A stretch of DNA of 64,000 nt. It comes from Minisyncoccota bacterium. GTDB taxonomy: Bacteria > Patescibacteriota > Minisyncoccia > Phycocordibacterales > Phycocordibacteraceae. The position numbers and the translations under genes are program-made. The first letter of the stretch is position 1. Every line of letters begins with the position of its first letter. Below, in pieces: positions 1-64,000 of the stretch. The notes under the pieces were generated by a model. It did not search any database. It had not been told where the DNA came from and was given only the letters and a program-made list of their open reading frames with translations. The stretch is taken from NCBI GenBank assembly GCA_022842945.1, contig JALHOO010000001.1, positions 221,830 through 285,829 of the forward strand. Reading direction: 5' to 3'.

Positions 1-275
1 ACATCGTCCCTGCCCTTTCCTTGGAGGAGGGGCGTGGGGCGTTCTCGCAGTTTGCTTCCGAAATCAAGGCAGTGGTTCTTGATGGAAGTCTCGGTAGTGG
101 AGAGTTCGGACACGTCCTGGCCAAGGAAATCCGTGACGCCGGCTATACCGGGCCCATGATTGCCTGTTCCTCTCTTGCGGCCTGTGCTACCGACCTTAGG
201 GAAGGCGGCTGCGACCATGCTGTTGGAAAGGGTGATCTTGGGAACTATCTGAAACGCTTGCTTTCAGTAGCGTGA
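1..275 (+). CDS. response regulator receiver domain protein, 5' partial (C-terminal part only)
   Basis: The ORF runs off the window start. VVLDGSLGSGEFGHVLAKEIR...PMIACSS...GGCDHAVGKGDL...LKRLL matches the phospho-Asp to C-terminal helix region of a CheY-like receiver. Confidence 0.45.
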   Translation, partial: IVPALSLEEGRGAFSQFASEIKAVVLDGSLGSGEFGHVLAKEIRDAGYTGPMIACSSLAACATDLREGGCDHAVGKGDLGNYLKRLLSVA

Positions 276-282
276 GACCAAC

Positions 283-325
283 CCACCGACGGATTACCCA
301 TCCGTTTTGGTGGGTTTTCTGTTTA
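283..325 (+). terminator. rho-independent terminator-like hairpin (CCCACCGACGG...CCGTTTTGGTGGG) plus T-rich tail
   Basis: Inverted repeat followed by TTTTCTGTTT, directly after the stop of the receiver ORF and directly before repeat A1. Confidence 0.4.
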
Positions 326-326
326 C

Positions 327-354
327 TGCTGGCAGTCTGGGACGATGTTGGAAC
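327..354 (+). repeat. A-type cassette repeat, copy A1 (tgctggcagtctgggacgatgttggaac)
   Basis: Exact consensus copy; direct repeat shared with 14 other loci in this window. Confidence 0.9.
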
Positions 355-358
355 CGCT

Positions 359-733
359 CTAGTCAGCCCTAACAACATAAAAGGCTAGAGCCCCTTCTTG
401 TTGTTCCTTCTCTTCGCTCCACCAGCTCCTCAATCCCGAAAGCAGTTCCTCCTTGTCTCCAAGCTGTGAGAGGTCTTCTTCAATGAGTACGAATAGATCA
501 TTGAATGTTGGAGCACGGTAGATTTTCTTAATCTTCACTACGACTTTGCGAGCATCTTGTTCAGGCTCTATCTGCCAACCCGTGAGGTCTTCCCAAAACT
601 CTATAAAGTCACCCTCGCTCAAATCCTTCCAGGCTTCCTGGTCAAGACGAAAGTCGATTGACTGGCCGCTTTGCACAAGTGCCTCAAACGGCTCAGTGGT
701 TAGCTGGATAGACTTCTTTATCTGCATATGCAA
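359..733 (-). CDS. hypothetical acidic protein (cassette gene, array I)
   Basis: 124-aa ORF bounded by repeats A1 and A2; rich in E, D and W; no recognisable catalytic motif. Confidence 0.45.
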   Translation of the reverse strand: MHMQIKKSIQLTTEPFEALVQSGQSIDFRLDQEAWKDLSEGDFIEFWEDLTGWQIEPEQDARKVVVKIKKIYRAPTFNDLFVLIEEDLSQLGDKEELLSGLRSWWSEEKEQQEGALAFYVVRAD

Positions 734-747
734 AGTGTACCAAGGAT

Positions 748-775
748 TGCTGGCTGTCTGGGACGATGTTGGAAC
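748..775 (+). repeat. A-type cassette repeat, copy A2 (tgctggcTgtctgggacgatgttggaac)
   Basis: One mismatch to consensus. Confidence 0.9.
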
Positions 776-983
776 CTATACTATCCACAACTCTCGAGCC
801 ACCTAATTGCTTGCCAGTATCTAAATGCTAGACTTTCCTTAAGAAAGAGCGGTGCTCCGCTCTTCTGCAAGGTCGGAGTTTTTGACACCGACGGCTTAAT
901 CTCGGTTGAGACGCTAGCACGACCTTGTGCCCTTTCTTTCGGTCCTGACTTCGGTCGGGGCCTTTTCCTATACTATCTACTGT

Positions 984-1006
984 TGCTGGCAGACCAGGTA
1001 TCGAAC
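984..1006 (+). repeat. B-type junction repeat, copy B1 (tgctggcagaccaggtatcgaac)
   Basis: Shares the left arm TTGCTGGCAG with the A repeat and has a different right arm. It lies 1 nt from the TAG stop of lexA (plus-strand CTA at 1008-1010). Confidence 0.85.
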
Positions 1007-1007
1007 C

Positions 1008-1706
1008 CTACCTCTGCGGCTCAAGCTCCGTATAATACTCAACCTTAATATCGTCCACCCACTCCGTTCCCGGAATGATAGAGAGCACTTTTCCAAATAC
1101 CCTCGAGTCCTCTTCCCGTACAACTATTGGATGATAGGTTCCGTACTTGTTCTCCGGGTTCAGATACACTACCTCGTCTACCCGTGAGAAGCGCTTAATA
1201 ACAGCCATGTTTCCAAGAATAGCCACCACACGGTCTCCGTTCTCTACCTGGTCTGTTACCTCAACGATAACGTAGTCGCCGCTATGAATACCTGCGTCCT
1301 GCATAGAGTCCCCAACCGCACGCACGGCAGCAATATTCGTGTAATCCTTACGTCCGCCAATAAGACTGCGGTCAACAACGATGTACTCCCCGAAGCTCTG
1401 CTCCGCGTACACGTCCATGGCGTCACACCCAGCCGACGCAATAACCGGCACCTGAATAAGGTCAGATGAGATCTGAGACTTAACCCCGTCAAGAATAGAA
1501 ATGCTTCGGTGCTGGAAGCGGTTGCGGGTAATGAGACCTTTTCTCTCAAGGCTCTCAAGACGCTGCGTAACACTGCGTAGAGACTTCAATTTAAGTGCTG
1601 TGCCGAGCTCCGTTATGGTTGGAGACTTTCCATTGGCATCCGTATGCTCCTGGATAACCGCTAAGGTTTCTTTCTGTGCTGGTGTGAGAGAAACGAGCTT
1701 GTTCAT
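1008..1706 (-). CDS. lexA: LexA-like transcriptional repressor (S24 peptidase) with C-terminal extension
   Basis: N-terminal winged HTH (ITELGTALKLKS...LERKGLI), catalytic AVGDSM serine motif and downstream Lys (VIKRF); 232 aa. Confidence 0.8.
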   Translation of the reverse strand: MNKLVSLTPAQKETLAVIQEHTDANGKSPTITELGTALKLKSLRSVTQRLESLERKGLITRNRFQHRSISILDGVKSQISSDLIQVPVIASAGCDAMDVYAEQSFGEYIVVDRSLIGGRKDYTNIAAVRAVGDSMQDAGIHSGDYVIVEVTDQVENGDRVVAILGNMAVIKRFSRVDEVVYLNPENKYGTYHPIVVREEDSRVFGKVLSIIPGTEWVDDIKVEYYTELEPQR

Positions 1707-1793
1707 CCGTCAATCGTACACCCGAGCTGGTGGTGCGCCTATACACAACATCTGTAGTTTTCCACACAACATACACAAGTTTACGTTCTCCCT

Positions 1794-2369
1794 CTAATAC
1801 TCAATCGTAAGCGGGAACGATATCAAACGTGCGTTCTCAACCATACCTGACGGATTGTCGTTCATAAGCACAAGCACCGCTTCTCCGATGAAGCTCTCAG
1901 GAACGGTGATGGTTGAGGAAAATGGTACGAAGTCCTCCGTCATCCAGTCAGCACCTCCAACCGGCTGCCCTATACCTGTTGCGATAACGGTACCCATGGT
2001 ATCACGCACCTCAATCGGGAACGATGCTTCAAAGTACCAGGTGCCTCTCGCCTCCCCCATAACCGTTAGCGTTTTTCCAACAACAGAGCCCGGTGTTGGG
2101 TTCGTAAGCCGAATCAGATCTGCTGATGCGTTTACGTAGGTTGGCTCTGGAGCCGGGAGCTCCTCAACATAGAGTCTGCTGTCTGGGGTACGGCATTGCC
2201 GCGGGTAGCTTTCCATAACCGGGTATCCTGCTGCCTCACAGTCTAGAAACGAAAGCACTATCGGTTCCTCAGACACAGCCTGCGGACGCATGAAGAGATA
2301 GACCGAAAGCGCCACACCTCCAACAAGAAGGAGGATCAGGATAAGGAGTGGAAGCGGTTTAAGTGCCAT
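1794..2369 (-). CDS. secreted or membrane-anchored hypothetical protein (Ig-like/Gmad2-like)
   Basis: N-terminal hydrophobic signal anchor (LPLLILILLLVGGVALSVYLF); beta-rich remainder. Confidence 0.45.
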   Translation of the reverse strand: MALKPLPLLILILLLVGGVALSVYLFMRPQAVSEEPIVLSFLDCEAAGYPVMESYPRQCRTPDSRLYVEELPAPEPTYVNASADLIRLTNPTPGSVVGKTLTVMGEARGTWYFEASFPIEVRDTMGTVIATGIGQPVGGADWMTEDFVPFSSTITVPESFIGEAVLVLMNDNPSGMVENARLISFPLTIEY

Positions 2370-2374
2370 AGGTA

Positions 2375-2860
2375 TTAGAGATAACTATCAAAGTAAATTG
2401 CGTGGCAGGTATACCCTCCTGGATTCTTCTGGAGATAATCCTGATGGTGTGCCTCTGCCGGATAGAACACGGTGAACGGTTCGAGGGTTGTAACAACCGG
2501 AGAAGGCCATCGCCCAGACTCGTTAACGATACGTATCATGTCCTCCGCCACCTGTTTCTCCTCAGGGTTTCTGAAGAAGATAGCAGACCGGTACGAGGTA
2601 CCCATGTCGTTGCCTTGCTGGTTTACGGTTGTGGGGTTGTGTACCTGGAAGAAGAAGTTCAGAAGCTCCTTGTATGAGATCTTCTCGGTGTCATAGGTAA
2701 CTTCAAGAGCCTCTGCGTGTCCGGGATGGTTCTCATACGTTGGGTCCTCGTTCTCCCCTCCGGTATACCCCGCCTCAGTCTCAAGCACACCCGGAAGGGT
2801 GCGTACAAGCTCCTCAAGTCCCCAGAAGCATCCGCCCGCGAGATACGCTTTCTCAGTCAT
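2375..2860 (-). CDS. msrA: peptide methionine sulfoxide reductase MsrA
   Basis: Active-site GCFWG motif (AGGCFWGLEEL); length 161 aa. Confidence 0.85.
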   Translation of the reverse strand: MTEKAYLAGGCFWGLEELVRTLPGVLETEAGYTGGENEDPTYENHPGHAEALEVTYDTEKISYKELLNFFFQVHNPTTVNQQGNDMGTSYRSAIFFRNPEEKQVAEDMIRIVNESGRWPSPVVTTLEPFTVFYPAEAHHQDYLQKNPGGYTCHAIYFDSYL

Positions 2861-3183
2861 TAGGAGTTTCGGATATCAAGCACGGGAGACACTGGCTCCT
2901 CTATAACTACAGACGGCATAGACTGTGCACGAGCAAGATCCTCTGCAAGCTTCTTATTCTCCTTCTTAAGGCTCATGAGACGGAATCCGTCCTTAACCGC
3001 AGACGGAATAGATACAAGCAAACTTACGATTATGCCCACGGCAAACGCAATAAGGATGAGCAGTGCGAGGGAGCTTTCAAACTGCCAGCCGAGGAACGTA
3101 AGCGACACAACGGCGGTGTTCTGAAGCGCGAATAAGAGTGCGGCAACGCCGAGTAAGAAGCCAAGAATGAGGGATATGATCAT
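2860..3183 (-). CDS. small membrane protein, DUF1049/LapA-like
   Basis: Two TM helices followed by a KKENKKLAEDLARAQ coiled tail. The start is taken at the internal Met (MIISLILGF); the ORF-track extension to 3306 overlaps the trhO end. Confidence 0.4.
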   Translation of the reverse strand: MIISLILGFLLGVAALLFALQNTAVVSLTFLGWQFESSLALLILIAFAVGIIVSLLVSIPSAVKDGFRLMSLKKENKKLAEDLARAQSMPSVVIEEPVSPVLDIRNS

Positions 3184-3226
3184 GGGACCAGTATACCTTT
3201 TTAGTTCATGAAGATTGTATGTGGCC

Positions 3227-4084
3227 CTAGCAAACCGTTGAGCAGAAGACGCTTCTATTTCCGCTACAGCCTTCGCAAACGAGGAAATGCAGATGGCAGA
3301 AATCATTCGCGCAGTTCACGTACTTCTCTGTGGGAGAGCTACAGAAATGGCAGGTGCCAATGATTTCGCGTTCCCCGCCAAAGTGCATGGTCTTGCGGTC
3401 GTCAAAGGTGTAGAGAGACCCAAGGAAGTCTTTCCCTGGATACTTTTCCATGTACCCATGTATCCCGTTATCAAGCTGGTACACATCGTTGAAACCGTTC
3501 TCAAGCAGAAACGCAGACATCTTCTCGCAACGGACTCCCCCGGTGCATACCGTGAGCACCGTCTTGTCTTTGAGGTTCTCAAGCTTAGGGAGTGCCTCCG
3601 GCAAGTCGCGAGAGTTTTCGAGTCCGGGGTTAATGGAATCCTTAAAGTGCCCAGAGCGATATTCGTAATCGTTACGCATATCAACCACCACAAAGTCCTT
3701 CCCGCCCTCATACCACTCACGCAGTGTTTCAGGTGCCAGGTACTTGCCGGTGCGTTTGGTTGGATCTACGGACGCCGGAAACCTCGTCCCTACAATCTCT
3801 TCGCGCACCTTAACCGAGAGCTTTGGAAACGCTCTCCCAGTGCCTGCACTTCGTTTTATGCGCATATCGCTAAAGCGTTCGTCCTGAAGCAGTTCTTCAG
3901 CAAAAGCTTCGGTATCCTCCACACTTCCCTCAAGCGTGCCGTTAATGCCCTCTCCCGCCACAAGAATGCGCCCTACAAGGGTATGTTCCTTGGCTTGTGC
4001 CCGAAGACGCGCAGAAAGCGCCTCTGGATCCTCTACGGATACATACTTATAAAACAGGATTATTTGCGGGGTTATGGTCTCCAT
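3227..4084 (-). CDS. trhO: rhodanese-domain tRNA U34 hydroxylase TrhO/YceA family
   Basis: UPF0176 N-terminal region (ILFYKY...), rhodanese active-site loop CTGGVRCEK and C-terminal Cys-rich tail. Confidence 0.65.
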   Translation of the reverse strand: METITPQIILFYKYVSVEDPEALSARLRAQAKEHTLVGRILVAGEGINGTLEGSVEDTEAFAEELLQDERFSDMRIKRSAGTGRAFPKLSVKVREEIVGTRFPASVDPTKRTGKYLAPETLREWYEGGKDFVVVDMRNDYEYRSGHFKDSINPGLENSRDLPEALPKLENLKDKTVLTVCTGGVRCEKMSAFLLENGFNDVYQLDNGIHGYMEKYPGKDFLGSLYTFDDRKTMHFGGEREIIGTCHFCSSPTEKYVNCANDFCHLHFLVCEGCSGNRSVFCSTVC

Positions 4085-4164
4085 ATACTCTCTTTACCCT
4101 ACAACATCCTCTACATACGAGAAAGGGTCCAGCAGAGAGCTGGACCCTTTGGTCTCTATGGAGC

Positions 4165-5247
4165 TTAACGCGTTAGGGTCCAGGTTGTTCCCTGAATCGG
4201 GAAGGTGCTTGGAACGCTTGCGCCGGTTGTTGCTGATACCACATCGAGCATAAGCGTCTGTCCTGCATAGTTTCCGCTCATACCATTCAAGAGGACTTTA
4301 ATGGAGTAGATACGAATCTGTCCGGGTGGCACAACCGCTGGAAGCGGCACGTACATAAGACCGTTCTTGAAGAGACCAGCTCCATACGTGGTGTAGCGAG
4401 AACCTCCCTTGTCGTCATTTGTTGAAACACTCACAACTGCATCTGTTGAAGCAGAACCGTTCTGCTTCAGAGTAAAGCCGTCGATGTGTGCCGGCTTGTT
4501 GCTCGTGTTCACAACCTTAATGTAGGCAACAGGTATAGAGGCTCCTGGTGCAGCATTCCCTCCTGAAAGAAGTGGAAGCGCACTCATAACAAGGGTACCG
4601 CCCTTAACCGAGGCTGAGGACGGGACACCGTCTCCAACAATAAGGGTGCCTTCTCCAATAGCATCAATCTCTGCTCCCTTCTCGCCGAAGAGGGTTACGT
4701 CGTACGCACCGTCCTTAAGACTCTTTGTTACGCGCACATCCCATTCACCGCTACGCACACGCGTAACCCTGCTCTTGAACGCGAGCTTCCCATTCTCGTC
4801 CCTAATCTCAAGACGCACGGACCTCGTGTCCGTGGCTTCCCCTGAGATGGTTGGTTTTGGGTGCTCTGTAACGAGCGTGTCCTTGTTAAAAGACGCATCA
4901 ACAACCACGAGCTCTACACCGCAGTCTGCTTTGCGGCTGCCGTTTGTGAAGCGGTAGGAATATTCCGTGTCTTTGGTTGGAGAGACGGTTATAGAGTCTT
5001 CGAGATCAATCTCGTCCTTGTCGATATCAATGGCTTCCTTTGCGTTTACTCCTTTCCATTCGATAGTAACCTCGTCTCCCTTTTGAACGAGTACTTCTTC
5101 GGTCCCTTTAAACGTTGCAGAGTCGTAGGGTGTGGTAACGGTAAGCTCGCAGGAGACTCTCGAACTTGCCGCAGAAGCGCTGTTCGGGATGATGGCGAGT
5201 GCGCCAACTATGAAGACGCTGAGCGTCAGAGTGCGTAGTAAGGACAT
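4165..5247 (-). CDS. secreted beta-rich hypothetical protein
   Basis: Signal peptide MSLLRTLTLSVFIVGALAIIPNSASA; 360 aa; no catalytic motif recognised. Confidence 0.5.
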   Translation of the reverse strand: MSLLRTLTLSVFIVGALAIIPNSASAASSRVSCELTVTTPYDSATFKGTEEVLVQKGDEVTIEWKGVNAKEAIDIDKDEIDLEDSITVSPTKDTEYSYRFTNGSRKADCGVELVVVDASFNKDTLVTEHPKPTISGEATDTRSVRLEIRDENGKLAFKSRVTRVRSGEWDVRVTKSLKDGAYDVTLFGEKGAEIDAIGEGTLIVGDGVPSSASVKGGTLVMSALPLLSGGNAAPGASIPVAYIKVVNTSNKPAHIDGFTLKQNGSASTDAVVSVSTNDDKGGSRYTTYGAGLFKNGLMYVPLPAVVPPGQIRIYSIKVLLNGMSGNYAGQTLMLDVVSATTGASVPSTFPIQGTTWTLTR

Positions 5248-5391
5248 AGGTACAAATCTGAATTATCGAAGTAACTGTAGTAAACCGTAGCACGATATGA
5301 AGTATGAAGAGGATGGTGCTTCATGAAGTCTGCAACGCAAAACTCCTGAAGCATGGGCTTCAGGAGTTAAGACGGTATACCCCAAGGGGTC

Positions 5392-5628
5392 TTACGTGCC
5401 TGAGACCCTGTCACCGATGATTGCTTCGTCTGCAGTAGTCTCGATGAGCATCACACCGCTACGTGGGTGAATGCTTGGTGCGGTGTTAATTGCAGAAGAC
5501 GGGGTTGCCGCTTCTGTAGTCATAACCTCACCAGATACGTTTACGTATGCGTAGGTAGCGGCAAGCGTCACTCCTGGGATGGCGACGATCGCTGCTAGAG
5601 CGAATGCACCGACAAGTAGCTTTTTCAT
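5392..5628 (-). CDS. small secreted hypothetical protein
   Basis: Internal Met start gives MKKLLVGAFALAAIVAIPGVTLA signal peptide. A downstream hairpin plus T-tract on the minus strand (5330-5360) looks like its terminator. Confidence 0.4.
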   Translation of the reverse strand: MKKLLVGAFALAAIVAIPGVTLAATYAYVNVSGEVMTTEAATPSSAINTAPSIHPRSGVMLIETTADEAIIGDRVSGT

Positions 5629-5729
5629 ATCAACGAATGTTTTAGTTAATCTGTTAGTACGTGCTACTAACCATAGATGCATCCTACCTGCTACCCTATG
5701 AAGCCAACGTGAAGGCTTCATACTGCGTA

Positions 5730-5978
5730 CTACGATGCTCCCCCTTCGAGATGTCTGGTGAAGTGCTGCTTTATGGTGTTGTCGAGTGCTTTGCTGAATT
5801 CAATAGCGTGCTTTGGGGAGAGAACAATCTCAGAAACCAGTTGACCTGCGGTTGTGTTTGGGCGCACATATGCGAACTGGATGATAACTGAATCGTCTGA
5901 CACCGTTACCTGTGTAGCGTTTACGAATGTTGCGAGTGTGTTTGCGGGAGCCGTTATAGCAATCTGTTTCTTTTCCAT
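5730..5978 (-). CDS. hypothetical protein
   Basis: 82-aa ORF; compact, same strand as its neighbours. Confidence 0.35.
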   Translation of the reverse strand: MEKKQIAITAPANTLATFVNATQVTVSDDSVIIQFAYVRPNTTAGQLVSEIVLSPKHAIEFSKALDNTIKQHFTRHLEGGAS

Positions 5979-5981
5979 AGG

Positions 5982-6212
5982 TTATGAGAATACGGCCTGA
6001 ACCTTTTCAATAAGCTCTGCAATGAATGCGGTTATAATTTCCCATCCGTCCTTTATGTAGGTCCAGACGAACGTGAAGTTGTCCTCTCCTGTAGGAGACT
6101 GAGCAATATCCCGGATAGATATACCAAAGTAGGACAAAGCCAGAATAAGGATAATAACGAGAAGGATGAAGCGTACCATGGGGTTTAGTATACTAGCCCG
6201 AATGCCTTCCAA
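5982..6212 (-). CDS. small membrane protein (likely start at internal Met, about 66 aa)
   Basis: Hydrophobic helix MVRFILLVIILILALSYFGI. Confidence 0.3.
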   Translation of the reverse strand: MEGIRASILNPMVRFILLVIILILALSYFGISIRDIAQSPTGEDNFTFVWTYIKDGWEIITAFIAELIEKVQAVFS

Positions 6213-6855
6213 AAAGCCGCTAGAGGATACGCGCGTGGAGATTGCCCTCCTTCATCTGAAGAAGGTGGACGGTCTGCTGTACCAGAAAGCTCTCTTGGTT
6301 CAGGATCACCTTGCTTCTCGTAAGGCCTCAAAGCGCCGCTACTCAAGCCAGAAACTGTTCGCGTCCCTTGCAGCAAGTGTCACCAGCCAGCAGCTCTCCA
6401 TAAAAGCCGCCGATACTATATGGAGCAGACTTGAGCTTGCCTGCGGCGGCGAGGTTACGCCAGAAGCAATCAAGAGATTCCGAATCCCAACTCTCCGAAA
6501 AGCAGGACTCTCTGCTGCAAAGGTAAAGACGTTGAAGGAACTTTCTAAAGCGGTACTCTCCGGAGAGTTGAACCTCCCTGCTCTCAAGAAGTTGCCTGAA
6601 GAGGAAGCCATAGAGAAGCTCTCGAGTGTCTGGGGTATTGGACGCTGGACCGCAGAGATGTTTCTCATGTTTGCGCTTGAGCGAGAGGATGTGTTCTCTC
6701 CGGGAGACTTGGGTCTTCGCCGCTCCATAGAAACCCTCTACAGTCTCCCCAAGGACGTACATGTACGAGAGATTGAGGCTATAGCACAAGTCTGGTCTCC
6801 GCATCGAACCTTCGCGTCGAGAGTGTTGTGGAGGATTCGGGATGTGCAGGGTTAG
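6166..6855 (+). CDS. HhH-GPD family DNA glycosylase (AlkA/3-methyladenine glycosylase II-like)
   Basis: Helix-hairpin-helix GIGRWTAEMFLMFAL followed by the catalytic Asp region (DVFSPGD); start possibly at 6202. Confidence 0.6.
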   Translation: MKRTMGFSILARMPSKKPLEDTRVEIALLHLKKVDGLLYQKALLVQDHLASRKASKRRYSSQKLFASLAASVTSQQLSIKAADTIWSRLELACGGEVTPEAIKRFRIPTLRKAGLSAAKVKTLKELSKAVLSGELNLPALKKLPEEEAIEKLSSVWGIGRWTAEMFLMFALEREDVFSPGDLGLRRSIETLYSLPKDVHVREIEAIAQVWSPHRTFASRVLWRIRDVQG

Positions 6856-6910
6856 AGATACCTACACTTTACAAAACTATAAATATAGTGTATTATATTT
6901 ATAGGCAACG

Positions 6911-7342
6911 ATGCCCGGGCAGGAATGCCCTCAATCACCCGGAAGGGTCCTAGGAATAGGAGAAGGTACCTTGAATAACGTTCAGAGACTGATGGTTGGC
7001 AGTGCGAATCTCAATCAGATGCGTGCCGAAATCAAGATGGTAGTGAGTACGGTGGCGTCCATGATTAACGCCAATACGGGAACGCATTCCCAAAACAAGT
7101 CGGGCGTTTACTGGATCATCGACACCAAGCGCTTCACCCGGATCTACTGCCGCGATTCTGAGGAGGTGTCGCGGCGAGACTACATGCTCTACTGCTCCTC
7201 CCAGAAGAGCGACAAGGAGATGAGTCTCATCGACGTTGTCGAGGCACATCAGAGCCTCGAAGGATTCCTGGAATGGGCCATGGACCTCTACCCCGAACTT
7301 CGCGCGCAGTTGAAACCAATCTTTGAGGCCGCCGAGCTCTAA
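6911..7342 (+). CDS. hypothetical protein (outermost gene of array II)
   Basis: 143-aa ORF followed by a terminator hairpin and then repeat A4. Confidence 0.4.
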   Translation: MPGQECPQSPGRVLGIGEGTLNNVQRLMVGSANLNQMRAEIKMVVSTVASMINANTGTHSQNKSGVYWIIDTKRFTRIYCRDSEEVSRRDYMLYCSSQKSDKEMSLIDVVEAHQSLEGFLEWAMDLYPELRAQLKPIFEAAEL

Positions 7343-7354
7343 CGCTCGAAAGCC

Positions 7355-7400
7355 CCGATAGGAGAGCCTCGTCGCTCTCTATGTCGGGGCTTTTCTATTT
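7355..7400 (+). terminator. rho-independent terminator (AGCCCCGAT...ATGTCGGGGCTTTTCTATTT)
   Basis: GC stem plus T-tract right after the stop of the 6911..7342 ORF. Confidence 0.5.
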
Positions 7401-7414
7401 ACATACCAAGAGTT

Positions 7415-7442
7415 TGCTGGCTGTCTGGGACGATGTTGGAAC
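7415..7442 (+). repeat. A-type cassette repeat, copy A4 (tgctggcTgtctgggacgatgttggaac)
   Basis: One mismatch; same variant as A2. Confidence 0.9.
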
Positions 7443-7463
7443 CATATTGCTCAGCTATTGACA

Positions 7464-7495
7464 AGTACTATATATGTGTAATATAGTTATCCCAG
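7464..7495 (+). promoter_or_regulatory. sigma-70-like promoter TTGACA-N17-TATAGT
   Basis: ttgacaagtactatatatgtgtaatatagt, followed by an AAGGAGAG RBS 5 nt before the ATG at 7520. Confidence 0.5.
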
Positions 7496-7519
7496 CTCAT
7501 TTCAACAAAGGAGAGCACC

Positions 7520-7798
7520 ATGTCTGAGGCCCCTGAGGATAAAAAGGTGTTGGTCGGCGAGCGACTCATCCAAGCTCTGCTGTCCCCGGATTACTTTGAA
7601 TTAGTCCTCGACATCTTCAAGGACAGCACGAGCGTTGCGAGCATTGTCGACGTCTTCGACTGTACGGATTATTCCGATCTCGTCAAAGAGGTCTTCGGCA
7701 ATCTGACCAATGAAGAGGTCAAAGATCTTTTCCGGCCTGCACTTCCCGACGCGCTCCGCCGGTTCCTCGGCGCTCAAAGCGTCATCATCACCTGGTGA
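7520..7798 (+). CDS. hypothetical acidic small protein (cassette gene, array II)
   Basis: Own promoter, strong RBS and ATG; 92 aa; terminator downstream; flanked by repeats A4 and A5. Confidence 0.55.
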   Translation: MSEAPEDKKVLVGERLIQALLSPDYFELVLDIFKDSTSVASIVDVFDCTDYSDLVKEVFGNLTNEEVKDLFRPALPDALRRFLGAQSVIITW

Positions 7799-7802
7799 AC
7801 CC

Positions 7803-7860
7803 GTCCCTTCGTCAAACGAAAACCAAACCTTCGTTTCGGCGGAGGGGCGGTTTTCTTTTA
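7803..7860 (+). terminator. terminator hairpins with T-tract (AAACGAA..TTCGTTT and GGCGGAGGGGCGGTTTTCTTTT)
   Basis: Inverted repeats plus TTTTCTTTT immediately before repeat A5. Confidence 0.45.
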
Positions 7861-7869
7861 TCCAAATAT

Positions 7870-7897
7870 TGCTGGGGGTCTGGGACGATGTTGGAAC
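7870..7897 (+). repeat. A-type cassette repeat, copy A5 (tgctggGGgtctgggacgatgttggaac)
   Basis: CA to GG variant, also seen in A17. Confidence 0.9.
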
Positions 7898-7941
7898 CTT
7901 TATGCAATCTATGTTAGGTTCTGTCTAGAAGGAGTTTTGCA

Positions 7942-8289
7942 ATGGCCCACGACGAAAACAAGTATCTGCTGTGGTGTTTTCTATGGACCACCCACAGCTC
8001 TGACAGACCGGTTAGTGATATTGCGTGCTCGTTACATAGTTCTCTCGCAAAAGGCCAGGAGTTCTGTACGAATTACTGGCGCAACATGCCGGAACACGCC
8101 CCCTCGACCTATCTTGCGCCTACAGGTACTCGCTACCTGTGCCGAGTTGATGAAAAGACTCATAGACGCATCGTGGATAGCGATATTGGCCTCTGGTGCG
8201 TAACGGTTCCTCCCAGTACAACAGAAGCACTTGCCCTTCTTCCCCCTACTGACTTTATGTCACTCACAGAGGGCAGGATGCCGGCGTAA
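7942..8289 (+). CDS. hypothetical Cys/Trp-rich small protein (cassette gene, array II)
   Basis: AAGGAG RBS 7 nt upstream of the ATG; 115 aa; lies between A5 and B2. Confidence 0.5.
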   Translation: MAHDENKYLLWCFLWTTHSSDRPVSDIACSLHSSLAKGQEFCTNYWRNMPEHAPSTYLAPTGTRYLCRVDEKTHRRIVDSDIGLWCVTVPPSTTEALALLPPTDFMSLTEGRMPA

Positions 8290-8380
8290 TCTATGCTACC
8301 GATCTGATGAATCAAGACGGGATTCCCTGAGATAAGAAGCCGAAAACGAGAAATCGTGAGTAGGCTTTTCTCTTTTTTAT

Positions 8381-8403
8381 TGCTGGCAGACTAGGTATCG
8401 AAC
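8381..8403 (+). repeat. B-type junction repeat, copy B2 (tgctggcagactaggtatcgaac)
   Basis: Ends 2 nt before the TAG stop (plus-strand CTA at 8406-8408) of the M23 peptidase gene. Confidence 0.85.
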
Positions 8404-8405
8404 TT

Positions 8406-9773
8406 CTACAAATACGACATCGGATTCAAGTACGCACTCGGAGGAGCAACCGGCATAACCGCACCTCCTGCACTGCAGCCTGTTCCGGCCGGTTGTCCCT
8501 GCTGCTTGCGCCATGCGCCAAGGTCCATAATCTTTACACCCGTTGCAACATACACACTGAAGTGGAGGTGGGGTCCGGTTGCGTAGCCTGTCATACCTGA
8601 GAGGCCGATAGTTTGGCCGGTTGAGACACTCTGTCCTGCAGATACGGTAATACTTGAAAGGTGCGAGTATGAGGTAGCAAGCCCGTTCGGGTGCTTAATA
8701 AGTACCCACTTTCCGAAGGAGAAGCATCCTGGAACAGCGTCTGTGTTTCCGGTCCCCATAACCGTGCCTGAAAGTGCTGCCTGCACCGGGGTACCGCTTG
8801 GCATGCCGATATCGATAGCGTTGTGCCCGGAGCCGTTATAGATCTGTGAGTTGGCGGTTGCAAACGCCGTGTTGCCGAAATACTGCGTTATGCAGCGCGG
8901 GTTCCCCAGTGCCCCTGCCTTCCCTTCGCACGCTGCAGCAAAGCTTGGAGAATATGGCCACGCAAGCACGCCCGTTTGCACGGTAGGCACCTCAGCCTGC
9001 CCCACGGCCTTAAGACTGTTCTCAAGACTTGAGAGTGCCTGCTCGAAGAGTGCACGCTCTGCACGCTTCCGGGTTATGAGATCCTGGTACACGCTCTCCT
9101 GGTTCTTGGTCTGTGAGAGAAGCCTATCCTTCTCGCTCTTCTGCACATCAAGAGACTGCTTCTGGATACCAAGATCGCTCGCAAGGTTGGTAAGTTCGTT
9201 CTTCTTTGCGTCAACGTCCTGAAGCTGTGCACCAAGCGCATCCTTCGCTTGTGAGAGATTCGCTACGTTCGCACGAAGCGCCGTATTCAACGATGCTGCG
9301 TCGTCAATTGCCGTCCACGCTTCTGTGAGGTCGCCAGACGCAAACACCTGCTCAACGAGCGAGATCTCTCCGGCTTCTGCCATATTCCGGATAGATTCCT
9401 CAAGGGTACGCTTGTCGAGAGCGATAAGTTGCTCGGTGTCCTCAATGTTGTACGAGAGCTCGTTCAACTGAAGATTCGTAGAGGAAATCCTCGTCTGTGT
9501 AAGGTTAATCTGCGTGCTCGTCTGCTGGCGCGTTATATCAATAGACTTAATAGCGGTCTGCAGTGTCTGAGACTGTCCGTTCAAAATAAGGCGCTGGCGC
9601 TCTGCCTCTGCAATCTCGGCCTCCAAATCTTTAATCCTCTGTGCGTGCTCACTTATCTGGCTTTTGATCTCGTCTTCGCTCTGTGCAAAGGCTCCTTCCG
9701 GTACAACGGCACCTATACCGGCACACGCAACCAGAAGAACGAGAAGAAAGGATAAGGAACGCAAGGTCTGCAT
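8406..9773 (-). CDS. M23 family metallopeptidase with N-terminal coiled coil (EnvC/LytM-like murein hydrolase)
   Basis: Signal peptide, long coiled-coil region, and a C-terminal M23 domain with HxxxD (GHNAIDIG) and HLH (GPHLHFSV) motifs. Confidence 0.8.
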   Translation of the reverse strand: MQTLRSLSFLLVLLVACAGIGAVVPEGAFAQSEDEIKSQISEHAQRIKDLEAEIAEAERQRLILNGQSQTLQTAIKSIDITRQQTSTQINLTQTRISSTNLQLNELSYNIEDTEQLIALDKRTLEESIRNMAEAGEISLVEQVFASGDLTEAWTAIDDAASLNTALRANVANLSQAKDALGAQLQDVDAKKNELTNLASDLGIQKQSLDVQKSEKDRLLSQTKNQESVYQDLITRKRAERALFEQALSSLENSLKAVGQAEVPTVQTGVLAWPYSPSFAAACEGKAGALGNPRCITQYFGNTAFATANSQIYNGSGHNAIDIGMPSGTPVQAALSGTVMGTGNTDAVPGCFSFGKWVLIKHPNGLATSYSHLSSITVSAGQSVSTGQTIGLSGMTGYATGPHLHFSVYVATGVKIMDLGAWRKQQGQPAGTGCSAGGAVMPVAPPSAYLNPMSYL

Positions 9774-9776
9774 CCC

Positions 9777-11210
9777 TTAGAGTATAGCAAACGCTGTTCG
9801 TATTCGGGAAATTGCTTCTTCAGTACCCAGTATGGATATAAGCGTAAACGGGTCCGGAGACTTCTCGGCTCCAGAGAGCGCATAGCGAAGCGGCCAGAGT
9901 ACCGCTCCTCTACCCCCCTTTCCCTCTGCTTCCTTCTCGTCTGCAAACGGCATAAGCGCCATCTTAACGGCCTCAGCGGGAAGAGACACCGGAAGACCTC
10001 CTAGTATCTCGAGTGCGCCTTCTAGGGCTTGTTTTGTAAGTCCTGGGCGGTCTTGCGGCTCTTTTGCCGTAAGAAGATCTAGGGAAATCTCTGGAGTCTC
10101 GAAGAGGCAGGATAGTTCTCCGTTAAGCATGTCGCGTGCTTCTGCAAACGTATACGCACGTTCCTTTATGAGGGGCACTGCTTTCTTCAACCGCGCATCA
10201 TCCGTTGCATGCAATTCTCCACGGGTTATGAACTCTTCATCGGTAAGGCGACGCATGTGCTCCCGGTTTAGGTGCTTCAACTTGTCCTCGTCGAACTGCG
10301 CACCAGACTTCTGAATGCGCTCAAGTGTAAAGGCTTCAATAAGTCCAAAAGGAGTGAAGAACTCCTGATCTCCTCCAGGACTCCAGCCAAGGAGTGCCAA
10401 GAAGTTCAACATAGTCTCAGGGAGATACCCTTCACGACGGTAATCAAGGATATCCTTTGCGCCGTCTCTCTTTGAGAGCTTCTTATGTCCTCCTTCGCCT
10501 AGTATTGGTGGAAGTGTTGCAAACGCAGGCGGCACTTCTCCAAGCGCCTCGTACAGAGACAAGAACTTCGGTGTAGACGACACGAACTCCTGCCCACGCA
10601 TCACGTGCGTTATCTTCATCTCAATGTCGTCTATGACATGCGCGAAGTTGTAGGTTGGGTACCCATCGCTCTTTATGAGTATGAAATCGTCGAGTGCCTC
10701 TTCTCCGGCAGACAGTGTTCCCATAACCACGTCTTCCCATTCGTAGCGCTTAATAACCGGCACCTTGAAGCGAAGCGGCTGGGTACCGTCCCATACACCC
10801 AACGTCTCTGGACGGTGCTCGCGGAAGAGAAACGGCCGCTTCTCTGCTTCTGCTTTGGCACGCAATGCTTCAACCTCTTCTTCGGTATAAGGATCTGGGT
10901 ATGCAAACCCCGCGTCAATAAGTTGCTTTGCGTACGCACGATATGAGTCGAGACGCGAAGACTGGATGTATGGCTCATAGGGTCCGCCTATATCAATACT
11001 CTCGTCCCAGTGTATGCCGAGCCATTTCAAAGACTCCATGATGTGGCCAATAGAGCCTTCAACCTCGCGCTCCTTGTCTGTGTCCTCAATACGAAGCACA
11101 AACTTCCCATTATGCTTGCGTGCAAAGAGCCACGCATAGAGCGCGGTGCGGATGCCGCCAATGTGCATAAACCCCGTAGGGCTTGGGGCGAATCGGGTAC
11201 GGACGGTCAT
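9777..11210 (-). CDS. gltX: glutamyl-tRNA synthetase
   Basis: HIGH motif (PSPTGFMHIGGIRTA) and KMSKS-like KLSKRDG. Confidence 0.85.
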   Translation of the reverse strand: MTVRTRFAPSPTGFMHIGGIRTALYAWLFARKHNGKFVLRIEDTDKEREVEGSIGHIMESLKWLGIHWDESIDIGGPYEPYIQSSRLDSYRAYAKQLIDAGFAYPDPYTEEEVEALRAKAEAEKRPFLFREHRPETLGVWDGTQPLRFKVPVIKRYEWEDVVMGTLSAGEEALDDFILIKSDGYPTYNFAHVIDDIEMKITHVMRGQEFVSSTPKFLSLYEALGEVPPAFATLPPILGEGGHKKLSKRDGAKDILDYRREGYLPETMLNFLALLGWSPGGDQEFFTPFGLIEAFTLERIQKSGAQFDEDKLKHLNREHMRRLTDEEFITRGELHATDDARLKKAVPLIKERAYTFAEARDMLNGELSCLFETPEISLDLLTAKEPQDRPGLTKQALEGALEILGGLPVSLPAEAVKMALMPFADEKEAEGKGGRGAVLWPLRYALSGAEKSPDPFTLISILGTEEAISRIRTAFAIL

Positions 11211-11219
11211 ATACAGACT

Positions 11220-12371
11220 CTACCCGTTCTTGGCTTCATGGGAAAGCCCAATCTTCAGAGCTTCTTCAGCTATAAGGCGGCCGGCAAGAGGGTTCGCAAA
11301 CCCAGCCGCAGCACTCTTCATGCGCTCGGACACCGCGGGATCAGTACTGATGCGGTGTGCTTCAGAGGCTAGGAGATTTGGGGTGAGGTTCGCTTCCTCA
11401 AGTACAACCGCCGCACCGGTATGCGCATAGGCGTAGGCGTTGGTGCGCTGATCGTGGCTAATGGACTCAGGTATAGGAATAAGGATAGACGGTACGTTCC
11501 AGAGCGAAATCTCTGTTATGGACCCGGTACCCGCGCGCGTAATGATGATGTCGGCACTTGCGGCGGCTCTTCGCATAGTCTCTACGTTCATGTAGGGATA
11601 CGTGTGATACCGCTCCGCGTGTCCTCCCTTTCCAAGTATCACGCTTGCGGTCTGACGCACGCTCTCAAAGTGCGTCTTTCCTGTCTGATGCACAACGTTC
11701 GCAAAGGACACGAGAGACGGAAGCGCATCAAGTACGGTTTCGTTAATACGCAGAGACCCAGAGGAGCCGCCAACAATGAACACTGTTGGAAGGGTTGGAT
11801 CAAGACCAAGGGCGCTCATCGCCTCAGCGCGGTCTGGAAGCTGCATGAGGTTCTTGCGTACCGGAATACCTACCTTTGCAATCTTGTTGCGCACCTTCGC
11901 CGGGAATCCTGCAATAGCGCTCTCAAAGGCAACGGCAATGCGCGTTGCGTGCTTGGCACCAAGCAGGTTTGCGCGTCCAGGCTTCGCATCTGATTCGTGC
12001 ACAATAATAGGAATACGCAGCAAGGAGGCGGCAAGTACCGTTGGCACGCTTGCATATCCACCCTTTGAAATAACTACGTCTGGATAGAGCTTCAGGAGAA
12101 TAAAGAAACTCGAGACAACGCCTGCGAGCGTAACAAAGATATCGGTTACGTTTGCGAGAGAGAAATAGCGGCGCATTTTCCCTGCGGGCGCCTTGAGGAA
12201 GACAATGTCATTTGCGAAGAGAGCTTCCTCGTCATACGGCTTGTCTGCGATGTAGTAGAGTCTCGGTGGGAGTAGCTGCTGCTCTTTAACCAGGTCCCTC
12301 ATGGACTCTGCTATAGCAATAAGCGGATAGAAGTGTCCTCCTGTACCCCCTCCTGTGAATAGAATCTTCAT
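11220..12371 (-). CDS. murG: UDP-N-acetylglucosamine--N-acetylmuramyl-(pentapeptide) pyrophosphoryl-undecaprenol N-acetylglucosamine transferase MurG
   Basis: N-terminal GGTGGHFYPLIAIAE glycosyltransferase signature; sits in a dcw cluster context next to ftsW. Confidence 0.85.
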   Translation of the reverse strand: MKILFTGGGTGGHFYPLIAIAESMRDLVKEQQLLPPRLYYIADKPYDEEALFANDIVFLKAPAGKMRRYFSLANVTDIFVTLAGVVSSFFILLKLYPDVVISKGGYASVPTVLAASLLRIPIIVHESDAKPGRANLLGAKHATRIAVAFESAIAGFPAKVRNKIAKVGIPVRKNLMQLPDRAEAMSALGLDPTLPTVFIVGGSSGSLRINETVLDALPSLVSFANVVHQTGKTHFESVRQTASVILGKGGHAERYHTYPYMNVETMRRAAASADIIITRAGTGSITEISLWNVPSILIPIPESISHDQRTNAYAYAHTGAAVVLEEANLTPNLLASEAHRISTDPAVSERMKSAAAGFANPLAGRLIAEEALKIGLSHEAKNG

Positions 12372-12396
12372 ACGGTTAGTCCCAGTATATCAGCCC

Positions 12397-13506
12397 CTAC
12401 GCCAGCGTCTTCTTCTTGGATCGGTTGGCAGCCACGTTCAGAATAACGCCAACGGACGCCAAGGCAGCTAAAAGAGCCGTGCCTCCGTGCGACACAAAGG
12501 GCAGAGGCAATCCCGTTAAGGGCACAATACCTAGCATGGCGCCTATATTCATAAACGCGGATATGGTTATGAGGAGCGTAAGGCCCGTTGCGGCATACGT
12601 ACCAAATGCGCTCGCAGATTGGGCCGCAATGGTAAAGCCGCGCGTGGCAAACGCCGTAAAGAGAAGTACTAAGAGCACGGTACCTATGAACCCGAACTCT
12701 TCCCCGTACACCGCAAACACCGAGTCCCCTACGGGCTCTGGCAAGTAGTTGTACTTCTGTGCACTCTGTCCAAACCCGCGTCCAATCATCCCCCCTGAAC
12801 CAATAGCAATAAGGGACTGTTGAATCTGGTACCCGCTCCCCAGTCCGTCGCTCTCTGGAGAAATGAACGTCTTCACGCGCTCAAGCGCATACGGGCGGAG
12901 TGTAAGGGCAACCGCAATGAACACAATACCCGCCATAATAATGAGGCCAATATCGCGCAGACGGGCACCTGCAATGAAATACAGCGTCATAGCCGTAGCG
13001 CCAATAACCAGAATCGTACTGTTGTTTGGCTGAAGGGCGAGCAAGATAACCGGGAGACCAATAATCACGCCAAACGGTATAAGGCCCGTCTTGAAGTCTT
13101 TGATCTTCTCTTTAGCGCGCGCAAGGAACCACGCGAGCATCAAGATAACGGCAGGCTTCAGGAATTCAGCGGGCTGAATGGTAAACGGTCCAACATCAAT
13201 CCAGCGCGTAGCACCTCCTGCGTGCACTCCAAGTCCTGGGATGAATACCAAGGACGTAAGGAGAAGCGCGAATATATAGAACGGGATAACTGCGCGCTGT
13301 AGAAGCTGTTGTGGAGTGAATCGAATAACGAGGAGCGCTATAACGCCCGGAATGAGACCGAGCGCTAGCTGTGTAAGAGCAAGGCGACCAATAGACGCGC
13401 CTTCGCGTGCAAGAAGCCCTAATGCAGCTGATAGGAATATAGCCGCGCCGCCAACAACAAGGATGGCGACGATAAGAGCGAACACTCTATCTCCGGAAAG
13501 ACGCAT
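12397..13506 (-). CDS. ftsW: SEDS family peptidoglycan polymerase FtsW/RodA
   Basis: About 10 TM helices, conserved SEDS loops, adjacent to murG. Confidence 0.8.
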   Translation of the reverse strand: MRLSGDRVFALIVAILVVGGAAIFLSAALGLLAREGASIGRLALTQLALGLIPGVIALLVIRFTPQQLLQRAVIPFYIFALLLTSLVFIPGLGVHAGGATRWIDVGPFTIQPAEFLKPAVILMLAWFLARAKEKIKDFKTGLIPFGVIIGLPVILLALQPNNSTILVIGATAMTLYFIAGARLRDIGLIIMAGIVFIAVALTLRPYALERVKTFISPESDGLGSGYQIQQSLIAIGSGGMIGRGFGQSAQKYNYLPEPVGDSVFAVYGEEFGFIGTVLLVLLFTAFATRGFTIAAQSASAFGTYAATGLTLLITISAFMNIGAMLGIVPLTGLPLPFVSHGGTALLAALASVGVILNVAANRSKKKTLA

Positions 13507-13550
13507 GACCTCCCTATTCTAACGCATGGGTGGTGTGTTAAGGCGTGTAT

Positions 13551-13578
13551 AGCTGAATGTTTGGGAGGATGTTGGAAC
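13551..13578 (+). repeat. degenerate A-type repeat, copy A7 (gctgaatgtttgggaggatgttggaac)
   Basis: Right arm TGGGAgGATGTTGGAAC is conserved and the left arm has diverged. It marks the ftsW-proximal end of array III. Confidence 0.6.
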
Positions 13579-13634
13579 CCTGCACTTAGCCTGATATAGT
13601 GCCGCCAGACGTAACCCTCAACCAGAGAGATCCA

Positions 13635-13802
13635 ATGCAGACTCAAGATATTTCTGAAGACGGTGACATCCTGCGGACCGTCCATATCCCTCAATCCGAT
13701 GATCAAGCGCTGCGCGAGATCGCACAAGAAGAAGGAAGGACTGTTCCTGGATTGATACGCGAAGCGTGTATGAACTCGTTTGCGGTGCGTAAGAAATCTT
13801 GA
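13635..13802 (+). CDS. ribbon-helix-helix (CopG/Arc-like) small protein (cassette gene, array III)
   Basis: AGAGAG RBS then ATG; predicted beta-strand RTVHIP then helices DDQALREIAQEEGRTV and PGLIREAC; 55 aa. The ORF track lists a longer form starting at 13599. Confidence 0.4.
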   Translation: MQTQDISEDGDILRTVHIPQSDDQALREIAQEEGRTVPGLIREACMNSFAVRKKS

Positions 13803-13853
13803 CCACTACCCACTAGCGGAATTCCCGCTCCGGTGGGTTTTCTGTTTTATTCT

Positions 13854-14198
13854 CTACACCCTCCTCCACTCGCCGGTCTCTTCATTAAGTATTGCAACTC
13901 GATTCCCTCCAACCGGCATGCCGTTCTCGTAATAGATAACGCTGATGGCCGTCTCAGTTGAAACGTTCTGCCTACCGTGATTACCTTTTCTCATGTACTG
14001 ATATTCGATTGTCTCACCTCCGTTCTCTCCAGTACGCTCTACTTCTCGCAGATACACCCCTTGCTCGTCTGAGAGCTCCCGACCAAGAGTATACCCTTCT
14101 ATATACTGAGAGAGTGCATCGAGTACTTCCTGGCTTGAGAGGATTGTTTCTCTCTTGTTCTCTATGCTATGCGGTTGAGACCCGGGGAATTTTTCCAT
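13854..14198 (-). CDS. hypothetical protein (cassette gene, array III)
   Basis: 114-aa ORF. A bidirectional hairpin lies between it and the RHH ORF, and repeat A8 lies just upstream of its start. Confidence 0.45.
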   Translation of the reverse strand: MEKFPGSQPHSIENKRETILSSQEVLDALSQYIEGYTLGRELSDEQGVYLREVERTGENGGETIEYQYMRKGNHGRQNVSTETAISVIYYENGMPVGGNRVAILNEETGEWRRV

Positions 14199-14222
14199 AG
14201 ACTGATATTAGCATCTGGCTAT

Positions 14223-14250
14223 TACTGGCAGTCTGGGACGACGTTGGAGC
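14223..14250 (+). repeat. A-type cassette repeat, copy A8 (tActggcagtctgggacgAcgttggaGc)
   Basis: Three mismatches. Confidence 0.8.
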
Positions 14251-14299
14251 CAAACTCACTTAATGATACTGTCCTCAAGGATCCAAGAGGAGAATTGCC

Positions 14300-14518
14300 A
14301 TGACAACACACCAAGAAGCTGTGGATGGCCGCCACGCCATCCACAGGAAGTACCGCGATCTGGTCACAGGAGTAGCGGTTATCCAACACCCGACTGAGCC
14401 AGGAAGTTGGGCCGTGCGCCTGACACTCCGAAGCGAGGTCGCACCAGGAACCATTGCATCGGAACTGGACGGCATAACAATTGTGACAGAGGTGGGTGGA
14501 CCGGCAAATCTTTTATAG
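14300..14518 (+). CDS. hypothetical small protein (cassette gene, array III)
   Basis: AGAGGAGA RBS then ATG; 72 aa; terminator hairpin GCGCAGGACAAAATCCTGCGC downstream. Confidence 0.45.
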   Translation: MTTHQEAVDGRHAIHRKYRDLVTGVAVIQHPTEPGSWAVRLTLRSEVAPGTIASELDGITIVTEVGGPANLL

Positions 14519-14537
14519 AAAGCCACTGGTCTTAATG

Positions 14538-14562
14538 AGCGCAGGACAAAATCCTGCGCTTT
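14538..14562 (+). terminator. terminator hairpin GCGCAGGAcaaaaTCCTGCGC plus TTTACCG
   Basis: Perfect 8-bp stem immediately before repeat A9. Confidence 0.45.
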
Positions 14563-14567
14563 ACCGT

Positions 14568-14595
14568 TGCTGGCAGTCTGGAACGACGTTGGAAC
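14568..14595 (+). repeat. A-type cassette repeat, copy A9 (tgctggcagtctggAacgAcgttggaac)
   Basis: Two mismatches. Confidence 0.9.
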
Positions 14596-14682
14596 TTTTT
14601 TAGCAGACGATTACTTGACCCAGGTTCTAACTAATGGCTAGATGTAACCAGGAAGCATAGTAATTGAAACGGGAGAATTTTA

Positions 14683-15057
14683 GTGGCAAAAATTGGTCTT
14701 AAACGGAGCAAAAGAAGAAGAACATCAGGAAGAATGCGTGGAGGCGGTAGTGGGAACAGAAAAACTTGTAGAGTATCCCTCCGCACTATTGCGCTACTCT
14801 TTCCTCCTAGAAGCGTACAGAGAGTGTACCTGCACGGAAGGTGGCAGAAATCGAGAGGCCGACGACCCTGTCTTAGTCTAGAAAACCTGCAAGACCCTCG
14901 TCTCGCATATGAGCAGGCAGAGGAGCTCGTGGGCGAATACATTCGTTCAGTCCTAAGTACGCCCCATGCATATGGCAAATGGCAATGGGAAGGTCGCGGA
15001 CGTGAATTAGCGAAAGCGATTTCTGAACAGGTGCCTCCGGAAGAAGTGTTCTGGTAA
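14683..15057 (+). CDS. hypothetical protein (cassette gene, array III; start uncertain)
   Basis: GGGAGA RBS then GTG. The N-terminus is low-complexity R/G-rich, the C-terminal half (RLAYEQAEELVGEYIRSVL...) is protein-like. An alternative 62-aa frame also exists (14693..14881). Confidence 0.3.
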   Translation: MAKIGLKRSKRRRTSGRMRGGGSGNRKTCRVSLRTIALLFPPRSVQRVYLHGRWQKSRGRRPCLSLENLQDPRLAYEQAEELVGEYIRSVLSTPHAYGKWQWEGRGRELAKAISEQVPPEEVFW

Positions 15058-15064
15058 CCTCAAG

Positions 15065-15100
15065 CCGTCGAGTCTCTAGAAGACTCGACGGCTTTTCTTT
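15065..15100 (+). terminator. rho-independent terminator AGCCGTCGAGTCTctagaAGACTCGACGGCTTTTCTTTT
   Basis: 13-bp perfect stem plus T-tract immediately before repeat A10. Confidence 0.6.
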
Positions 15101-15105
15101 TATAT

Positions 15106-15133
15106 TGCTGGCAGTCTGGAACGATGTTGGAAC
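15106..15133 (+). repeat. A-type cassette repeat, copy A10 (tgctggcagtctggAacgatgttggaac)
   Basis: One mismatch. Confidence 0.9.
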
Positions 15134-15184
15134 CATGATAATAAAATCCCGCCTTCTTAGGGGCGGGACTTCATGGAGCCTAAT

Positions 15185-15517
15185 TTAGGTAGTCTCCCGG
15201 ATAGTTTCCAGATGGGCGTCGACGAGTTCGACCAGTTTTTTCAATACGGCGTCGCGAGCATAGACTGCGGGCAGGTTGGATCCAGAGATCCAGCGGTAAA
15301 GCGTGACCGGCGAAACACCGAAGACATGCGCCATGCTCTCTACATTGCCGAGTTTCGAAATAACCGCGCCGACAATCTGAGAGAACTCTTCTCTGTCTTT
15401 GACGTTCGTTGTCTCGAGAACTTCCTTCGCAGTCTCAAACCACGAGACATCGATGAGTCGAAGCGTAGTGAGCACGCGGCTCTGAGGACGCTCCGCCTTG
15501 ATCGGGTGAACGGTCAT
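15185..15517 (-). CDS. XRE-family helix-turn-helix transcriptional regulator (cassette gene, array III)
   Basis: HTH motif MAHVFGVSPVTLYRWISG; 110 aa; minus-strand terminator AAGTCCCGCCCCTAAGAAGGCGGGATTTT downstream of its stop. Confidence 0.55.
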   Translation of the reverse strand: MTVHPIKAERPQSRVLTTLRLIDVSWFETAKEVLETTNVKDREEFSQIVGAVISKLGNVESMAHVFGVSPVTLYRWISGSNLPAVYARDAVLKKLVELVDAHLETIRETT

Positions 15518-15612
15518 ATGTTGATACCCTCTGTGAAAAGCAAAAAAGAACGATACCGCATAGTACCCTGCAAATCAGATTTAGCAACGTAATCTAATTG
15601 TTGTAGAAGTTA

Positions 15613-15635
15613 TTCTGGCAGACCAGGTATTGAAC
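15613..15635 (+). repeat. B-type junction repeat, copy B3 (ttctggcagaccaggtattgaac)
   Basis: Abuts or overlaps by 1 nt the TAG stop (plus-strand CTA at 15635-15637) of mraY. Confidence 0.8.
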
Positions 15636-16696
15636 TATTTCAACAACGCCAACGCCAACCCAAAGATACCCGCGATAATCGTAATAACCCAGTAGCGCAT
15701 CGTAACCTTGTACGCAGGCCAGCCAATAGCTTCAAAGTGATGGTGGATAGGGGCAATACGGAAGATCTTCTTCTTCAGTACCTTCTTGCAGAACACCTGG
15801 ATCATACTCGTAGCAACCGTAACGGTAAGAGGAAGTGCGATTATGGGAAGTACGGATACCCCAACCCCGTCTCCAAGCACGTCTGTCGAGAACGCCGTTA
15901 TAGCGAGCGCAACCGTAAGGGCCATAGTGCCCGTCTCAGACAAATAGAAGCGTGCGGGCGGAATATTAAACCAAAGGAACGCGAAGAGAGATCCTGAGAC
16001 ACAGGCAGCAAACGCTGCAAGTGTCGTCTGTCCCTGTGCAAACGCAATGCCTGCATACGTCATGAAAATAATGGCGAACACGCCTCCTGCAAGCCCATCA
16101 ATGCCGTCTATAACGCCGCCGGCATAGAGCGCGAGCGTAACCAACATAAAGAACCCAATGAAGAAGACCCCAAGCTCAACAGGTCCTACAAACGGCACGC
16201 CAACCGTAGACACATCAAGCTTCTCGTAAAACCACCAGCCCGCAAACGCACCAATAGCGCCAACAACAAGAAGACGCCAGCGAAGACGCAGTCCTCCAGA
16301 AGATCTCGTAACCTCAAAGATGTCGTCTATAAGGCCAACGGCAGCTCCCGCAGCAAGCGCAAACAACGGAAGCCACGTCTGACTCCTACTTATGAAATCA
16401 AAGGAGGTAAACGGTTCTCCAAAGAAAAGCGCCAGTACCCAAAGACCAAGTGCGGTTATGAGTGTCGACGCCCACACAATAATGCCGCCCATGCGCGGCG
16501 TGGAGACCTCCCTTTCTTTGTGAAGCTCGTCAAAGAGTGGGGTGCCGTTCTTGTCCCCCATGCTGTTTCCCTTCCCGCCAACCTTCTTCCATGCACGGAA
16601 CTTGAAGAGGTAGTGGGTCAGTATTGGGGCAAGCGCAATACCAATAACGAATGACGCAACGGACGGGATTAGGACACGTGCCGCATCGATAATCAT
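15635..16696 (-). CDS. mraY: phospho-N-acetylmuramoyl-pentapeptide transferase MraY
   Basis: Polytopic membrane protein with conserved MraY loops (DDxxD-like GLIDDIFE, HHHFE motif PIHHHFEAIGW). Confidence 0.85.
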   Translation of the reverse strand: MIIDAARVLIPSVASFVIGIALAPILTHYLFKFRAWKKVGGKGNSMGDKNGTPLFDELHKEREVSTPRMGGIIVWASTLITALGLWVLALFFGEPFTSFDFISRSQTWLPLFALAAGAAVGLIDDIFEVTRSSGGLRLRWRLLVVGAIGAFAGWWFYEKLDVSTVGVPFVGPVELGVFFIGFFMLVTLALYAGGVIDGIDGLAGGVFAIIFMTYAGIAFAQGQTTLAAFAACVSGSLFAFLWFNIPPARFYLSETGTMALTVALAITAFSTDVLGDGVGVSVLPIIALPLTVTVATSMIQVFCKKVLKKKIFRIAPIHHHFEAIGWPAYKVTMRYWVITIIAGIFGLALALLK

Positions 16697-16702
16697 AGGT
16701 AG

Positions 16703-17674
16703 CTAGCGGATGCCCGCAAAGTATTCGTTCGTGCGATTAAGCAGCGTGTTCACGTCTGTGAAGCGTCCTTCTCTCGAAGACCCGAGCACCACAATTGCAA
16801 TAGGACGTCCCATACCCGCGTCATACACAATAGCGAGGTTTCCTCCGGCAAGATCCGTAAACCCAGTCTTTGAGAGGAGTGCGTTCGGTACGCGCGTTAT
16901 GCCCGGGTTTGTGTTTGGGAGCGTGTGGAGCACACCCTCGCGTGAACGAATGCTCGAGGAAGACTGCACGGTTGCGCGGGCAATCTCTGGTGCCTCCTCA
17001 AGAAGCGCTCCGGACAGAAGTGCAATGTCACGTGCCGAGCCGTATCCGCCAGACACCGAGGTGCTCTCGTCGAGGCCCGTACCGTTGAGTGCATAGGTCT
17101 GCGCAAGCCCAACCGCACTCGCAGCACTCGCAAGCATCGACTTGCCTGAGGTTGCGCGCGCGAGGGCTGCACTCTCAGCAATAGCTGCGGTTGCATCGTT
17201 AGAGGAAGAGACGAGCGCAATACGTGCAAGGTCTTCAAAGCGGAAGGTCTGCCCCTCGGCAAACCCACTCTCTCCGTCTGAGAGAAGTGCGGTATCGGTA
17301 ATAGTAACAACGGAATCTGCACTCAAAGACTCAGCGGCCGCGTATACCGTGAGGAGTTTTGTGAGGGACGCGAGTGGAAGCTGTGAACGGCTGTTCTTCT
17401 CGTACAGTGTTTCGCCGGTAACCAGGTCGTACACAATGGCGGACTTCCCTTCAAGAGCTACACCAGTGAATGCCTCAGACGCCGGCATAGACACAGGAGC
17501 CGGAGCCTCAACAAGCGCTACCGGTGCTTCCTTCTGTGCAAAGAGGGGTGCAACGAGAACCGTAAGGGAGAGGACGGCAGTGCCGGCAATGAGTGCGGTT
17601 GCTGCCTGCTTCTTCTGATGACGCTTTTCAAGGCGTCGTATCAACGTCTTTAGGTCTGGAGTGGGTGTGCTCAT
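16703..17674 (-). CDS. D-alanyl-D-alanine carboxypeptidase (S11, PBP5/6-like)
   Basis: N-terminal TM anchor, SxxK active site (LASLTKLLT), SxN-like and KTG-like (KTGFT) motifs. Confidence 0.7.
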   Translation of the reverse strand: MSTPTPDLKTLIRRLEKRHQKKQAATALIAGTAVLSLTVLVAPLFAQKEAPVALVEAPAPVSMPASEAFTGVALEGKSAIVYDLVTGETLYEKNSRSQLPLASLTKLLTVYAAAESLSADSVVTITDTALLSDGESGFAEGQTFRFEDLARIALVSSSNDATAAIAESAALARATSGKSMLASAASAVGLAQTYALNGTGLDESTSVSGGYGSARDIALLSGALLEEAPEIARATVQSSSSIRSREGVLHTLPNTNPGITRVPNALLSKTGFTDLAGGNLAIVYDAGMGRPIAIVVLGSSREGRFTDVNTLLNRTNEYFAGIR

Positions 17675-18225
17675 ACGTCAGTTGAAGCTAATGCTTGCGT
17701 TGCTTCGTGTGCAGACAGTATTGGGCTCAGTTCTGCATAGCGCGGAAGCTCTGCAAGAGTTGTCGCACCCAGATGTGCCAGTGCATCAACGGTTGGACGA
17801 TACTTCGCACGACGCTTGTCGCTCGGGTCCTCGATGCGCTCTATAAGGCCACGCATAAGGAGTGCGCGCACCGCGGTACTTGAGTTAACGCCACGCACCC
17901 AGTCAATCTCTCCGCGCGTTGCATTCCCCTTGTACAAAATAAGGGCGAGGGTCTCGAGACTCGCTTTTCCAAGATCGCGAGACAATTCGCTCTCGCGAAG
18001 ACTCTGCACTACGTCAGCGCACTCAGGGCTCGTACGCAGTTCAAGGGCGTCTTCTGTTTCAATAAGAGAGAGTCCGGAATCAGTAAGCGTAATGCGAAGA
18101 GCGTTAACAGCATCCGTAAGTCCGTCAAGGGAAACAGAGAGAAGTGTCGCCAAACGCTTCTTAGATAGGGCTTCGCCCGCGGCAAAGAGGACAGCCGTAA
18201 GCTTGGAAGAAAGAGGAAGCGCCAT
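17671..18225 (-). CDS. scpB: segregation and condensation protein B ScpB
   Basis: Winged-helix tandem and its pairing with the scpA gene nearby; 184 aa. Confidence 0.65.
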   Translation of the reverse strand: MALPLSSKLTAVLFAAGEALSKKRLATLLSVSLDGLTDAVNALRITLTDSGLSLIETEDALELRTSPECADVVQSLRESELSRDLGKASLETLALILYKGNATRGEIDWVRGVNSSTAVRALLMRGLIERIEDPSDKRRAKYRPTVDALAHLGATTLAELPRYAELSPILSAHEATQALASTDV

Positions 18226-18315
18226 AGTCCCTAAAGAATACCGTCAAAACGCCGTTGGGCAACCCTCCTAAGTTGGGGACGGCTCTTTCCTCAGGTATGT
18301 AGTATCGTACAGAGC

Positions 18316-19089
18316 ATGATGACCTGGACTGACAGTCTTATTCTCGGCGCCATTGAGGGCATAACCGAGTTCCTCCCCATTTCCTCAACCGGACACCTTA
18401 TCCTCGCAAGTGAGCTCCTTGGACTTACCCCAAGCACCTTCCTTTCTTCTTTCCATATAGCGATTCAGCTTGGTGCCATTGCAGCCGTTGTGTTCTTGTA
18501 TTGGAAATCCTTCCTCGACATCCGCTTTCTTACGAAACTCTTTGTTGCCTTCCTTCCCACGGGACTCGTAGGCTTTCTAGTTTACCCTTACGTAAAGGAA
18601 TACCTCTTGGGGAACTCCATGATTGTAGTGGCTTCCCTGTTTATTGGAGGCGTGGTGCTTATCGTCTTTGAACTCCTCCACAAAGAGAAGCCCGAGTCTC
18701 TTGAAGGTGCTAAGCAGATAACCTACAAGCAGGCACTTCTCGTTGGTTGTTTCCAGTCCATCGCTATTATTCCGGGTGTCTCACGCTCTGCCGCTACTAT
18801 CATCGGCGGACTTCTCGCTGGCATGCGCCGCGTAGCTATTGTTGAGTTCTCGTTCCTCCTTGCGGTGCCTACTATGATTGCCGCAACCGGCTACGATCTT
18901 CTTAAGTCTGCGGACACCTTCGCCTTTGACGATTTCGGTCTTCTTGCGCTTGGCTTCTTAACTGCGTTTGTGGTGGCACTCGTATCCATGCGCTTCCTCC
19001 TCACACTCGTACGCCGCTACACGTTCATACCGTTTGGTATATATCGCATTGTTCTTGCGGTGCTCTTCTTCTTTATAATCCTGTACTAG
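18316..19089 (+). CDS. uppP: undecaprenyl-diphosphate phosphatase UppP/BacA
   Basis: GITEFLPISSTGHLIL signature and 8 TM helices. Confidence 0.85.
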   Translation: MMTWTDSLILGAIEGITEFLPISSTGHLILASELLGLTPSTFLSSFHIAIQLGAIAAVVFLYWKSFLDIRFLTKLFVAFLPTGLVGFLVYPYVKEYLLGNSMIVVASLFIGGVVLIVFELLHKEKPESLEGAKQITYKQALLVGCFQSIAIIPGVSRSAATIIGGLLAGMRRVAIVEFSFLLAVPTMIAATGYDLLKSADTFAFDDFGLLALGFLTAFVVALVSMRFLLTLVRRYTFIPFGIYRIVLAVLFFFIILY

Positions 19090-19826
19090 TACCGAGGTAC
19101 TCCCGCTGACGTATTCGTTATGCGGATGTCTTCAAATGGGTCGTGCTGAGCGGCATCAACGGCGCCTTGCTTAACGAGCTCAAGAAGTGCAAGGAAGGAA
19201 ACGATAACCTCAACCTTCTCTTTGTCGCCGCTAGAGAACTCTTTGAACGAGAGTGTCATGGCGCGTTGTACCCTCGACAACAGTGTGTCCATCATCTCTT
19301 CAATCGTAACCAAGGGACGCACCCGTACTTCAGGCAACTTCTCTTCTGCCTTCTCGAGGCTCTGAAGGGCGTTCGCAAGTGCGGTTGCAAGGTGCTCAAG
19401 GGTGAGGTCTCTGGCAGGAGAGAACATAGGCTCTGGTGCCCTCTCGCCTGCAGACACCATCATTCTCTTCCCAAAGATACGCGAGAGTTCCTGTCTAGCT
19501 TCGCGCACGGCTTCGTATTGCTGAAGTCTTCGCTTCAGATCGTCCATGTCCTCCTCCTCTTCCATAGAGAGTTCAAGCTCTGGGATAAGGGACTTCGACT
19601 TAATAAGAAGCAGGGTTGCTGCTACACCAATGAATTGCGCAGCCTCTTCCATCGGGAACGCTTCGTGCCCGCGCACGAATGCAATGTAGTCGTCGGTAAC
19701 CTGAGAGAGGGACAGTTCGTTAACGGAGAGTTTCCGTTTGTCGATGAGATCAAGAATAAGATCGTAGGGCCCTTCAAAGGACGCGCTCTTAATCGTAAAA
19801 CCCGTGTACGCGGTTACCCCTTCCAT
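19086..19826 (-). CDS. scpA: segregation and condensation protein A ScpA
   Basis: 246-aa kleisin-like protein; operon partner of scpB. Confidence 0.65.
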   Translation of the reverse strand: MEGVTAYTGFTIKSASFEGPYDLILDLIDKRKLSVNELSLSQVTDDYIAFVRGHEAFPMEEAAQFIGVAATLLLIKSKSLIPELELSMEEEEDMDDLKRRLQQYEAVREARQELSRIFGKRMMVSAGERAPEPMFSPARDLTLEHLATALANALQSLEKAEEKLPEVRVRPLVTIEEMMDTLLSRVQRAMTLSFKEFSSGDKEKVEVIVSFLALLELVKQGAVDAAQHDPFEDIRITNTSAGVPRY

Positions 19827-21232
19827 GAGTCAATGAATGAAATAAGAAGACGCACAGGAGACCCGGAGGCGCCCTTAACCAGTTCCTCTCCGGGAGCGGC
19901 CGTCATTCGGGGAGCAATATCAATGTGTGCCCACGGACAATTAAGTTCTTTAGCGAACTGCCAGAGGAATATCGCGCCATTCGTAGCGCCTCCATAGCGT
20001 CCGCGAGAAATAGAATGGTTCTGTAGGTCTGCAAAGTCGCTCTTAATAACGCTCTCGTACTCGTCCCAGAGTGGAAGACGCCACAGATAGTCCCCGGTCT
20101 CTTCAGAGAGTGTAAGTAGCGTACTGGCTAGTGCATCGTCGCGTGTCATGAGACCGTTGGCGTAGGGACCAAGTGCAACACATGCCGCGCCCGTAAGCGT
20201 TGCCACGTCCACAACAACGCTCGGGTTGAAGCGCTTTGCGTAGGTAAGGGCGTCTGCGAGTACGAGTCTTCCTTCAGCGTCGGTGTCCGTAACTTCAACC
20301 GTCTTTCCTGAGAGCGAGGTGTGAATGTCTCCGGGGCGCGTCGCACCGTTCCCGAGCATATTCTCGGCAGCCGGAATAAGACCAATAACATTCTTCTTGA
20401 GTCCGAGCTTTGCAGCGAGTGCAACCGAATGAATAACGGCAGCACCTCCGGACATATCAAGATGCATTTCGTATATGCCTGTCGAGGGTTTGATGTTGAG
20501 ACCTCCTGAATCGAAGGTTATGCCCTTGCCAGCGAGCACTATAGGCTTCTGAGAAGCAGGTCCTCCTTTGTAGGAAAGCACGGTAAACGTAGGCTCTTCT
20601 GTGGATCCGGCCCCTACGCCCGCTAGAAGGCCCATACCGAGAGCTGAGAGCTTCGCACGTCCAAGTACCTCAACCGTTACGGGAAGGCCCTTAACGGCCG
20701 CTTTTGCGGCGTTCGCGAGGCCTCTTGGGGTCATGGAGCCTCCGGGGGTATTCGAGAGCTCGCGCGTGGCGTTAACGGCACGTCCAATAGCCTGGCCACG
20801 CTTTATGCCCGCCTTCATAGCAGGAGTCGCAGTGTCGTACAGGAGTATCTCCTCGATCTCGTTCCAGCCATCCTTTGGCTTTGTTTTGAACGTGGTGAAT
20901 TGGAAGTTCGCCATCTCCGCGTTCTCGGCAAATAGCTGGCTCGCTTGTTCTGGAGAAGAGAACGAAAGGTTCTTCCAGAGTTTCGGTGTGCTCTCGAACG
21001 AAACCGCAATGCGCTTCGCCTTCTGTGCACGTGCGGTCTGCACCATGGCACGGATGAGGGTTATGTACGTGCGGTTTGTTACCTCGCCTGCCTTTCCCGC
21101 TCCGAGCTCAAGAGTGTCTACCTTGCCTTCGCGCACGAGACGCTTCGCTCCCTTCGCGTCTTCCGTGAAGCGGATACGCAGAACCCCTGCAGGTGCAGAA
21201 TCAAGAGCGCCCTTGGCGAAGGTTATCTTCAT
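19814..21232 (-). CDS. pepA: leucyl aminopeptidase (M17) PepA
   Basis: NTDAEGRLVLADAL signature and metal-binding residues. Confidence 0.8.
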   Translation of the reverse strand: MKITFAKGALDSAPAGVLRIRFTEDAKGAKRLVREGKVDTLELGAGKAGEVTNRTYITLIRAMVQTARAQKAKRIAVSFESTPKLWKNLSFSSPEQASQLFAENAEMANFQFTTFKTKPKDGWNEIEEILLYDTATPAMKAGIKRGQAIGRAVNATRELSNTPGGSMTPRGLANAAKAAVKGLPVTVEVLGRAKLSALGMGLLAGVGAGSTEEPTFTVLSYKGGPASQKPIVLAGKGITFDSGGLNIKPSTGIYEMHLDMSGGAAVIHSVALAAKLGLKKNVIGLIPAAENMLGNGATRPGDIHTSLSGKTVEVTDTDAEGRLVLADALTYAKRFNPSVVVDVATLTGAACVALGPYANGLMTRDDALASTLLTLSEETGDYLWRLPLWDEYESVIKSDFADLQNHSISRGRYGGATNGAIFLWQFAKELNCPWAHIDIAPRMTAAPGEELVKGASGSPVRLLISFIDSWKG

Positions 21233-21236
21233 AGGG

Positions 21237-22586
21237 CTATGCTTCAGGCTCAGCGTCTGTTAGACGCATGTCGATGCGGTTGATGTCGCGCGGGAAGAGT
21301 GTTGCCTCCTTAACATTCGGAAGGTTCAGGAACTTTGCTGTGAGGCGTTCGAGTCCCATGCCCCATCCGCCGTGTGGTGGAATACCGTACTTGAAGGCCT
21401 GGAGGTAGTACGAGAACTTCTCCGGATCAAGACCTTTCATCTTGATGCCGTCTATAAGGTTTTGGTAATCGTGCCTGCGCTGTCCACCCGTTGTTATCTC
21501 AACCCCGCGGAACAAGAGGTCGAAGCCGTTCGTGTATCCGATATCATTTGGATCCTCGTAGGTATACATAGGACGCTTTGATACTGGGTAGTGGGTAACG
21601 AATACGAAGTCAGAATTGTGCTCCTTCTTAGACCACTCGCAGAGCCAACGCTCGTCCTCAGGCTCAAGATCGGGTTCCTCTCGCTTGTCCTTGCCGGTCT
21701 CTTTGAAGATAAGTTCCTGTGCCTCGCGTAGCTTCATGCGGGGAATCTCAGTGGGTACGGACGGTACCTCTGCGCCAAGAAGCTCGAACTCGGATGCGCA
21801 GGTGTTCTTAAGATGCTCTGCGACATACGCCATGAGCTTCGTCTCAACCGCCATCACGTCTGTGTGGTCCTTGATGAAGCCCATCTCGACATCCATCGAG
21901 GTGTACTCGTTCAAGTGCCTCGTGGTGCTGTGCTTCTCAGCGCGGAACACGATGCCTATGGAGAACACACGCTCGAGCGCACCAACCATAATCTGCTTGT
22001 AGAGTTGAGGAGAAGTCGCAAGGTGCGCGGTCTTTCCGTAGAAGTACGGTACTTCGAATACCTCGCCGCTTCCTTCAGCATCGTCTCCGATGAGTTTCGG
22101 TGCCTGGAACTCTGTGAATCCTACGCTGTTGAGGTACGCACGGTACGAGCGAACAATCTCTGCCTGCACCTTGAATATGGCGCGTGCTCGCTTGCTACGA
22201 AGTGTGTATGGAAGGTAATCAAGATAAGTATCAAGATTAAGTTCGGCATCAAGATCAAATGGAAGTTCCTGCGTCTCTGCGAGGACTTCGATGCCCTTAA
22301 TCTCAAGCTCAATGTCTCCGTTCACTTTCCCCTCCTGCACGTTCCTCTCAGGACGCTTATTCACGATGCCACTCACGGCAACCACAAACTCGTTGCGCAC
22401 TGACTTGGCGGTTTCCATGAGCGCCTCGTCTCCTGGAAGTACTACGCCCTGTACGGTCCCTGACATATCGCGGAAGTCGAAGAAGACAAGCTTCCCTTGG
22501 TCCCGGCGTACATCAACCCAGCCTTTAAGTGTTACGGTCTCCCCAGCTTTCTGGGCGAGGTCTCCTATCATCGTGCGGTCCTGCAT
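21237..22586 (-). CDS. class IIb aminoacyl-tRNA synthetase, archaeal-type AspRS or AsnRS
   Basis: N-terminal OB anticodon-binding fold; motif 2 FRAE...RHLNEYTSMDVE; motif 3 GGWGMGLERL. At 449 aa it is too short for bacterial-type AspRS. Confidence 0.6.
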   Translation of the reverse strand: MQDRTMIGDLAQKAGETVTLKGWVDVRRDQGKLVFFDFRDMSGTVQGVVLPGDEALMETAKSVRNEFVVAVSGIVNKRPERNVQEGKVNGDIELEIKGIEVLAETQELPFDLDAELNLDTYLDYLPYTLRSKRARAIFKVQAEIVRSYRAYLNSVGFTEFQAPKLIGDDAEGSGEVFEVPYFYGKTAHLATSPQLYKQIMVGALERVFSIGIVFRAEKHSTTRHLNEYTSMDVEMGFIKDHTDVMAVETKLMAYVAEHLKNTCASEFELLGAEVPSVPTEIPRMKLREAQELIFKETGKDKREEPDLEPEDERWLCEWSKKEHNSDFVFVTHYPVSKRPMYTYEDPNDIGYTNGFDLLFRGVEITTGGQRRHDYQNLIDGIKMKGLDPEKFSYYLQAFKYGIPPHGGWGMGLERLTAKFLNLPNVKEATLFPRDINRIDMRLTDAEPEA

Positions 22587-22651
22587 ATAGGCCTAAAATA
22601 CCACGCCCACGCACAAAGTGCGCGGGCGTTCTGGTATGTATGGGGTACTGG

Positions 22652-23608
22652 CTAGGACACGCCAACCGCTCGACGAACCTCTTCCATCTTCACGTTTGCA
22701 CGTTCGCGCGCAAGCTGCCCGCCCTTCTCAAGTACGTCTAGAACGGTGCGCGGATCGCTTGCTAACTCATGGTATCGCTCACGGAGGGGGGCGATAAAAG
22801 CATCAAGGTCTTCGATGAGGGCTTCCTTGAGTGCCTTGTACTTCCCTGTGTGCTCCGTGTACAGAGACTCAAGCTCGTGCTCGGTCTTTAAAAGCTTATG
22901 GATGGCGTACACGTTCTCAGGACGATCGCTTCCAGAGTCTGTAACGATGCTCATAACGAGTTCCTCAATATCTGTACGTGAAGAGAAGAGCGGAATAGTG
23001 TTGTTGTAGCTTTTGCTCATCTTCTGTCCGTCGAGACCTGGAACAACGGCAACCTCAGGAACGATGAACTCCTCAGGAAGCGTGAAGGTCTCGCCGAAGG
23101 TACGGTTGAACTTCTCAGCGGTGTCGCGCGCGAACTCAATGTGCTGCTTCTGGTCATGTCCCACAGGAACCTTTGCGGTGTTGTAGAGGAGGATGTCTGC
23201 CGCCATGAGCATCGGATAGTTGAAGGTTCCAACAGACACCTCTTTGTTCTTCGCTTCTCCATCTTTGAACGCATGTGCGCGCATGAGGTACGGCATGGTG
23301 GTGATGGTGTCGAATATCCATGCGAGCTCGGTATGCGCCGGCACGTCAGATTGCTTGAATAGCACCACCTTCTCGGGATTAAGTCCCGACGCCATGTAGG
23401 TTAGGACGAGCTCGCGCGTAAGGTCGCGCATGTCGCCTGCGTTCTGTACGAAGTTAAGCGCATGGTAGTCCGCAACCATGATGTAGCTCTGGTGGCTCCC
23501 AACCGTCTGAAACTCTACGAGCTGCTTAATAGCACCGAAGTAGTTCCCGATGTGCGGTACACCGGTTGGTTTAATGCCTGAAAGAAGGATGGGCTTGTCT
23601 GTTTCCAT
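22652..23608 (-). CDS. trpS: tryptophanyl-tRNA synthetase
   Basis: HIGH motif (GVPHIGNYFGA) and KMSKS motif. Confidence 0.85.
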   Translation of the reverse strand: METDKPILLSGIKPTGVPHIGNYFGAIKQLVEFQTVGSHQSYIMVADYHALNFVQNAGDMRDLTRELVLTYMASGLNPEKVVLFKQSDVPAHTELAWIFDTITTMPYLMRAHAFKDGEAKNKEVSVGTFNYPMLMAADILLYNTAKVPVGHDQKQHIEFARDTAEKFNRTFGETFTLPEEFIVPEVAVVPGLDGQKMSKSYNNTIPLFSSRTDIEELVMSIVTDSGSDRPENVYAIHKLLKTEHELESLYTEHTGKYKALKEALIEDLDAFIAPLRERYHELASDPRTVLDVLEKGGQLARERANVKMEEVRRAVGVS

Positions 23609-23676
23609 TGGGTATCACGATACCACGTCCTCCCTAAAGAAAAACCGCGGACCTTTGGTCCGCGGCATTCCGTTGT

Positions 23677-23916
23677 TCAAGGACGGCTGATTCCCGTGAT
23701 CAGAGCAAGGACAACATTGCCCTCGCGCTCGGGAAGCTCAACCTGAGAGCCGGCCTTCTTTCCCAGAAGCAGGGACGACCAGCAGCGGGTATTGCCAGTT
23801 GGGGTGACCGTGAAATCCTGGGGATCTCCATGGTCTCCTGCACCGACGAATTCCAGCCGAAGCTTGTCGCCTACTTGAACCACCCGCTGTGCGGGCTCGA
23901 GAGTACGTACGTTCAT
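23677..23916 (-). CDS. hypothetical small protein in high-GC islet
   Basis: AAGGAGGG RBS 4 nt before the internal Met (MNVRTLEP...); GC content is well above the window average. Confidence 0.35.
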   Translation of the reverse strand: MNVRTLEPAQRVVQVGDKLRLEFVGAGDHGDPQDFTVTPTGNTRCWSSLLLGKKAGSQVELPEREGNVVLALITGISRP

Positions 23917-24181
23917 GACACCCTCCTTCAAGGATCTAGCCGTAGTGGCTTTGTCTGCATACTAGAACTTCGCATGACGCACCGAAGGTTTCCAAACAAG
24001 AACGTCCCGCATATAGCGGGACGTTCTTTTGGTGCAGTTAGTGCGAGTGCACTGGAACCAAATCATCACAGAACTACGAGAATTGGCCGAAATCTGGGAG
24101 GTGCTCGAAGATCGTCAATAAGAAAAGACCCGCCATAGTCGTAAGACAATGGCGGGCCGATAGACTGTCGATGGTGGCCAG

Positions 24182-24631
24182 CTAGCCTGACTCCTGATAC
24201 TCCTCGAGCACGCGGATGAACGGATACTGTTGGGCGCTGAACGCGTAGCCGCGCAGCAAGTCCTTCATTCCCCGGTACTCCTCACGGTGTCCGGTGTTGA
24301 TGGAAATGCGATTCGACCACCAGTAGAAGCCGAACCCCTGCGCAGCGATAAACTCGCGGTAATGGGTCGACTCGAACTGAACGAGTCGACAGTTCAGTGC
24401 CGCACGAGCTCCGGACGTAATGCAGACACGCTGGGGTCTCGTGTCGACAGTCGACACGAAGTCCCACGGCGCATGCGCGTACCAGCCGGCGTCACGCTTG
24501 CCCAGTTCCCCGGTGAAGGGGTTCCAGGTGAGGGCGATGTGGTAGGGCTCGACGAAGGTGAAACTGGTGACGAGCACCAAGCACACCGCCGCGACACTCC
24601 CAACAATGCCTCCAATGACACGACGACCCAT
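24182..24631 (-). CDS. membrane-anchored hypothetical protein, paralog 1 (high-GC islet)
   Basis: Start MGRRVIGGIVGSVAAVCLVLV (TM helix). It is homologous to the upstream ORF and its ATG overlaps the upstream TAA (TAATG). The ORF-track N-terminal extension to 25018 overlaps the paralog in another frame and is likely spurious. Confidence 0.45.
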   Translation of the reverse strand: MGRRVIGGIVGSVAAVCLVLVTSFTFVEPYHIALTWNPFTGELGKRDAGWYAHAPWDFVSTVDTRPQRVCITSGARAALNCRLVQFESTHYREFIAAQGFGFYWWSNRISINTGHREEYRGMKDLLRGYAFSAQQYPFIRVLEEYQESG

Positions 24632-25103
24632 TACTGGGTCACCGGCGAGGCCGACGGATCGCCGCCTGGGGCTTCCTCGTTGCGAAGCTCGCGCAGGATG
24701 GTCAGGAACGGATAGGTCCGGCCGCTGCCATCGTAGGCGTAGCTCTTGAGGATGTCGTTGAGCGCGGCCTGGCCGTAGTCGCCGCGGCCGTGCCAGGACA
24801 GGAACAGTTCCAGGCCGGCCGAGTTGAATCGGACCAGCTTGCAGTTCAGCACCCGCTGGTTTGCGTTGATGCAGACCTGCATCGGCCGACCGTCGATCAC
24901 ATAGATCTGCTGGAGCCACGGAGTCTTGTGGTTCCAGCCGGTCCGAGCCAGCGGACTGATCCGGCCGGTCGTCGCGTCGAATTCGTAGCCGTGCTGATAG
25001 TTGTCGACGAAGCGCCACGAAAGGAGGAAATAGGTACCTCCCGCCAGTGCCGCAAACGCCAAGGCGACGCCGGCGATGAAGCCGATAAGCGTTCTATTCA
25101 TAC
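24631..25103 (-). CDS. membrane-anchored hypothetical protein, paralog 2 (high-GC islet)
   Basis: GGGAGG RBS then MNRTLIGFIAGVALAFAAL. Shared motifs with paralog 1: FV(D/E)xY, QVCI/RVCI, LNCKLV/LNCRLV. Confidence 0.45.
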
Positions 25104-25273
25104 TAGCCTCCCATCTCAAAGTTCGAGACAAGCACGGACAAGACCGTGCAGGTTGACGACGGATGTCGTTCCAGCACTTTTATATAACAATATTAGGCAC
25201 TATGTCAAGTCTCTAACCCCACCCAGACCAAAGCACCCTATAGGGTGCTTTGGTTCCAAAACTCTTCTTAGGG

Positions 25274-25356
25274 TGCGCCGGGGAGGATTCGAACCTCCGA
25301 AGCCGTGAGGCGACAGGTTTACAGCCTGCATGTTTTGACCACTTACCTACCGACGC
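25274..25356 (-). tRNA. tRNA-Tyr (anticodon GTA), class II with long variable arm
   Basis: Acceptor stem GCGTCGG/CCGGCGC, anticodon loop CTGTAAA and T-arm GGAGG-TTCGAAT-CCTCC; CCA not fully encoded. Confidence 0.75.
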
Positions 25357-26129
25357 GTCAAGCTCTCGTACCGGTTCTGGTGCTTCGCATTCATAGGCTG
25401 AATCTCTGCGAAGAATCTCTCCACATCGTCTCGCTTCGTTACATAAATGCAATCTGAACTCAGCTCCGATACTCGATATCCTAACCTTCGCAACATAGCC
25501 TGTAAAGCGAGAAGCAGCGGGATCGACTTATTGGTAAAGGACAGCTGCACGCCGAATCGAAGCTTATAGACCGAGCCGTCCGTATCAAAGAACCCTCTCA
25601 GGAAGGAACGCATGTATGCTTCCTTCTCAAACAGCCATCCAGGCACACCCACTTGAGCTGCCACCTTGTTTGATACCAGTCCTTGGACAATAAGCCATCG
25701 GGTAAGCTCGACCGAACCTATGTACACATCGTGAAAACCATTACTTCTGTGGCAAATAGTTGCAGGAACCTTGAACAGAGAAGTCATGAGCGCTTGCACG
25801 TAACAGACGTAGTTATATTCCTTAGTTCCGAGGGTAACGAATGTCTGATACGTGCCTACATGTCCATCACCTAGCATAATCCCGAAGAATTCAGCGAGGT
25901 CCTCTGACCGTTTTACGGGAATAGTAAGGTCAGTACGTTTTCCAAGATAGGTGCTCTTGAGTTCAGGACAGGTGGGTATTGCTAGACGCTTCAGTCTATC
26001 GAATACCGTTTTGGATGATATAGAAAGAATCGCCCCGACCTCATTAATAGTCTTATTCTGACGAACATAAAGCTCGAGCAGTGCTTCTCTATGTAAATCC
26101 TCCTCTTCAGTTGTCCATCTCCTTGCCAT
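25347..26129 (-). CDS. LAGLIDADG family homing endonuclease with N-terminal HTH domain
   Basis: Two LAGLIDADG-type motifs (FFGIMLGDGHV and GFFDTDGSV) and an N-terminal HTH (INEVGAILSISSKTVFDRLKRL). The 3' end overlaps the tRNA-Tyr 5' end by about 10 nt. Confidence 0.65.
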   Translation of the reverse strand: MARRWTTEEEDLHREALLELYVRQNKTINEVGAILSISSKTVFDRLKRLAIPTCPELKSTYLGKRTDLTIPVKRSEDLAEFFGIMLGDGHVGTYQTFVTLGTKEYNYVCYVQALMTSLFKVPATICHRSNGFHDVYIGSVELTRWLIVQGLVSNKVAAQVGVPGWLFEKEAYMRSFLRGFFDTDGSVYKLRFGVQLSFTNKSIPLLLALQAMLRRLGYRVSELSSDCIYVTKRDDVERFFAEIQPMNAKHQNRYESLTRR

Positions 26130-26177
26130 TCAAAAAGAATGACATTAAGGAGATAAAGAAACGTTAAAGTTGTATAC

Positions 26178-27428
26178 CTATTTCAATACAAGGATCACGA
26201 TATCCCTTTTGCCCTTCTTTAGCATGGCGAGGCCGTTCGCAAAGTCTCCCTCTGCAAGCTTCTGCTCACCTGAATCGACACATACACCGTTTACGCTTAT
26301 ACCCTTTCCTTCTATAAGGCGTCGCGCATCGCCCTTGGAGGACGCGAGAGAGCTTGTGGCGAGGACGTCGAGAACGGTAATGCCGGCTGAGAGGTCACGC
26401 TTCAGAACGGGCAGTATAGGCACTTCCTTAAGCACAAGTTCCCTTGCTTCCTTATCAAGCTCAGAGAGCGCTGTGTCGCCAAACAGGGCGCTTGAGGCGC
26501 CTGCTGCAGCACTAGCTGCGCGCTCTCCGTGCACAAGCGCCGTTACGCTCTCGGCTAAGGTCTTCTGCGCCTTGCGCACTCCCGGGTTCTCCTGGTGCCA
26601 GGAAAGGAGTGTATCAATCTCCTCAACGGGTATGAAGGTGTACATCTTGAGATAGCTGCCAACCATGCTGTCCGGCTGGTTGAGCCAGAACTGGTAGAAG
26701 GCGAAAGGAGAGGTCTTTGAGGCATCAAGCCAGATAGCGTTCCCTTCTGATTTGCCGAACTTCTTTCCGGTTGCGTCCGTAACGAGAGGAGTGGTAAGCG
26801 CGAATGCTTCTTTGCCGAGCTTGCGGCGCACGAGCTCAACCCCCGAAAGAATATTCGTCCACTGGTCAGAGGCACCAATCTGCAGGTCTACTCCCTTCTC
26901 CTTGTTCAGGATCATGTAGTCATAGCCCTGGAGAAGCGAGTATGCGAACTCGGTGTACGAAATACTGTCGTCCGGATTCTCAAGACGGCGGCGAATGATA
27001 TCGCGCTTTATGAGCTCGTTAACGGTGAAGTGCTTCCCGATGTCTCTGAGGAAGTCGATGAGTTTAACCTTAAGTAGCCAGTCCGCGTTATCAACCAATG
27101 TCACGTGCGTACCCACGATATTCTGCATCTGTTTCTTCAGTGCCTTCTTGTTCTTCTCGACAATCTTGGTGTCTGCGAGAACGCGCTCTCCGCTATCGCG
27201 CGGGTCCCCGATCATACCGGTGCCGCCCCCAACAAGAAGCACAATCTTGTGTCCGGCATCAGCCAAGCGCTTAAGCAAAAGCACTACCAGCAGGTTCCCC
27301 GCATGCATAGAGTCCGCAGACGGATCAACACCGAGGTATACGGTGCGCTTCTTCTCGAGGATGGTCTCAATGGGTGCTGAGGCGTGCTCAACAAGTCCGC
27401 GTGCTTTCAATTCTTCAGCGAGGTTCAT
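26178..27428 (-). CDS. tyrS: tyrosyl-tRNA synthetase
   Basis: HIGH-like SMHAGNL motif, KMSKS-like KFGKS and a C-terminal S4-like domain. Confidence 0.85.
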   Translation of the reverse strand: MNLAEELKARGLVEHASAPIETILEKKRTVYLGVDPSADSMHAGNLLVVLLLKRLADAGHKIVLLVGGGTGMIGDPRDSGERVLADTKIVEKNKKALKKQMQNIVGTHVTLVDNADWLLKVKLIDFLRDIGKHFTVNELIKRDIIRRRLENPDDSISYTEFAYSLLQGYDYMILNKEKGVDLQIGASDQWTNILSGVELVRRKLGKEAFALTTPLVTDATGKKFGKSEGNAIWLDASKTSPFAFYQFWLNQPDSMVGSYLKMYTFIPVEEIDTLLSWHQENPGVRKAQKTLAESVTALVHGERAASAAAGASSALFGDTALSELDKEARELVLKEVPILPVLKRDLSAGITVLDVLATSSLASSKGDARRLIEGKGISVNGVCVDSGEQKLAEGDFANGLAMLKKGKRDIVILVLK

Positions 27429-27450
27429 GCGTACGAGTATAACAGAATAG

Positions 27451-28083
27451 CTACCCTAAATGGGCGTGGTCGTTCCAGGTCAGAAGCCTCCAAGGCTTTC
27501 TGTTGGTCGGATCAAACTGCAGAACAGTTAGGCCGGTGTTGCTGGCAATAAATGCTTCGAGGATATGGCCGCAGTCTTTGCCCGTTAGTTGCTCTCCAAA
27601 GACTACCTGCGCCACGATATTTCGGAGAAAGACTCCGTGCGTAACAACGAGTATCTTGTCTTTCGGATGGTTCTCTAAGAATGTGAGTGCACTCGCTGTA
27701 CGTACATTCAGATCGTCAAAGTTCTCCTCGTCTGAGAATCGCATTCCGGGAATGCTCGAGCTCTGCATGATTGCTTCTTCTGCCGCCCTCACGAGAGGAT
27801 CGTCCTTTGGTCTATCAATCTGCTCGGTTGGTCTGCGCCGCTCAACGAAGAGCTCAGAAGACTCAACAGGAAGACCGATTCTGTCCGAGATTATCTCTGC
27901 GGTCTGCTGAGCACGAATCATGGTGCTCGCCAGAAGTGCCTCGGGTTTCAGTCGTGCGGCGCGCTCTGCCATCTGTGCGGCTTGCGCACGACCAAGTTCA
28001 GTTAGCGGCGTGAATTCGTTCTGATAGTGCGTGCCTGCATTTCCCTCGCTTTCGCCATGGCGTACGAGGTAAATCTCTTTCAT
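27451..28083 (-). CDS. histidine phosphatase (phosphoglycerate mutase-like) family protein
   Basis: RHGESEGN catalytic motif at the N-terminus. Confidence 0.7.
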   Translation of the reverse strand: MKEIYLVRHGESEGNAGTHYQNEFTPLTELGRAQAAQMAERAARLKPEALLASTMIRAQQTAEIISDRIGLPVESSELFVERRRPTEQIDRPKDDPLVRAAEEAIMQSSSIPGMRFSDEENFDDLNVRTASALTFLENHPKDKILVVTHGVFLRNIVAQVVFGEQLTGKDCGHILEAFIASNTGLTVLQFDPTNRKPWRLLTWNDHAHLG

Positions 28084-28086
28084 ACT

Positions 28087-29715
28087 CTAGACCGGAAGCT
28101 CAACGACAAACCGAGAGCCCTTTCCTTCTCCCTCAGACTCTGCCCATACCTTTCCGCCATGTGCCTCAATGATGTTCTTAACGATGTAGAGACCGAAGCC
28201 GGTGGACTCAACGTTAATCTTGGTTGAGTTTGCTCCGTGTCCGCCCTCTGTAAAGAGGTGGTCCATATCCTCTTTGGTGATGCCTACGCCTGTGTCTTCT
28301 ACCGTAAAGCGTACAGTCTTTCCTTCCTGTACAAGCTTCACGCGCACCTCTCCCTTCGGTGTGTACTTTATGGAGTTATCGATAAGGTTCTTGAACGCAT
28401 TCACCAGCTGACCCTTATCTCCCGGATACATGAGAGGCGCTGAGCCTGTATCAACGGAAAGCGTAAGATTCTTGGTCTCTGCGACTGGCTTCAGATCCGC
28501 CACCGTTTCATCTACCAGTAACTTCAAATCAAACGGTTCTTTGTTGTACGTAACCTTGCCACTCTTAATGTTTGCGGCATTAAGGATTTCTTGAATGGTG
28601 TTCACCCCCTTCGTGTCTGATTTGAACCCTTCCTCAACCATAGGCTTCATAGCTTCTGGTACTGGACCGAAATCCCCTTCTCGCATCATTGAGAAGATAT
28701 TTCGCGACTTAGTTACAAAGCCCTTAATCTGGTGCGTAATGAAGTGGATAAGCGTAACCTGCTGCTTGTTTGCTTTCTCAAGATCAGAGGCAAGTTTTTG
28801 AATACGTTCGCGTTGCTCAACTTCACGCCGTACGCCCTTGATGAGGAAATAGCCAATGATGCTGAAGAGTACCAGGTTAACAATGATAATCAGACGCATA
28901 TTCTCAACGGACCGTACAAAGAGTTGGAAGAACGTAAGGAGCCAAAGTGAGATAACTAATGCCTGCGCTCCCAGAATCTTTACATTAAAGGTTCTGAATC
29001 TGATTGTCGTATACGCTAGGAACGCGATAAATATAGGCATGCCAATCAAGCCTATCTGTGCAAGTTCCCAATCCTCGGTAAGGCTACCGATAATATTTCC
29101 GGAAGAGAACGCGATCAAGAAAATGATGATGCCTGTAGTAAAGAGCTTAATCGGCGCTCTATGCCCCGGTGTTCTTGCAGCCTCTCGAAATGCAACAAAC
29201 AGAATAGACAGTGCAATAAGTATTTGAACCGCGTAACTGTAGAAAATGATAAACGGAGCTTCAAGTGCATTGCAGTAAGCGATGTCTATACCCTGAAGAG
29301 CGTAACTGGTAGGTATAACCGCGACAATGGGTAGAATAATTAACGCGAGAATTGATATGAGTACTGGGTGTGGGTCCTTATTTGCTATGAACGTATACGA
29401 CAGGCAAAACGCAGATGCGTAAAAGAGTGCCTCGAGAAGAATCTGGATATTCCAAAGGAAAAGGACCAAATCAGGTCTGTTCGAAGCCCAAAGCAACGTA
29501 TCGATAACCGTCCATATCGAGAAAAGAAAGATAGTAACAAACAGCCAGCGTACCGTGCTGTTCTCTCGTATGCGTCCAATAAGGGCAAGGGCAAATACAA
29601 CTGCCGCTAGAATCGCAACCAGATGCGAATAATAGTGGAGTGAAGGGATGTTGGATGAGAAGAGGAAGTACAGCGGCGCCTCCCAGGGACAAAGTAAATC
29701 CATAGTCTCAAGCAT
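28087..29715 (-). CDS. membrane sensor histidine kinase
   Basis: About 8 N-terminal TM helices, HisKA-like region and an HATPase_c G2 box (STGFGLYIVKNIIEAHGG). Confidence 0.7.
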   Translation of the reverse strand: MLETMDLLCPWEAPLYFLFSSNIPSLHYYSHLVAILAAVVFALALIGRIRENSTVRWLFVTIFLFSIWTVIDTLLWASNRPDLVLFLWNIQILLEALFYASAFCLSYTFIANKDPHPVLISILALIILPIVAVIPTSYALQGIDIAYCNALEAPFIIFYSYAVQILIALSILFVAFREAARTPGHRAPIKLFTTGIIIFLIAFSSGNIIGSLTEDWELAQIGLIGMPIFIAFLAYTTIRFRTFNVKILGAQALVISLWLLTFFQLFVRSVENMRLIIIVNLVLFSIIGYFLIKGVRREVEQRERIQKLASDLEKANKQQVTLIHFITHQIKGFVTKSRNIFSMMREGDFGPVPEAMKPMVEEGFKSDTKGVNTIQEILNAANIKSGKVTYNKEPFDLKLLVDETVADLKPVAETKNLTLSVDTGSAPLMYPGDKGQLVNAFKNLIDNSIKYTPKGEVRVKLVQEGKTVRFTVEDTGVGITKEDMDHLFTEGGHGANSTKINVESTGFGLYIVKNIIEAHGGKVWAESEGEGKGSRFVVELPV

Positions 29716-29718
29716 ACC

Positions 29719-30564
29719 TTATAGTTTCCGCACCTGTGCGTTAAAGTTACGGAAACCTCCCCCGAAGTCGTATTTGATTAATACTTCTATGGTGTTCCCC
29801 TTCTGCACTTCAACGTCTTTCTCAAGCGGTAGTACAACGGGAGCGTTTAGTGCGGCCGTATCGCCTACCGTCGTTTGCTCATCAAGAACCGTCTCGCTCG
29901 TTATATAGACACTATTAACCGTACCCGACTCCTGAGCCTCGAAAGTCATCGTGGAATCGAATGAGAGAGGATTGACGGTGTGAAATGAGATTGAATTGAG
30001 CAGCTCTGTCTTTGTAAGGAGGCTCATATCAATGGTGCAGTGAGGCTCCCACACATGCCGTACCATGCGCATCATCAATCCGTAATTACTAAAATCAGCC
30101 TGTGCAAGGGCTATGAAGGTGTCCTGGCGCTGTGGAATGAAGCGAGTCTCGCTGGTAACGTAACCCTTCTTATGGAGGTTGTTCATTGTCCACACCTGGT
30201 ACTCATCAATCATGCCCGTAGTCAGCATTTCCATGATCACTACGTCAAACACAGTGTCCTTTGAAAAATTAACGTTCCGTACATCGCCGACAACGATATC
30301 GACAATATCGGAGAATCCGTTCTCTGCGACGTTCTGAGCTGCTAGTTTTGCGATGTACGGATCATATTCAACGGCATACACCTTCTTTGCACCTGCTCTC
30401 GCTGCCATAAGAGCCAATATGCCTGAGCCCGTACCTGAATCAAGCACCACATCTCCCGGTTTTACAATGCGCCCGATCACCTCTTCAAACTTCGCAGTCC
30501 TCTTCTTATCTGTCAGACACTGCGTTACAAGATCTATGGAACTAAAAGCCTCATCCATGTCCAT
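29719..30564 (-). CDS. class I SAM-dependent methyltransferase (PRMT/PrmA-like)
   Basis: Motif I VLDSGTGSGILALMAA and motif post-I (VYAVEYD). Confidence 0.6.
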   Translation of the reverse strand: MDMDEAFSSIDLVTQCLTDKKRTAKFEEVIGRIVKPGDVVLDSGTGSGILALMAARAGAKKVYAVEYDPYIAKLAAQNVAENGFSDIVDIVVGDVRNVNFSKDTVFDVVIMEMLTTGMIDEYQVWTMNNLHKKGYVTSETRFIPQRQDTFIALAQADFSNYGLMMRMVRHVWEPHCTIDMSLLTKTELLNSISFHTVNPLSFDSTMTFEAQESGTVNSVYITSETVLDEQTTVGDTAALNAPVVLPLEKDVEVQKGNTIEVLIKYDFGGGFRNFNAQVRKL

Positions 30565-30661
30565 ACAAATTTTTATTAGTTTCCAAAATCTTAATCAACT
30601 CGAGTATACGTACGTATTCTTGTTCCAAATAGTACCACAATATGTGTTCTAGTTAACGGAA

Positions 30662-31738
30662 TTACAAGTAGGACTGAAGCGTGCCCTCACGGCGTACGTC
30701 CAGGGTGGCGCAATGTACTGAGCCGCCGAACGGATAGAAATTCCTAAACGGAATTGGAATTGGTTCGAATCCCCAACTCTTAAGAGCGTCGATAAGCGGC
30801 TGCTCCTGCTCCTCAACGATTATCCTTTTCTCATCGATACTCAACGTATTGATCGTAAGCCAGTCGCTAGAGAAATAGAGTGCCTTGTCTTCTGATTTTG
30901 TGGGTTCTGGTGCAATGAGCACGTCCCAAGAATCAAAGAAAGGCGGAAGCTTCTTAACCCACTCAGGATTAATAAGAATCTTTCCAGGGGCAAGCGGAAC
31001 AATGGTGGTGTCAATGTGCATCGGATGCATATCTCCGAAGTCAACCTCGTGGATCGTGAATTCCGAACCAACGTGACGTCGCACCCACTCAATGCCCTTT
31101 TCGTTCGTAACATTGCTCTTCTGTACGAACACGTCCTTTCCACAGCGGATAAAATCCGCTGCATCAAACGCAATCTCGTTCTCCGTGATTACGAAGCGTT
31201 TCTTCCCGTCCTTCATCGGTTCATTTCGGTCGTAGGTCTCATCGTAAAAACCTTCGGCCATTGTGGACTTTGGAGCCACAAGCCAACGGCCTCCCTTGTC
31301 GAAGTACTCGTTCATGAGCGGTCGATAGGCAAGATGCTCAAAATAACGTGTTCTCCACGCCATAGGCGCTTCGATTATGGTGTCGCCAAAAACCATGAAC
31401 ACGTCACGTGGCATTGCAGCGTACAGACCGCGGCTCTTCCACCATGGGGTCTGAAACTCCTTCGAGAAATCCATAGAGTCTGGCCGTCTCACTGTTACGC
31501 CAAGCTCGGTTAGCACTTTAACCAATCCATCAAGCTCTACAGTAGCCTTCTCAATCATTTCGTCCGGAAACGGCTTCCCTCCGTACTCTCTGAAAAACCA
31601 CTCTGCATGTTCAGGAGTTATGGCCTTTACCGCTTCATCAAATACAGGAACTATCGCTCCCTCAACTGAGCCAACAATTACCTCCTTCAGCGGATCCCAT
31701 TCGTTACAAGACCAAACCGGGCGCGAGAGTTCTTTCAT
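30662..31738 (-). CDS. amidinotransferase family protein (GATM/StrB1-like)
   Basis: C-terminal GGSVHCATLDVRREG, the conserved active-site Cys region of amidinotransferases. Confidence 0.6.
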   Translation of the reverse strand: MKELSRPVWSCNEWDPLKEVIVGSVEGAIVPVFDEAVKAITPEHAEWFFREYGGKPFPDEMIEKATVELDGLVKVLTELGVTVRRPDSMDFSKEFQTPWWKSRGLYAAMPRDVFMVFGDTIIEAPMAWRTRYFEHLAYRPLMNEYFDKGGRWLVAPKSTMAEGFYDETYDRNEPMKDGKKRFVITENEIAFDAADFIRCGKDVFVQKSNVTNEKGIEWVRRHVGSEFTIHEVDFGDMHPMHIDTTIVPLAPGKILINPEWVKKLPPFFDSWDVLIAPEPTKSEDKALYFSSDWLTINTLSIDEKRIIVEEQEQPLIDALKSWGFEPIPIPFRNFYPFGGSVHCATLDVRREGTLQSYL

Positions 31739-31747
31739 AACAGTAGA

Positions 31748-31945
31748 TTAAGGTTGTTCCTCTGGCTCAACAGAATCTTCCTGATCATCGCTCTCAGGAT
31801 CGAGCTCTTCAGCTTCAAGCTCGATTACCTCTTCCTCTGAATTAATTATTTCAAAGTCGCGCGTTACAAACGAACGCTGATACGTGAAATAGATAGAAGC
31901 ACATATTGCCAAGAACAAGCCAACGTAGATAAAAGTTGATTTCAT
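31748..31945 (-). CDS. small membrane protein with acidic C-terminal tail
   Basis: One TM helix (FIYVGLFLAICASIYF) followed by E/D-rich tail. Confidence 0.35.
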   Translation of the reverse strand: MKSTFIYVGLFLAICASIYFTYQRSFVTRDFEIINSEEEVIELEAEELDPESDDQEDSVEPEEQP

Positions 31946-32007
31946 TGTATAGCTACTCTAGTCCCCTTACTATACCACGCTTGATAAAAAGAGAACCCCT
32001 CCGCACA

Positions 32008-32634
32008 CTAGGTACGAAGGGGTCGAATGACCGCCAAGGCGAATACCGCAACCAGGCTGTGGGTAAGAAGGCCCACGACCGGATATGCAACTTCCTCAAT
32101 GGTGTCAAAGGTAAAGGCTGACGAAGTCAGGAACAGCACAAAGGCAGTGGTCCATAGGATCCACGGCATGAGATGCTCTCGCTCCCTTCCAGTCAGCAGT
32201 GCCCGGTACATCGGAATGAAGGCCACAACGGCAGTTGCCTGGAGCGCAAGGTTTGCTACCGCGGGCGGAGCAAGCTCGTGCGAGCCGAAGCTTAGCGACG
32301 CGGCGCTTGCCTCGTGCCATGACCAGACTCCGATGATGACAATGTCGACGAGCACAACGCACCAGTCGAACCTGTCGGGCCATGAGAAGCGCTTACGGAT
32401 GAATCCAATCACGAACGTAAGGATACTTCCGATAGCAAACGCGGCAGGCACAATCGATTTCCACCAGTCCTCGGTCATGTCGAAATATGACGCAAGGTCG
32501 AGAGAGTCACCGAAAGCCAGGATAATCCAAGTGCCCGTGCTTATCTTTTCTTCTTTAAGGTTGTATGCCGCAAAGGCGACAAGAACAACCAGGCCGGCTG
32601 CAATGTTGCAGCCGATCGCGATCTGTTCGGGCAT
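32008..32634 (-). CDS. polytopic membrane protein, function unknown
   Basis: 208-aa ORF with 5-6 predicted TM helices. Confidence 0.45.
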   Translation of the reverse strand: MPEQIAIGCNIAAGLVVLVAFAAYNLKEEKISTGTWIILAFGDSLDLASYFDMTEDWWKSIVPAAFAIGSILTFVIGFIRKRFSWPDRFDWCVVLVDIVIIGVWSWHEASAASLSFGSHELAPPAVANLALQATAVVAFIPMYRALLTGREREHLMPWILWTTAFVLFLTSSAFTFDTIEEVAYPVVGLLTHSLVAVFALAVIRPLRT

Positions 32635-32722
32635 GTCGCCCTCCCTGTAAGGTCCACGTAGCGGCCAATCCCGTTACATTACTACTATAGCACAGAACTA
32701 TATAAATTGCAAGTATGCGGGG

Positions 32723-34186
32723 CTAATCTCTAGGGCGCATCAACGGGAACAACTGCGCTTCTCGTACATCCTTGTTCGCAAGAAAACTGAAAAGTCTCTC
32801 TGAAAGTCCAAATCCAAACGCTGGCGGCATGCCGTACTCAAGTGCCTCAACGAAGTCCATATCAGCCATCTGCGCTTCGTCGTCTCCCGCATCGCGAAGT
32901 GCTTGCTGCTTCATGAATCGTTCCTTCTGATCTATGGGATTGTTGAGCTCTGAGAAGCCTTTGCCCATTTCGCTTCCGGCAAGAATAATCTGGAAGCGCT
33001 CAACAACCTTGTCGTTCTTCTCGCTCTTCTTTGCAAGTGGCTCAAGATAGACCGGTACACCAATAAGGAAACCAGGACCTGAGATAGTCTTTCGTACTTT
33101 CTTCCAGAGGAGATCAACACCACGTTCGATGCTCATGGTCTCTCCTTCTTTCTCAATACCTGCCTTTTGAAGAGCACTCTTAACCTCTTCAAGAGACGCG
33201 GTTAATGGATCAAGACCATACTCATTCTTAAGCACCTCACAGAAATCATACGTAACCCACTCGTCTGCAAGATTAACGGTGTGCTCGCCTATGGTGAACT
33301 CAAGAGTACCGAAAGTCTCCTGTGCGATGGTGCGGTACATATCCGTAACCATGCGCATACCCTCCTCATAGTCTGAGTAGGCCTGGTAGAACTCAAGCTG
33401 CGTGTAGTCCTGAAGGTGTTCGCGGGACATGCCTTCGTTTCGGAATATACGTCCAATCTCAAACGTCTTTGGAAGTCCGCCAACGAGAAGCATCTTCTGC
33501 CAGAGCTCTCCTGCTGAGATACGCAGGAACACATCAATATCAAGTGCGTTGTGGTGCGTAACAAAAGGACGTGCTTCTGCGCCTCCGGTGGTGTTCTCAA
33601 GCACAGGAGTCTCAACCTCAACAAAGTCACGCGCAAGTAAGTACGTGCGTAGCGAGTTCCAGAAGATTGAACGCTTCTTTGCATTCTCCAACACCTCCTT
33701 GTTGAGGAGCATATCAAGATACCTACGGCGGAACCGCTCGTCCTCGTCAGCAAGTCCGTACCATTCGTCAGGAATAGGACGCAGGGTCTTTGCAAGCATC
33801 TGCCAGCTCGACACCATAAGGCTCTCCTGCCCGCTCTTGGTGCGTATAGGTGTACCTGCCGCTTCGATGAAGTCTCCAGTGTCAACCGTATCAATGAAGA
33901 GCTCAAACATCTCTGCTCCAATCTCATCCTTCTTCAGGAACAACTGCATGCGCCCCGTACCGTCTTCAATATCAACGAATGAAGAGCCGCCATGGGTACG
34001 CATTGCGCGAACACGTCCGTTTATAACCAGACTTCCACCCTCTGTCTCTAGTACCGAAAAGCCGCCCAGAACCTGCCCAATCTCGTGGGTCCTGTTGGTG
34101 CGGTTCGGATAGGGATTTATACCCCTCTCCTCAAGGAGTGCGAGCTTCCGAAGACGCTCTGCACGAATTTCATCTAGTGCTGACAT
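32723..34186 (-). CDS. lysS: lysyl-tRNA synthetase (class II)
   Basis: N-terminal OB fold; class II motifs 2 and 3 (FRNEG..., GGxGxGxxRL-like GFGLSERLF). Confidence 0.85.
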   Translation of the reverse strand: MSALDEIRAERLRKLALLEERGINPYPNRTNRTHEIGQVLGGFSVLETEGGSLVINGRVRAMRTHGGSSFVDIEDGTGRMQLFLKKDEIGAEMFELFIDTVDTGDFIEAAGTPIRTKSGQESLMVSSWQMLAKTLRPIPDEWYGLADEDERFRRRYLDMLLNKEVLENAKKRSIFWNSLRTYLLARDFVEVETPVLENTTGGAEARPFVTHHNALDIDVFLRISAGELWQKMLLVGGLPKTFEIGRIFRNEGMSREHLQDYTQLEFYQAYSDYEEGMRMVTDMYRTIAQETFGTLEFTIGEHTVNLADEWVTYDFCEVLKNEYGLDPLTASLEEVKSALQKAGIEKEGETMSIERGVDLLWKKVRKTISGPGFLIGVPVYLEPLAKKSEKNDKVVERFQIILAGSEMGKGFSELNNPIDQKERFMKQQALRDAGDDEAQMADMDFVEALEYGMPPAFGFGLSERLFSFLANKDVREAQLFPLMRPRD

Positions 34187-34210
34187 GATGTGAATATCGT
34201 ATCACGGAGA

Positions 34211-36010
34211 TTAGGTACCGTTGCTGTCGTCCAGGAACCCGCCCGCCTGTATGCTCCACAGCTTCTGGTACAATCCGCCCTTGTTCGCCACAAGCTCGTC
34301 ATGGGTACCCTCAGCCGCAATCTTCCCGCCCTCAATAACCACAATACGATCCATAGTCATGATGGTCGAGAGGCGGTGTGCGATAACAATAACCGTCTTG
34401 CCTTCCATGAGTACGCGAAGCGCATCCTGAATCAAGGCCTCTGATTCCGAATCAAGGGCAGACGTTGCTTCGTCGAGAATGAGTATCGGCGCGTTCTTAA
34501 GAATGGCACGCGCAATAGCGACGCGCTGGCGCTCGCCTCCAGACAGCTTTACGCCCCGCTCCCCTACATGCGTCTCGTATCCTTCAGAAAGACCTTCTAT
34601 AAATTCATGGCAGTGTGCCTTCTTTGCGGCCTCTATAACCTCCTCGTCCGTCGCGTCAGGACGTCCGTAGCGGATATTGTCGCGCAGAGAGCGATGGAAG
34701 AGCATCGGCTCTTGCGGAACAAAGGAGATAGTATCGCGCAGGCTCTCCTGCGTAACCTCAGCGATACTCTGTCCGTCTACGCGAATGCTTCCTTCCGTTA
34801 CGTCATACATGCGTAGAAGGAGCTTCGTAACGGTAGACTTGCCGGCTCCAGAAGGCCCTACAAGCGCAATCTTTTCTCCCGCAGCAACTCGGAGATTGAA
34901 GTCCTCAAGCACTACACGCTCATTACCGAAACCGAATGAGACATCTTTGAGTGCAATCTCGCCCTTTCCTATGATTAAGGGCACCGCTCCCTCAGCATCA
35001 GTAACAGAGTACGGAGTCTCAAATATCTCTATCATCTCCTGCACATCAGCGAGTGCACTGAACAATCTTCTGATGCTGTTTCCGATATAGGAAATGCGTT
35101 CAATAAGGCCAATAACGTATATCTGGATGAGCACAAAGTCTCCCACCGTGAGCAGTCCCTGTTGCCACAGCATAAGCGCGCCAAACAGAAGACCTACTTC
35201 GATAATGACCGCAAAGAATCCCTGGATGCCCCAGATCCACCAGTCAGCTATATGTGTCCTCATAGCGGCTCGATACCAGTTACCGAGAGCCGCGCCGAGC
35301 ATGGTACGCTCGTGATTGCTTGCCGCAAACTGACTAACCGTTGATTGGTTGCTTATAGAGTCAGATAACACGCCAGTAAGGCCACTTTCCGCCTCTGCGC
35401 GAGCGACACGCAAAGGGTGCCTGTACTTTGCAACAAGTACTTGAATATAGATAAACAACGCCGCCCAGATAGCTATTACAATGCCGAGCATTGGACTGCG
35501 TTGCCAGAGAACGAAGATGGCACCTCCAAAGAATATGGCGGTTGAAAAGAAATCGAAGACCGCCGTTTCCAGGATCGAATCAAATGATTGCGCGTAACGG
35601 CTAACGCGTCTTTGCAGGGTACCTGCAAAGTTAGAAGTAAAAAACTGATGGGAATGCTTGATGAGATACGAGAACGCCTTGTCGTATAGGTCAACAATCA
35701 CTTTAGATTCCAAGTAGACAAGCGAAAGTATTTGAGTTCGGCCGACAATCCATCTCAGAACAAGCACTAGTGCATACATGGCCAGGATGCTTGTAAGAGC
35801 CGTTGTGGTAGCTCCTGCAGCATCGCTTGAGATGAGATTAATGAAATCCTTTATGAAGAGCGGCGCAATAACGCTGGCTATAGAAAAGAGAAAGCTCGAA
35901 GTAAGAAGTACAGAAAGGAGCCACGGATACTTCTTCGCCGCTTTGAAATAGTCCCGTATAACCGGGATAGACCGTCTTGGTCTCTTTGTGGTTTCTATAG
36001 GAGGCGTCAT
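34211..36010 (-). CDS. ABC transporter, fused permease/ATP-binding exporter (MsbA-like)
   Basis: 6-TM domain; Walker A GPSGAGKST; ABC signature LSGGERQRVAIARA; Walker B ILILDEATS. Confidence 0.8.
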   Translation of the reverse strand: MTPPIETTKRPRRSIPVIRDYFKAAKKYPWLLSVLLTSSFLFSIASVIAPLFIKDFINLISSDAAGATTTALTSILAMYALVLVLRWIVGRTQILSLVYLESKVIVDLYDKAFSYLIKHSHQFFTSNFAGTLQRRVSRYAQSFDSILETAVFDFFSTAIFFGGAIFVLWQRSPMLGIVIAIWAALFIYIQVLVAKYRHPLRVARAEAESGLTGVLSDSISNQSTVSQFAASNHERTMLGAALGNWYRAAMRTHIADWWIWGIQGFFAVIIEVGLLFGALMLWQQGLLTVGDFVLIQIYVIGLIERISYIGNSIRRLFSALADVQEMIEIFETPYSVTDAEGAVPLIIGKGEIALKDVSFGFGNERVVLEDFNLRVAAGEKIALVGPSGAGKSTVTKLLLRMYDVTEGSIRVDGQSIAEVTQESLRDTISFVPQEPMLFHRSLRDNIRYGRPDATDEEVIEAAKKAHCHEFIEGLSEGYETHVGERGVKLSGGERQRVAIARAILKNAPILILDEATSALDSESEALIQDALRVLMEGKTVIVIAHRLSTIMTMDRIVVIEGGKIAAEGTHDELVANKGGLYQKLWSIQAGGFLDDSNGT

Positions 36011-36057
36011 AAGTTCGTGATTATACCACGAACTTCATAAAACTCCTTATGGTCTAG

Positions 36058-36564
36058 TTAGCGCGCTGTTACGTAGGTGCCGACAAGTGGCGCCAAAAAC
36101 CACCAGAAGAAATACTTGTCCGGCGCAAAGAGCGCATCCAGTGAAGGCGTAAGCGGGATAACTGCAGCAATGTTCAATACGTGATATCCAAGCGCAAGCA
36201 CGAACCCTCCCGTAACAAGAGCAAGAAGAGAGAGTGTTAGTGGGTTGATCTGCATGCGCGCGGTAGACGCAATACGCCGCAGAAGGATGTAGGGGAAGAA
36301 CGTAAACACTGCAAAGAGCGCGATGCCAGCAACCGCACGCACCAAAGGAGTGTCGCCTACGATAAACAGCTCTTTGTATGGGAATGCCGTAAAGAGAGCG
36401 AACCCTACATAGAGCGCAAGGATAAGCGAGACTAAAAGAGATCTCCCTGCCCGAAGCGCAAAGAAGAACAGGAGGGCTGCAATAACAAGGAGAACGAGGA
36501 AGTTCCCGAAGAAGCCTACGATGTCGCTAAAGCCCCCTGTTGCAAATGCGTTGAGTGAATCCAT
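36058..36564 (-). CDS. CvpA-like membrane protein
   Basis: 4 TM helices, about 168 aa, resembling the colicin V production family; weak call. Confidence 0.35.
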   Translation of the reverse strand: MDSLNAFATGGFSDIVGFFGNFLVLLVIAALLFFFALRAGRSLLVSLILALYVGFALFTAFPYKELFIVGDTPLVRAVAGIALFAVFTFFPYILLRRIASTARMQINPLTLSLLALVTGGFVLALGYHVLNIAAVIPLTPSLDALFAPDKYFFWWFLAPLVGTYVTAR

Positions 36565-36616
36565 AGCTATAGGATAGCAGACACTCGCACGTATGAACGG
36601 AGGGTGTTGTGACTTT

Positions 36617-37681
36617 CTAGAGTCCTTCGGTGCGAAGATCCTCTATAGCCTTCTTCGCTTTGGAAGAGAGCTTCTTTGGAAGGGTTGCCGTCATGCGGAT
36701 GAGGAGATCTCCCTCATGGCTATCTATAACCACGCCCTTGCCCTTCAAACGAAGTGTTTGCTCTGCGGCGGTCATGGGAGGAATCTTAACCTCAAGCTTC
36801 TTGTCGTCGATGGTGGTGATGGACTCAGTGGTACCAAGGAGCGCATCGGTAAGCTTCATAGGCATCTGCATAACAAGGTTCATACCTTCCTTCTTAAACA
36901 CAGGATGCGGCTTCACGTGTACTTTTACGTAAAGGTCTCCGGACGCACCGCCCTTAACTGCCTCTCCCTGTCCTGGCATGCGGATCATTTCTCCCGCATC
37001 GATGCCCTTAGGAATCTGAATCTTTATCTCCTCTTCCTTGCGCAGTATTCCCTGTCCCGAACAGACCGGACATTTCTCCTTAGGAATCTTTCCGGCTCCC
37101 TCGCAGGAGGCACAGGTGCGTACACTTGTGAACGCACCAAGGGGAGAGTTGCGTGTCTCATGCATCTTCCCCTGCCCGTTACAGGTCTTGCAGGTGTCCA
37201 TAGACGTTCCCTTCTTCGCTCCCGATCCTTCACACGTGTCGCAGGTCCCAACCTTCGTCAAAAGCACGACGCGCGTAACCCCAAGAATGGACTCTTTGAA
37301 CGAGACCTCGATATCTATAGAAATGTCTCTCCCGCGCTTTGTGCGCTGGCGTCCTCCTCCAAAGATGTCTCCAAAGCCCTCGAAGAGATCGTTCAGGTCG
37401 AACTCAACACCGCCGTTCCCGAAGCCCGAGAACTGGGACGGATCAAACCCCCCATAGCCTCCCGCGCCTCCTCCCTGGAAGGTCTGGCCGTATGAGTCGT
37501 ACTCGCGGCGCTTCTTTTCGTCCGAGAGCGTGCTATATGCCTCGGTTATCTCCTTGAACTTCGCTTCGTCTCCACCCTTATCAGGATGGTGCTTCTGCGC
37601 AAGGGTACGAAATGCCTTCTTAACGTCCTCCTTTGAGGCCTTCTTGTCTACGCCGAGTATGTCGTAATAGTTCTTCGCCAT
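36617..37681 (-). CDS. dnaJ: chaperone DnaJ
   Basis: J domain with HPD motif (YDILGV...HHPDKGG), G/F-rich region and four CxxCxGxG zinc-finger repeats. Confidence 0.9.
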   Translation of the reverse strand: MAKNYYDILGVDKKASKEDVKKAFRTLAQKHHPDKGGDEAKFKEITEAYSTLSDEKKRREYDSYGQTFQGGGAGGYGGFDPSQFSGFGNGGVEFDLNDLFEGFGDIFGGGRQRTKRGRDISIDIEVSFKESILGVTRVVLLTKVGTCDTCEGSGAKKGTSMDTCKTCNGQGKMHETRNSPLGAFTSVRTCASCEGAGKIPKEKCPVCSGQGILRKEEEIKIQIPKGIDAGEMIRMPGQGEAVKGGASGDLYVKVHVKPHPVFKKEGMNLVMQMPMKLTDALLGTTESITTIDDKKLEVKIPPMTAAEQTLRLKGKGVVIDSHEGDLLIRMTATLPKKLSSKAKKAIEDLRTEGL

Positions 37682-37791
37682 ATCTATCTACTATACGCTG
37701 GCTCGATTGCAGAGGCAAAAGTACGATTCATAAAAAGAAAACGGGCGATCCTCACAAGGAGAATCGCCCGTCTTTGAACCCGAAGGTTCTG

Positions 37792-38235
37792 TCAGCGGCC
37801 GTCGCGAAAGATGCGGCAGGACTCGCTGGTGCGATACCGCGGATTGCGGCACATCTCGCTTTCACGCTGCGCATAGCGGCGTGCAGCGATACGCTCGCCG
37901 ATGCATTCCCTGAAGCCCGCACCCATGATGGAGGTACAGTCGACGTAGAGGTAGCCGCGACGTCCCGAGCGATACCGACGCTCGTACTCGGCACGGTCTT
38001 GCAGAGCGGCCGCTTCTTCGGCTGAGACCGCCCGGATTTCAGCCAGAACAGTCTGGCCGTCGATGCGGAGGGTCTCGTACCATTTGCCGGAGCAGATGAG
38101 GTCCACCTGCCGGGGCAGGTTCTCCGCTCGCGCCGGTGCACGGCAAGTCGTGATGTCGAGCGCCGAATCCTGGGCCAGTGCCGGAGTGACAAAGGCGCAG
38201 AAAGCCAGAGCTATCGCGATGATGATCGAACGCAT
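37792..38235 (-). CDS. secreted Cys-containing hypothetical protein in high-GC islet
   Basis: CGGAGA RBS then MRSIIIAIALAFCAFVTPALAQ signal peptide; GC about 60%; its own minus-strand terminator at 37738-37790. Confidence 0.45.
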   Translation of the reverse strand: MRSIIIAIALAFCAFVTPALAQDSALDITTCRAPARAENLPRQVDLICSGKWYETLRIDGQTVLAEIRAVSAEEAAALQDRAEYERRYRSGRRGYLYVDCTSIMGAGFRECIGERIAARRYAQRESEMCRNPRYRTSESCRIFRDGR

Positions 38236-38367
38236 GGAAAGATCTCCGTGTTGCGCGTCCCGAAGGACCCAATTGACGTTGGGTTGATAATATACCATAA
38301 TCATACAAAAGTCAATGCCTTGTGGAGATAGAACGATGGGCGCTGGGAGAGTATCCCAGCGCCCATA

Positions 38368-38535
38368 TCAGCACATAACCGGCTTCTTCGTTGTTGCAGG
38401 GCTGCGACGAGCGTTCCAGACAGGCCTATGCGTTTGAACGTATAGCTCCACCGCAGGCATGTTCTTGATCAGCTCTCTGAGTTGATCGTTCTTTCGCTTG
38501 TCGTATGCAGCAAGCGCCTTGCGTGCTTTCCTCAG
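38368..38535 (-). CDS. small basic hypothetical protein (high-GC islet)
   Basis: AGGGAGG RBS 7 nt upstream of ATG; about 55 aa; K/R-rich; not in the ORF track (below 60 aa). Confidence 0.25.
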   Translation of the reverse strand: MRKARKALAAYDKRKNDQLRELIKNMPAVELYVQTHRPVWNARRSPATTKKPVMC

Positions 38536-38589
38536 ATTGACCATAGCTCAACCTCCCTTTCTTCCTGCATCCTATCATTGACATTAGTA

Positions 38590-38625
38590 ATAAAACAAGC
38601 CGGCTCAATTGCCGGCTTGTTTACA
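38590..38625 (-). terminator. rho-independent terminator of dnaK (AACAAGCCGGCaattgaGCCGGCTTGTTTT)
   Basis: Perfect 11-bp stem followed by T-tract on the minus strand, just downstream of the dnaK stop. Confidence 0.6.
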
Positions 38626-38641
38626 ACACATGAGTCTAAGA

Positions 38642-40528
38642 CTACTCCTTCGGCTTCGCTTCCTCCGTAAACTCAGCGTCAGTGGTGCCGGCCTCTGGAG
38701 CTGCTTCTCCTTCCTTTGCAGGCTCCTCCTTCATCATAGACTCGCCAATCTTTGAGAGTGAAGTTGAGAGCGCTTCAGACGCGGTCTTGATTGCGTCGAG
38801 ATCTTCCCCGTCGCGAGCAGTGCGAAGAAGAGCGATCTTCTCGTTCACTTCCGTAACTACGTCAGCGGGAGCCTTCTCGCCTGCGTCCTTAACTGCCTTC
38901 TCAGCCGTGTAGATCATCTGCTCTGCGAGGTTCTTTGCCTCAACAATCTCTTTGCGCTTTGCGTCTTCTCCTGCATGCGCCTCTGCATCAGCCTTCATCT
39001 TCTCGATGTCAGCTTCTGAGAGTCCTGTTGAGCCTTCGATGCGGATAGACTGCTCCTTGCCGGTTGTCTTCTCAACCGCCTTCACGGTTAGGATACCGTT
39101 GGTATCAAGATCAAATGACACCTCTACCTGCGGAAGACCGCGTGGAGCCGGTGGGATGCCGTCGAGCATGAAGCGTCCAAGAGACTTGTTGTCTGCAGCC
39201 ATAGCGCGCTCTCCCTGCGTAACATGAATCTCAACCGAGGTCTGGTTGTCGCTTGCCGTTGAGAACGTCTGGCTACGTGAGGTTGGGACAGCGGTATTGC
39301 GCTCGATGAGCTTGGTAGCAACGCCTCCCATAGTCTCAATAGAGAGCGAGAGCGGAATAACGTCCACGAGAAGGATGTCCTTCACGTCGCCCTGGAGAAT
39401 ACCTGCCTGAATAGCAGCGCCAATAGCCACAACCTCGTCCGGATTCACGTCGCGGTGTGGCTTCTTTCCGAAGAGCTTCTCAACCTCTTCCTGGATCTTC
39501 GGCATGCGGGTCTGCCCTCCAACAAGAATGATCTCGCTAATATCGGAAGCCTTGAAGCCTGACGCCTCGAGCGCGCGCTTGGTGATGTCTATTGAGCGTG
39601 CGATGTACCCGTCTGCAAGAGACTCGAGGTTCGCGCGTGTGAGCTTAACGAGAAGGTGCTGTGGCGTACCGTCTGAACCAACGGTTATGAACGGGATGTT
39701 TACTTCTGTCTCTGAAGACGTTGAGAGTTCGTGCTTCGCCTTCTCAGCACCCTCGTCAAGACGCTGGAGCGCGAGCGGGTCCTTCGTTACATCGAGTCCA
39801 GTCTCCTTCTTAAACTCGTCTGCGATGTAGCGAACAATCTTCTGGTCGATATCGCGTCCACCCATGTGGCTGTCGCCGTCGGTAGACTTCACCTCGATAA
39901 CATCGTCGCCAACCTCAAGCACCGACACGTCGAAGGTTCCTCCGCCGAAGTCGTAGACAACAATCTTTTCTTCCTTCTTCTTGTTGAAGCCGTACGCGAG
40001 AGCGGCTGCGGTTGGCTCGTTGATGATGCGAAGCACTTCAAGACCCGCAACCTGTCCCGCAGCCTTAGTAGCGGCACGCTGTGCGTCGTCAAAGTAGGCA
40101 GGCACCGTAATAACCGCCTGGGTGATAGTCTCGCCTAGCTTCTTCTCAGCATCAGCCTTCATCTTCGAAAGGATCATTGCAGACACCTCCTCAGGACGAT
40201 AGTCCTTGTCGCCAAGGTGTACCTCAACACCGCCATTAGGTCCGCTCTTGATCTCGTACGGCACGACATCCTTGTCTTTCGTTACGACACTGTCGGTGAA
40301 CGCATGGCCCATGAAGCGCTTGATGCCGTAGATAGTATTCTTCGGATTCGTTACGGCCTGACGCTTTGCGAGTGTTCCTACGAGACGCTCACCATTCTTT
40401 GCGATTGCAACAACCGATGGCGTGGTGCGCGTACCCTCCGCGTTCTCAAGGACGCGTGGCTCGCCTCCCTCCATGATCGCCATGGCGGAGTTGGTTGTAC
40501 CGAGGTCTATACCGAGAATCTTTCCCAT
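38642..40528 (-). CDS. dnaK: chaperone DnaK (Hsp70)
   Basis: [18 protein letters not shown] and [10 protein letters not shown] Hsp70 signatures; 628 aa. Confidence 0.95.
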
Positions 40529-40636
40529 AGTGAAAATTGGCTAATTGAATAACACTCTAGTTCGCACACTATAAAAGTCCCCCTGTTCCTGAAGCACTCA
40601 TTTTACGCTTCCTACCGTAGGGTTCAAGGGGTCTCC

Positions 40637-41191
40637 CTATCCCGCAAACGAGCCTACACGCACCTTCGCTGCGCGCACGATAAGCTCCCCTGCTTTCCAT
40701 CCGGTTTCAAGAACGGCCGTAACAATTTCATCCTGCTCGCTAGAGTCTACCGGGTCCTGTCCAAGTGCCTCATGTCGCATAGGATCGAAGGCTTCTCCAA
40801 CCTCGCCGAACTGTACGAGACCGAGACTCCCTGTGGCGTCATGTAGCTGCTTTGCTATAGCTTGGAAGGATGCAGGAATTTCTCCTGTTGCTTCTGCGCG
40901 CGCGAGCGAGTCCATGGGCGTAATGAACGCATGGGACGCCTTCAGTACACCAAGCTTAATGGCCTCCATGCGCTCTTCTTCGAAGCGCTTGAGGGCGTTT
41001 ACGTAATCTGCCTTTGCGCGCTGCCATCCATCAAGATGTTCCTGGCGCTCCTTTTTGCAGATATCAAGTTCAGCTTTAAGCTTCTTGGTCTTCGCATCCA
41101 TGCGCGACTCCGTTGCCTCGAGCTCTTCCTCGCTCATGCCGTCTTCTTCAGCGCCGTCGCGCTCAACTGAAATGTCATCGTTCTCATCCAT
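40637..41191 (-). CDS. grpE: nucleotide exchange factor GrpE
   Basis: Coiled-coil N-terminal half plus C-terminal beta domain, in the grpE-dnaK-dnaJ order. Confidence 0.8.
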   Translation of the reverse strand: MDENDDISVERDGAEEDGMSEEELEATESRMDAKTKKLKAELDICKKERQEHLDGWQRAKADYVNALKRFEEERMEAIKLGVLKASHAFITPMDSLARAEATGEIPASFQAIAKQLHDATGSLGLVQFGEVGEAFDPMRHEALGQDPVDSSEQDEIVTAVLETGWKAGELIVRAAKVRVGSFAG

Positions 41192-41267
41192 ATACTAAGA
41201 CTATGCCTGAAAGCATGAGTCGAGTCAAAACGTGTTTTCTTAGAAGAAGATTCTCAGAAATAAATAA

Positions 41268-41660
41268 CTATTCCGTTGTATCGCCCAGATATTCTTCGTG
41301 ATCTTTGTCGGCGTCTGCTTTTGTCTTGTGCACTACACCGTCCTCGTGATGTGGCATGGCATAGATACTGTAGAGCTTTAGATCTATGTCTCCTGTGTTA
41401 ATGATGTTGTGCTCTGTACCTGCTGGAATAACAGTAGCGGAGTCGTCCTTTAGGGCGTGCTCTACTCCGTCTAGAATTGCCTTCCCTTCTCCCGCCTCTA
41501 CACGGATAAACTGGTCTTGCCCGTGTATCTCTACACCAATGTCTTCTCCTTTCGGAATAGACATAACAACCAGCTGCATGTAAGAGGCTGTGTAGAGCAC
41601 CTTCCTGAAGTTGGTGTTGTCGAGCGTCTCGCGCTCAATGTCTGCTAGGTATCCTTTCAT
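41268..41660 (-). CDS. cupin domain protein
   Basis: Two-His cupin motifs (GVEIHGQDQF... and GTEHNIINTG); 130 aa. Confidence 0.55.
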   Translation of the reverse strand: MKGYLADIERETLDNTNFRKVLYTASYMQLVVMSIPKGEDIGVEIHGQDQFIRVEAGEGKAILDGVEHALKDDSATVIPAGTEHNIINTGDIDLKLYSIYAMPHHEDGVVHKTKADADKDHEEYLGDTTE

Positions 41661-41798
41661 GGTGTGCAGGTTAGTTTTCTATACGGTACCACGCATTGAA
41701 TGGTGCGCACATGAAGAAAAGAATTCAGCCCCGACGTCCTGATGGACGCGGGGCTGAGGGTTGTGTCACCCGAAGGTGAGGTTGATGGTCGCGCGATA

Positions 41799-41918
41799 TC
41801 AGCTGGGGCCGGCCGAAGCGGCACGGAGTTCCAGCAGCGGGTGCGGACGGTCGACAGCGGGAGCGACGGCGGCCAGGGCGATGTCGGAGCCGATGTGGCC
41901 CGGGGGAAGGTTCTTCAT
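41799..41918 (-). CDS. small ORF (39 aa) in high-GC mini-insert
   Basis: GGAGAG RBS 6 nt before the ATG; downstream hairpin plus T-tract on the minus strand (41726-41760); GC above 60%. Confidence 0.2.
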   Translation of the reverse strand: MKNLPPGHIGSDIALAAVAPAVDRPHPLLELRAASAGPS

Positions 41919-42060
41919 CTCTGTCTCTCCAGAGGCTGTGATATCGAAAGCGGGATGCTCTCGATTCCCCAAGAGTACTCCTATCTTCATGAAGTACAAG
42001 AGGTTATCAACAAACAACAAATCCCCGCAGGAAGCGGGGATTTGTTGGTGTGATGCGATA

Positions 42061-42465
42061 TTAACGCTTCGACCACTGTGGACTCTTGCGAGCCTTGCGA
42101 AGACCTGGCTTCTTGCGCTCAACGGCACGAGGGTCGCGCTTAAGGAATCCTGCAGCCTTGAGTGCTGGACGGCTTCCCTCCTCGATAAGAGTAAGAGCGC
42201 GAGAGATAGCGTGACGTACGGCAACTGCCTGTGCGCTCTTGCCTCCTCCCTGTACGCGAGCCATAACCTCGTAGTTGTTCTTGTGCTCCTCAACACGGAA
42301 GGCGTCTCCGGTGATGGACTCGCGCTCTGCAGTGTTGAAATACTCGCGAGCGTCCATACCGTTAACCGTAACGGTGTTCTTCTCCGACGGAGTGAGCTTT
42401 ACGCGTGCGCTTGCCGTCTTGCGACGACCGACAGCGGTAACGTACTTCTGGGTGTTCTCAGCCAT
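42061..42465 (-). CDS. rpsI: 30S ribosomal protein S9
   Basis: Conserved C-terminus ...RKSPQWSKR; 134 aa. Confidence 0.9.
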   Translation of the reverse strand: MAENTQKYVTAVGRRKTASARVKLTPSEKNTVTVNGMDAREYFNTAERESITGDAFRVEEHKNNYEVMARVQGGGKSAQAVAVRHAISRALTLIEEGSRPALKAAGFLKRDPRAVERKKPGLRKARKSPQWSKR

Positions 42466-42470
42466 AGAAT

Positions 42471-42848
42471 CTAGTCGGTAATAGTAAGACGCTTCATGCG
42501 CTCCTTGCGAAGCTTGTTGCGCGGAATCATGCCGTCAACTGCCTTCCAGAGAGCCTCGCTCACACCCTTCTTCTGAAGAAGGTTTGAGAGAGACGTAATG
42601 CGAAGACCTCCTGGGTAGCCGGTGTAGCGGGTGTACTCCTTTCCCGCTATGCGCTTCTCGGTCATAACGAGCTTTGAGGCGTTGATAATCTCAACCTCAG
42701 CTGCAACGACTTCGTTCTGCATGTACTGTGCAGACTTCTTTCCAAGAAGGATAGAAGCAGCCTCGCTCGCTACGCGTCCAAGCGAACCTCCTGCCGCGTC
42801 TACGGTGTAGAGCGTGCGCTCTCCTTTCTGTGTCTTAGTAGTAGCCAT
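42471..42848 (-). CDS. rplM: 50S ribosomal protein L13
   Basis: L13 family sequence, paired with rpsI. Confidence 0.9.
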   Translation of the reverse strand: MATTKTQKGERTLYTVDAAGGSLGRVASEAASILLGKKSAQYMQNEVVAAEVEIINASKLVMTEKRIAGKEYTRYTGYPGGLRITSLSNLLQKKGVSEALWKAVDGMIPRNKLRKERMKRLTITD

Positions 42849-42853
42849 AAATA

Positions 42854-43207
42854 TTATACGAATGCGATATACGCGGTCTTGCGTCCGTCTGAAGCGGTTG
42901 CTGCACGCTTAACGATGCGGGTGTAGCCTCCAGGACGCTCGGTGTAGCGAGGCGCAATGGTCGCAAAGAGCTTCGCAGTGGACTCGTCATCGTTTCCAAG
43001 ACGTGCCGCAACCAAACGGCGATTCGCAACGGAATCGACGCGGGCATGGGATACGAGCTTCTCGATGATCGGGCGGAGCTCCTTAGCCTTTGCCTCGGTT
43101 GTCGAGATACGCTCGTGGATGATCAGGGAGCGCATGAGGGAACGCATCAACGCTGTGCGCTGGTCATGCGGTCGTCCGAACGTCCTTCCTTTGTGGTGAT
43201 GGCGCAT
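42854..43207 (-). CDS. rplQ: 50S ribosomal protein L17
   Basis: MRHHHKGRTFGR... start, typical of L17. Confidence 0.9.
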   Translation of the reverse strand: MRHHHKGRTFGRPHDQRTALMRSLMRSLIIHERISTTEAKAKELRPIIEKLVSHARVDSVANRRLVAARLGNDDESTAKLFATIAPRYTERPGGYTRIVKRAATASDGRKTAYIAFV

Positions 43208-43253
43208 ATACTTGTTTTAACACGATTTCTGACCTGAGTCCAAATCCCTACTA

Positions 43254-44204
43254 TTATTCGCCCTTAAGCTCGAGTCCAAGGGCATCGAGTGCCTCCTTGA
43301 TCTCAGTTACTGCCTTCTCGCCAACACCCTCGAGCTCGAGGAGCTGTGAGGCGGTCTTCTTCACGAGTCCTGCTACAGACTTGATGCCAGCGTCGCTGAG
43401 CGCGGTCTCAATACGAGCACCAAGACCGAGTTCCTCGATCTTTGCCTTTGCTGGGTCCTTGCCCGGAGCCTTGTCCTCAGACTTCGCTGGAAGGTCCGTT
43501 ACCGACTCTGATGTTGCCTCCTGGAAGCCAACGATAGCTGAGAGCTGGTGGATCATAACCTCGATTGAGCTCTCAAGAGCCTCGCGAGGGGTGATAGTGC
43601 CGTTGGTCTCGATGAGCATACGGAGACGGTTGAAGTCCGTACGGTCTCCAACGCGCATGTTCTCAACCTCGTAGTTAACGCGGCGAATTGGGGTGAATGT
43701 TGCATCGAGTGCAATGGTACCGATATCAACCTTGTCCTTGGTAAGAAGCTCGCGGGCAACGTAGCCGAGACCGCGCTCGATAGTAGCCTCTAGCTCAAAC
43801 GAGATCTTGCCTGATACGTCCGCAATGTGCGCGTCTGGGTTTGCAATCTCAACCTGGCTCGGAAGCTTGAAGTCTGCTGCCGTAACCTGCTTTGGTCCCT
43901 TAACAGAAAGAGAGATAGTCTGCGGCTCGTCTCCGTGAAGTGCGAAGTGTACGCGCTTCAAGTTGAGGAGAACCTCCATAACAGACTCGCGCACGCCCTC
44001 CATGGTAGCGAACTCGTGTGAGACGCCGTCAATCTTAACGGAGGTAACTGCAGCTCCTGGAAGAGATGCGTGAATAATACGGCGTAGTGAGTTGCCGAGC
44101 GTGTGGCCGTAGCCTGGATAGAGCGAATCTATCTCATAAATTCCCTGTACGCCTTCTTCTGAGACGACGCGGGGCTTCGAGGGGAGCGTGATGTGGTGTT
44201 CCAT
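43254..44204 (-). CDS. rpoA: DNA-directed RNA polymerase subunit alpha
   Basis: N-terminal dimerisation domain and C-terminal alpha-CTD HhH; lies between rpsD and rplQ. Confidence 0.9.
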   Translation of the reverse strand: MEHHITLPSKPRVVSEEGVQGIYEIDSLYPGYGHTLGNSLRRIIHASLPGAAVTSVKIDGVSHEFATMEGVRESVMEVLLNLKRVHFALHGDEPQTISLSVKGPKQVTAADFKLPSQVEIANPDAHIADVSGKISFELEATIERGLGYVARELLTKDKVDIGTIALDATFTPIRRVNYEVENMRVGDRTDFNRLRMLIETNGTITPREALESSIEVMIHQLSAIVGFQEATSESVTDLPAKSEDKAPGKDPAKAKIEELGLGARIETALSDAGIKSVAGLVKKTASQLLELEGVGEKAVTEIKEALDALGLELKGE

Positions 44205-44248
44205 GACTCAATCAGATTAAACCAACAATAAAGCTGAACGTATAAAGA

Positions 44249-44863
44249 CTAGCGGCTGTAGAACGAAAGCACAGTAACCAGGTTGCCTGCAGGAGCCGCC
44301 GCCTCTTCAGTCGGGACTTCTACAACGCCACCCTCCATGGTCTTCGCATTCCATGAGAGCCACGACGCAAGCGTCGGACGCTCAAGGAACTTCTCTGCGA
44401 AGTTCTCGAACAAAACGGCACTCTTCGAGCCCTCGCGCACACCGATGGTCTCACCGATCTTCATCGCGCGTGATGGGATCGTGGTCTTCACTCCGTTCAC
44501 CGTAAGGTGCCCGTGAGAGACCATCTGGCGTGCTGCGCGACGCGTTGGCGCAAGTCCAATGCGGTACGCAACGTTGTCGAGACGAAGCTCGAGAAGGCGG
44601 TGGAGGGTTTCTGCAGGAGGAAGACCGTGGGTTGCGTTTGCTGTTGCAACGTAGTTTGAGAACTGCTTCTCAGAAAGGCCGTAGGTCATACGAACCTTCT
44701 GCTTCTCTAGAAGCTGCTTGCCGAACTCAGTCTGGTTCTGGCGACGTCCCTTCTTGTTGCGTGCTGCACGCTCTTCAGCGATAGCAAACTTCTGGGTCTG
44801 GGTCTTCTCGAAGACGCTTGCACCGAGGCGCTTTGCGATCTTGTACTTAGGTCCGATTTTCAT
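44249..44863 (-). CDS. rpsD: 30S ribosomal protein S4
   Basis: S4 domain, 204 aa. Confidence 0.9.
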   Translation of the reverse strand: MKIGPKYKIAKRLGASVFEKTQTQKFAIAEERAARNKKGRRQNQTEFGKQLLEKQKVRMTYGLSEKQFSNYVATANATHGLPPAETLHRLLELRLDNVAYRIGLAPTRRAARQMVSHGHLTVNGVKTTIPSRAMKIGETIGVREGSKSAVLFENFAEKFLERPTLASWLSWNAKTMEGGVVEVPTEEAAAPAGNLVTVLSFYSR

Positions 44864-44887
44864 AGGTAGGTAAAAAGAAGTGAAAGA

Positions 44888-45322
44888 CTATACGCGACGA
44901 GCCTTCTTCGGGCGTGGGCCGTTGTGCGGCACCGGTGTTGCGTCCTTGATAGCGCGAATGGCAATACCCTTTCCAGCAAAGGCACGGAGTGCGGACTCGC
45001 GTCCAGCACCGATACCGCGGATAACAACCGAAGCCTCCTTCACACCGATAAGAAGTGCCTTGTCGCCAAGGAGCTCGCCAACTTTTGCAGCGGCGTACGG
45101 AGTAGACTTGCGGGCTCCAGAGAAGCCAAGCGCGCCCGCAGAAGAAGAGATGATCGCATTGCCCTTGTCGTCGGTAAGGACGGCCTTGGTGTTGTTGAAG
45201 GTGGCCTCAACGTGAAGAACACCACGCTCGAGACGCTTCTTAACGGCCTTGGACATCGCACGGTCCTTGCGACCCTGGTCCATGCCCTTTCCGGACTTCT
45301 TGATGATTCTCTTCTTTCCCAT
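44888..45322 (-). CDS. rpsK: 30S ribosomal protein S11
   Basis: S11 family sequence, 144 aa. Confidence 0.9.
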   Translation of the reverse strand: MGKKRIIKKSGKGMDQGRKDRAMSKAVKKRLERGVLHVEATFNNTKAVLTDDKGNAIISSSAGALGFSGARKSTPYAAAKVGELLGDKALLIGVKEASVVIRGIGAGRESALRAFAGKGIAIRAIKDATPVPHNGPRPKKARRV

Positions 45323-45355
45323 AGTAATTGGTTCGTTGAATTAAAAGTATGCGGT

Positions 45356-45736
45356 CTATGTCTTCTCAAGCGTACGACGTCCGCTACCCATAGTCTTGCG
45401 GGTGTTGCCGCGGACGGTGCGGGAGTTGGTCTTAGTGCGCTGTGCGCGTACCGGAAGACGGCGCTCGTGACGGATGCCACGTGCTGAACGAATGTCCTTA
45501 AGACGCTTAACGTTCTGGCTCTCCTCGCGGCGGAGCTCTCCTTCGATGGTGTACGCCTCTGAGAGGGTACGAATCTTCTGCTCCTCATCTGCAGAGAGAT
45601 CCTTGCCCTTGCGTGTTGGCTCTACACCAGCCTCCTTAAGAATAGTGAGGGCGCGTGTTGGACCAATGCCAAAGATAAGAGGCAGTGCGTACGCAAGCTG
45701 CTTGTCGTCTGGAAGGGTAACACCGGCGATACGCAT
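45356..45736 (-). CDS. rpsM: 30S ribosomal protein S13
   Basis: MRIAGVTLP... start typical of S13. Confidence 0.9.
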   Translation of the reverse strand: MRIAGVTLPDDKQLAYALPLIFGIGPTRALTILKEAGVEPTRKGKDLSADEEQKIRTLSEAYTIEGELRREESQNVKRLKDIRSARGIRHERRLPVRAQRTKTNSRTVRGNTRKTMGSGRRTLEKT

Positions 45737-45783
45737 GGATACGAGGAATTAAAAAGAGAAATACAGGATAAGTAATGTGGCGA

Positions 45784-45900
45784 CTAGCCCTGACGAGCTT
45801 TGCGGCGCGGGTTGCGCTTGTTGATACGGTACAAGCGTCCGCGTCGGCGGACGATGATATCTCCAGGTTCTTGAACTTTTATGGATGCACGTACCTTCAT
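45784..45900 (-). CDS. rpmJ: 50S ribosomal protein L36
   Basis: MKVRASIK...[20 protein letters not shown], 38 aa; not in the ORF track because it is short. Confidence 0.75.
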
Positions 45901-45913
45901 CTTTCAGGGTTTT

Positions 45914-46129
45914 TTAGCTAAGTCGCCTCACAATGCGCGCACGTCCGCCATACGGGTCGATGACCAGTTCAACCTGATCTCCTACCAGCACGCGTATACG
46001 GTGCAAACGCATCTTTCCAGCGAGGTAGGCAAGCTGGAGCTCTCCCGTTGGCATCCTAACCCTAAAAAGGGAATTAGGAAGCACCTCCTCTACGGAGCCG
46101 GTTGCTGCGCCTTCTTTACTTACCTCCAT
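45914..46129 (-). CDS. infA: translation initiation factor IF-1
   Basis: S1-like OB fold with IF-1 hallmarks (LPNSLFRV...GKMR...IRVLVGDQVELVIDPY). The ORF-track N-terminal extension to 46207 is probably not translated. Confidence 0.8.
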   Translation of the reverse strand: MEVSKEGAATGSVEEVLPNSLFRVRMPTGELQLAYLAGKMRLHRIRVLVGDQVELVIDPYGGRARIVRRLS

Positions 46130-46226
46130 GTGAAGCTTTATTATCCTACCAAGCAAGAGAAACAACGTCAACCAGCCGAATTGGTATATCGGCTGGGAAC
46201 GCCGCACAATGCCTAGACTTTTATAA

Positions 46227-47483
46227 TTACGGTTCGTTTCGAACCGTTACCTTTATCTTCGCTGGGTCTGCCGGGAACGAACGGTTCCAGAAAGGACGAA
46301 GGATAGAGTCTGCGCGGTCTACTTCTGGGAATCCAGAGAGAATAGTCCTTGCGGACTCCGCTGACTTCCCTGACACTGCCCCTGCAATACGGCTTGAATC
46401 AACGATCCAGAGGATTGTCGTGTTGCCGGCAAGAGAGAATGCGAACTCCGTTACCCCTGGGGTTGGAAGATCCCCTACCGGGGTAAGGGTAAGGCCAGAA
46501 ACATCTGATAGAACCACGCTCTGGCCGCTATAGGACCCAACAACCTGATACGCAATGCTGCGTGCGAGGCTTGCTGAAGGAAATACAGTAGCAACGGCAA
46601 TTGCCTTCTCTGAAAGCTCAACCTTTCCACCGGCTGCCGCCACGTCAGGCTGTGCCTCATACGACACACGGCTGGCTCCAGGAATAAGCACGTAGCCTTC
46701 TGGTACCCCGGCCTGAAGTGCGGCATCAATGCCCCCAGAGAGTTCTGCACGAAGTTCTGCTGCCGTCTTTTCACGTGTAGCAGTTCCAACACTTGGGCGC
46801 GGTCCCGCAAACCCGCCCTTCATAGCTTCTGCAGAGCGGGCGGTAACGAGCGTGAAAGTAGCTCCTCCCGCAAGACCCGGAAGCGTGAACGAGGTAGGAC
46901 CTACGTTGTACGACTCTCCCGTAGCGTCCGCATATACCGTAGTTTCAAGGCTTCCGGGAGTCCCGTTGCGACTTGCAGGAACGGTAACTGAGTCCCGAAT
47001 ACGGAAGATAAGCCCGTCTGGAGTCTCAAAGCGCGTGTTCTTGATGAGTTGCTGAGGAACATCCTGCTTGTTCTCAATAGTGATAGTTCCCTGTGCGGAC
47101 TGGTTAACAGTCTCCGTACCTTCGCTTTCAACTGAAGCACTCGCAACCTTCTCAACCGTAATAACCTCAAACGCAAGATCCCCTGCCCCTGCGGTCGCGA
47201 TGAATTCGCCTGTTACAGTGCTCCTGTTTTCGGTTGCCGTTACGGTAACCTCAGCTCCAGAAAACGCAAAGAGTGCTCCAACCGATATGAGCACAACGAG
47301 ACCTGCAACAATTGCCGTGCCCATAGGAAACGAGCGCCTGCGACGGGCTGGTGGCTGCGGACGAGCGTAGCTCGGGCGTTCAGGCGGGAGACCTCCTGAA
47401 GAGGTGTAGGTGGGAACATCTTCAGCGCCCTCCATAGTGCGGCGTCGGGACGGCGGGATGATATCGTTCAGGTTCTTTTGCAT
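46227..47483 (-). CDS. membrane-anchored extracytoplasmic hypothetical protein
   Basis: Pro/Arg-rich cytoplasmic N-terminus, one TM helix (AIVAGLVVLISVGALFAF) and a large beta-rich ectodomain. Confidence 0.5.
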   Translation of the reverse strand: MQKNLNDIIPPSRRRTMEGAEDVPTYTSSGGLPPERPSYARPQPPARRRRSFPMGTAIVAGLVVLISVGALFAFSGAEVTVTATENRSTVTGEFIATAGAGDLAFEVITVEKVASASVESEGTETVNQSAQGTITIENKQDVPQQLIKNTRFETPDGLIFRIRDSVTVPASRNGTPGSLETTVYADATGESYNVGPTSFTLPGLAGGATFTLVTARSAEAMKGGFAGPRPSVGTATREKTAAELRAELSGGIDAALQAGVPEGYVLIPGASRVSYEAQPDVAAAGGKVELSEKAIAVATVFPSASLARSIAYQVVGSYSGQSVVLSDVSGLTLTPVGDLPTPGVTEFAFSLAGNTTILWIVDSSRIAGAVSGKSAESARTILSGFPEVDRADSILRPFWNRSFPADPAKIKVTVRNEP

Positions 47484-47570
47484 AAAACGGTAAAAAGCCT
47501 CGAATGAATGGTATGGGGATAAGTATACACCGTATACAAAGTACTCGATGGAGCTGCGGGTATAACCCTC

Positions 47571-48770
47571 CTACTTCTCCTCAATACGTGCAACAAAGAG
47601 CGCGAGGAGGGCCATGTACAGATCGCCCGTTCCCTGCCCTCGGGTTTTAACGTGTGCAGCGAGATGCGCAGGTTCAAGCGCGATTATGGAAAGAGGCTCG
47701 TCCATAAGCCAAAGCGACTTGAGCTCTCTCTCGTCAAGAATGCGCTTTATATACGGACGCACTTCCGTGTCCGCGAGCAAGAAGATGGTACGAGGAAGCG
47801 CTTCCTTTGTAGAGAACCGTAAGAATGCAGCATGCAGACTCGCTATCCAACCTTTCTGTATCTCCTCACATGCCTTCTCGAATTCCTCGTTAACGGGCTC
47901 TGGAATGAGTGCATCAGAGTCTGTATGGGTACGTGCCCCTGCCGCACGAACCTTAGAGCACAGCTCATGGGTTCCTAAGGGAATGGCAACAACAGCAGAC
48001 AGAAGGCCACGCTTAACCATAACCATGTCGGTACCACTTGCTGAAACATCAAGCACAATGAAATCTTCCTGGTGCGGGTAGAGACCTTTAAATACCTCAT
48101 ACACTATGGGTGCAAAAGCGGTTATGTGTAGGTCATGTGTATGGAATGTGCGTCGTAGAGAGGTTTCAATCTGGTGTGCAGCCTCTTTCTCAAGCGTTGA
48201 CGTAAGCAAGACAATCTCAGCCCGGGACACATATCTTCCATAGGGATGCTTAGTGTCGTACCCATTAAGCATGCTTGCGATAACACTCTGCCCGCTTAGT
48301 ATGCGACCCTGCTGAAGCTTCGGAACCCTGCGCTCTGCCTCAGCCAGGTGCCGATGGGTAAATATAAAGGATTTCCCGGTATTAAACTGGGTAATCGAGA
48401 CAATACTTTGCTGCCATGGCGCTGAAACGGAGACAAGAATGTGGTCTATCGCTGCACTACCCGTTTCCCTGCGCAAGGCTGGCGCACCCTCTTCAATCAT
48501 AAGTCGCTCAAGAAAGACCAGGGAGCGCATCATACTGTCACGGATGTCCTCCTCCTCGCGTACCTCAACCTCAACTCGTGCGGTGTAGTAGATGATAGGT
48601 TTTTCTCCATCCACCACATACACATACGCCCCGCCTACAGACGAGGAGCCGATATCGATAAGTGCGACGATGCGCGCTTTCTTTTTTCCCCACGAAAAAA
48701 GACCCATATAGATGGAGTATAGCAGTCTAGTACGCACTATGAGAGTGCTGTGTTGGTTTGATTTGTACAA
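47571..48770 (-). CDS. actin-like ATPase (FtsA/PilM/MreB superfamily), orphan
   Basis: Phosphate-1 motif ALIDIGSSSVGG near the N-terminus; a more likely start is the internal Met at about 48707. Confidence 0.45.
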   Translation of the reverse strand: MYKSNQHSTLIVRTRLLYSIYMGLFSWGKKKARIVALIDIGSSSVGGAYVYVVDGEKPIIYYTARVEVEVREEEDIRDSMMRSLVFLERLMIEEGAPALRRETGSAAIDHILVSVSAPWQQSIVSITQFNTGKSFIFTHRHLAEAERRVPKLQQGRILSGQSVIASMLNGYDTKHPYGRYVSRAEIVLLTSTLEKEAAHQIETSLRRTFHTHDLHITAFAPIVYEVFKGLYPHQEDFIVLDVSASGTDMVMVKRGLLSAVVAIPLGTHELCSKVRAAGARTHTDSDALIPEPVNEEFEKACEEIQKGWIASLHAAFLRFSTKEALPRTIFLLADTEVRPYIKRILDERELKSLWLMDEPLSIIALEPAHLAAHVKTRGQGTGDLYMALLALFVARIEEK

Positions 48771-49630
48771 ACCTGTACTCTAGGGATATGCGAACGGTTT
48801 CAAAGAAAGTACTCAGTATCGCTCTCATGAGTGTAGCGGCCATGCTTGGCGGAGCGCTCTTGCTCTACGTCTCTTCTAGCGGAGAAGCACAAACACTTCT
48901 TGAAGAATACGCATCCATACCTCCCGCAGAGTCTCCTCTTGAGACGGGTCCTCCCACTTATGTTGAGATTATGGAGTCCTGCGGGGCCTTGTTTGAAGGA
49001 GACTGCGTGCATGTACGCATTGATCCTAATGTCACTGCTCCGTCCTATATGCAAGCACGTGCGGGCATGGTGCTTCCTGTTGCCAAAGAGATCGTTACGG
49101 ACGACTCCGGAAGAGCATGGTACCGCGTACAGTTTACGGAGTGGCTACGCTATGCAGATCGTGTACCTAAAGACCTCTATATCGCAGAAGAGTTTGTAGT
49201 GCCCGTGTACAACCCGGTATCTGAAATACTTCCTACGGTTGGTGCGCAGGAAACTAATAAGCGTATTGTGGTGGATCGCTCTGAACAGACGCTATATGCG
49301 TATGAAGGAGATGAGCTCTATATGCAGACTACTATCTCAACGGGACTGGACCTAAGTCCAACACCCCGCGGTACGTTCACAGTCTTTAGAAAGACACCGA
49401 GTCGCTATATGCAGGGTCCTCTGCCTGGTATATCAGATCAGTACTATGATCTTCCAGGTGTGCCGTGGACGCTCTACTTTACGGAAGATGGCGGAGCCAT
49501 ACATGGTGCGTACTGGCATAACGACTTTGGTGCACAGCGATCTCATGGGTGTGTAAATGTGCCGCTTAGTCTTGCAAGAAAGCTGTACGAGTGGGCTCCG
49601 GTTGGGACATTAGTTGTTGTACGGGATTAG
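48758..49630 (+). CDS. L,D-transpeptidase (YkuD domain)
   Basis: N-terminal TM anchor; catalytic HGxxxxxxxxSHGC motif (HNDFGAQRSHGCVNVP). Confidence 0.7.
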   Translation: MICTNLYSRDMRTVSKKVLSIALMSVAAMLGGALLLYVSSSGEAQTLLEEYASIPPAESPLETGPPTYVEIMESCGALFEGDCVHVRIDPNVTAPSYMQARAGMVLPVAKEIVTDDSGRAWYRVQFTEWLRYADRVPKDLYIAEEFVVPVYNPVSEILPTVGAQETNKRIVVDRSEQTLYAYEGDELYMQTTISTGLDLSPTPRGTFTVFRKTPSRYMQGPLPGISDQYYDLPGVPWTLYFTEDGGAIHGAYWHNDFGAQRSHGCVNVPLSLARKLYEWAPVGTLVVVRD

Positions 49631-50030
49631 TAGGCACTTCGAGACGATATTGGAGCCTCTATGTGTTCGTGATACGTTTCTCGAAGAGTTGAAAGGGTTG
49701 AACATGCTCAGAGAACAAGAAGTTGCCTTGCAACAGATTGATGCCATACGCAAACAAGCGGCACGTAGCCTTACTGAGTTTCTAGAGTCAGGATTCGTAG
49801 GCTCAACAGACGAGGTCATATTCAGCAAGACAGTAGAGGCGTTTGTGCAGTTCTGCGGGGTTTCGGCTGAGGAGCTCGCAGAAGAATGGGCAATGCAACC
49901 AGCAACGGTACGCCGGTACATGCAGGACGGGGCACACTGCCCGATTAATATGCGTCCATACCGTCTCGGCTTAATCCTTACGCGTCTTAAGGGACGGACA
50001 AATAATGTTGTGTATCTTAATAGCCCTTAG
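49614..50030 (+). CDS. hypothetical protein (outermost gene of array IV; start probably near 49704)
   Basis: GAAAGGG RBS before the internal Met MLREQEV...; terminator hairpin ATAGCCCttagtcgGGGCTAT downstream. Confidence 0.4.
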   Translation: MLYGISRHFETILEPLCVRDTFLEELKGLNMLREQEVALQQIDAIRKQAARSLTEFLESGFVGSTDEVIFSKTVEAFVQFCGVSAEELAEEWAMQPATVRRYMQDGAHCPINMRPYRLGLILTRLKGRTNNVVYLNSP

Positions 50031-50044
50031 TCGGGGCTATTCTT
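50020..50044 (+). terminator. terminator hairpin ATAGCCC-ttagtcg-GGGCTAT plus TCTTTT
   Basis: 7-bp stem plus T-tract, 1 nt before repeat A12. Confidence 0.45.
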
Positions 50045-50045
50045 T

Positions 50046-50073
50046 TGCTGGCAGCCTGGGACGACGTTGGAAC
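50046..50073 (+). repeat. A-type cassette repeat, copy A12 (tgctggcagCctgggacgAcgttggaac)
   Basis: Two mismatches. Confidence 0.9.
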
Positions 50074-50075
50074 CC

Positions 50076-50417
50076 TTACCCTTCAACTTCGTACTGTTCA
50101 GGGTTCCATGCCGGGGTGCACGCAATGATGAGAACGAGCCTTCCGTCCCACCACACCCGCTCTCCTTTCTCAATTAGAACCACGTCCCCTTTCTTGAGAG
50201 GAATCGTTTCATTATTGACAGTTACGTTTCCTTCCCCTTCTTGGACATATACCAACTCTGAAACGGCTTTATTAATCGCACTTCCTTCTAAGGGGTACCG
50301 ACCGGTTATCTCTATGCGTGCCAGATTAATGTCAGGCTCCCCTGTCTGGTATTCAAAGGCTATGCAGGAGGATGCGTTCTCGAATCTTTTTGCATCAGTT
50401 CCGCATACGATTTTCAT
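50076..50417 (-). CDS. cupin domain protein (cassette gene, array IV)
   Basis: Cupin beta-barrel motifs; 113 aa; bounded by repeats A12 and A13. Confidence 0.5.
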   Translation of the reverse strand: MKIVCGTDAKRFENASSCIAFEYQTGEPDINLARIEITGRYPLEGSAINKAVSELVYVQEGEGNVTVNNETIPLKKGDVVLIEKGERVWWDGRLVLIIACTPAWNPEQYEVEG

Positions 50418-50436
50418 CTACTTATTCTAGCAATAT

Positions 50437-50464
50437 TGCTGGCAGTCTGGGACGATGTTGGAAC
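50437..50464 (+). repeat. A-type cassette repeat, copy A13 (exact consensus)
   Basis: tgctggcagtctgggacgatgttggaac. Confidence 0.9.
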
Positions 50465-50513
50465 TCATATACAAGAGTGTTATGGTTTTCTCCAGACCAG
50501 AACGGAGAACGAC

Positions 50514-50654
50514 ATGACCACCCCTTTGCGTCCCACCGGAGCAAAATCCGACAGGGACATTACTGACGCATTCGGCAAGTTTGCCTTGGAGCTTCCTGGT
50601 GCGAAACGTATTTTGCGTGTACCGACAAGTGCGCCGAAAGACCAGAAACGTTGA
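50514..50654 (+). CDS. small hypothetical protein, 46 aa (cassette gene, array IV)
   Basis: GGAGAA RBS then ATG; terminator CCCCCGATggaaacgTCGGGGG plus CTTTCTT downstream. The ORF-track version 50436..50654 starts inside the repeat. Confidence 0.35.
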   Translation: MTTPLRPTGAKSDRDITDAFGKFALELPGAKRILRVPTSAPKDQKR

Positions 50655-50712
50655 ATGCTTCACAAACCAGTTGCTTACCCCCGATGGAAACGTCGGGGGC
50701 TTTCTTAAAAAT

Positions 50713-50738
50713 CCTGCTGTCTGGAACAATGTTGGAAC
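50713..50738 (+). repeat. A-type repeat variant, copy A14 (cctgctgtctggaacaatgttggaac)
   Basis: Belongs to the AACAATG subfamily together with A15 and A16; 2-nt shorter left arm. Confidence 0.75.
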
Positions 50739-50780
50739 TTCCATTAGAAATGGCCGGCACCTTGCGAGTGCCGGCCAAGA

Positions 50781-50978
50781 TCAAAAGAATGATTTGTGTT
50801 GATTGACTATTATGGACGCAAGAATGCATCCGCGACGGTCTTGGCGATATCGAGCGGAACCCCTCGATCGAGGTTCTTTCCGATAAGACGCTTGTACCGG
50901 TTGGTTCTGCGCCAGGGCTTGGTAGCTGGTGCTGCTTTCACATGCATAGGAATCTCCAGAAATGAGCGGTATGCCCAC
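50781..50978 (-). CDS. small hypothetical protein (cassette gene, array IV; GTG start)
   Basis: 65-aa ORF. A minus-strand hairpin GGCCGGCACtcgcaagGTGCCGGCC follows immediately downstream of its stop. Confidence 0.25.
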   Translation of the reverse strand: MGIPLISGDSYACESSTSYQALAQNQPVQASYRKEPRSRGSARYRQDRRGCILASIIVNQHKSFF

Positions 50979-51040
50979 TCTTAGGAACTAACCTCAACAA
51001 TCTAAGGTTTCTTCTTAAATACTGTGCTAGGTATGGAGAT

Positions 51041-51068
51041 TGCCAGCTGTCTGGAACAATGTTGGAAC
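51041..51068 (+). repeat. A-type repeat variant, copy A15 (tgccagctgtctggaacaatgttggaac)
   Basis: CCAGCTG and AACAATG variant. Confidence 0.85.
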
Positions 51069-51069
51069 C

Positions 51070-51573
51070 CTATTCCTTTCTAGGGAATGAGTGCAGCCAA
51101 GAAATAAGACGCTCTAGTGGTACGGTACGGTCCTTCTGTTCAGTCTTAAAGCAACGAGGTACAAGCGAGACTGGTACGGTGTAGACACGCTCTTCGGACT
51201 CAGAAAGATACGCCTTTCTCTGCTCAACAAACAAACAGTTTGGATAGTCTTGGCCTTCCCATACCTTCTCAAAAGAGCTCTCCTGACTCCGGTACGCAAG
51301 TATTTCTACCCCTCCTCCTTCTCGGCTGCTTGCAGAGAATGCATAATACTCTGCGTCCTTTGCCTTGAGAGAAAGATCTGTCTCTGGCGGCAATTCTAGT
51401 TCTTGCTTGGCCTTCTCAAGTACGGCAGAAAAACCTTCAGTTTGACTCATCTCTTCTGCATTTGCCCGGGCACTCGCCTCAAGCGATTCGGTGCTTTTGG
51501 GGGTTAGGAGGAAAATAGCTGCTGCCAATGTTAGTACGAAGATTCCTATTGCAAGGTTTCCGTGCGCTTTCAT
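51070..51573 (-). CDS. secreted hypothetical protein (cassette gene, array IV)
   Basis: Signal peptide MKAHGNLAIGIFVLTLAAAIFLL; 167 aa; bounded by repeats A15 and A16. Confidence 0.5.
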   Translation of the reverse strand: MKAHGNLAIGIFVLTLAAAIFLLTPKSTESLEASARANAEEMSQTEGFSAVLEKAKQELELPPETDLSLKAKDAEYYAFSASSREGGGVEILAYRSQESSFEKVWEGQDYPNCLFVEQRKAYLSESEERVYTVPVSLVPRCFKTEQKDRTVPLERLISWLHSFPRKE

Positions 51574-51606
51574 GCTTTAAATTGTATCAGTTGTGTATAC
51601 CTTTAC

Positions 51607-51634
51607 TGCCAGCTGTCTGGAACAATGTTGGAAT
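51607..51634 (+). repeat. A-type repeat variant, copy A16 (tgccagctgtctggaacaatgttggaaT)
   Basis: Same subfamily as A15. Confidence 0.85.
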
Positions 51635-51683
51635 CCTCCAGGCACAGTGCTATTATCGGCCTAGGCAGAACAAGGAGCCTCAA

Positions 51684-51917
51684 GTGGTACATGAATCAAC
51701 ATTCACCTTCGTGAGTGCGGACGGCCAGAGAATCGAGGCCAACCGCAGGACCAACCCTGATGGCTCTGTCGGAGGATGGGTTGCTGGAAACGCTGACGTG
51801 CATCCGACTGCGATCATCAATGTCGACGCAATTGTCGAGCCTGGCGCTATCGTGGGCGAGAACGAGCATCTCGCCGCAGGAGAGACCAAGAGCGGCGACG
51901 GGTGGACGAACGCGTAA
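51684..51917 (+). CDS. small left-handed beta-helix (hexapeptide-repeat) protein (cassette gene, array IV)
   Basis: AAGGAG RBS 6 nt before a GTG in frame with the track ORF; hexapeptide periodicity IINVDA/IVEPGA/IVGENE/HLAAGE; terminator GGGCAGTCGGAC..GTCCGACTGCCC downstream. Confidence 0.45.
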   Translation: MVHESTFTFVSADGQRIEANRRTNPDGSVGGWVAGNADVHPTAIINVDAIVEPGAIVGENEHLAAGETKSGDGWTNA

Positions 51918-51963
51918 GAATAGGGGCAGTCGGACGAATCTTGTCCGACTGCCCTTTCTTAAT

Positions 51964-51991
51964 TGCTGGGGGTCTGGGACGATGTTGGAAC
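51964..51991 (+). repeat. A-type cassette repeat, copy A17 (tgctggGGgtctgggacgatgttggaac)
   Basis: Same GG variant as A5 in array II. Confidence 0.9.
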
Positions 51992-52360
51992 CGTCTTGAC
52001 ACTCCACAGACAGGTGTATACTTAACAGTGGAAGTAAGGGAGGACATCAAACGAGACTCTCGGCCCAACAGCCGGGACCAGGCCATCCTTCGAGAAGTCA
52101 CGCTAAATGCTTCGGCAGCCATAGAGGGTTCCAGCCCCGTAAGCGGTACAACTTCAAAGAAGGTCTGAGTAAGCTTGTGCAAGTGCGCACATGTACAAGC
52201 CCAACACGGGTGGTTCTGCTTAAGCCGTTAGGCGTCAGCAAGTAGAGTTGGGTTTCGACCCAATGAACCGGTTCTCACTTTTGAGCTGCCATCCAAGCCT
52301 AAGCCCTTTCTTCCAACTTTTCTTTCAGGCCACCTCTCGGGGTGGTCTTTCTCTTTAGAT

Positions 52361-52388
52361 TGCTGGCAGTCTGGGACGACGTTAGAAC
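52361..52388 (+). repeat. A-type cassette repeat, copy A18 (tgctggcagtctgggacgAcgttAgaac)
   Basis: Two mismatches; preceded by a terminator GGCCACCtctcgGGGTGGTC plus TTTCTCTTT. Confidence 0.85.
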
Positions 52389-52392
52389 TTTA

Positions 52393-52698
52393 CTACGCCT
52401 TAACGATGGTTTTCTTAACAGACTCAACAAATAGTCTAAAAGCAGGACGGTCTTCTTTCTCGTATACAACCTTAACTCCAAGCAGGTGTTGCCTAGGGCA
52501 AGAAAGATCTTTTCTCGCGATAGAAACCTTCGGGTCCCGTATTCTGTCCAAGTACAGCCTTCTTAATGCGCCTGGACCATCTTTCTGGTACCGGCAGATT
52601 TCCACGCCGCACTTCTCGCATGTAATAGCGAGTAAACGAGAATATCCCCCGCGGCTTCTGCGGAATTTATCGTTCTTAAACTTCTCGCTCATACGCAA
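52393..52698 (-). CDS. Cys-rich zinc-ribbon-like small protein (cassette gene, array IV)
   Basis: CEKCGVEIC ... CPRQH, a four-Cys arrangement; basic; 101 aa. Confidence 0.4.
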   Translation of the reverse strand: MRMSEKFKNDKFRRSRGGYSRLLAITCEKCGVEICRYQKDGPGALRRLYLDRIRDPKVSIARKDLSCPRQHLLGVKVVYEKEDRPAFRLFVESVKKTIVKA

Positions 52699-52716
52699 AG
52701 GTTAGCACAGCGATAT

Positions 52717-52739
52717 TGCTGGCAGACTAGGGACCGAAC
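52717..52739 (+). repeat. B-type junction repeat, copy B4 (tgctggcagactagggaccgaac)
   Basis: Directly abuts the TAG stop (plus-strand CTA at 52740-52742) of alaS. Confidence 0.8.
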
Positions 52740-54656
52740 CTACACCAACACCGCCTTGATACGGCGCACTCCAGACGCAACCGCCTCTTCCTTCTGTATC
52801 TTGAACCTGCGGTCCTCAGCGTGGATCTCGCTGGTATTCGCTACGTGCGGGCCTCCACAGAACTCAAGAGAGAACGCGTTTGGAATATCAGGATTCTCTT
52901 CAGTTGCGTGTATAGGGCCAACTGAGTACACCGACACCATGTCTGGATACTTAACCCCGAACTCCATCTCTGCACCAAGCTTCTCTGCTTCCTCGCGAGG
53001 CATAACAGAACGCGTAACCGGAAGATCCTGATATATGATGTCGTTCACAATCTTTTCAACCTCAGCCTTCTGCTCGTCCGTCATCTTTCCAGGCGACGCA
53101 AAGTCTATACGAAGACGTTCAGAGGTTATGTTGGAGCCTCTCTGCTTAACTTCTGGCCCCAAGACCATTTGCAAAGCCTTAAGAAGAATGTGGTGTGTGG
53201 TGTGGTAGCGGACGGTTTGTTCTGCATGGTCGGCAAGACCTCCTGCAAAGCGCTGGGCACCCCCTGCACGGGATGTCTCCTGGTGTTTCTTCATAAGCTC
53301 CATAACCGCCGTAAGATCAATTTCAATCTCACGCTCCTTTGCAATCTCTTCTGTAAGCTCAATAGGAAAGCCATAGGTAGTGAAGAGGGTAAACACGTCT
53401 TCCGGTGTAATAGCCCCTTTAGAAACGAGCTTCTCAAGCTCTCGAAGTCCTGTGGTGAGAGTCTTGCGGAACTTCTCTTCCTCCTTCGCTATCTCCTCAC
53501 GTATCTTGTCCGCGTTTTGTGCTACATGCGGATAGTGATCGGCATACACGTCGCCGTATCCCTTCGCTACGTCAGCGAGTACTGCGTCATGAATACCCAG
53601 GCGATCTGATTCGCGAATGGCGCGGCGTAGAAGCCTGCGAAGCACATACCCTGCCTCAGAGTTAGAAGGCACGATACCTTCAGCGAGCATGAAAGAAGCC
53701 GCGCGCATGTGGTCAAGGATGATGCGGAACGAGCGCATGGTTGCCTCGTCTGAGTGATACTTCTTTCCTGAGCGCTCCTCAATAACGGCGCGAGCAGCGT
53801 CAAAGATATCAAGCTCAAAGATGTCTGGACCAACCGTTGCCATGGTTATGCGCTCAAGTCCCCCGCCAAAATCAATATTCTTCTTCGGAAGCTCTACAAA
53901 CGAACCATCCTCCTGCTTCATGAACTGCATGAACACCGAGTTTCCAATCTCTACAAAGCGTCCACAGTCGCAGTTAGGGTGGCAATGCGCACCCCACTTC
54001 GGATCGTGCTCTGTACCAAAGTCATAGAAGATCTCTGAGTCCGGTCCCCCTGGCTCCCCTGCAGGCATGTTGCTTGGTACGCCCGAACGGCTCCACCAGT
54101 TCTTCTTCGCGTCGTATGCAAAGATGCGGTCGTTTGGTCCCATACCCTTTTCGTACCCCGCCTCCTCGCTCCCTATGTTTGAGAACTCTGCAGAGACGCC
54201 GACCTCGCCAAAAAGACGCTTCCACAGTTCAATAGCCTCCGTATCTAGAGGAATACCTGCCTCCGTGTCTTCTGCAAACACCGTTACATAGAGCCTGTTC
54301 GGGTCAATACCAAAGCCGGTTTCCTTGCTTGTGAGGAACTCAAATATCCACGGAAGCTGTTCCTGTTTGAAATAGTCGCCAAAGGACCAGTTCCCAAGCA
54401 TCTCGAAGAAGGTGGTGTGACGGTTGTCACCCACTTCTTCAATGTCTCCCGCTCGAAACGAGAGCTGCGCATTAACCACACGCTTACCTTCTGGGTGGTC
54501 CTCACCGAGAAAATACGGCAAGAGTGGCTGCATGCCGCTTGAGGTGAAGAGGGTAGTTGGATCGTTGCCGGGGACTATGGGTGCTGACGGGATAATCACG
54601 TGCCCACGTGCCTCATAGAAAGCCAAGAACCTGCGGCGTACTTCAGATACGGTCAT
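52740..54656 (-). CDS. alaS: alanyl-tRNA synthetase (short form, 638 aa)
   Basis: N-terminal class II AlaRS catalytic core (FLAFYEARGHVIIPSAPIVPGNDPTTLFTSSGMQ) and editing-domain HxxxH (TTHHILLKALQ). It lacks the long C-terminal extension of typical bacterial AlaRS. Confidence 0.8.
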   Translation of the reverse strand: MTVSEVRRRFLAFYEARGHVIIPSAPIVPGNDPTTLFTSSGMQPLLPYFLGEDHPEGKRVVNAQLSFRAGDIEEVGDNRHTTFFEMLGNWSFGDYFKQEQLPWIFEFLTSKETGFGIDPNRLYVTVFAEDTEAGIPLDTEAIELWKRLFGEVGVSAEFSNIGSEEAGYEKGMGPNDRIFAYDAKKNWWSRSGVPSNMPAGEPGGPDSEIFYDFGTEHDPKWGAHCHPNCDCGRFVEIGNSVFMQFMKQEDGSFVELPKKNIDFGGGLERITMATVGPDIFELDIFDAARAVIEERSGKKYHSDEATMRSFRIILDHMRAASFMLAEGIVPSNSEAGYVLRRLLRRAIRESDRLGIHDAVLADVAKGYGDVYADHYPHVAQNADKIREEIAKEEEKFRKTLTTGLRELEKLVSKGAITPEDVFTLFTTYGFPIELTEEIAKEREIEIDLTAVMELMKKHQETSRAGGAQRFAGGLADHAEQTVRYHTTHHILLKALQMVLGPEVKQRGSNITSERLRIDFASPGKMTDEQKAEVEKIVNDIIYQDLPVTRSVMPREEAEKLGAEMEFGVKYPDMVSVYSVGPIHATEENPDIPNAFSLEFCGGPHVANTSEIHAEDRRFKIQKEEAVASGVRRIKAVLV

Positions 54657-54699
54657 AGTGGTATGACGATACCACGCTTAGACGCTCGAATAAAACCCT

Positions 54700-56457
54700 T
54701 TATTTGATGAGCTTCTCAAGGCGAGCTACGTCGCGCTCTATAGACTTGAGTCCCTCAAGGAAGATGTCTGGTTTCTTCGTGTTTAGGCCACACGTTTTGA
54801 AGATATCTTCAGGCGACATGCTTTCACCCGCAGAAAGGAATCCGTCTACTTTCTTGATGTAATTTGGGTCCTTTTCAAGCTTCGCGTGGAGCCCCTTGCT
54901 TATAAGCTGTCCGTACGCGTAGGAGTACACGTAGAAGAACCTCCTGATATGGCTCCAGTTAACGAAGAAATACCCGTCTCCCCGCTTCAGGGTAAACGCA
55001 GGACCAAGATAGGACTGCATGTGCTCGTTCATAAGGTCTGCAATGCGCTCCTTTGATACATACCCCTCCTTTCGTATAAGCGCGTGTAGGGAGCGCTCAA
55101 AGCTAAAGCAGGCAATTTGTCGGAACACCGTACTTACGTCGTCCTGGATAACGTTATGCAGTGCGATTATCTGTTCATCTGCAGGAAGGCTTGCAACGAG
55201 TCGCTTCAATGCTGCGTACTCGAAGAATGTGCTCGCTGTCTCTGCGGTTGAGATTGGGTGTCCTTGGTACAGAGGACGCTGATCCTTTGCGCGCTCTGCA
55301 TGAACGGCATGCCCCATCTCGTGCGCAAGTGTCTTAAGAGACTCAAACGTATCTGTGTGGTTAAGAAGCACGAACGTCGGCACATTCTGGCCACTTGAAC
55401 AGTACGCACCGCCTGACTTCCCCTTCTTTGGGTATACATCTACCTGGCCGTTGGCGAGCAAACGATCAAAAATGGCTCCGTAGCTAGGATCTAGCTCAAC
55501 AAACACTTCGCGCACAATTTCTACTGCCTTCTCAAAAGAGATCTTTGTCTTTAATTCGCCAACTGAGGCGCTCCTATCTGCATACGTAAGGGTATCGAGT
55601 TTGAGTAGCTTGCGCTTCGCCTCATAGAAGCGGTGTGATATTTTCTTACTCTTTTCAACCGCATCGACGAGCGCAAGCACGCTCTTAACATCGTTCTGGT
55701 ACCCGCGAATAGTTGCCTCGTACGGCTCTTTCATGCCACGCAACTCGTCCTCAATCTTCTTGTCGGTATAGATAGCATTTATCTCTCCCTCAGCTACATC
55801 CGCTACGCTTTCATATGCTTCGTTCAAGAGTTGGCCGAGCTTCTGGCGCTTGGCGGTTGGCAGGTTCGCCATGATACCGCCTGCTTCAGGAAGCGGTAGA
55901 GTCTTTCCGTCAAACTCAACAACCTTCTTGTTGAGTACATTATCTGTTAGCTGAACCCATCGGCCATGCGACACATCATCCTTGAGCGAAAGGATTTTCT
56001 CTTCAGGCTCTGAAAGATCGTATCGTGCGTTCTCGAACACCTGAGCAAGCCAATAACGGAAAGGTGCGAGTACTGGAGCCGCAAGAAATGCTTTTTGCTT
56101 CTCGGAAGGGATCTTTCCAAGCTCGAGTGCGAAGAAAAGAAGCTTGTTGCCACGCTTCGTTGAACGATCCTCAAGACGCGCTGCGAGTGCCTCTGCTTCT
56201 TTGTCCTCTACGTTCAAGTCCTTTCTAAAGTACACGTAATAGCTGGCCTTGGCTGCCGGCATGCCAATGAGTGCCTCGTATGCTGTGAGCGCTTCGGCAA
56301 GAGCTTTTGCATTCTTCAAGTGACGCTTGTCCTCGGTGTACTTCTTAGCAAATGCAGATACCGCCTTGTCTGCATCTTTCTGATCCTTTTCGATTGCAGG
56401 GTCAGTGGCAGAGGAGTAAAAGACGGAGAGGTCCCATTGGGTTTTAAGTGCAGTCAT
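54700..56457 (-). CDS. pepF: oligoendopeptidase F (M3B)
   Basis: HEMGH zinc-binding motif (LAHEMGHAVHAE). Confidence 0.8.
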   Translation of the reverse strand: MTALKTQWDLSVFYSSATDPAIEKDQKDADKAVSAFAKKYTEDKRHLKNAKALAEALTAYEALIGMPAAKASYYVYFRKDLNVEDKEAEALAARLEDRSTKRGNKLLFFALELGKIPSEKQKAFLAAPVLAPFRYWLAQVFENARYDLSEPEEKILSLKDDVSHGRWVQLTDNVLNKKVVEFDGKTLPLPEAGGIMANLPTAKRQKLGQLLNEAYESVADVAEGEINAIYTDKKIEDELRGMKEPYEATIRGYQNDVKSVLALVDAVEKSKKISHRFYEAKRKLLKLDTLTYADRSASVGELKTKISFEKAVEIVREVFVELDPSYGAIFDRLLANGQVDVYPKKGKSGGAYCSSGQNVPTFVLLNHTDTFESLKTLAHEMGHAVHAERAKDQRPLYQGHPISTAETASTFFEYAALKRLVASLPADEQIIALHNVIQDDVSTVFRQIACFSFERSLHALIRKEGYVSKERIADLMNEHMQSYLGPAFTLKRGDGYFFVNWSHIRRFFYVYSYAYGQLISKGLHAKLEKDPNYIKKVDGFLSAGESMSPEDIFKTCGLNTKKPDIFLEGLKSIERDVARLEKLIK

Positions 56458-56521
56458 ATAAAGACAATACCAATTTAGAGGGGATGGTGTCTAATTGCTC
56501 TTTTGTGAGGTGTGTCCAAAC

Positions 56522-57196
56522 CTACATCCACTCAATACCCTTCTTCTCCTTCATCTCGAGATACTCATTCGTCTTGCTAAACGGCCTCGAGCCAAAGAAC
56601 CCGCTGTGTGCTGAAAACGGTGAAGGATGCGGAGACTCAATAACCAGGTGTTTTGTACGATCAATATGTATCCCTTTCGTACGGGCGTAGGTGCCCCACA
56701 ATATGAATACAAGGTTCTCCCGCTCCTCTGAAAGGACTTTCATAACCGCGTCTGTAAACTGTTCCCACCCTTTCTTCTGGTGCGAGCCAGGAGAGCCACT
56801 ACGCACCGTAAGGGTGGCATTTAGAAGAAGCACCCCTTGTTGTGCCCAGCGGGTAAGGTCCCCGTCCCTATGCTCAAGGGGTTCTCCAAGATCGCTCTCT
56901 AATTCCTTGTAGATATTGCGTAGGGAAGGCGGAAGGGTTGTTCCAGACTCAACAGAGAACGAAAGACCTACAGCCTGACCTGCTCCATGGTATGGATCCT
57001 GTCCAAGAATAACTACCTTAACTGCATCAAAGGGTGTGAGCTCAAATGCACGGAATATGTTCTTTGACTCCGGGTACACTGTAGACTCTGCATACTCCTT
57101 TTCAACAAAGGCTGCGAGCTCTGCAAAGTATGGTCTGCCTAACTCCCCTGCGAGCTTTGCCTTCCAGGATGGTTCAAGTGCAGTATCCATACGCAC
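56522..57196 (-). CDS. ung: uracil-DNA glycosylase (family 1)
   Basis: Water-activating loop GQDPYH and HPSPFSAH motif. Confidence 0.85.
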   Translation of the reverse strand: MRMDTALEPSWKAKLAGELGRPYFAELAAFVEKEYAESTVYPESKNIFRAFELTPFDAVKVVILGQDPYHGAGQAVGLSFSVESGTTLPPSLRNIYKELESDLGEPLEHRDGDLTRWAQQGVLLLNATLTVRSGSPGSHQKKGWEQFTDAVMKVLSEERENLVFILWGTYARTKGIHIDRTKHLVIESPHPSPFSAHSGFFGSRPFSKTNEYLEMKEKKGIEWM

Positions 57197-57198
57197 TG

Positions 57199-57981
57199 CT
57201 ACTTCTGGAGAGCCTTGTGCATGGCAAGCAGTTTCTTCCCTGCTGCTTCGCGGTAGGGACAGAACTCACATGCACTACCCGTTGGTGGTATGACGTCTGC
57301 ATCAAGTGTTTCCTTAATCTTAGGCAGGATCTCGTCAATCCACTCCGTATTTCCTTCGCACTCCACAACCGTAACTTCAAACTCAAGCTTCCCGTCAAAG
57401 GCCTGCTTGTCGTCATACGCGTTCGCGTAGACTAGGTACCCCATAGAAGACACCTCAAACCCATTCTGTCGCAATAGCCACTGATATACGCCCATTTGCC
57501 TGCGATACTGCTCGTTCCAGCTTGAGTCTCCAAGGGTCTCTATGGTGCCGGGTTTTGAGGTTGCCTTGTAGTCAACAACAATAAGCTCTCCTGAGGGCGC
57601 AACCCAAATGTCGTCAACAGCTCCTGAGATAACAAACCCCGTAGATGGGTGCGTGTACTCAACACCCTCGAAGTTCTCCCTCCAGGTATCCATCTTTGCG
57701 TGCACAAAAGGGACCGCATCAATGCCGTACTTCTCCATAAGTGGATGCGCGGTTGCTGCTGTGCGGTGCGCATCGAACTCTCTTTTGAAGAGTGCATCAA
57801 CTGCTTTGTTAAGCGTAAACTCTGGCATGCCAGGACGCTTGGTCCCTAGCTTGTTGTCTACATAAAAACACCGAGGACACTCAACGAAGTACTCAATCTT
57901 TGAGCGGGATAGGCGCCATTTCTTTCCGCCATAGTTCCAGTCTGCGCCTCGGTTTGGGTTGTATCGTTTGAAATCGCTCAT
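57199..57981 (-). CDS. PD-(D/E)XK nuclease superfamily protein with Cys cluster (Cas4/RecB-nuclease-like)
   Basis: N-terminal CPRCFY and C-terminal CEFCPY Cys pairs flank a core with D...(I/V)VDYK, a Cas4-like architecture. Start taken at MSDFKRY, 1 nt after the upstream stop. Confidence 0.5.
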   Translation of the reverse strand: MSDFKRYNPNRGADWNYGGKKWRLSRSKIEYFVECPRCFYVDNKLGTKRPGMPEFTLNKAVDALFKREFDAHRTAATAHPLMEKYGIDAVPFVHAKMDTWRENFEGVEYTHPSTGFVISGAVDDIWVAPSGELIVVDYKATSKPGTIETLGDSSWNEQYRRQMGVYQWLLRQNGFEVSSMGYLVYANAYDDKQAFDGKLEFEVTVVECEGNTEWIDEILPKIKETLDADVIPPTGSACEFCPYREAAGKKLLAMHKALQK

Positions 57982-57982
57982 A

Positions 57983-58816
57983 TTAGTCTTTCTCGCACAG
58001 GGTATTAGCTTCCGCAACAACCGTGCCTATGCGCTCAGGCGTAAGGCCAACAGTACGGAGTACATCCCGGTGTTCACGAACCTGGTCGCAGGTAACAATA
58101 CCCTTATCAATAAGAAGTCGCTTCTCTGCCTTCTTTAAGGTGGTGAGTGCGGTAACCGGGAACAATGCGTTGGCAATCATGCGGTCATAGAGATTGCCGG
58201 TGTGCGGATAGCTCCATCCAAGAAGTCCCATACCCGCACAGGTAGCGTAGTCTATGGCTTGCTTCGTGAACTTGGTGTTCGTAATAAGAAAACCCACATC
58301 AACCGGACAGGTCTTAGCATCCTCCTCTTTGCACTGCCAAATATCGTCAAAGCGCGCCTTAACATAGAGCGCCACTTTCACGTCCGTCTTGTATCCAGGG
58401 GTATTGTGATACTTAAGTTCGGCCGCAAGGTGTTCGTTACCTCTAGACGCATACACATCCACCTCGTGCGGTACACACTTCCCAGGAATCATGCGGCGTC
58501 CTTCAACTGTCCAGCCTTCTTTCTTGAATAGCTCAGCAACAAAGTCCTCGAACGGATGTCCGGACGGACCAAGATCGAACAACGCACGGCGAAGGCTGTA
58601 CCGAGCCGCTGCAGGACGTGCGTCTTGCCGCAGCATCTGAAACGCACGCTTATAAATGTCAGAGCTCTCGGCTAGCGGACCCATGGACGCTTCGATAGTG
58701 TGGCGAATGCGTTCTGCGGTTGCGTCTGTTGCACCTGCACGACGCAGCGACGCTTCGAGCTTCGTTCCCTCGAACATTTCTACACTCCCATCAGCTTTGA
58801 TGATTTCAGGCTTCAT
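57983..58816 (-). CDS. ATP-cone domain fused to Mrr-like restriction-endonuclease (PD-(D/E)XK) domain
   Basis: N-terminal ATP-cone-like region (IIKADGSVEMFEGTKLEASLRRAG) and a C-terminal VDVY...ELKYH nuclease-like core. Confidence 0.45.
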   Translation of the reverse strand: MKPEIIKADGSVEMFEGTKLEASLRRAGATDATAERIRHTIEASMGPLAESSDIYKRAFQMLRQDARPAAARYSLRRALFDLGPSGHPFEDFVAELFKKEGWTVEGRRMIPGKCVPHEVDVYASRGNEHLAAELKYHNTPGYKTDVKVALYVKARFDDIWQCKEEDAKTCPVDVGFLITNTKFTKQAIDYATCAGMGLLGWSYPHTGNLYDRMIANALFPVTALTTLKKAEKRLLIDKGIVTCDQVREHRDVLRTVGLTPERIGTVVAEANTLCEKD

Positions 58817-58840
58817 TTGCCCTCATCATAGCATCCCGCT

Positions 58841-59875
58841 CTAGGACACTATCCCGCCGCCAAGCACTTGGTCTTCTTGATACAGCACGAGAGATTGTCC
58901 GGGAGCTAAAGGTTCTGGAAGTGTTTCTGAAGGCGTGAACGTGGTTCTGCTTGTGCTGAGTACCCCCTCTACAAAAGGACCGTGGTACCGAAACTGAGCG
59001 GAAACAGTCTCTTCTATAGGTTCAGCGGTAAACCAATTGGTCTCCGTGAGATGTATAGCTTCGGCTGTTCCGCCTTCCAGACGTTCCTTAGACACCACGA
59101 GAACATTCTTCTCGATATCCTTCCTACGCACATACCAAGGACCCGGTGCCGCACGCTGAAGCGCGATACGTTCGCCAAGCGTGTGCAAAAGTGCTCCTTC
59201 ATGTCGCCCTACAATATTCCCTGCGTCGTCAATTGCGTCTCCCGCTTCGCACCCAAACTCGCTCTTCAAAAAATCATCTACGGAAATACTTCCCAAGAAA
59301 CATATGCCTTGGCTGTCCCGCTTTGTTGCGTTTGGAAGATGATACTTCTCTGCCAATCTGCGCGTTGCTTCTTTATGTATAGCTCCTAGCGGAAACAGCG
59401 TCTTTGAAAGAGCTTCCTTCGGTACCGCCCAGAGAAAGTAGCTTTGATCCTTGCCCGCATCAATTCCCTTCAGAAGACTTCCATTCCTTGTCTGTGCGTA
59501 GTGTCCAGTTGCTATGAGATCCGCACCCTTTAATAGAGCGTAGCGATAGAAGGCACCGAACTTAACCTCTCGGTTACACATAACGTCCGGGTTTGGTGTT
59601 CTGCCAGCTTTGTATTCAGAAAGCAGGTAGTCTATAACACCTTGCTTGTACTCGCTCGACGCATCAAGTGTCGTAAAAGGAACACCGAGCCTCGCAGCTA
59701 CACGCATCGCATCCTTGCGATCCTCTGCCCACGCGCAGGGCATGCCTGGCGGGTACCAGCCTTTAATAAACACACCAAATACATCTGCCCCTGCTTCCTT
59801 AAGAAGTGCTGCGGTTACTCCAGAATCAACGCCTCCAGAGAGACCTACAAATACACGCTTTCCTTTCACGTTCAT
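58841..59875 (-). CDS. mnmA: tRNA-specific 2-thiouridylase MnmA
   Basis: PP-loop (VGLSGGVDSGV) and catalytic Cys residues. Confidence 0.85.
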   Translation of the reverse strand: MNVKGKRVFVGLSGGVDSGVTAALLKEAGADVFGVFIKGWYPPGMPCAWAEDRKDAMRVAARLGVPFTTLDASSEYKQGVIDYLLSEYKAGRTPNPDVMCNREVKFGAFYRYALLKGADLIATGHYAQTRNGSLLKGIDAGKDQSYFLWAVPKEALSKTLFPLGAIHKEATRRLAEKYHLPNATKRDSQGICFLGSISVDDFLKSEFGCEAGDAIDDAGNIVGRHEGALLHTLGERIALQRAAPGPWYVRRKDIEKNVLVVSKERLEGGTAEAIHLTETNWFTAEPIEETVSAQFRYHGPFVEGVLSTSRTTFTPSETLPEPLAPGQSLVLYQEDQVLGGGIVS

Positions 59876-59999
59876 GCTGAAGGTATACCACGATTACGGA
59901 CACGGCAGTGCACTCAAGACATTACTTTGGTAGCTTCTACAATGTGTGGTAGGTTCTGTCTAGATCTGAAATGCAACCACAGAAATAGAGAGACCGGTA

Positions 60000-61061
60000 A
60001 TGCAACACACAGATGATCTTTTCAATCCAATGCATCGGTTTGTAGATACAGCATGCCTCCGGGCAGCGTATCTACAGTATGAGGAAAGCAGGAATCCGGG
60101 AGCCCAAAACTTCGTTACGCTTCCCGAAGGTGGGATGGAGCTCGGTATTGTATCGAGTGAAGACCCTAGAATCGCACGTGCGATCTCGTCTTTGCTTACA
60201 CGATCACTTGAAGGAGCGCGGTGCGACAAAGGTGGCCATCTGCCACCTGAAGTTGTAACGCGTGTACAGCGAGACATCATTTCACCCGAAGGCGTTTCGA
60301 CACTTTGGGGTATCGCCGGACACCGCTTTGTGCTCGCTCGCAGGCACGACGTGCACACGCACGAGATTCTCGCGACTATCCTCGTTGGAAGAAGCAAGGA
60401 CACCATCTTCTTCTTCACTGGCCGATACAACAACTTACGGTATTCAACGATTGCCGAGGATGTTGATTTCGATCAGCCTGACCAGGACAATTCTGCCCAT
60501 AAATGGTTCGACCGATTCGCGTTTCCGAGCCCTGAACGGTTCAAGCCGGATCGGTTCCATCACATCGCGAACTTTGTCGTTAGTCCCGAGCATCGTAGCG
60601 GAGGACTGGCATCACTTTTTCTTCGAAGTATCGTCCGTTACTACAGTAGGGATGTTCTCGACAGCAATGGTTACCCTATCATCCACTCGCAGTACTTGTT
60701 GTGTGGCCGTGGACTATGGCAGATAGGAGACCCGCCATGGTTGGCTCGAATGAAGAAGCTTGGCTTTTACCGTCGTTGGGGCGCTGAAAGCTTCTTCATA
60801 GAACATAACTGGGCGCCACTCCCTGTTGTTGTTATGCAGGGGAAACAGATTGATAACGTGGCGTATAACCGTATGTACGACATGCCTACCTGCTACGGAA
60901 TCGATCAAATCCCACATGCCTCTAACGAGCATCTGCTCGAGCGTATCCCGGAGGTTATGCGTCTTGCGCTTGATCCGAGGGCAAAGCTTCAATATTTCCA
61001 AGCCATGTTCGACTTTATGCCGGATGTGGAGAAAGGAGACCGCCATGACGACATGGAGTAG
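60000..61061 (+). CDS. hypothetical protein, possible GNAT-like acetyltransferase fold
   Basis: HIANFVVSPEHRSGGLASLFL resembles GNAT motif A; weak call. Confidence 0.35.
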   Translation: MQHTDDLFNPMHRFVDTACLRAAYLQYEESRNPGAQNFVTLPEGGMELGIVSSEDPRIARAISSLLTRSLEGARCDKGGHLPPEVVTRVQRDIISPEGVSTLWGIAGHRFVLARRHDVHTHEILATILVGRSKDTIFFFTGRYNNLRYSTIAEDVDFDQPDQDNSAHKWFDRFAFPSPERFKPDRFHHIANFVVSPEHRSGGLASLFLRSIVRYYSRDVLDSNGYPIIHSQYLLCGRGLWQIGDPPWLARMKKLGFYRRWGAESFFIEHNWAPLPVVVMQGKQIDNVAYNRMYDMPTCYGIDQIPHASNEHLLERIPEVMRLALDPRAKLQYFQAMFDFMPDVEKGDRHDDME

Positions 61062-61908
61062 AAAACCACACAGTATAGGCACTCAGAAAGTGGAGGAATT
61101 TACTGGCGAGGGTGCCTACCACGGTTCAACCAAGCAGAAACCAGTAACAGCACCTCTCCCTCGGGTTGAAACGGTAGCTGAGTCCAGACCCACGACTCTC
61201 GAGTTGCGCGTGCGGCAAGAGAGCTCGGAGATTCAAACTTTCGATGCCTACTTCCCAAACGCGTTTCGAGTTATAGAACAGCATCCTGTTCCCACACAAG
61301 AACAGGTGCGTGACGACGGCGTAACGTTCTGCTGGTGCCCCTTCGAAAAGGCGCTTACGTTGGCAGGTCCGCTAACGAGGAGTGTGCTTAACGGCATGCG
61401 TCCGGGCCTTTCGGGACGGAAGCGTCATGTCTACATCGATTCGAAGATCCAGCACTTCGAACCCGGTGATCTCCCTGTCGATAGCTGCCTTCGCCACGTT
61501 GATGGCACTATTGCGGTGCGTGACGAACGGGTGCGTCCCTTTGGAGCGTCCGTTCTGCACGACATGCGTGCCAGACTTGAGGGCCATGATCCGCCAACCT
61601 ACATGGCGTATCAATCCTCTGACCACTGTGCTACGGGCTTCCTAGCCGAGCCGCTACGCTTGAGGATGCCGGAGTTGATTCCTAACTTTGAAGATTTCGA
61701 CGGCATGGTTCGCAAAGGTGAGGTTCGTGAGATCGCACACCCTGCTGGCGCGATTGTCGCCTACGACGGGCTTACGGTGCATTGGGCTACTCCCGCAACC
61801 TCTTCTGGATGGAGGTTGTGGATACGATGTACGGAGACGGACGTTGAAATCGTCCCTAGCGCATCGGTCATCGATTGCTACGGGACAGTGTTTCGTCCTC
61901 AACGATAG
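61045..61908 (+). CDS. hypothetical protein (possible cupin/2OG-oxygenase-like)
   Basis: AAAGGAGA RBS then ATG; overlaps the end of the upstream ORF by 17 nt, so an operon pair. The ORF-track version starts at 60826. Confidence 0.35.
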   Translation: MTTWSRKPHSIGTQKVEEFTGEGAYHGSTKQKPVTAPLPRVETVAESRPTTLELRVRQESSEIQTFDAYFPNAFRVIEQHPVPTQEQVRDDGVTFCWCPFEKALTLAGPLTRSVLNGMRPGLSGRKRHVYIDSKIQHFEPGDLPVDSCLRHVDGTIAVRDERVRPFGASVLHDMRARLEGHDPPTYMAYQSSDHCATGFLAEPLRLRMPELIPNFEDFDGMVRKGEVREIAHPAGAIVAYDGLTVHWATPATSSGWRLWIRCTETDVEIVPSASVIDCYGTVFRPQR

Positions 61909-62014
61909 ACCAAAGACTTAACGACCCGATGCGTATACGTATCGGGTCGTTCTTTTTGCCATTCCCACCTATTTGTGACATAGTGCTTTTGGAAAACTTG
62001 GAAGGAGTGTCCAA

Positions 62015-62488
62015 ATGTGCACTGAATCAAAAGGCGATATAGATCGCGCAAGAACCGAAGAACAACGGGCTGCTTATGCGGGAACGATCGGACAAGGAGT
62101 CTGTCCATTCTGTGGAAAGACTGAGGACCTGCCGAAAGAAATCCGCGAACAGATACTTATTGAAGGCGTCTACTGGAGGGCCTGGCGCAATCCATTTCCC
62201 TATCCGGGCCATGCGGCGCACATTATTTTGGCGCCGATCCAACACTGGACGCAGCCAGGAGAAGGTCCGCCGGAGGCTGCGCAGGAATGGATGGAAATCA
62301 ATGTGCGCTTGATTCAGGAACTGGAACTTCCTGGTGGAGGAATTGTGATGCGGTTCGGGGGTCATGAACACAAGGGAGGGTCGATAACCCATCTGCACTC
62401 TCATATTCAGGTCCCCAACAGGAAAACCTTTTCCATCGCGGTCTTTTACGCAGACAATCAGCTTAAGGAGTTTCTCAGAACTACCTAA
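62015..62488 (+). CDS. HIT-family (histidine triad) nucleotide hydrolase/transferase-like protein
   Basis: HxHxHxx motif (THLHSHIQV) and CPFC Zn-binding motif. Confidence 0.55.
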   Translation: MCTESKGDIDRARTEEQRAAYAGTIGQGVCPFCGKTEDLPKEIREQILIEGVYWRAWRNPFPYPGHAAHIILAPIQHWTQPGEGPPEAAQEWMEINVRLIQELELPGGGIVMRFGGHEHKGGSITHLHSHIQVPNRKTFSIAVFYADNQLKEFLRTT

Positions 62489-62564
62489 CTGTTGTACATA
62501 CCATACTTCGAGGCCCGTCTCCTGTAAGGGAACGGGCCTTTCATGTATCAAGAAATGTTGAGAG

Positions 62565-63968
62565 CTACGTAGGAAGATTGCTTGGAGCCTCACTTGTTGT
62601 GGACTGAATACGTGGAAGACTTGGTGTCGTAACGCTGCTTGATGGGATGTGGTAGATGGTAGCGAGCTCCTCGATACTCATCACATTGTGCACGCCCACA
62701 TACGGCGCATGGAAGAATGCCCGTCTTCGATAGAACTCAAGAACACTGTGGTTTGCGTGCGCGGAGTGGTGTCCGTGCTTGTCCTCCCACGGGTAATCAT
62801 TGAAATGGTTAGACCACCTTCCGTCTGCCGGCATGAGTGAGTTGGCATTCTCTGAGTTAAACGGCTTGAAGATGTTCACGAGCACGCCACCCATAGTGCC
62901 GTACGCGGAATCTTTGGGCGCGCAGTAGATGCCGCGAATACCCACGTCATACGCTTGCTTGCCAGTGTTCTTCTCAATAGCCTCGATGCGGTTTGTCATT
63001 GCGCGCGTCGGGTTTGGGTAGCTTGTCGTTACGCGCTTCACACCACTTGCGTCCACATACTCATTCTCCACCTTATCCTCCTCGCGAAGCGCTGCAATAA
63101 CCTCCTTGGCTTCGTCCTTCCAGTTTCGCTTCTGGTCCGAACCATACTTCTCGCCCTTATGAATACGTACTACAAACTGGAGCCACAACTGCTCTTTCGG
63201 ACCCAACGATCCAAGAACTTCAAGCAGCTGCGCAAGCGGATCTACCTGTTCTTCAGGCTTCGCAACCTTGTCGAGACCGTAGTCTACATAGGTCTTCAAA
63301 GGATACGGATCGGGCTTGGTCTTTGTAAACTCAAAGGCCGTCATGGTGTAGGGCGCATGAGACGGATCGATGAGCCGGCTGTAGTCCATAGCTTCAATAA
63401 CCTCCACACCCGGATACTGCGCGTAAATGTAGCTCTCGAAAGGACGACGCCATCCTTCACGCATCCACACAAAGTAGTGTACCTGTCCGCCAATAGACGC
63501 TATCTCGTAGGAATACCAGGGTCGTGAACGGCCTTCGATAATGCGCTTGTACCAGGTCGTCTCACCTCCTCCGATATGCATACTGGAGAACACGGTCTCC
63601 ATCGCAAGCGGTGTCCTGCGAGTATCGCGTGGAAGCTTAATCTCAAGAAGAATCGTATCCTGCCTCTTAATGAAGGCAACACGGTTCGCATCTATGTAGC
63701 GCATTATGGTGAAGTGGAAGAGCACCACAGGCATCCAAAGTGGCGCCGCGAACAGAAGGAACTGGAAGTTCGTAACAGACTGCGCAGGAGCTACCACAAA
63801 GAACATAACAATCTCCGCAATGAAAGCGATGATGAGCGGCTTGAACGGCACCGCAGTACCGCCCTCGTTGTGCGCACCATGCATCCAATGCTGAATAGCC
63901 CCGAGTCCGGGAAGTCCGCCACCGTGTCCACCTGAAGACATATAGGTAAAGTATACCCGACAAAACAA
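62565..63968 (-). CDS. membrane protein, function unknown (likely start at about 63941)
   Basis: Several N-terminal TM helices plus a large soluble domain. Confidence 0.45.
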   Translation of the reverse strand: MFCRVYFTYMSSGGHGGGLPGLGAIQHWMHGAHNEGGTAVPFKPLIIAFIAEIVMFFVVAPAQSVTNFQFLLFAAPLWMPVVLFHFTIMRYIDANRVAFIKRQDTILLEIKLPRDTRRTPLAMETVFSSMHIGGGETTWYKRIIEGRSRPWYSYEIASIGGQVHYFVWMREGWRRPFESYIYAQYPGVEVIEAMDYSRLIDPSHAPYTMTAFEFTKTKPDPYPLKTYVDYGLDKVAKPEEQVDPLAQLLEVLGSLGPKEQLWLQFVVRIHKGEKYGSDQKRNWKDEAKEVIAALREEDKVENEYVDASGVKRVTTSYPNPTRAMTNRIEAIEKNTGKQAYDVGIRGIYCAPKDSAYGTMGGVLVNIFKPFNSENANSLMPADGRWSNHFNDYPWEDKHGHHSAHANHSVLEFYRRRAFFHAPYVGVHNVMSIEELATIYHIPSSSVTTPSLPRIQSTTSEAPSNLPT

Positions 63969-64000
63969 ACCGCCTCGCTGTTGCGAGGCGGTTTGTGTGT
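63961..64000. terminator. strong hairpin AAACCGCCTCGCtgttGCGAGGCGGTTT
   Basis: 12-bp perfect inverted repeat at the window edge; strand assignment ambiguous. Confidence 0.4.

Follow-up and report, generated by a model that had tools for sequence, protein, structure and literature searches.

An array of repeat-bounded gene cassettes between mraY and ftsW of a Paceibacteria genome: a probable integron-like system with tRNA-Gln-derived repeats

The array of small genes, roughly 2 kb long, that separates mraY from ftsW in a Paceibacteria (CPR) genome is probably one of at least four copies, within the 64-kb stretch of DNA analysed here (the window), of an integron-like cassette system occurring across the Paceibacteria. 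The repeats of this array, called array III, can be traced by their sequence to the 3′ end of tRNA-Gln, of which they are copies or derivatives, a relationship overlooked in the first-pass annotation of this DNA. To judge from gene order in relatives, murD was already lacking here lineage-wide and was not displaced by insertion of the array.

On the minus strand, mraY is followed by the anchor repeat B3, four cassettes bounded by A repeats, a degenerate terminal A site (A7), ftsW and murG (Table 1). This order, as first proposed, was confirmed by profile matches and repeat positions; the earlier inventory of cassette genes was right in its gene contents, but some of the strands were wrong. The same array was present in an independent assembly (Logan contig L311, three samples), which rules out an assembly artefact. 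The mraY product of the window is 90 % identical to MraY of Patescibacteria MAGs. The genes 5′ of mraY are a dac-like gene (D-Ala-D-Ala carboxypeptidase-like), scpB, uppP, scpA and pepA, and murG is followed on its 3′ side by gltX and then an M23 peptidase gene.

Table 1 Coordinates in the window of array III with its flanking genes, in minus-strand order, and of the other three arrays
Feature	Position	Strand	Remarks
mraY	15635-16696	-	TIGR00445, E=2e-34; TAG stop 15635-15637, abutting or overlapping B3
B3, anchor site GTTCAATACCTGGTCTGCCAGAAT	15612-15635	-	Slightly degenerate copy of tRNA-Gln(UUG) T-arm and acceptor 3′ strand
Cassette 1	15134-15611	-	HTH/Cro-like ORF 15185-15517(-)
Cassette 1 intrinsic terminator	15141-15174	-	Predicted hairpin, -20 kcal/mol, z=-3.9, then U-run
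A site	15105-15133	-	1 mismatch to consensus GTTCCAACATCGTCCCAGACTGCCAGCAA
Cassette 2	14596-15104	probably +	Hypothetical ORF 14683-15057, start uncertain; no Pfam match
Cassette 2 terminator	15062-15094	+	Predicted hairpin, -24.9 kcal/mol, z=-7.1
A site	14567-14595	-	2 mismatches
Cassette 3	14251-14566	most likely +	72-aa hypothetical gene 14300-14518(+); second gene caller agrees on strand
Cassette 3 hairpin	14537-14561	+	Predicted fold
A site	14222-14250	-	3 mismatches
Cassette 4	13579-14221	both	114-aa gene 13854-14198(-) and RHH/CopG gene 13599-13802(+)
Cassette 4 two-way hairpin	13808-13838	both	Separates the 114-aa gene from the RHH/CopG gene
A7, degenerate terminal A site	13550-13578	-	6 mismatches to consensus
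TAGAAT box (-10-like)	13516-13521	-	9 nt upstream of ftsW ATG
ftsW	12397-13506	-	TIGR02614, E=1.5e-97
murG	11220-12371	-	TIGR01133, E=2.7e-68; 25 nt from ftsW
Array I	326-1006	-	B1 983-1006 directly after TAG stop of lexA (1008-1706), then 2 A sites
Array II	7414-8403	-	B2 8380-8403, 2 nt past stop of M23 peptidase gene (8406-9773); 2 A sites
Array IV	50045-52739	-	B4 52716-52739 directly after TAG stop of alaS (52740-54656); 7 A sites

The first G of B3 is also the G of the mraY TAG stop. Only weak Pfam matches were obtained for the ORF of cassette 1 (HTH_28, HTH_17 and P22_Cro), while the RHH/CopG ORF of cassette 4 matched RHH_1 (E=6e-4). For cassette 2, a second gene caller chose an 87-aa minus-strand ORF beginning within the A repeat. 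Cassette 4 is evidently two fused cassettes that have lost the intervening A site near position 13850: the 114-aa gene alone makes up a complete cassette in L282 (76 % nucleotide identity) and in L315/L316, and the 41 nt after it correspond to the start of an L003 cassette. The L315/L316 array in which this gene recurs lies after a uracil-DNA-glycosylase gene, and the gene is found in other arrays as well.

The window contains 15 A and four B copies, all on one strand. When the 29-mer A consensus was searched with up to three mismatches, 11 matches were found, all on the minus strand, compared to 0 expected from 100 shuffles. The four arrays occupy about 10 % of the window, and array I may be cut by the window edge. 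The B repeat at the stop of the M23 peptidase gene is also present in seven other loci (L001, L003, L005, L006, L215, L255 and L305), and B-like remnants were detected behind the mraY stop in L001, L006 and L032, the last of which has at least five A copies after that stop. Arrays of the form B-(cassette-A)n also occur in 110 metagenome contigs, with 277 A and 28 B sites in total. Strands were never mixed in these loci, any B detected lay upstream of all A sites, and the A sites were spaced by a median of 531 bp (10th-90th percentile 330-970 bp). The A site is about 30 nt long (30-35 nt) and at least 95 % conserved at most positions in the metagenome set, a value that is inflated because the loci were chosen by an exact 23-mer match to A.

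A and B share both ends, GGTTC... and ...CTGCCAGCAA, and B x A joints have only about 10-12 nt in common. As single-stranded DNA, A folds no better than shuffled sequences (MFE 0 to -0.3 kcal/mol), no dyad symmetry was apparent on inspection of the aligned A and B, and no Rfam match was found in the array; an attC-like hairpin or a known RNA was thus rejected as an identity for A and B. A CRISPR array was likewise rejected, as CRISPR repeats of about 30 nt enclose non-coding spacers of 25-75 nt, whereas the segments here are 330-970 bp long and mostly ORF. MITE and REP elements have terminal inverted repeats or palindromes, whereas only direct repeats without a fold were found here.

Comparison with tRNA genes identifies B as a copy of the T-arm and acceptor 3′ strand, i.e. 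the 3′ end, of tRNA-Gln(UUG). In L201, L258 and L301, ARAGORN predicted tRNA-Gln(UUG) genes with B as their terminal sequence, and the arrays of these loci begin there. In L205 and L223, B is a separate copy immediately downstream of the tRNA-Gln gene, and longer partial tRNA-Gln duplicates also occur, as in the second copy of L201. Half of the B sites (18 of 36) are located -1 to +4 nt from the stop of a long ORF, 15 of them at TAG and three at TAA. The A repeat appears to be a related derivative of the tRNA-Gln end, with a distinct conserved sequence that is only partly tRNA-like.

The cassettes are, as their sequences indicate, discrete units that are shared between arrays and bounded by the repeats. 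At least six pairs of cassettes from different arrays or positions share 76-95 % identity, some of them lying between B and A in one array and between two A sites in the other, and past the 30-nt repeat identity drops to about 25 %, i.e. homology ends at the repeats. The first cassette of array IV (52390-52715) shares 88 % identity with an A-A cassette in L223, and another cassette of that array (51636-51962) shares 84 % with one in L263. The cassette proteins of array III had no match in the 80 mraY loci of relatives. Gain or loss of cassettes was not seen between near-identical contigs, loci sharing near-identical cassette runs being colinear, and neither circular cassettes nor empty/occupied polymorphism within one population was observed.

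The cargo is diverse: 157 unique cassette ORFs formed 150 clusters, and the Pfam families include AAA_33, NUDIX, GNAT, cupin, Imm5-like, HAD and His_Phos, with kinases and immunity-like genes among the cargo. A cassette usually holds one intact ORF, and the longest ORF covers about 77 % (median) of the segment between repeats. The orientation of the ORFs is mixed (107 compared to 90), whereas that of the repeats is fixed. By eye, the ORFs in large inter-repeat segments look like housekeeping genes (purD, typA, ribonucleotide reductase, def).

We propose that arrays acquire, shed and trade entire cassettes through recombination at the A and B repeats, most likely carried out by a site-specific recombinase whose gene lies elsewhere in the genome. 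The crossover is probably within the shared ...CTGCCAGCAA end, because B stays beside the gene and A stays distal. Copies of B, which lie exactly at the stop codons of housekeeping genes, here mraY, would have been seeded there. They are followed by cassettes of about 250-1000 bp, each bounded by A and often carrying its own terminator, as in array III.

Searches of the window with Pfam, NCBIfam and PHROG profiles on the larger ORFs, tblastn with XerD and gamma-delta resolvase, and a Xer HMM revealed neither a tyrosine nor a serine recombinase. The Xer/tyrosine-recombinase HMM, applied to every ORF of 90 aa or more from the window and from 190 genome and metagenome loci, detected only seven Xer-like genes, two of them beside arrays (L239 and L252). 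No recombinase adjoins tRNA-Gln in L201 or L258, where the neighbours are dus, a clamp-loader subunit gene and an M10 peptidase gene. A viral origin of A was also considered, as a 20-mer of it matched more than 120 IMG/VR contigs. All matches were inside one conserved C5 DNA-methyltransferase gene (VWDDVGTF...FPCQ) with flanks unlike A, and are regarded as coincidence; the A-specific 23-mer and the B/tRNA-Gln pattern gave no viral matches.

The lack of a dyad or a fold in A is unusual for the core site of a tyrosine recombinase and counts against a recombinase model. It is possible, although fairly unlikely, that no dedicated recombinase exists and that cassettes move by natural transformation and RecA-type recombination at the portable homology provided by A, the exchange itself keeping A uniform across lineages. 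The absence of an array-linked recombinase from the loci examined and the lack of symmetry and structure in A would fit such a route, pilin-like genes are common in these loci, and homology ending at the repeats is also expected from double crossovers in flanking A copies. However, about 30 nt is the lower limit for RecA-dependent exchange, and this process replaces cassettes and does not readily add new ones. It also leaves unexplained the seeding of B at stop codons, the B x A joints with so little sequence in common, the strict B-first polarity and single orientation, and the derivation of B from tRNA-Gln, as is typical of sites targeted by integrases.

An improbable reading is that the arrays are graveyards of larger, decayed tycheposon- or satellite-like integrative elements that targeted tRNA-Gln, each cassette being the residue between successive partial-tRNA att scars, with no current cassette mobility. 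B is indeed a partial tRNA-Gln, of which longer duplicates occur (L201), array III has decayed in that B3 and A7 are degenerate and one A has been lost, and tycheposons are known to accrete in tandem at tRNA sites (10.1101/2020.12.28.424599). However, no fragments of an integrase or an element backbone were found in 192 unique cassettes of up to 1 kb, and cassette size is tight (median about 500 bp), usually with one intact ORF. The terminators carried by the array III cassettes, the recurrence of the same small cassette in different arrays with 76-95 % identity ending at the repeats, and the distinct and well-conserved sequence of A, which is not a simple tRNA fragment, also argue against this reading.

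The first-pass annotation had noted that murD is missing between mraY and ftsW and from the rest of the window, and family scans and two tblastn queries concur. No Mur ligase was found among window ORFs of at least 399 aa in a Pfam/NCBIfam scan of all but one ORF, the exception (33289-33927) being wholly within a scanned lysS-like ORF (32723-34186). Neither E. coli MurD nor the MurL-MurD of the CPR locus L080 gave a tblastn match in the window; the E. coli query was approximate, yet it retrieved L080 MurD at 4e-23.

In 73 relatives that have both genes, mraY and ftsW adjoin on one strand. The gap between them is shorter than 150 bp in 48 relatives and shorter than 50 bp in 39, and the 48 (52-78 % MraY identity) have neither murD nor repeats at the junction. 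The order scpB-dac-mraY-ftsW-murG-gltX-M23 is colinear in all 56 relatives having the seven genes. Only one relative, the outgroup L080, has murD between mraY and ftsW, as a murL-murD fusion ahead of ftsW (TIGR01087, 265 bits compared to a cut-off of 212), together with a Mur ligase upstream of mraY. Two alternatives had been offered initially, an array in an ancestral mraY-ftsW gap of a lineage that relocated murD and an insertion that went with loss or relocation of murD; this synteny bears out the ancestral gap and, with 56 of 56 colinear relatives and gaps below 50 bp in 39 of 73, contradicts the idea that the array occupies a murD slot. By this comparison with related genomes the position of the array would be coincidental: the murD-less junction is common to repeat-free relatives, but the location of murD in the clade was not found, as the L080 MurD query returned 6067 MurDs from CPR and other organisms, none assignable to a contig of the clade.

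That murD was lost or relocated from an mraY-murD-ftsW slot through, or along with, insertion of the array is very improbable and effectively refuted already. It would agree with the absence of murD at the junction and across the window and with its retention at that position in the outgroup. However, murD- and repeat-free short gaps in 48 of 73 relatives indicate that the loss is older than, and independent of, the array, and other relatives hold unrelated single genes at the junction (pilin-like, HD-domain, methyltransferase, Maf-like).

The canonical dcw setting assumed at first does not apply either, the actual cluster being dac-mraY-ftsW-murG-gltX. Compared to the canonical dcw cluster (mraZ ... 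murF-mraY-murD-ftsW-murG-murC ... ftsZ; PMC8871954), the co-orientation and relative order of mraY, ftsW and murG are the same, but murD, which lies between mraY and ftsW in that cluster, is missing in the window's clade. Neither the upstream set mraZ-rsmH-ftsL-ftsI-murE-murF nor the downstream set murC-(murB)-ddl-ftsQAZ is present, and apart from ftsW and murG the locus lacks mur and fts genes altogether, murD included. A dcw survey left out CPR.

The array is probably tolerated because mraY and ftsW meet at a boundary of transcription units that is ancestral and free of murD. Hairpin terminators are predicted on both strands of array III, with a strong one behind the first cassette gene on the strand of mraY, where mraY transcripts would end. 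The TAGAAT box, the predicted ftsW-murG promoter, is found just before the ftsW start in L001-L007, L009, L010, L013, L020 and L038, with otherwise unrelated upstream DNA, and variants occur in L011 (TATAAA), L036 (TAAAAT) and L016 (TACAAT). It is kept with unrelated inserts and in some relatives with nearly no gap. With this conserved predicted promoter just before ftsW, the read-through of cassette terminators considered earlier for ftsW-murG expression would not be needed, and an array at a boundary between transcription units poses no paradox for essential-gene expression. A reading of the repeats as host regulatory or RNA elements among ordinary lineage-specific genes, suggested by TTGGAA on the plus strand of A, which one promoter-like match takes as a -35 element, can be given hardly any credence, as A is unstructured, the array lacks Rfam matches, no -10 enrichment was found at 16-18 nt spacing in 192 cassettes, the repeats have a fixed and the ORFs a mixed orientation, and cassettes change genomic context as units.

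The cassette system proposed here most resembles sedentary chromosomal integrons and CALINs, the latter being attC clusters without an integrase. Short, mostly single-gene cassettes, one site orientation, the sharing of a cassette between arrays, decay of distal sites and very diverse, mostly unknown cargo (GNAT, NUDIX, cupin, immunity, HTH/RHH) are common to both, and B is comparable to attI in being proximal and A to attC in following every cassette. However, attC sites are 57-141 nt long, folded and conserved in structure with variable sequence, whereas A is short, unstructured and conserved in sequence. An integron has the tyrosine recombinase gene intI beside the array, and none was found by array III or in the window. 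Unlike an integron, the present system has many anchors per genome (four in 64 kb), at housekeeping stop codons or tRNA-Gln. Integron cassettes are mostly promoterless, co-oriented and driven from Pc, whereas here genes lie on both strands, array III has terminators of its own and there is no Pc-driven polarity.

The pdif/Xer modules of Acinetobacter plasmids use sites of about 28 nt, with a recombinase encoded elsewhere in the genome, and these sites have an 11-6-11 dyad architecture and alternating orientation. Small modules between short conserved sites are shared with the present arrays, near which only Xer-like recombinases were found (L239, L252). However, A and B are without dyad symmetry and always direct repeats, and the arrays are anchored at a tRNA 3′ end instead of dif. 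The tycheposons of Prochlorococcus (10.1101/2020.12.28.424599) likewise attach at the 3′ part of a tRNA, pile up in tandem with partial-tRNA repeats and form an accessory-gene reservoir in a streamlined genome without classical mobile elements. They are kb-scale and carry their own tyrosine recombinase and replication module, whereas the units here are about 0.5 kb with neither in the cassettes. Tycheposons use genuine tRNA or tmRNA genes, whereas most anchors here are tRNA-Gln mimics behind protein-coding genes, and the internal repeat A is a diverged derivative rather than a plain tRNA fragment.

A literature search gave no paper tying Patescibacteria, CPR or Parcubacteria to integron-like arrays, cassette arrays or tRNA attachment-site islands, and the array system has apparently not been described. 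We consider the chances about even that it represents a previously undescribed CPR (Paceibacteria) cassette system, with multiple arrays, tRNA-Gln mimics as docking sites at essential-gene stops or at tRNA-Gln itself, cassettes of about 0.5 kb, short unstructured attachment sites and a non-integron recombinase encoded elsewhere, and that it forms the main accessory-gene reservoir of these streamlined genomes.

The missing murD reflects an old lineage-wide rearrangement, and the finding on its displacement matters little in itself. In the CPR bacteria, whose genomes are tiny and contain few recognised mobile elements, the acquisition of accessory genes is poorly understood. The system described here would fill the niche of the integron with a tRNA-derived dock, a short linear attachment site, many docks and no linked integrase. 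Should its recombinase be found, it would represent a new system of site-specific recombination using a compact, roughly 30-nt site, and would offer a handle on gene flow in these uncultured episymbionts.

Array III lies between mraY and ftsW (table below), as the first-pass annotation had described; this is borne out by the gene calls, by the repeats and by L311, an independent Logan assembly with an identical array III that is present in 3 samples. The mraY-ftsW interval holds five repeats in total, i.e. the anchor site B3, three copies of the cassette-bounding site A, and A7.

Genes and repeats at and around array III (window coordinates)
Feature	Position	Strand	Basis or remark
scpB, scpA, pepA	upstream of mraY	-	NCBIfam
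uppP	among genes upstream of mraY	opposite to mraY	NCBIfam
D-Ala-D-Ala carboxypeptidase-like gene (dac)	16703-17674, upstream of mraY	-	NCBIfam
mraY	15635-16696	-	NCBIfam
B3	15612-15635	-	begins with the G of the mraY stop codon (TAG)
A copies, mraY-ftsW interval	at 15105, 14567, 14222	-	repeat search
HTH/Cro-like cassette gene	array III	-	Pfam, weak match
Two hypothetical cassette genes	array III	probably +	
114-aa cassette gene	array III	-	
RHH/CopG cassette gene	array III	+	
A7 (degenerate A)	at 13550	-	repeat search
ftsW	12397-13506	-	NCBIfam
murG	11220-12371	-	NCBIfam
gltX	9777-11210, downstream of murG	-	NCBIfam
M23 peptidase gene	8406-9773, downstream of murG	-	NCBIfam

It had also been proposed that the array fills the murD slot of the dcw cluster and that it either sits in an ancestral mraY-ftsW gap or was inserted with loss or relocation of this gene. 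MurD is indeed absent at array III and in the window, but the tie to the insertion did not hold, as the gaps of all relatives but L080 lack murD too. The window MraY is 90 % identical to proteins from Patescibacteria/Paceibacteria MAGs, and the window proteins were mapped onto 80 loci around mraY of relatives, one per species. Both mraY and ftsW were found in 73 loci, on the same strand in 73/73, with a gap of <50 bp in 39, 50-150 bp in nine, 150-400 bp in two, 400-1500 bp in 18 and a still larger one in five. All 56 loci containing scpB, dac, mraY, ftsW, murG, gltX and the M23 gene were colinear. MurD probes had no match in the window or in any relative's locus except L080, the most distant relative (a Staskawiczbacteria MAG, MraY identity 50 %), in which an 860-aa MurL-MurD fusion is immediately upstream of ftsW (TIGR01087, 265 bits; cut-off 212) and another Mur ligase upstream of mraY. 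With MurD found only in L080 among these loci, the departure of murD from the mraY-ftsW position dates to the ancestor of the clade that includes the window; it long predates array III and is independent of it. None of the array III proteins was found in the mraY loci of the 80 relatives. The mraY-ftsW position of the array is ancestral and neutral, the earlier interpretation in terms of murD and read-through is largely wrong, and by the definition in PMC8871954 this is no canonical dcw cluster.

The L080 fusion (13542-16124, between mraY and ftsW) combines MurL, a UDP-MurNAc-L-Ala-L-Glu epimerase, with MurD, and suggests that some CPR arrive at D-Glu by using L-Glu first and then epimerising it. 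Its extra domains PF26298/PF26299 are also present on several database MurD homologues.

A need for read-through of the cassette terminators, previously considered (with bypass as the alternative) to be required for ftsW-murG expression, was not supported, given a conserved box 5' of ftsW and the terminators inside array III. The hexamer TAGAAT is located at 13516-13521, 9 nt 5' of the ftsW ATG, and also just 5' of the ftsW start in the relatives' loci L001-L007, L009, L010, L013, L020 and L038, with variants before ftsW in L011 (TATAAA), L036 (TAAAAT) and L016 (TACAAT). Further 5' of the box these genomes have unrelated DNA, and in L038 the entire mraY-ftsW gap is only 14 nt. Within the array, the HTH gene is followed by a strong intrinsic terminator on the mraY strand (15141-15174; -20 kcal/mol, z=-3.9), and strong plus-strand terminators follow cassettes 2 and 3 and the RHH gene. 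Judged from these signals, the simplest reading would be separate transcription, with mraY transcripts ending after cassette 1 and ftsW-murG starting from their own promoter. An mraY transcript end together with a putative ftsW promoter would make the junction a boundary between transcription units, in agreement with the junction being a hotspot of insertion throughout the clade. Relatives have unrelated single genes at this junction (pilin-like, HD-domain, methyltransferase, NTPase-like, GNAT-like, Maf-like). In the close relative L002 (88 % MraY identity, higher GC), type-IV-pilin-like genes with GFTLIELLVVIAIIGIL N-termini (11059-11629, 12735-13782) fill the mraY-ftsW and ftsW-murG gaps without A/B cassettes, both junctions being reused there by another kind of small gene.

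The B site, GTTCGATACCTGGTCTGCCAGCAA, is the 3' end of tRNA-Gln(UUG). According to ARAGORN, the tRNA-Gln T-arm and acceptor 3' strand constitute B in the metagenome loci L201, L258 and L301, where the arrays start at this point, while L205 and L223 have a tRNA-Gln gene immediately upstream of a separate B copy. Elsewhere B is found behind protein-coding genes, in the window after lexA, the M23 gene, mraY and alaS. Half of the B sites (18/36) are at -1 to +4 nt from the stop of a long co-oriented ORF, and among B sites of the window and L001-L310 the abutting stop codon is TAG in 15/18 and TAA in 3/18 cases. CTAG precedes the B sequence in tRNA-Gln; the TAG stop may belong to the docking site, or TAG stops may be selected at insertion.

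Both ends of A, GGTTCCAACATCGTCCCAGACTGCCAGCAA, align with B, with 4 nt inserted in the middle of the alignment, and its conservation continues into A[T/G]AAA on the upstream side and into AT-rich sequence on the downstream side. No fold was predicted for A, and Rfam gave no match in array III. The window has 11 matches to the A 29-mer consensus (≤3 mismatches) compared to 0 expected; its repeats, 15 A and 4 B in total, are without exception on the minus strand. The first 20 nt of A are identical to a C5 cytosine methyltransferase stretch (VWDDVGTF...FPCQ) in >120 viral/proviral contigs (IMG/VR, L081-L160). A viral origin was rejected, and the identity was judged to be a coincidence, because the flanks are unrelated.

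A 23-mer from A had 110 metagenome matches and 0 viral matches. The 110 metagenome loci contain 277 copies of A and 28 of B, strands being unmixed in every locus, with B, wherever detected, at the upstream end of the array and a median repeat spacing of 531 bp. Among the species-level loci, which were picked via MraY and are thus unbiased with respect to A, arrays are present in L001, L003, L005, L006, L009, L032 and L046 (MraY identity 56-90 %). B-like remnants occur at the mraY stop in L001, L006 and L032, the last with at least five A copies there, and a B at the M23 stop is common to eight genomes.

When 220 inter-repeat segments were compared all-against-all, homologous cassettes were found in differing contexts (table below), and in all six pairs identity drops to ~25 % past the 30-nt repeat.

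Homologous cassettes and the sites or genes bounding them (L003, relative's mraY locus; other L numbers, metagenome loci)
Cassette	Context	Homologue	Context	Identity (%)
Window 52390-52715	B-A, after alaS	L223 7001-7326	A-A	88
Window 51636-51962	A-A	L263 1508-1834	A-A	84
L003, first cassette	after M23	L242, first cassette	after other gene	87.5
L263	A-A	L300	B-A	79
L270	A-A	L305	B-A	83
L254	A-A	L259	A-A	95

The array III 114-aa gene has 28 homologues, from Patescibacteria-type sources only. It is exactly bounded by two A sites in L315/L316, where B follows a uracil-DNA-glycosylase gene, and it is a cassette also in L282 and L312-L314. The homologue in L317 has no detectable repeats, and that in L318 lies between rplE and rpsN without recognisable A or B. 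The L318 locus is the spc operon of ribosomal proteins in another CPR genome; a second small gene accompanies the homologue there and terminator-like hairpins are present (4912-5795). Cassette 4 of the window is two cassettes fused through loss of the A between them; this fusion and the degenerate state of B3 and A7 show that array III is eroding. The 157 unique cassette ORFs group into 150 clusters, with Pfam matches spread over 48 families, each in at most 3 of 150 representatives; the families include AAA_33 kinases, NUDIX, GNAT, cupin, Imm5-like, HAD, histidine phosphatase and transporters. Cassette ORFs have both orientations relative to the repeats.

The main uncertainty on the cassette system is the recombination mechanism. 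No recombinase was found in the window, adjoining tRNA-Gln or in the cassettes, and Xer-like genes occur in only seven loci, in two of them beside arrays. The main rival explanation is that cassettes spread by RecA-mediated exchange after natural transformation; the second is that the arrays are a graveyard of decayed tRNA-Gln-targeting elements. The order of the sites (one primary, then a repeated secondary), the strict polarity and the mobility of units indicate site-specific recombination, in which A-bearing cassettes would recombine with B or A sites. As B remains proximal and A distal, crossover would occur within the ...CTGCCAGCAA end shared by A and B.

A Xer-like tyrosine recombinase gene ends ~20 nt past the array's last A in L239 (5394-6303) and ~930 nt past it in L252 (3817-5454). 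In the more distant relatives L050, L072, L073 and L057 a Xer-like gene closely follows the M23 gene, the gene at which the window's clade has a B site.

Elsewhere in the window, a LAGLIDADG-domain ORF (25347-26129) overlaps with its stop the 5' end of tRNA-Tyr (25272-25356, minus strand), and the adjoining 24001-25000 has a GC of 0.60 compared to ~0.52 elsewhere. A 278-aa ORF (24182-25018) had no Pfam or PHROG match. The stretch 24001-26129 may represent a structured RNA that escaped detection, or what is left of an intron/homing endonuclease. The window is unusually rich in aminoacyl-tRNA synthetase genes (gltX, asnS/aspS-like, lysS-like, tyrS, alaS, and a second class Ib (W/Y) gene). The alaS gene (52740-54656) encodes only 638 aa, shorter than usual, and judged by length apparently lacks the C-terminal part. 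Two large ORFs without Pfam match (46227-47483, 60826-61908), with PHROG matches to a baseplate wedge (weak, 3e-6) and to phrog_1843 of unknown function (2e-17), respectively, may be phage-derived or surface proteins.

The A/B arrays are functionally similar to integrons and CALINs and have the cargo profile of chromosomal integrons, but lack the defining intI, attC hairpin and Pc polarity. The pdif modules have dyad sites, alternating orientation and a trans-acting recombinase; the trans-acting logic is common to both, whereas the A/B sites have neither dyad nor alternating orientation. With tycheposons (10.1101/2020.12.28.424599) the arrays share a tRNA-derived attachment site and tandem accretion, but their units are ten times smaller and contain no element-encoded recombinase. 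Such cassette arrays were not found described in CPR in the literature, and array III apparently belongs to an undescribed integron-like, tRNA-Gln-anchored cassette system.

Follow-up and report, generated by a model that had tools for sequence, protein, structure and literature searches.

Genomic islands targeted to tRNA genes typically carry a direct repeat of the tRNA 3' end of 15 nt or more. In SPFH proteins of the HflK/HflC, PHB1/PHB2 and erlin1/2 type, an N-terminal membrane anchor precedes an SPFH alpha/beta domain, and pairs of the HflK/HflC type consist of two diverged paralogs that lie side by side and are presumably made in equal amounts. FliL, a stomatin-like protein associated with the flagellar stator, forms small rings round a membrane complex (PMC6426602, PMC8794807). 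In the window (the whole stretch of 64,000 nucleotides that was analysed), we found a pair of adjacent paralogous genes, A and B, whose predicted proteins share the anchor and domain order of HflK/HflC, PHB1/PHB2 and erlin1/2 and match them best in fold. We propose that positions 24036-25271 hold an accessory cassette at the 3' end of tRNA-Tyr: a coupled mini-SPFH gene pair with high GC at the third codon position (GC3) as a family trait, at a presence/absence locus, most likely gained or regained from a related genome. We place the probability of this reading at roughly 70%.

The sequence-only reading had drawn an islet at 23650-25140, which is the 3' flank of tRNA-Tyr since this tRNA lies on the minus strand. 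When this flank was compared in relatives, as that reading had proposed, the pair was missing from L013 (same species) and from the sister species L009 and L010/L011. The unit that varies is a 1,236-bp insert that begins exactly at the tRNA-Tyr 3' end and has a 5-bp GCACC repeat at both boundaries. The features at and beyond its ends are as follows; a slash marks a junction.

25272-25356, minus strand: tRNA-Tyr (GTA), from ARAGORN, an Rfam tRNA match of 50.9 bits and junction alignments
25276-25272, minus strand: proximal GCACC, the last 5 nt of tRNA-Tyr, from junction alignments
24036-25271, minus strand: variable unit (the insert), 58.4% GC, missing in the empty-site relatives
24035-24031: distal GCACC copy, adjoining the last 5 nt of the insert
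Filled-allele junctions: ...GCACC/CTAAGAAG and ...AACTGCACC/AAAAGAAC
Empty-allele junction: GCACC/AAAAGAAC
Hypothetical excised-circle junction: ...CTAACTGCACCCTAAGAAG...
23998-24028, minus strand: hairpin, ancestral tRNA terminator outside the insert, fold z -7.3
23677-23916, minus strand: small ORF of 79 aa outside the insert, with a strong ribosome-binding site (AAGGAGGG) upstream
23644-23666: terminator hairpin of the small ORF, outside the insert, seen in relatives without the A-B pair

Junction alignments showed that the empty sites in L013, L009 and L010 read ...GGCGCACC/AAAAGAACGTCCCGC..., with the tRNA joined straight to the hairpin at 23998-24028. This hairpin is kept immediately after ...GCACC in all three and, since it directly follows tRNA-Tyr in the empty sites, represents the ancestral tRNA terminator. 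The same-species call for L013, which shares its run series with the filled contigs L001-L003, rests on 2.5 kb compared, with TyrRS identities to the window of 0.986/0.993/0.935 at codon positions 1/2/3 and position-3 identities of 0.966 for the LAGLIDADG gene and 1.00 for the small ORF.

The small ORF and its ribosome-binding site exist as had been described. Genomes without the pair also have it: in L009, L010/L011 and L013 it lies by tRNA-Tyr and TrpRS at 74-97% amino acid identity. Its identity to L009 at codon positions 1/2/3 (0.89/0.88/0.64) indicates a real gene. No family match was obtained for it in Pfam, NCBIfam, PHROGs or PADLOC, and a by-eye suspicion of a GreA C-terminal domain yielded noise only in a PDB sequence search. 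The extent first drawn for the islet therefore had to be redrawn, because the small ORF and two hairpins occur in relatives without the pair. The three hairpins said to flank the islet are real (23998-24028, 24127-24158 and 23644-23666; z -5.5 to -7.3 against shuffles), but two of them lie outside the insert. A LAGLIDADG endonuclease, whose ORF adjoins the insert from outside, was considered as the driver of the insertion and rejected, since an intact copy is present in the empty-site genome L013.

Inside the insert, the following features were annotated.

25227-25254, minus strand: perfect 14+14 nt palindromic hairpin (inverted repeat I7), fold -23.5 kcal/mol, z -5.6
25179-25208, minus strand: promoter-like site read from the sequence, TTGACA (25208-25203), 16-nt spacer, TGT-TATATA (25189-25181)
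25102-25178, minus strand: 5' leader, two small hairpins, ribosome-binding site GGGAGG at 25112-25107
24631-25101, minus strand: gene A, 156 aa, predicted N-terminal membrane helix and minimal SPFH-like domain, conserved Cys77 and Cys87
24182-24631, minus strand: gene B, 149 aa, paralog of A with the same predicted architecture and an extra loop/helix (residues ~100-121), conserved Cys70 and Cys81
24118-24158, minus strand: intrinsic terminator of the A-B operon, hairpin 24158-24127 followed by UCUUUUCUU
24036-24117, minus strand: distal insert segment, about 45% GC, without counterpart in L012
24053-24065, plus strand: arm of a sub-terminal 13-nt inverted repeat (TGGAACCAAATCA, inverted repeat I15), partner at 25246-25258

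The closest known cassette, that of L012 (88% amino acid identity), is homologous from the -35 box to the terminator only, and L004 and L070 carry an analogous TTGACT...TATAAT upstream of the A-B pair, suggesting that the cassette is an autonomous unit. Judged from its sequence, it appears self-contained, with a putative promoter of its own, a leader, genes A and B, and a terminator. The promoter-like site would be of the sigma-70 type, with transcription expected to start near 25175, and is conserved in L012 (TTGACATAGTACCCACTATTGTTATATAA); it escaped a consensus promoter scanner because its hexamer ends in a base other than T. The leader is highly conserved between the window and L012, folds with a z of only -1.6 and has no match in Rfam, where a scan of 23500-25500 returned the tRNA as its sole match. 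The operon terminator (inverted repeat I21; fold -23.5 kcal/mol, z -5.5) marks the point at which homology to L012 stops, and a terminator hairpin also follows the pair in L004. The cassette would thus form one transcription unit, running from the sigma-70-like promoter through a leader of roughly 75 nt and the translationally coupled genes A and then B to the intrinsic terminator. Upstream of this unit, the palindromic hairpin at 25227-25254 sits inside a 76-bp tRNA-proximal segment (25196-25271) without counterpart in L012, and it probably now terminates the tRNA transcript. The arms of the 13-nt inverted repeat lie 17 and 13 nt inside the insert ends; the motif has two matches only in the 64-kb window (0.17 expected), with p = 0.009 in an end-against-end shuffle test. 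It is missing at other cassettes and, among the fetched loci, occurs in the same strain only.

That A and B are tandem, overlapping paralogs 3' of tRNA-Tyr had been noticed from the sequence, and our comparisons bear this out. The stop codon of A (TAA, 24633-24631) and the start codon of B (ATG, 24631-24629) overlap by one base as TAATG. The two proteins align at 29% identity in BLASTP (E 1e-15), and a profile-profile comparison gave a probability of 99.8% (E 1e-30). The shared motifs FVxxY, (Q/R)VCI, LNC(K/R)LV and SYA/GYA are all present as described, and the previously given coordinates hold for B, whereas those for A ran 2 nt too far (25103 for an actual end at 25101). Paralogy at the profile level agrees with the earlier view that the duplication is not recent; it is ancient.

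We collected 429 homologs for A and 71 for B, in which a set of residues including the Cys pair is invariant. Homologs with a name, from the searches with either protein, came from Pace-, Doudna-, Uhr- and Nomurabacteria and Parcubacteria. In a genome-collection scan, about a third of the record titles named Gammaproteobacteria or Bdellovibrionales bins, so restriction of the pair to CPR is not proven. The family forms 245 clusters in 1.84 billion representatives, and the 150 best listed are all 71-240 aa long. Gene order is fixed: a scan of species genomes gave 34 complete loci, all with A before B. Over all loci compared, 44/52 have overlapping stop and start codons. Identity of gene A to L012 at codon positions 1/2/3 (0.92/0.94/0.67) indicates purifying selection. 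For the window proteins, Pfam gave no match at E<=1, and NCBIfam, PHROGs and PADLOC gave no significant family. Across 74 family members, Pfam Band_7 (PF01145) matched 15 weakly and below threshold (best E 2.5e-4), and every other Pfam family matched at most 2. A PDB sequence search with the A profile returned noise only. No conserved partner gene lies beside the pair, whose neighbours differ in every locus examined, and a literature search found no paper linking SPFH proteins with CPR/Patescibacteria in this sense. The family is unannotated. It occurs chiefly in MAGs of the CPR/Patescibacteria type, and a few very large contigs, in part phage-like, carry it as well; the viral-labelled contigs with the pair measure 160-560 kb.

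We used AlphaFold models to examine the fold of both proteins (pLDDT 93.2 for A and 85.7 for B). The models place an N-terminal hydrophobic helix at residues 3-28 of A and 2-23 of B, in line with the membrane anchors that the sequence-only reading had assigned. In Foldseek, all probability-1.0 matches of A and B in the PDB and BFVD were SPFH proteins, comprising HflK/C, prohibitin, erlin, stomatin, flotillin and viral Band-7 proteins, and the top 24 matches of B were SPFH proteins without exception. Whole-chain TM-scores reached just 0.4-0.55, and the best local superposition had an rmsd of 3.5 A over 103 columns (9l3g_A). The chains end 125-130 residues past the membrane helix, and the models contain no long helix and no coiled coil. 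These predictions indicate that A and B have a minimal SPFH/Band-7-type fold without a coiled coil.

Arginines precede the membrane helix in both proteins, suggesting an N-in topology; A and B would then be single-pass membrane proteins with the C-terminus outside. Coupled 1:1 synthesis, as in HflK/HflC, PHB1/2 and erlin1/2, leads us to infer that A and B co-assemble. By analogy, they may form a small hetero-oligomeric scaffold on the membrane's outer face that organises or regulates another membrane protein, and such a scaffold would be nearer to a FliL ring than to an HflK/C cage.

The window, L012, L004 and L070 carry the cassette; L013, L009 and L010 do not. The nearest cassettes (L012, L070 and L004) all adjoin tRNA-Tyr/TyrRS. 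In L012 the order is tRNA-Tyr 3' end, promoter 4 nt on, A-B and TrpRS, and in L070 and L004 it is TyrRS, tRNA-Tyr, short modules and A-B. Amino acid identities between the window and L012 are 88.5/88.7% for A/B and 87.4% for TrpRS; against L004 they are 62/58% for A/B and 58% for TyrRS. On these sequence comparisons, cassette divergence is about that of the host aminoacyl-tRNA synthetases where measured (L012 and L004). The cassette has long been linked to the TyrRS/tRNA-Tyr locus in this clade, and close relatives differ in having or lacking it. We also examined the wider family, in which 6/36 loci have a tRNA no more than 500 bp away (binomial p about 0.007); a general tRNA-Tyr rule was discarded, since tRNA identity, side and orientation are heterogeneous across loci.

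The strain most likely gained or regained the cassette from a related genome, by recombination for which the tRNA gene would have been the anchor and the 5-bp GCACC, as core or microhomology, the point of closure. The strongest competitor, possible and taken seriously although clearly less probable, is that the cassette is ancestral and was retained here, the empty sites of L013, L009 and L010/L011 being precise deletions between the GCACC copies, by slippage or site-specific excision. Linkage to tRNA-Tyr/TyrRS in four lineages with housekeeping-like divergence where measured (L012 and L004) speaks for such retention, and deletion between the same fixed 5-bp repeats would leave an identical scar each time. 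Likewise, a GC3 excess that is family-wide, as shown below, gives composition no force as an argument for foreignness. One loss plus one regain, two events, competes with two to three independent precise losses. Retention, however, requires these two to three identical deletions, one of them within the species, and 5-bp repeats 1.2 kb apart are a poor substrate for deletion. The filled allele also has a redundant second tRNA-proximal hairpin and flanks of 76 bp and 82 bp that are unmatched in L012 and the empty sites and look like a donor's tRNA flank, which again argues for acquisition. For that preferred reading, a donor scan reached at most 64% amino acid identity among genome contigs and at most 57% among metagenome contigs.

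We then considered base composition. The pair had been described as part of a 1.5-kb segment of 60-65% GC. This value suits the two genes, which have 61.7% GC and reach 65.5% in 400-bp windows (z = 3.7), but not the whole span of 23650-25140, which has 59.0%, or the small ORF, whose GC3 of 0.60 is not anomalous. The proposed GC and codon-usage scan did single out the pair: A and B form the GC maximum of the 64-kb window (mean 51.9%), and their GC3 (0.83 and 0.77) is above that of every other gene in it, neighbouring genes having 0.50-0.65. In codon usage they differ from host genes, the ribosomal-protein and DnaK set among them. Intergenic DNA has 47-51% GC and the non-coding parts of the insert 45-49%, and the excess is confined to A and B, mostly at codon position 3. 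Pair GC3 exceeds the neighbouring ORF mean in 40/48 unique loci and tracks host GC3 (r = 0.91, slope 1.32), and the excess is gone where host GC3 is below 0.40. High GC is thus a codon-position-3 trait of the gene pair in hosts above about 40% GC3 and carries no donor signature.

Translational codon bias in a very highly expressed operon could in principle raise GC3 in this way, and some observations point in that direction. In L007, the highly expressed genes for EF-G, S7, L28 and HU reach GC3 values of 0.72-0.75, where the locus averages 0.66 and the pair has 0.79-0.82; the ribosomal-protein and DnaK set of the window is slightly above average, and the putative cassette promoter is near consensus. 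We nevertheless consider this cause improbable, and for the window it was rejected on codon preferences and log-likelihood. Compared with the ribosomal-protein/RpoA/DnaK set, the pair prefers other codons (Leu CTG 0.46 vs 0.03, Val GTC 0.53 vs 0.12, Arg CGG 0.25 vs 0.00). Its log-likelihood under the 'high-expression' table (-1.26) is worse than under the ordinary one (-1.18), and no other gene of the window equals its GC3.

A still smaller chance attaches to the original proposal of a classic islet from a high-GC donor, taken in its full form as a tRNA-targeted element integrated by a site-specific recombinase and brought in recently from a distant donor such as an actinobacterium. A discrete indel unit does sit exactly at the tRNA 3' end and is missing from close relatives, so this part of the proposal stands. 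The preferred codons CTG, GTC, GGC and CGG set the high-GC3 genes apart from host genes, and in L004 the 3' end of tRNA-Tyr recurs perfectly over 16 nt about 225 bp downstream, so that att-type events do take place at this tRNA. The word 'classic' does not fit. No integrase or recombinase was found in or next to the insert, whose only credible genes are A and B. The partial tRNA repeat expected at the distal boundary came down to the 5 nt of GCACC: neither tRNA k-mers, exact or with mismatches, over 18-32 kb nor alignment of both insert ends with the tRNA 3' half gave anything past it, and a distal tRNA-like remnant was undetected (p = 0.95). Including flanking sequence lengthens the repeat to GCACCnnAAGAA, with 2 mismatches. 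The position-3-only excess, the GC of the non-coding insert DNA, the family-wide GC3 pattern that follows the host, named homologs that are all CPR and include no high-GC phyla, and the nearest cassettes, which related genomes keep at this locus and which have diverged to a host-like degree, together leave a high-GC donor unsupported.

Finally, GC-rich DNA contains long chance ORFs, and several alternative-frame or antisense ORFs of 60-278 aa overlap the region, but the notion that A and B are themselves spurious frames has virtually no probability left and is refuted by the conservation pattern, given hundreds of homologs with invariant residues, a position 3 far more variable than positions 1 and 2, confident models, and conserved gene order and start/stop overlap.

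Much of bacterial diversity belongs to CPR/Patescibacteria, whose membrane proteome is mostly unannotated. A recurrent 'hypothetical' two-gene module now has a predicted fold (SPFH), an architecture (an obligate pair without a coiled coil) and a testable scaffold model. The locus also offers a caution for genome scans, because a GC peak beside a tRNA looked foreign and its composition proved to be a family trait scaling with host GC3; the evidence for mobility comes from the empty sites in relatives, not from composition. Small puzzles remain in the family-wide GC3 amplification and the integrase-less, tRNA-end-precise insertion. A more far-reaching joint reading would cover both, and we regard it as doubtful. 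In it, A and B would form a new minimal heteromeric SPFH ring without a coiled coil, possibly disulfide-stabilised, specific to ultra-small CPR and also carried on very large phage-like genomes. The cassette would enter and leave the tRNA-Tyr 3' end through a mechanism that is integrase-independent or acts in trans and uses a core of ~5-6 bp, GC(G)CAC(C); the shuffled short modules bounded by tRNA-3' repeats in L004 and L070 would be traces of this process, and GC3 would be the footprint of frequent recombination or of mRNA selection. GC-biased gene conversion, proposed for bacteria (PMC4450053), can be invoked for the amplified GC3 of the family.

Among known systems, mobile insertion cassettes and non-autonomous transposons resemble the cassette in combining a direct repeat, here of 5 bp, with an inverted repeat, here of 13 nt and close to the two ends; in the cassette, however, the inverted repeat lies 13-17 nt inside the ends, the element is single-copy in the window, and no matching transposase was seen. 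Islands linked to tRNA genes share its position at the exact tRNA 3' end, its presence/absence polymorphism and its atypical coding composition. The cassette differs from them in lacking an integrase, in its 5-bp repeat, in a payload of one two-gene operon and in a composition anomaly intrinsic to the genes. Homology-facilitated illegitimate recombination, a mechanism from the Acinetobacter and pneumococcus literature, matches the tRNA-gene anchor on one side and the 5-bp GCACC microhomology join on the other, and the left 76 bp resemble the tRNA flank and terminator of another genome. We use the concept, for natural transformation, as in PMC6382021. Against it stands the absence of a donor from the genome and metagenome contig scans, and a join exactly at the tRNA end is equally expected of a site-specific core.

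At about 150 aa, A and B are half the size of HflK/HflC-type proteins (270-420 aa). They lack the CC1/CC2 coiled coil and the C-terminal cap, so that a 24-mer cage could not be formed in the same way. Unlike HflK/HflC-type Band 7 proteins, the window proteins fall under all Pfam thresholds, and in contrast to HflK/HflC-type pairs no FtsH or NfeD partner gene lies nearby in the neighbourhoods examined. The invariant Cys pair is a further difference from HflK/HflC, PHB1/PHB2 and erlin1/2. The fold match to FliL is marginal (7sgn, E about 2, probability 0.08), with no FliL Pfam match; FliL is a single gene, whereas A and B are an obligate paralog pair, and flagellar genes, the context of FliL, are absent from the neighbourhoods examined. 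FliL and the A and B models nevertheless share one transmembrane helix followed by a bare SPFH-like extracytoplasmic domain of about 100 aa without a coiled coil.

The flagged segment carries two tandem genes, A and B (the pair), beside tRNA-Tyr, the single tRNA that ARAGORN called in the window. Since this tRNA lies on the minus strand, the segment is its 3′ flank.

Features of the tRNA-Tyr locus in the window
25272-25356, minus strand: tRNA-Tyr(GTA)
76 bp, minus strand: tRNA-proximal segment of the insert, containing a perfect palindromic hairpin (25227-25254)
25208-25181, minus strand: promoter-like site, near-consensus, TTGACA-16 nt-TGTTATATA
Leader of the cassette, minus strand: GGGAGG ribosome-binding site
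24631-25101, minus strand: gene A, 156 aa
24182-24631, minus strand: gene B, 149 aa
24158-24118, minus strand: intrinsic terminator of the cassette, 3′ of genes A and B
82 bases beyond the terminator: distal end of the insert
23677-23916, minus strand: small ORF, 79 aa

The gene A stop and gene B start share one base in a TAATG junction, and the two proteins proved paralogous by BLASTP (29% identity, E 1e-15) and by profile-profile comparison (99.8% probability, E 1e-30). The tandem overlapping paralogs proposed by the sequence-only reading were thus borne out, with every motif it quoted, although gene A ends at 25101 rather than two bases further, at 25103. The three flanking hairpins (23998-24028, 24127-24158, and 23644-23666) are also real, with folds much more stable than those of shuffled sequence. 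High GC had been ascribed to the whole segment. Genes A and B are indeed the window maximum (61.7%, z = 3.7; window mean 51.9%), whereas the small ORF (GC3 0.60, ordinary) and intergenic DNA (47-51% GC) are not elevated. The excess resides at codon position 3, with GC3 values of 0.83 and 0.77 in A and B compared to 0.50-0.65 in neighbouring genes. A second compositional outlier in the window is a 170-aa ORF between dnaJ and dnaK (37792-38304, minus strand; GC 0.61, GC3 0.70), which has a hydrophobic signal-peptide-like stretch after an N-terminal extension of ~25 residues.

We compared the locus with contigs lacking the pair. L013 is a same-species contig whose run series also yielded contigs identical to the window. 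It contains TyrRS, the LAGLIDADG ORF, tRNA-Tyr, and the small ORF without the A-B pair; its codon position 3 identity to the window is 93.5% for TyrRS and 96.6% for the LAGLIDADG ORF. L009 and L010/L011 (two sister species), with TrpRS DNA identity to the window of about 90-91%, are likewise empty. In alignments, empty sites read ...GGCGCACC|AAAAGAACGTCCCGC..., where the window carries exactly 1,236 additional bases (24036-25271), starting right after the last base of tRNA-Tyr and ending with a second GCACC. The insert comprises, in order, the 76-bp segment, promoter-like site, leader, A, B, terminator, and 82 bases. Because empty sites join the tRNA directly to hairpin 23998-24028, this hairpin is the ancestral tRNA terminator, and it lies outside the islet together with the small ORF and its terminator; the islet is smaller than the sequence-only reading had it. 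A tRNA-abutting, strain-variable cassette is therefore real, as the empty sites demonstrate, but it is not a "classic" tRNA islet: ORF calls and a Pfam-type domain search found no integrase in the insert, and no att repeat was found, tRNA sequence recurring over at most 5 nt. A 13-nt inverted repeat sits 13 and 17 nt inside the insert ends (p = 0.009) and occurs nowhere else in the window; since it was not found around other cassettes, it is only a lead.

The cassette is not a stranger to the tRNA-Tyr locus. L012, whose TrpRS shares 87% amino acid and 79% DNA identity with the window and which therefore branches outside the group of the window, L009, and L010, reads tRNA-Tyr 3′ end, four bases, the same promoter, A-B, and TrpRS directly after. 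Its A and B are 88.5% and 88.7% identical to those of the window at the amino acid level, with cassette homology limited to the -35 box through the terminator. Two more distant genomes, L070 and L004, carry the pair downstream of TyrRS and tRNA-Tyr (L004 amino acid identity to the window: TyrRS 58%, A 62%, B 58%). Where measured (L012 and L004), cassette divergence is similar to housekeeping divergence. L004 and L070 share two short non-coding modules between tRNA and pair, in opposite order (4269-4556 in L070), each starting with an A-rich stretch and hairpin and preceded by a tRNA-3′-like copy. In L004, 16 nt of the tRNA-Tyr 3′ end recur without mismatch and in direct orientation about 225 bp downstream of the tRNA (8178-8193 and 8417-8432), and the 3′ end of one module resembles a decayed T-arm and acceptor (p about 0.04). 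This pattern looks like serial integration or excision at tRNA-Tyr, whose 3′ end is a recurrent recombination site in this clade. Elsewhere in the window, an isolated 11-mer at 30762-30772 (plus strand), GGTTCGAATCC, equals the tRNA-Tyr T-arm sequence; ~0.5 chance matches were expected in the searched region, and no tRNA was called at this position.

The window, L012, L004, and L070 have the cassette and L013, L009, and L010 lack it, a distribution that can be explained either by one loss and one regain or by retention with two to three identical precise losses in the empty-site relatives. We favour (re)gain in the window strain at roughly 60:40 because the 76-bp tRNA-proximal segment resembles the tRNA flank of a different genome, terminator included; retention is the somewhat less probable history. 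Scans of genome and metagenome contigs found no cassette donor. Under (re)gain, the tRNA gene may have anchored the recombination, with the other join formed at the GCACC core or at microhomology.

Next to the composition of the window genes, we considered that of the family. Pair GC3 exceeded the neighbouring-ORF mean in 40 of 48 unique loci (Wilcoxon p = 4e-10) and followed host GC3 (r = 0.91, slope 1.32), with the excess averaging +0.16 where host GC3 was at least 0.40 and absent in AT-rich hosts. In the window, simple expression codon bias does not account for the excess. Highly expressed genes of L007, another contig with the pair, are likewise GC3-rich, which is partly consistent with such bias; in the window, however, the pair avoids the preferred codons of the ribosomal-protein, RpoA, and DnaK genes (codon share in the pair versus that set: CTG 0.46 vs. 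0.03; GTC 0.53 vs. 0.12), and a "high-expression" codon table fits it worse than an ordinary one. Nor do we think that the excess marks the high-GC donor of the sequence-only reading, since it is confined to codon position 3 and family-wide, non-coding parts of the insert are host-like (45-49% GC, similar to host intergenic DNA), and a single high-GC reservoir would not produce the correlation with host GC3. Candidate causes of this amplified GC3, which is new as a family-wide trait, are recombination-associated biased gene conversion, proposed for bacteria (PMC4450053), mRNA selection, and repeated import.

Several neighbouring features were also recorded. Between TyrRS and tRNA-Tyr lies a free-standing LAGLIDADG_3 homing-endonuclease-like ORF (25347-26129, minus strand; 260 aa, N-terminal HTH). 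Its 3′ end, stop codon included, runs into the first 10 nt of the tRNA; L013 has an intact copy, L009 one broken into three pieces (2338-3251). The small ORF, which is under purifying selection, matched no family and had only 3 homologues (clusters), all from close relatives of the window. Its C-terminal half (LLLGKKAGSQVELPEREGNVV) looks by eye like the GreA/GreB C-terminal motif, which no tool confirmed. In its upstream region, five window/L013 differences fall within 21 nt (23936-23956; GCCACTACGGCTAG vs. GCCATTTGGGCTTG) amid DNA that is 97-100% identical; the window version is nearer to L010 than that of L013, and the cluster may mark a short recombination tract or else a variable hairpin loop. 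A second strain-level difference lies upstream of TyrRS, where the gene content is NUDIX plus a 279-aa His_Phos-like gene in L013 (162-1501) but a 210-aa His_Phos_1 gene plus a 542-aa histidine kinase in the window (27451-29715).

Genes A and B were recognised by none of Pfam, NCBIfam, PHROGs, and PADLOC, yet they are members of a coherent family. Homologue searches gave 429 matches for A and 71 for B, the named ones from Pace-, Doudna-, Uhr-, Nomurabacteria or Parcubacteria. Scanning one genome per species yielded 36 loci with the pair, two of them truncated at a contig end; in each of the other 34, a B-type gene came after the A-type gene. In 41 of 52 loci the end of A overlapped the beginning of B by 4 nt (ATGA or GTGA), and in 3 others by a single base. 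This conserved order and overlap indicate that the duplication is ancient and the coupling conserved; neighbouring genes differed in every genome examined. Eleven of the 36 loci bear the titles "uncultured Gammaproteobacteria" or "Bdellovibrionales" (third-party bins; loci named for these titles: L019, L024, L028-L030, L032, L035, L036, L040, and L042), which means that these bins are mislabelled or that the family extends beyond CPR. A further carrier is L008, a 563-kb JGI contig with many small co-directional ORFs, phage-marker, HNH, methylase, and helicase domains, and a five-tRNA array; its A/B junction ACCCAGTAATGGGT is identical to that of the window over 14 nt. Five IMG/VR contigs of 162-500 kb (L050-L054) have the pair too. 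Its occurrence on such large contigs with phage-like content (HNH, N6_N4 methylase, Phage_T4_Y07B, ART-PolyVal, 5-tRNA array) suggests carriage by very large phages or by mis-binned CPR genomes.

AlphaFold predicted both structures confidently (A, pLDDT 93.2; B, pLDDT 85.7), each with a single N-terminal membrane helix and a compact β-rich α/β domain. For both models, Foldseek searches of the PDB gave high-probability matches only to SPFH proteins (HflK/C, prohibitin, erlin, stomatin, and flotillin), with the vault shoulder domain ranking after them, and a viral structure library returned phage and giant-virus Band-7 proteins. Of 74 family members, 15 matched Band_7 weakly (best E 2.5e-4), the sole Pfam family to recur. 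An exhaustive profile search of 1.84 billion representatives retrieved only 245 clusters; the best 150 were all 71-240 aa, none of canonical SPFH length. Two cysteines invariant in both the A and B families, together with arginines upstream of the membrane helix, suggest an extracytoplasmic, possibly disulfide-bonded domain. The pair represents a new protein family, whose members are obligately paired, translationally coupled membrane proteins of minimal SPFH fold and come mainly from CPR-type genomes. SPFH cage formers build their cages with coiled-coil segments, which A and B lack. Their architecture is nearer to that of FliL, which crosses the membrane once, carries a stomatin-like domain and nothing more, and assembles into small rings (PMC6426602, PMC8794807). 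Foldseek gave only a marginal fold match to FliL itself. As a working model, A and B may assemble 1:1 into a hetero-oligomeric scaffold in the membrane, a miniature counterpart of HflK/HflC or PHB1/2.

Follow-up and report, generated by a model that had tools for sequence, protein, structure and literature searches.

Homing endonuclease genes are thought to persist in essential genes inside self-splicing introns or inteins, and to our knowledge the only described alternative is the supply of a spare gene terminus, known from fungal mitochondrial protein genes. A locus in a Minisyncoccota bacterium raises the question of how such a gene can overlap a tRNA gene that it does not interrupt. The window, namely the whole stretch of 64,000 nucleotides that was analysed, contains a 260-aa ORF with an ATG start (25347..26129; ORF list, Pfam and structural model), which lies between tyrS, encoding tyrosyl-tRNA synthetase (26178..27428; Pfam tRNA-synt_1b at E=1e-73 plus an S4/SYY C-terminal domain), and tRNA-Tyr(GTA) (25272..25356). 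These and the further features located below, apart from the high-GC islet, are on the minus strand. The tRNA is a functional class II molecule with a long variable arm, a G1-C72 pair, A73 and a weak D-stem of three pairs (ARAGORN; Rfam, 50.9 bits). An initial annotation had placed here a double-motif LAGLIDADG ORF with an N-terminal HTH, which overlaps an intron-less tRNA-Tyr by "about 10 nt" and belongs to no intron, and our analysis bears out each of these points. Specifically, the overlap is exactly 10 nt (25347..25356), the ORF codons (ac)G CGT CGG TAG being tRNA G1-G10 and the TAG stop being U8-A9-G10. The Rfam scan of the window returned the tRNA as its sole match, with no intron and no leader RNA; with the tRNA continuous and the ORF not embedded in a host protein, an intron- or intein-encoded endonuclease was rejected.

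The product of the ORF is a LAGLIDADG homing endonuclease of the monomeric, double-motif kind, which is free-standing and has an additional HTH at its N-terminus. The protein belongs to Pfam LAGLIDADG_3 (PF14528), a class that the initial annotation had named as one to check, which matches it in two stretches with 63.7 bits (E=2e-17; cutoff 22.5 bits). Both motifs, GIMLGDGHV and GFFDTDGSV, are present. The catalytic acidic residues, on whose presence the initial annotation had staked its reading, are kept. In motif 1 (AEFFGIMLGDGH, residues 79-90, 25860..25895), G87 and G89 are invariant and D88 (codon 25866-25868) is found in at least 90% of 120 homologs, while in motif 2 (FLRGFFDTDGS, residues 176-186, 25572..25604) F181, D182, T183, D184 (codon 25578-25580), G185 and S186 are all invariant in 120 sequences. 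The AlphaFold2 model (pLDDT 92.3) consists of two alpha-beta-beta-alpha-beta-beta-alpha repeats, in which motif 1 lies in helix 76-88 and motif 2 in helix 170-184, preceded by a three-helix HTH (residues 7-48, 25986..26111; helices 7-23, 28-35 and 39-48) that starts with MARRWTxEEE and has weak sequence matches to HTH families. Foldseek ranks intein endonuclease domains, I-Tsp061I and I-DmoI at the top, with E=1.5e-11 to 3e-10 for the intein domains and I-Tsp061I. I-Tsp061I (2dch), I-DmoI and the PI-SceI/TliVMA intein domains share the double-motif fold and the acidic residues with our protein and are its best sequence and structure matches, but they depend on splicing, as residents of rRNA introns or inteins, whereas the window ORF is free-standing.

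Database relatives number at least 842, and dN/dS is 0.05-0.14 across the family (0.05-0.07 in the window's clade), which rules out a chance ORF. We predict that the product is probably an active, DNA-cutting selfish enzyme. One alternative is that the ORF is an inert relic, a dead endonuclease gene surviving because tRNA-Tyr needs read-through. ORF and tRNA lie too close together for a promoter to fit between them, and read-through could shield the DNA from deletion; it would, however, keep the DNA and not the reading frame, yet the top 120 database relatives have full-length ORFs, dN/dS is low as given above, and the active-site motifs are invariant or nearly so. We regard a relic as extremely improbable. 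A viral origin was also considered and rejected: the scan of viral contigs gave only two distant matches, both intein-embedded in ribonucleotide reductase, and no ORF-family relative adjoining tRNAs.

The family is large and dedicated to the tRNA-Tyr gene in Patescibacteria. Among informative loci, defined as metagenomic contigs that reach the tRNA (n=75), tRNA-Tyr lies 3' of the ORF in 75 of 75, and the ORF ends between -14 and +39 nt from position +1. Most ORFs end inside the 5' part of the tRNA, with overlaps of up to 39 nt, and several end 1 to 14 nt before it. The 10-nt overlap in the window is a matter of cassette design and not an accident. The gene upstream of the ORF-tRNA unit is clpB in 26 loci, tyrS in about 14 of about 80 and others elsewhere, giving at least three contexts. 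Since the upstream gene varies across about 80 loci while tRNA-Tyr is constant, tyrS is incidental: it is the upstream host gene in the window's lineage and lies outside the element. The initial annotation had proposed a mobile endonuclease gene that homed into the tRNA-Tyr/tyrS spacer; the spacer does not hold as the target, while the mobility does, as described below.

Presence of the gene is sporadic. A tyrS genome scan, which gave 12 Patescibacteria loci among the matches listed and was supplemented by protein search and contig look-ups, revealed 6 empty sites (spacers of 29-80 nt) against 1 occupied site among the species representatives in the matches listed. Empty sites were found in L008, L010, L011, L015, L016, L018, L170, L171 and L173 (L numbers denote individual loci), and occupied and empty sites interleave on a neighbour-joining tyrS tree, with occupied L003 joined to empty L010 at 98% bootstrap. 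The comparison with related genomes that the initial annotation called for thus shows that the ORF is not universal, and relatives with 80-82% identical tyrS are empty. Within the window's close relatives (tyrS 80-95% identical), L170, L171 and L173 have the same neighbourhood and a normal tRNA-Tyr without the ORF, while L172 is occupied. Additionally, L169 contains a decayed ORF stub with an in-frame stop.

Alleles have also been exchanged. The closest relative, L174, has a tyrS 94% identical to that of the window and an ORF allele only 59% identical, with a sharp breakpoint between them: DNA identity is about 88% from the tyrS start to the breakpoint, approximately at 26040..26080 as placed by the drop in identity, and 30-65% thereafter. 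At 4-fold sites, the two share 58% identity in tyrS versus 22% in the ORF (Fisher p=3e-6). The opposite imbalance is seen in two other clades, where the ORF shows 52-72% identity at 4-fold sites and the neighbouring clpB 30-43% (e.g. 56/78 versus 90/230, p=8e-7). Incongruence was seen in L107 and L148, and L087 and L093 are mosaic. In the window's own clade, ORF and tyrS are alike at these sites (window and L001, 31% versus 36%; window and L172, 40% versus 41%; both saturated), and such co-divergence is expected for long vertical residence. The window copy is an old resident, with the ORF intact and under strong purifying selection and the upstream tRNA remnant, described below, almost gone.

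These comparisons bear on a second alternative, in which a former endonuclease has been domesticated to serve the host, for example by sequence-specific regulation of the tRNA/tyrS region or in a processing or maturase-like role, and is inherited vertically with occasional loss. This was our initial working view, taken from the identical tyrS-ORF-tRNA-trpS-aspS-scpAB synteny of the first three related contexts, whose homologs are 59-73% identical. It also agrees with an ORF about as conserved as tyrS or clpB at the dN/dS given above, with overall co-divergence of ORF and flanks (r=0.78 with ClpB) and with the saturation of synonymous sites in the window's clade. WhiA provides a precedent for co-option of the LAGLIDADG fold (Foldseek 8dy9_I; PMC3984707); the structures 8dy9_I and 3hyi are among the structural matches of our protein, and both proteins combine this fold with an HTH. 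However, WhiA has lost the catalytic acidic residues, has a C-terminal HTH and is universal in its lineages, whereas the window ORF keeps the acidic residues, has its HTH at the N-terminus and is sporadic, and the Pfam WhiA domain scores below cutoff on it (19.4 versus 23.2 bits). The working view was dropped given the empty sites, the decayed copy and the allele swaps with their sharp breakpoints (L174; also L107 and L148); synonymous sites far younger in the ORF than in host genes, as seen in two clades, and the different family found in the same slot in L007 and L012, speak against it as well. We now consider domestication quite unlikely. As judged from the sequence comparisons, the endonuclease gene is mobile and not domesticated.

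How, then, does the tRNA gene survive the insertion? Upstream of the ATG, a remnant of the 5' part of the naive tRNA-Tyr (the form at empty sites) is detected at z>4 in 41 of 83 loci, and either 30 or 14 nt separate its end from the ATG. The L139 remnant matches the naive 5' part over 26 nt (positions 1-26, z=14.7), and the remnants of L145, L150, L097 and L166 also reach the acceptor strand. The L145 remnant lies 14 nt 3' of tRNA-Thr, exactly where tRNA-Tyr would be expected to start in a tRNA-Thr/tRNA-Tyr tandem. For reference, the naive tRNA-Tyr DNA of L170 reads GCGTCGGTGGTAGAGTGGTCAATTACAACAGGCTGTAAACC, and the D-arm of the empty-site relatives reads TGGTAGAGTGGTCAATTACA. The core naive motif occurs 54 times in 2.6 Mb and is essentially confined to naive tRNAs and ORF-upstream regions. 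No 3' tRNA remnant, which would be expected if a whole tRNA had been carried in, was found downstream.

In the window, the tyrS stop and the ATG of the ORF are 48 nt apart (26130..26177), and this spacer is homologous to the remnant-bearing spacers of relatives, is near-identical in L174 and contains no statistically detectable remnant (z=-1). It has ACAACTTTAACGTTT in common with L090, and a deletion of about 11 nt took most of the D-arm remnant. The D-loop remnant in L090, L092 and L095 reads GGTCAATGT, and positional homology in the spacer alignment suggests that TTAATGT (26142..26148) may be the last recognisable trace of the displaced D-loop in the window, a tentative assignment when taken on its own.

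The tRNA linked to the ORF differs from the naive form in its D-arm. In the window, positions 8-27 of the tRNA (TAGGTAAGTGGTCAAAACAT, 25330..25349) are a variant when aligned with empty-site relatives. Across loci, the naive D-arm motif is found in 0 of 80 ORF-linked tRNAs versus 13 of 14 tRNAs without an intact ORF (p=5e-15), a formal motif count that was used because the linked tRNAs are too diverse for a single immunity signature to be recognised by eye. At equal host divergence, linked tRNAs are 70% identical among themselves versus 85% for naive ones. The tRNA, which the initial annotation had called intact, is therefore not an untouched bystander. The variant D-arm is proposed to be an immunising replacement segment; because the differences of occupied alleles pass the 5' third and reach the variable arm and the T-stem, the extent of the transferred segment is uncertain. 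In L133, ARAGORN reported a 209-nt intron, but a group I intron was rejected given no Rfam group I match.

A third alternative, which generalises the reading of the initial annotation, is a plain free-standing endonuclease gene upstream of an unaltered tRNA-Tyr, with the remnant being a promoter or operator motif similar to the target, the D-arm variants representing immunity mutations or drift, and no replacement segment. Free-standing endonucleases are well known to home without introns (PMC3984707), ORFs stop 1 to 14 nt short of the tRNA in several loci, no remnant is detectable in the window, L001, L087, L107 and others, and the occupied loci L093, L149 and L009 have near-naive D-arms and no remnant. 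Against this, remnants extend to the acceptor strand, that of L145 occupies the native tRNA-Tyr position, and the remnants bear the naive D-arm that is missing from all 80 linked tRNAs, with a core motif hardly seen elsewhere. We judge plain insertion to be unlikely, although the remnant core, instead of being a relic, could be kept for promoter or operator function.

Signals upstream of the ORF point to transcription starting very close to it. In 41 loci there is a TAnnnT hexamer whose end falls exactly 6 nt ahead of the ATG, and TATAAT, TAGAAT or TATACT occupies this -10 position in relatives. A -10 ending 6 nt before the ATG means that the mRNA is probably leaderless, and only 2 of 82 loci have an SD-like motif ahead of the ORF. 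The window spacer has no Shine-Dalgarno sequence and contains the hexamer CATTCT (26136..26141), which also ends 6 nt before the ATG and matches the position of the relatives' hexamers. The consensus promoter scan of the window locus called one chance-level site inside the ORF and none upstream, leaving the weak CATTCT uncalled, so the promoter assignment in the window draws on positional homology with relatives. CATTCT is probably the promoter of a leaderless ORF-tRNA transcript. Because no further promoter would fit between ORF and tRNA, the tRNA probably needs read-through.

Together, these data make it likely that a cassette made up of a promoter, the ORF and a replacement tRNA 5' part invades tRNA-Tyr. 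In well-preserved relatives, its layout would begin with the displaced fragment of the naive tRNA-Tyr (positions ~1-26, i.e. the acceptor 5' strand and D-arm), followed by a sigma-70-type promoter whose -35 can be the TTGCA(A) of this fragment and whose -10 ends 6 nt before the ATG. Next would come the endonuclease ORF and then a complete tRNA-Tyr with a non-naive D-arm, the first nucleotides of which serve as the last codons and stop of the ORF. The endonuclease would cut naive tRNA-Tyr around the junction of D-arm and anticodon stem, and repair of the break from an occupied allele, probably on DNA imported from relatives, would copy the cassette in. Its cleavage-immune 5' part would keep the tRNA functional, taking the place of RNA or protein splicing. 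The tRNA-Tyr would be transcribed through the ORF and then freed by RNase P, and at overlapping loci, that of the window included, this cut would take off the ORF stop, which should limit endonuclease output. Several observations weigh against such a cassette: the homology arms inside the tRNA would be short (~26 and 59 nt), the window has no detectable remnant and only a weak -10-like box, housekeeping-level purifying selection would also fit a host function, L093, L149 and L009 are occupied yet near-naive, and ORF and tyrS co-diverge in the window's clade.

The same behaviour is seen in a second enzyme family. A related single-motif HTH-LAGLIDADG family acts likewise at tRNA-Trp and tRNA-Tyr, also adjoins tRNA-Thr, and fills the same slot in L007 and L012. 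Its LAGLIDADG nature is suggested by hhalign (85% probability), its HTH aligns with the N-terminal HTH of the window ORF, and Pfam/NCBIfam searches gave only weak HTH matches. We see about even chances that both families belong to an undescribed class of self-contained tRNA-gene homing cassettes in Patescibacteria, which would carry a replacement 5' third, use the displaced fragment as promoter and left homology arm, and make their expression depend on the essential tRNA by way of a leaderless ORF with a stop codon that lies in the tRNA and is lost to RNase P.

The closest known parallel is the fungal mitochondrial mORF, an endonuclease ORF accompanied by a foreign gene terminus in atp6, atp9, cox2 and nad3 (PMC3630166, citing Paquin et al. 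1994) of Allomyces, Glomus, Rhizopus and Mortierella (PMC3630166). In both cases an endonuclease gene, often of the LAGLIDADG type, gains entry to an essential gene with no intron involved, the divergent substitute terminus becomes the expressed copy while the native terminus is displaced as an unexpressed duplicate, and the ORF is fused to or overlaps an inserted segment with a foreign phylogenetic signal. Our relatives show the duplicated terminus (remnant in 41 of 83, variant D-arm in 80 of 80), of which the window retains only a trace, and the ORF overlaps the inserted segment. Unlike the 3' end of a mitochondrial protein-coding gene, however, the target here is a bacterial tRNA gene whose 5' end is replaced, the native piece being displaced upstream, where it doubles as promoter region; the element supplies transcription of the whole gene, and its protein has an extra N-terminal HTH. 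The tRNA-Tyr cassette works like a mORF and is not a member of the described group, and we found no description of a mORF-like cassette at bacterial tRNA genes in the literature.

Two other systems share parts of this arrangement. In CPR bacteria, LAGLIDADG genes occur in 16S/23S rRNA insertions, often group I introns, and encode mostly single-domain LAGLIDADG_1 or _2 enzymes (PMC11270868); tRNA has 0 occurrences in that paper. They come from the same phylum and superfamily and likewise have a sporadic distribution suggesting repeated acquisition, but the window family targets a tRNA gene and has no intron. T4 SegB is a free-standing GIY-YIG phage endonuclease in a tRNA gene cluster (PMC3984707; also PMC13096335), which adjoins tRNA genes, cuts naive genomes in their tRNA region and uses co-conversion to spread. 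In contrast to the LAGLIDADG protein of the window, however, this GIY-YIG phage enzyme neither overlaps nor rebuilds a tRNA gene.

If the cassette reading is true, supply of a replacement terminus would be a third general strategy, beside introns and inteins, by which endonuclease genes colonise essential genes, and the same logic at bacterial tRNA 5' ends, across hundreds of Patescibacteria lineages and with two families of enzymes, would demonstrate its generality. It would also be a driver of the unusual tRNA D-arm diversity in Patescibacteria, and would account for tRNA-Tyr sequences in these genomes that are either ultra-conserved or oddly divergent. The finding documents frequent homologous exchange among uncultured bacteria with reduced genomes. 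For annotation, an ORF overlapping a tRNA, with a tRNA pseudo-fragment upstream, is a recurrent trap. The family is predicted to offer a natural set of meganucleases, whose target within a tRNA gene, ~20-30 bp long, would be predictable, and the link between a leaderless ORF and processing by RNase P may be a new throttle on selfish-gene expression.

Downstream of the tRNA, direct reading of the sequence revealed a hairpin, CCAAAGCACCC-TAT-AGGGTGCTTTGG, 19 nt from its 3' end (25228..25253). The hairpin, which lacks a T tail and went uncalled in the terminator scan, may serve in termination or as a signal for processing. Farther downstream lies a high-GC islet (24182-25131), whose ORFs gave no Pfam/NCBIfam family match beyond a weak HTH. 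The lower GC content of the endonuclease ORF that the initial annotation had pointed out is confirmed, at 0.473 versus 0.540 for tyrS, 0.533 for trpS and 0.613 for the islet.

The endonuclease ORF (260 aa; 25347-26129, minus strand) lies between tyrS (26178-27428, minus), which is located upstream, and a continuous tRNA-Tyr(GTA) gene (25272-25356, minus). In line with the initial annotation, it contains two LAGLIDADG motifs, LGDG (D88) and FDTDG (D184), and the family is now assigned as Pfam LAGLIDADG_3 (E=2e-17). The predicted overlap of about 10 nt with the 5' strand of the tRNA is exactly 10 nt, the TAG stop codon of the ORF being U8-A9-G10 of tRNA-Tyr. The tRNA is the sole Rfam match in the window, and the locus is therefore without an intron, as had been proposed. 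The ORF also has the anticipated lower GC content (0.473) than tyrS (0.54), with a nearby high-GC islet (24182-25131) at 0.613.

The AlphaFold2 model, based on an alignment of 120 homologs (pLDDT 92.3), consists of an N-terminal three-helix domain (residues 7-48), corresponding to the HTH noticed earlier, a linker and two alpha-beta-beta-alpha-beta-beta-alpha repeats. Its Foldseek matches include intein endonuclease domains (7qsu, 1.5e-11), I-Tsp061I (2dch, 3e-10), I-DmoI and WhiA; PDB profile and sequence searches give the same picture, while NCBIfam holds no model specific to the family. Residues G87, G89, Q95, K103 and E104 and the entire FDTDGS motif are invariant across the 120 homologs, and D88 is kept in at least 90% of them. 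The active site is therefore retained, which distinguishes the protein from WhiA and from a degenerate endonuclease lacking its catalytic acidic residues.

We then compared related loci (L-numbers). A protein search returned at least 842 relatives, the best 120 of which are all full-length, 55-100% identical and from Patescibacteria. Among 80 metagenomic loci retrieved with a protein alignment, tRNA-Tyr(GTA) directly follows the ORF in 75 of the 75 whose contig is long enough, the ORF end lying from 14 nt upstream to 39 nt downstream of the tRNA +1, and none of these 75 leaves space for a separate tRNA promoter between the two. The gene upstream varies: clpB in 26 of the 80 loci, tyrS in about 14 and others elsewhere. 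The constant partner of the ORF is thus tRNA-Tyr; the proposal of a mobile free-standing LAGLIDADG gene stands, but the tyrS spacer is not its target. A promoter-like site, TTTACA-17-TAGGAT (25478-25506, minus), lies inside the window ORF about 120 nt upstream of the tRNA +1 and could be a tRNA promoter, although such sites occur in the region at chance-level number.

Three relatives (73%, 64% and 59% identical) share the order tyrS-ORF-tRNA-Tyr-trpS-aspS-scpAB, which suggested a domesticated gene, the outcome that the initial annotation had named as a refutation; the empty, occupied, decayed and swapped alleles among relatives speak against this reading. Of the closest relatives, gathered by tyrS protein search, L170, L171 and L173 (tyrS 80-82% identical to that of the window) have empty sites, so the ORF is not universal in the lineage; L172 (80%) is occupied, L169 (85%) is reduced to a stub of 58 C-terminal codons interrupted by a stop in frame, and the ORF of L174 (94%) is just 59% identical. 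In a tyrS scan of species-representative genomes, 1 of 12 Patescibacteria loci among the matches listed has the ORF, and in 6 of these loci tRNA-Tyr comes 29-80 nt after tyrS and is preceded, about 9 nt from +1, by a TATACT box. The tyrS tree mixes occupied with empty genomes (occupied L003 and empty L010 pair with 98% bootstrap), and its deepest branch, L005, is occupied. The window ORF is a real, mobile LAGLIDADG endonuclease gene whose product is probably active.

Empty-site relatives at 80% tyrS identity carry a tRNA-Tyr that we call naive. Among tRNA-Tyr genes that lack an intact ORF, 13 of 14 carry its D-arm motif, TGG[CT][AG]GAGTGGTCAA[AT][CT], vs 0 of 80 functional tRNAs linked to one (p=5e-15), which contradicts the view of the tRNA as a bystander. 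The motif core is instead found in 32 of 82 regions upstream of the ORF, vs 1 of 80 linked tRNAs, and for hosts that have diverged equally, identity is 85% among naive tRNAs and only 70% among linked ones. The 5' part of the naive tRNA is matched upstream of the ATG in 41 of 83 loci (z>4 against shuffles), ending 30 nt before the ATG in one class (…GGTCAATTGCA) and 14 nt in another (…GGTCAAT); no 3' tRNA fragments were found downstream in the loci examined. The remnant in L139, GCGTCGGTGGTAGAGTGGTCAATTGC, equals tRNA positions 1-26, and that in L145 lies 14 nt after tRNA-Thr, at the expected tRNA-Tyr start. In 41 loci the ATG is preceded, at a distance of exactly 6 nt, by the end of a -10-type hexamer; only 2 of 82 have a Shine-Dalgarno-like motif, and in L116 (30-nt class) TTGCA(A) of the fragment stands 17 nt upstream of TATAAT. 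The most economical reading of these sequences is that a cassette of promoter, leaderless ORF and replacement tRNA 5' part would have entered tRNA-Tyr around position 26/27, leaving the native 5' part upstream. Cleavage by the enzyme, the site it targets, leaderless co-transcription with the tRNA and an effect of RNase P are inferred.

Most similar among described systems is the mORF of fungal mitochondria, in which an endonuclease ORF carries a foreign C-terminal gene segment and the native segment is displaced (PMC3630166); by analogy, the relatives' design is a 'spare-part' cassette of mORF-like type that serves tRNA genes of bacteria. A review of free-standing endonucleases and of homing without introns covers T4 SegB, which is in a tRNA region (PMC3984707), and LAGLIDADG genes of CPR bacteria are reported in rRNA insertions, with no mention of tRNA (PMC11270868). 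Our literature search on homing endonucleases at tRNA genes in CPR/Patescibacteria found nothing comparable; such a cassette is akin to known mORF logic and was not found described for this group.

In the window, the 48-nt spacer and its L090 counterpart are homologous, both having ACAACTTTAACGTTT. A deletion of about 11 nt took out most of the fragment, of which TTAATGT (26142-26148, minus) is the putative trace in the spacer alignment; CATTCT (26136-26141, minus) lies 6 nt before the ATG, and the tRNA has a variant D-arm, TAGGTAAGTGGTCAAAACAT, with a weak three-pair D-stem. Window and L174 DNA are about 88% identical from tyrS through the spacer to ~80 nt into the ORF, with identity dropping to 30-65% near position 26,050; four-fold-site identity is 58% for tyrS vs 22% for the ORF (p=3e-6). 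L087 and L093, contigs of one sample series that have neither upstream genes nor ORF body nor tRNA type in common, share a block of about 180 nt (L087 215-395; L093 ~480-660) that is 88-100% identical amid divergent flanks and runs from ~70 nt before the end of tyrS through the spacer to ~60 nt into the ORF; L093 thus has a tyrS 3' fragment without tyrS. The tRNA-Tyr types TATCCAAGTGGTTAAAGGAT (L001, L090, L091, L092) and TAGGTAAGTGGTCAAAACAT (window, L087, L096, L099, L172) are incongruent with tyrS and endonuclease phylogenies alike, L001 combining a window-like ORF and tyrS with an L090-like tRNA, which suggests that ORF and tRNA segments recombine independently.

ORF identity broadly parallels that of the flanking ClpB (r=0.78), with L107 and L148 strongly incongruent. 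In two clpB-context clades, four-fold-site identity is 52-72% for the ORF vs 30-43% for adjacent clpB, the latter close to the 29-36% background of distant pairs (L097-L113, 56/78 vs 90/230, p=8e-7; L135-L139, p=4e-9), indicating that these ORFs are much younger than their hosts. In the window's clade, synonymous sites are saturated in both ORF and tyrS, so the window copy is an old resident. The dN/dS of the ORF (0.05-0.14) is comparable to that of adjoining housekeeping genes.

A second family, in which an HTH is combined with just one LAGLIDADG-like motif (LYWAEG, LYACEG or LYWGEG), is likewise located directly 5' of tRNA genes, its ORF ends overlapping or abutting tRNA-Tyr, tRNA-Trp or tRNA-Thr. 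In L007 (6312-6926) and L012 (6318-6944), an ORF of ~205-225 aa occupies the same slot and also reads into tRNA-Tyr; relatives in L116 (5190-5849), L117 (3728-4387) and L133 (1156-1773, 2396-3055) end inside tRNA-Trp or, for one L133 copy, 24 nt before an intron-containing tRNA-Thr. A Pfam search gave HTH matches only, and profile-profile comparison relates the family to the N-terminal half of the endonuclease described above (HTH plus LYWAEG vs IMLGDG; 85% probability, E=6e-6). A possible tRNA-Trp 5' remnant, TATAGTTTACATAACC, precedes the ATG in L133 and L116. The order in L133 is tRNA-Thr(TGT), endonuclease, tRNA-Tyr, second-family ORF, tRNA-Thr(GGT) with insert, rpmG-like ORF, second-family ORF and tRNA-Trp. 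Its tRNA-Thr(GGT) (1798-2082; ARAGORN intron mode) is interrupted after position 37 by an insert of 209 nt, which holds a GCCTAAGATACAGTC-like stretch and gives no match to the Rfam model for group I introns at E<=0.1. Highly unusual D-arms (e.g. GACCCGTAGGGGGCGGGG) without the usual D-loop sequence mark one group of ORF-linked tRNA-Tyr genes, in L133 (999-1084), L145 (4212-4295), L147, L156 and L164; against the Rfam tRNA model the L133 gene reaches only 38 bits, and the whole-locus gathering search missed it.

Between tRNA-Tyr and trpS, the window has a high-GC (0.61) insert (23677-25131, minus) with a tandem pair of paralogous ORFs for small membrane proteins (24631-25131 and ~24182-24625, minus; 29% identical, E=3e-17) and an 84-aa ORF (23677-23931, minus), none of the three matching Pfam or NCBIfam. 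Since trpS directly follows tRNA-Tyr in L001 and L170-L172, the 3' side is also a variable insertion spot; a peptidase S8 gene is found there in L169 and a 101-aa ORF in L173. An NYN/LabA-like domain gene recurs beside cassettes (L169 4800-5313; L093 3-356; L111 5415-5948, minus; downstream in L150): in L169 it takes the place of the first ~200 endonuclease codons and is itself frameshifted, and in L093 it is immediately upstream of the tyrS 3' fragment. A TTATCCACA-like motif, the DnaA-box consensus, stands at variable distance upstream of the remnant in many occupied loci (GTATACAAC at 26169-26177 in the window; TTATCCACA in L092 and L100), and its candidate roles are promoter element, protein binding site or cassette part.
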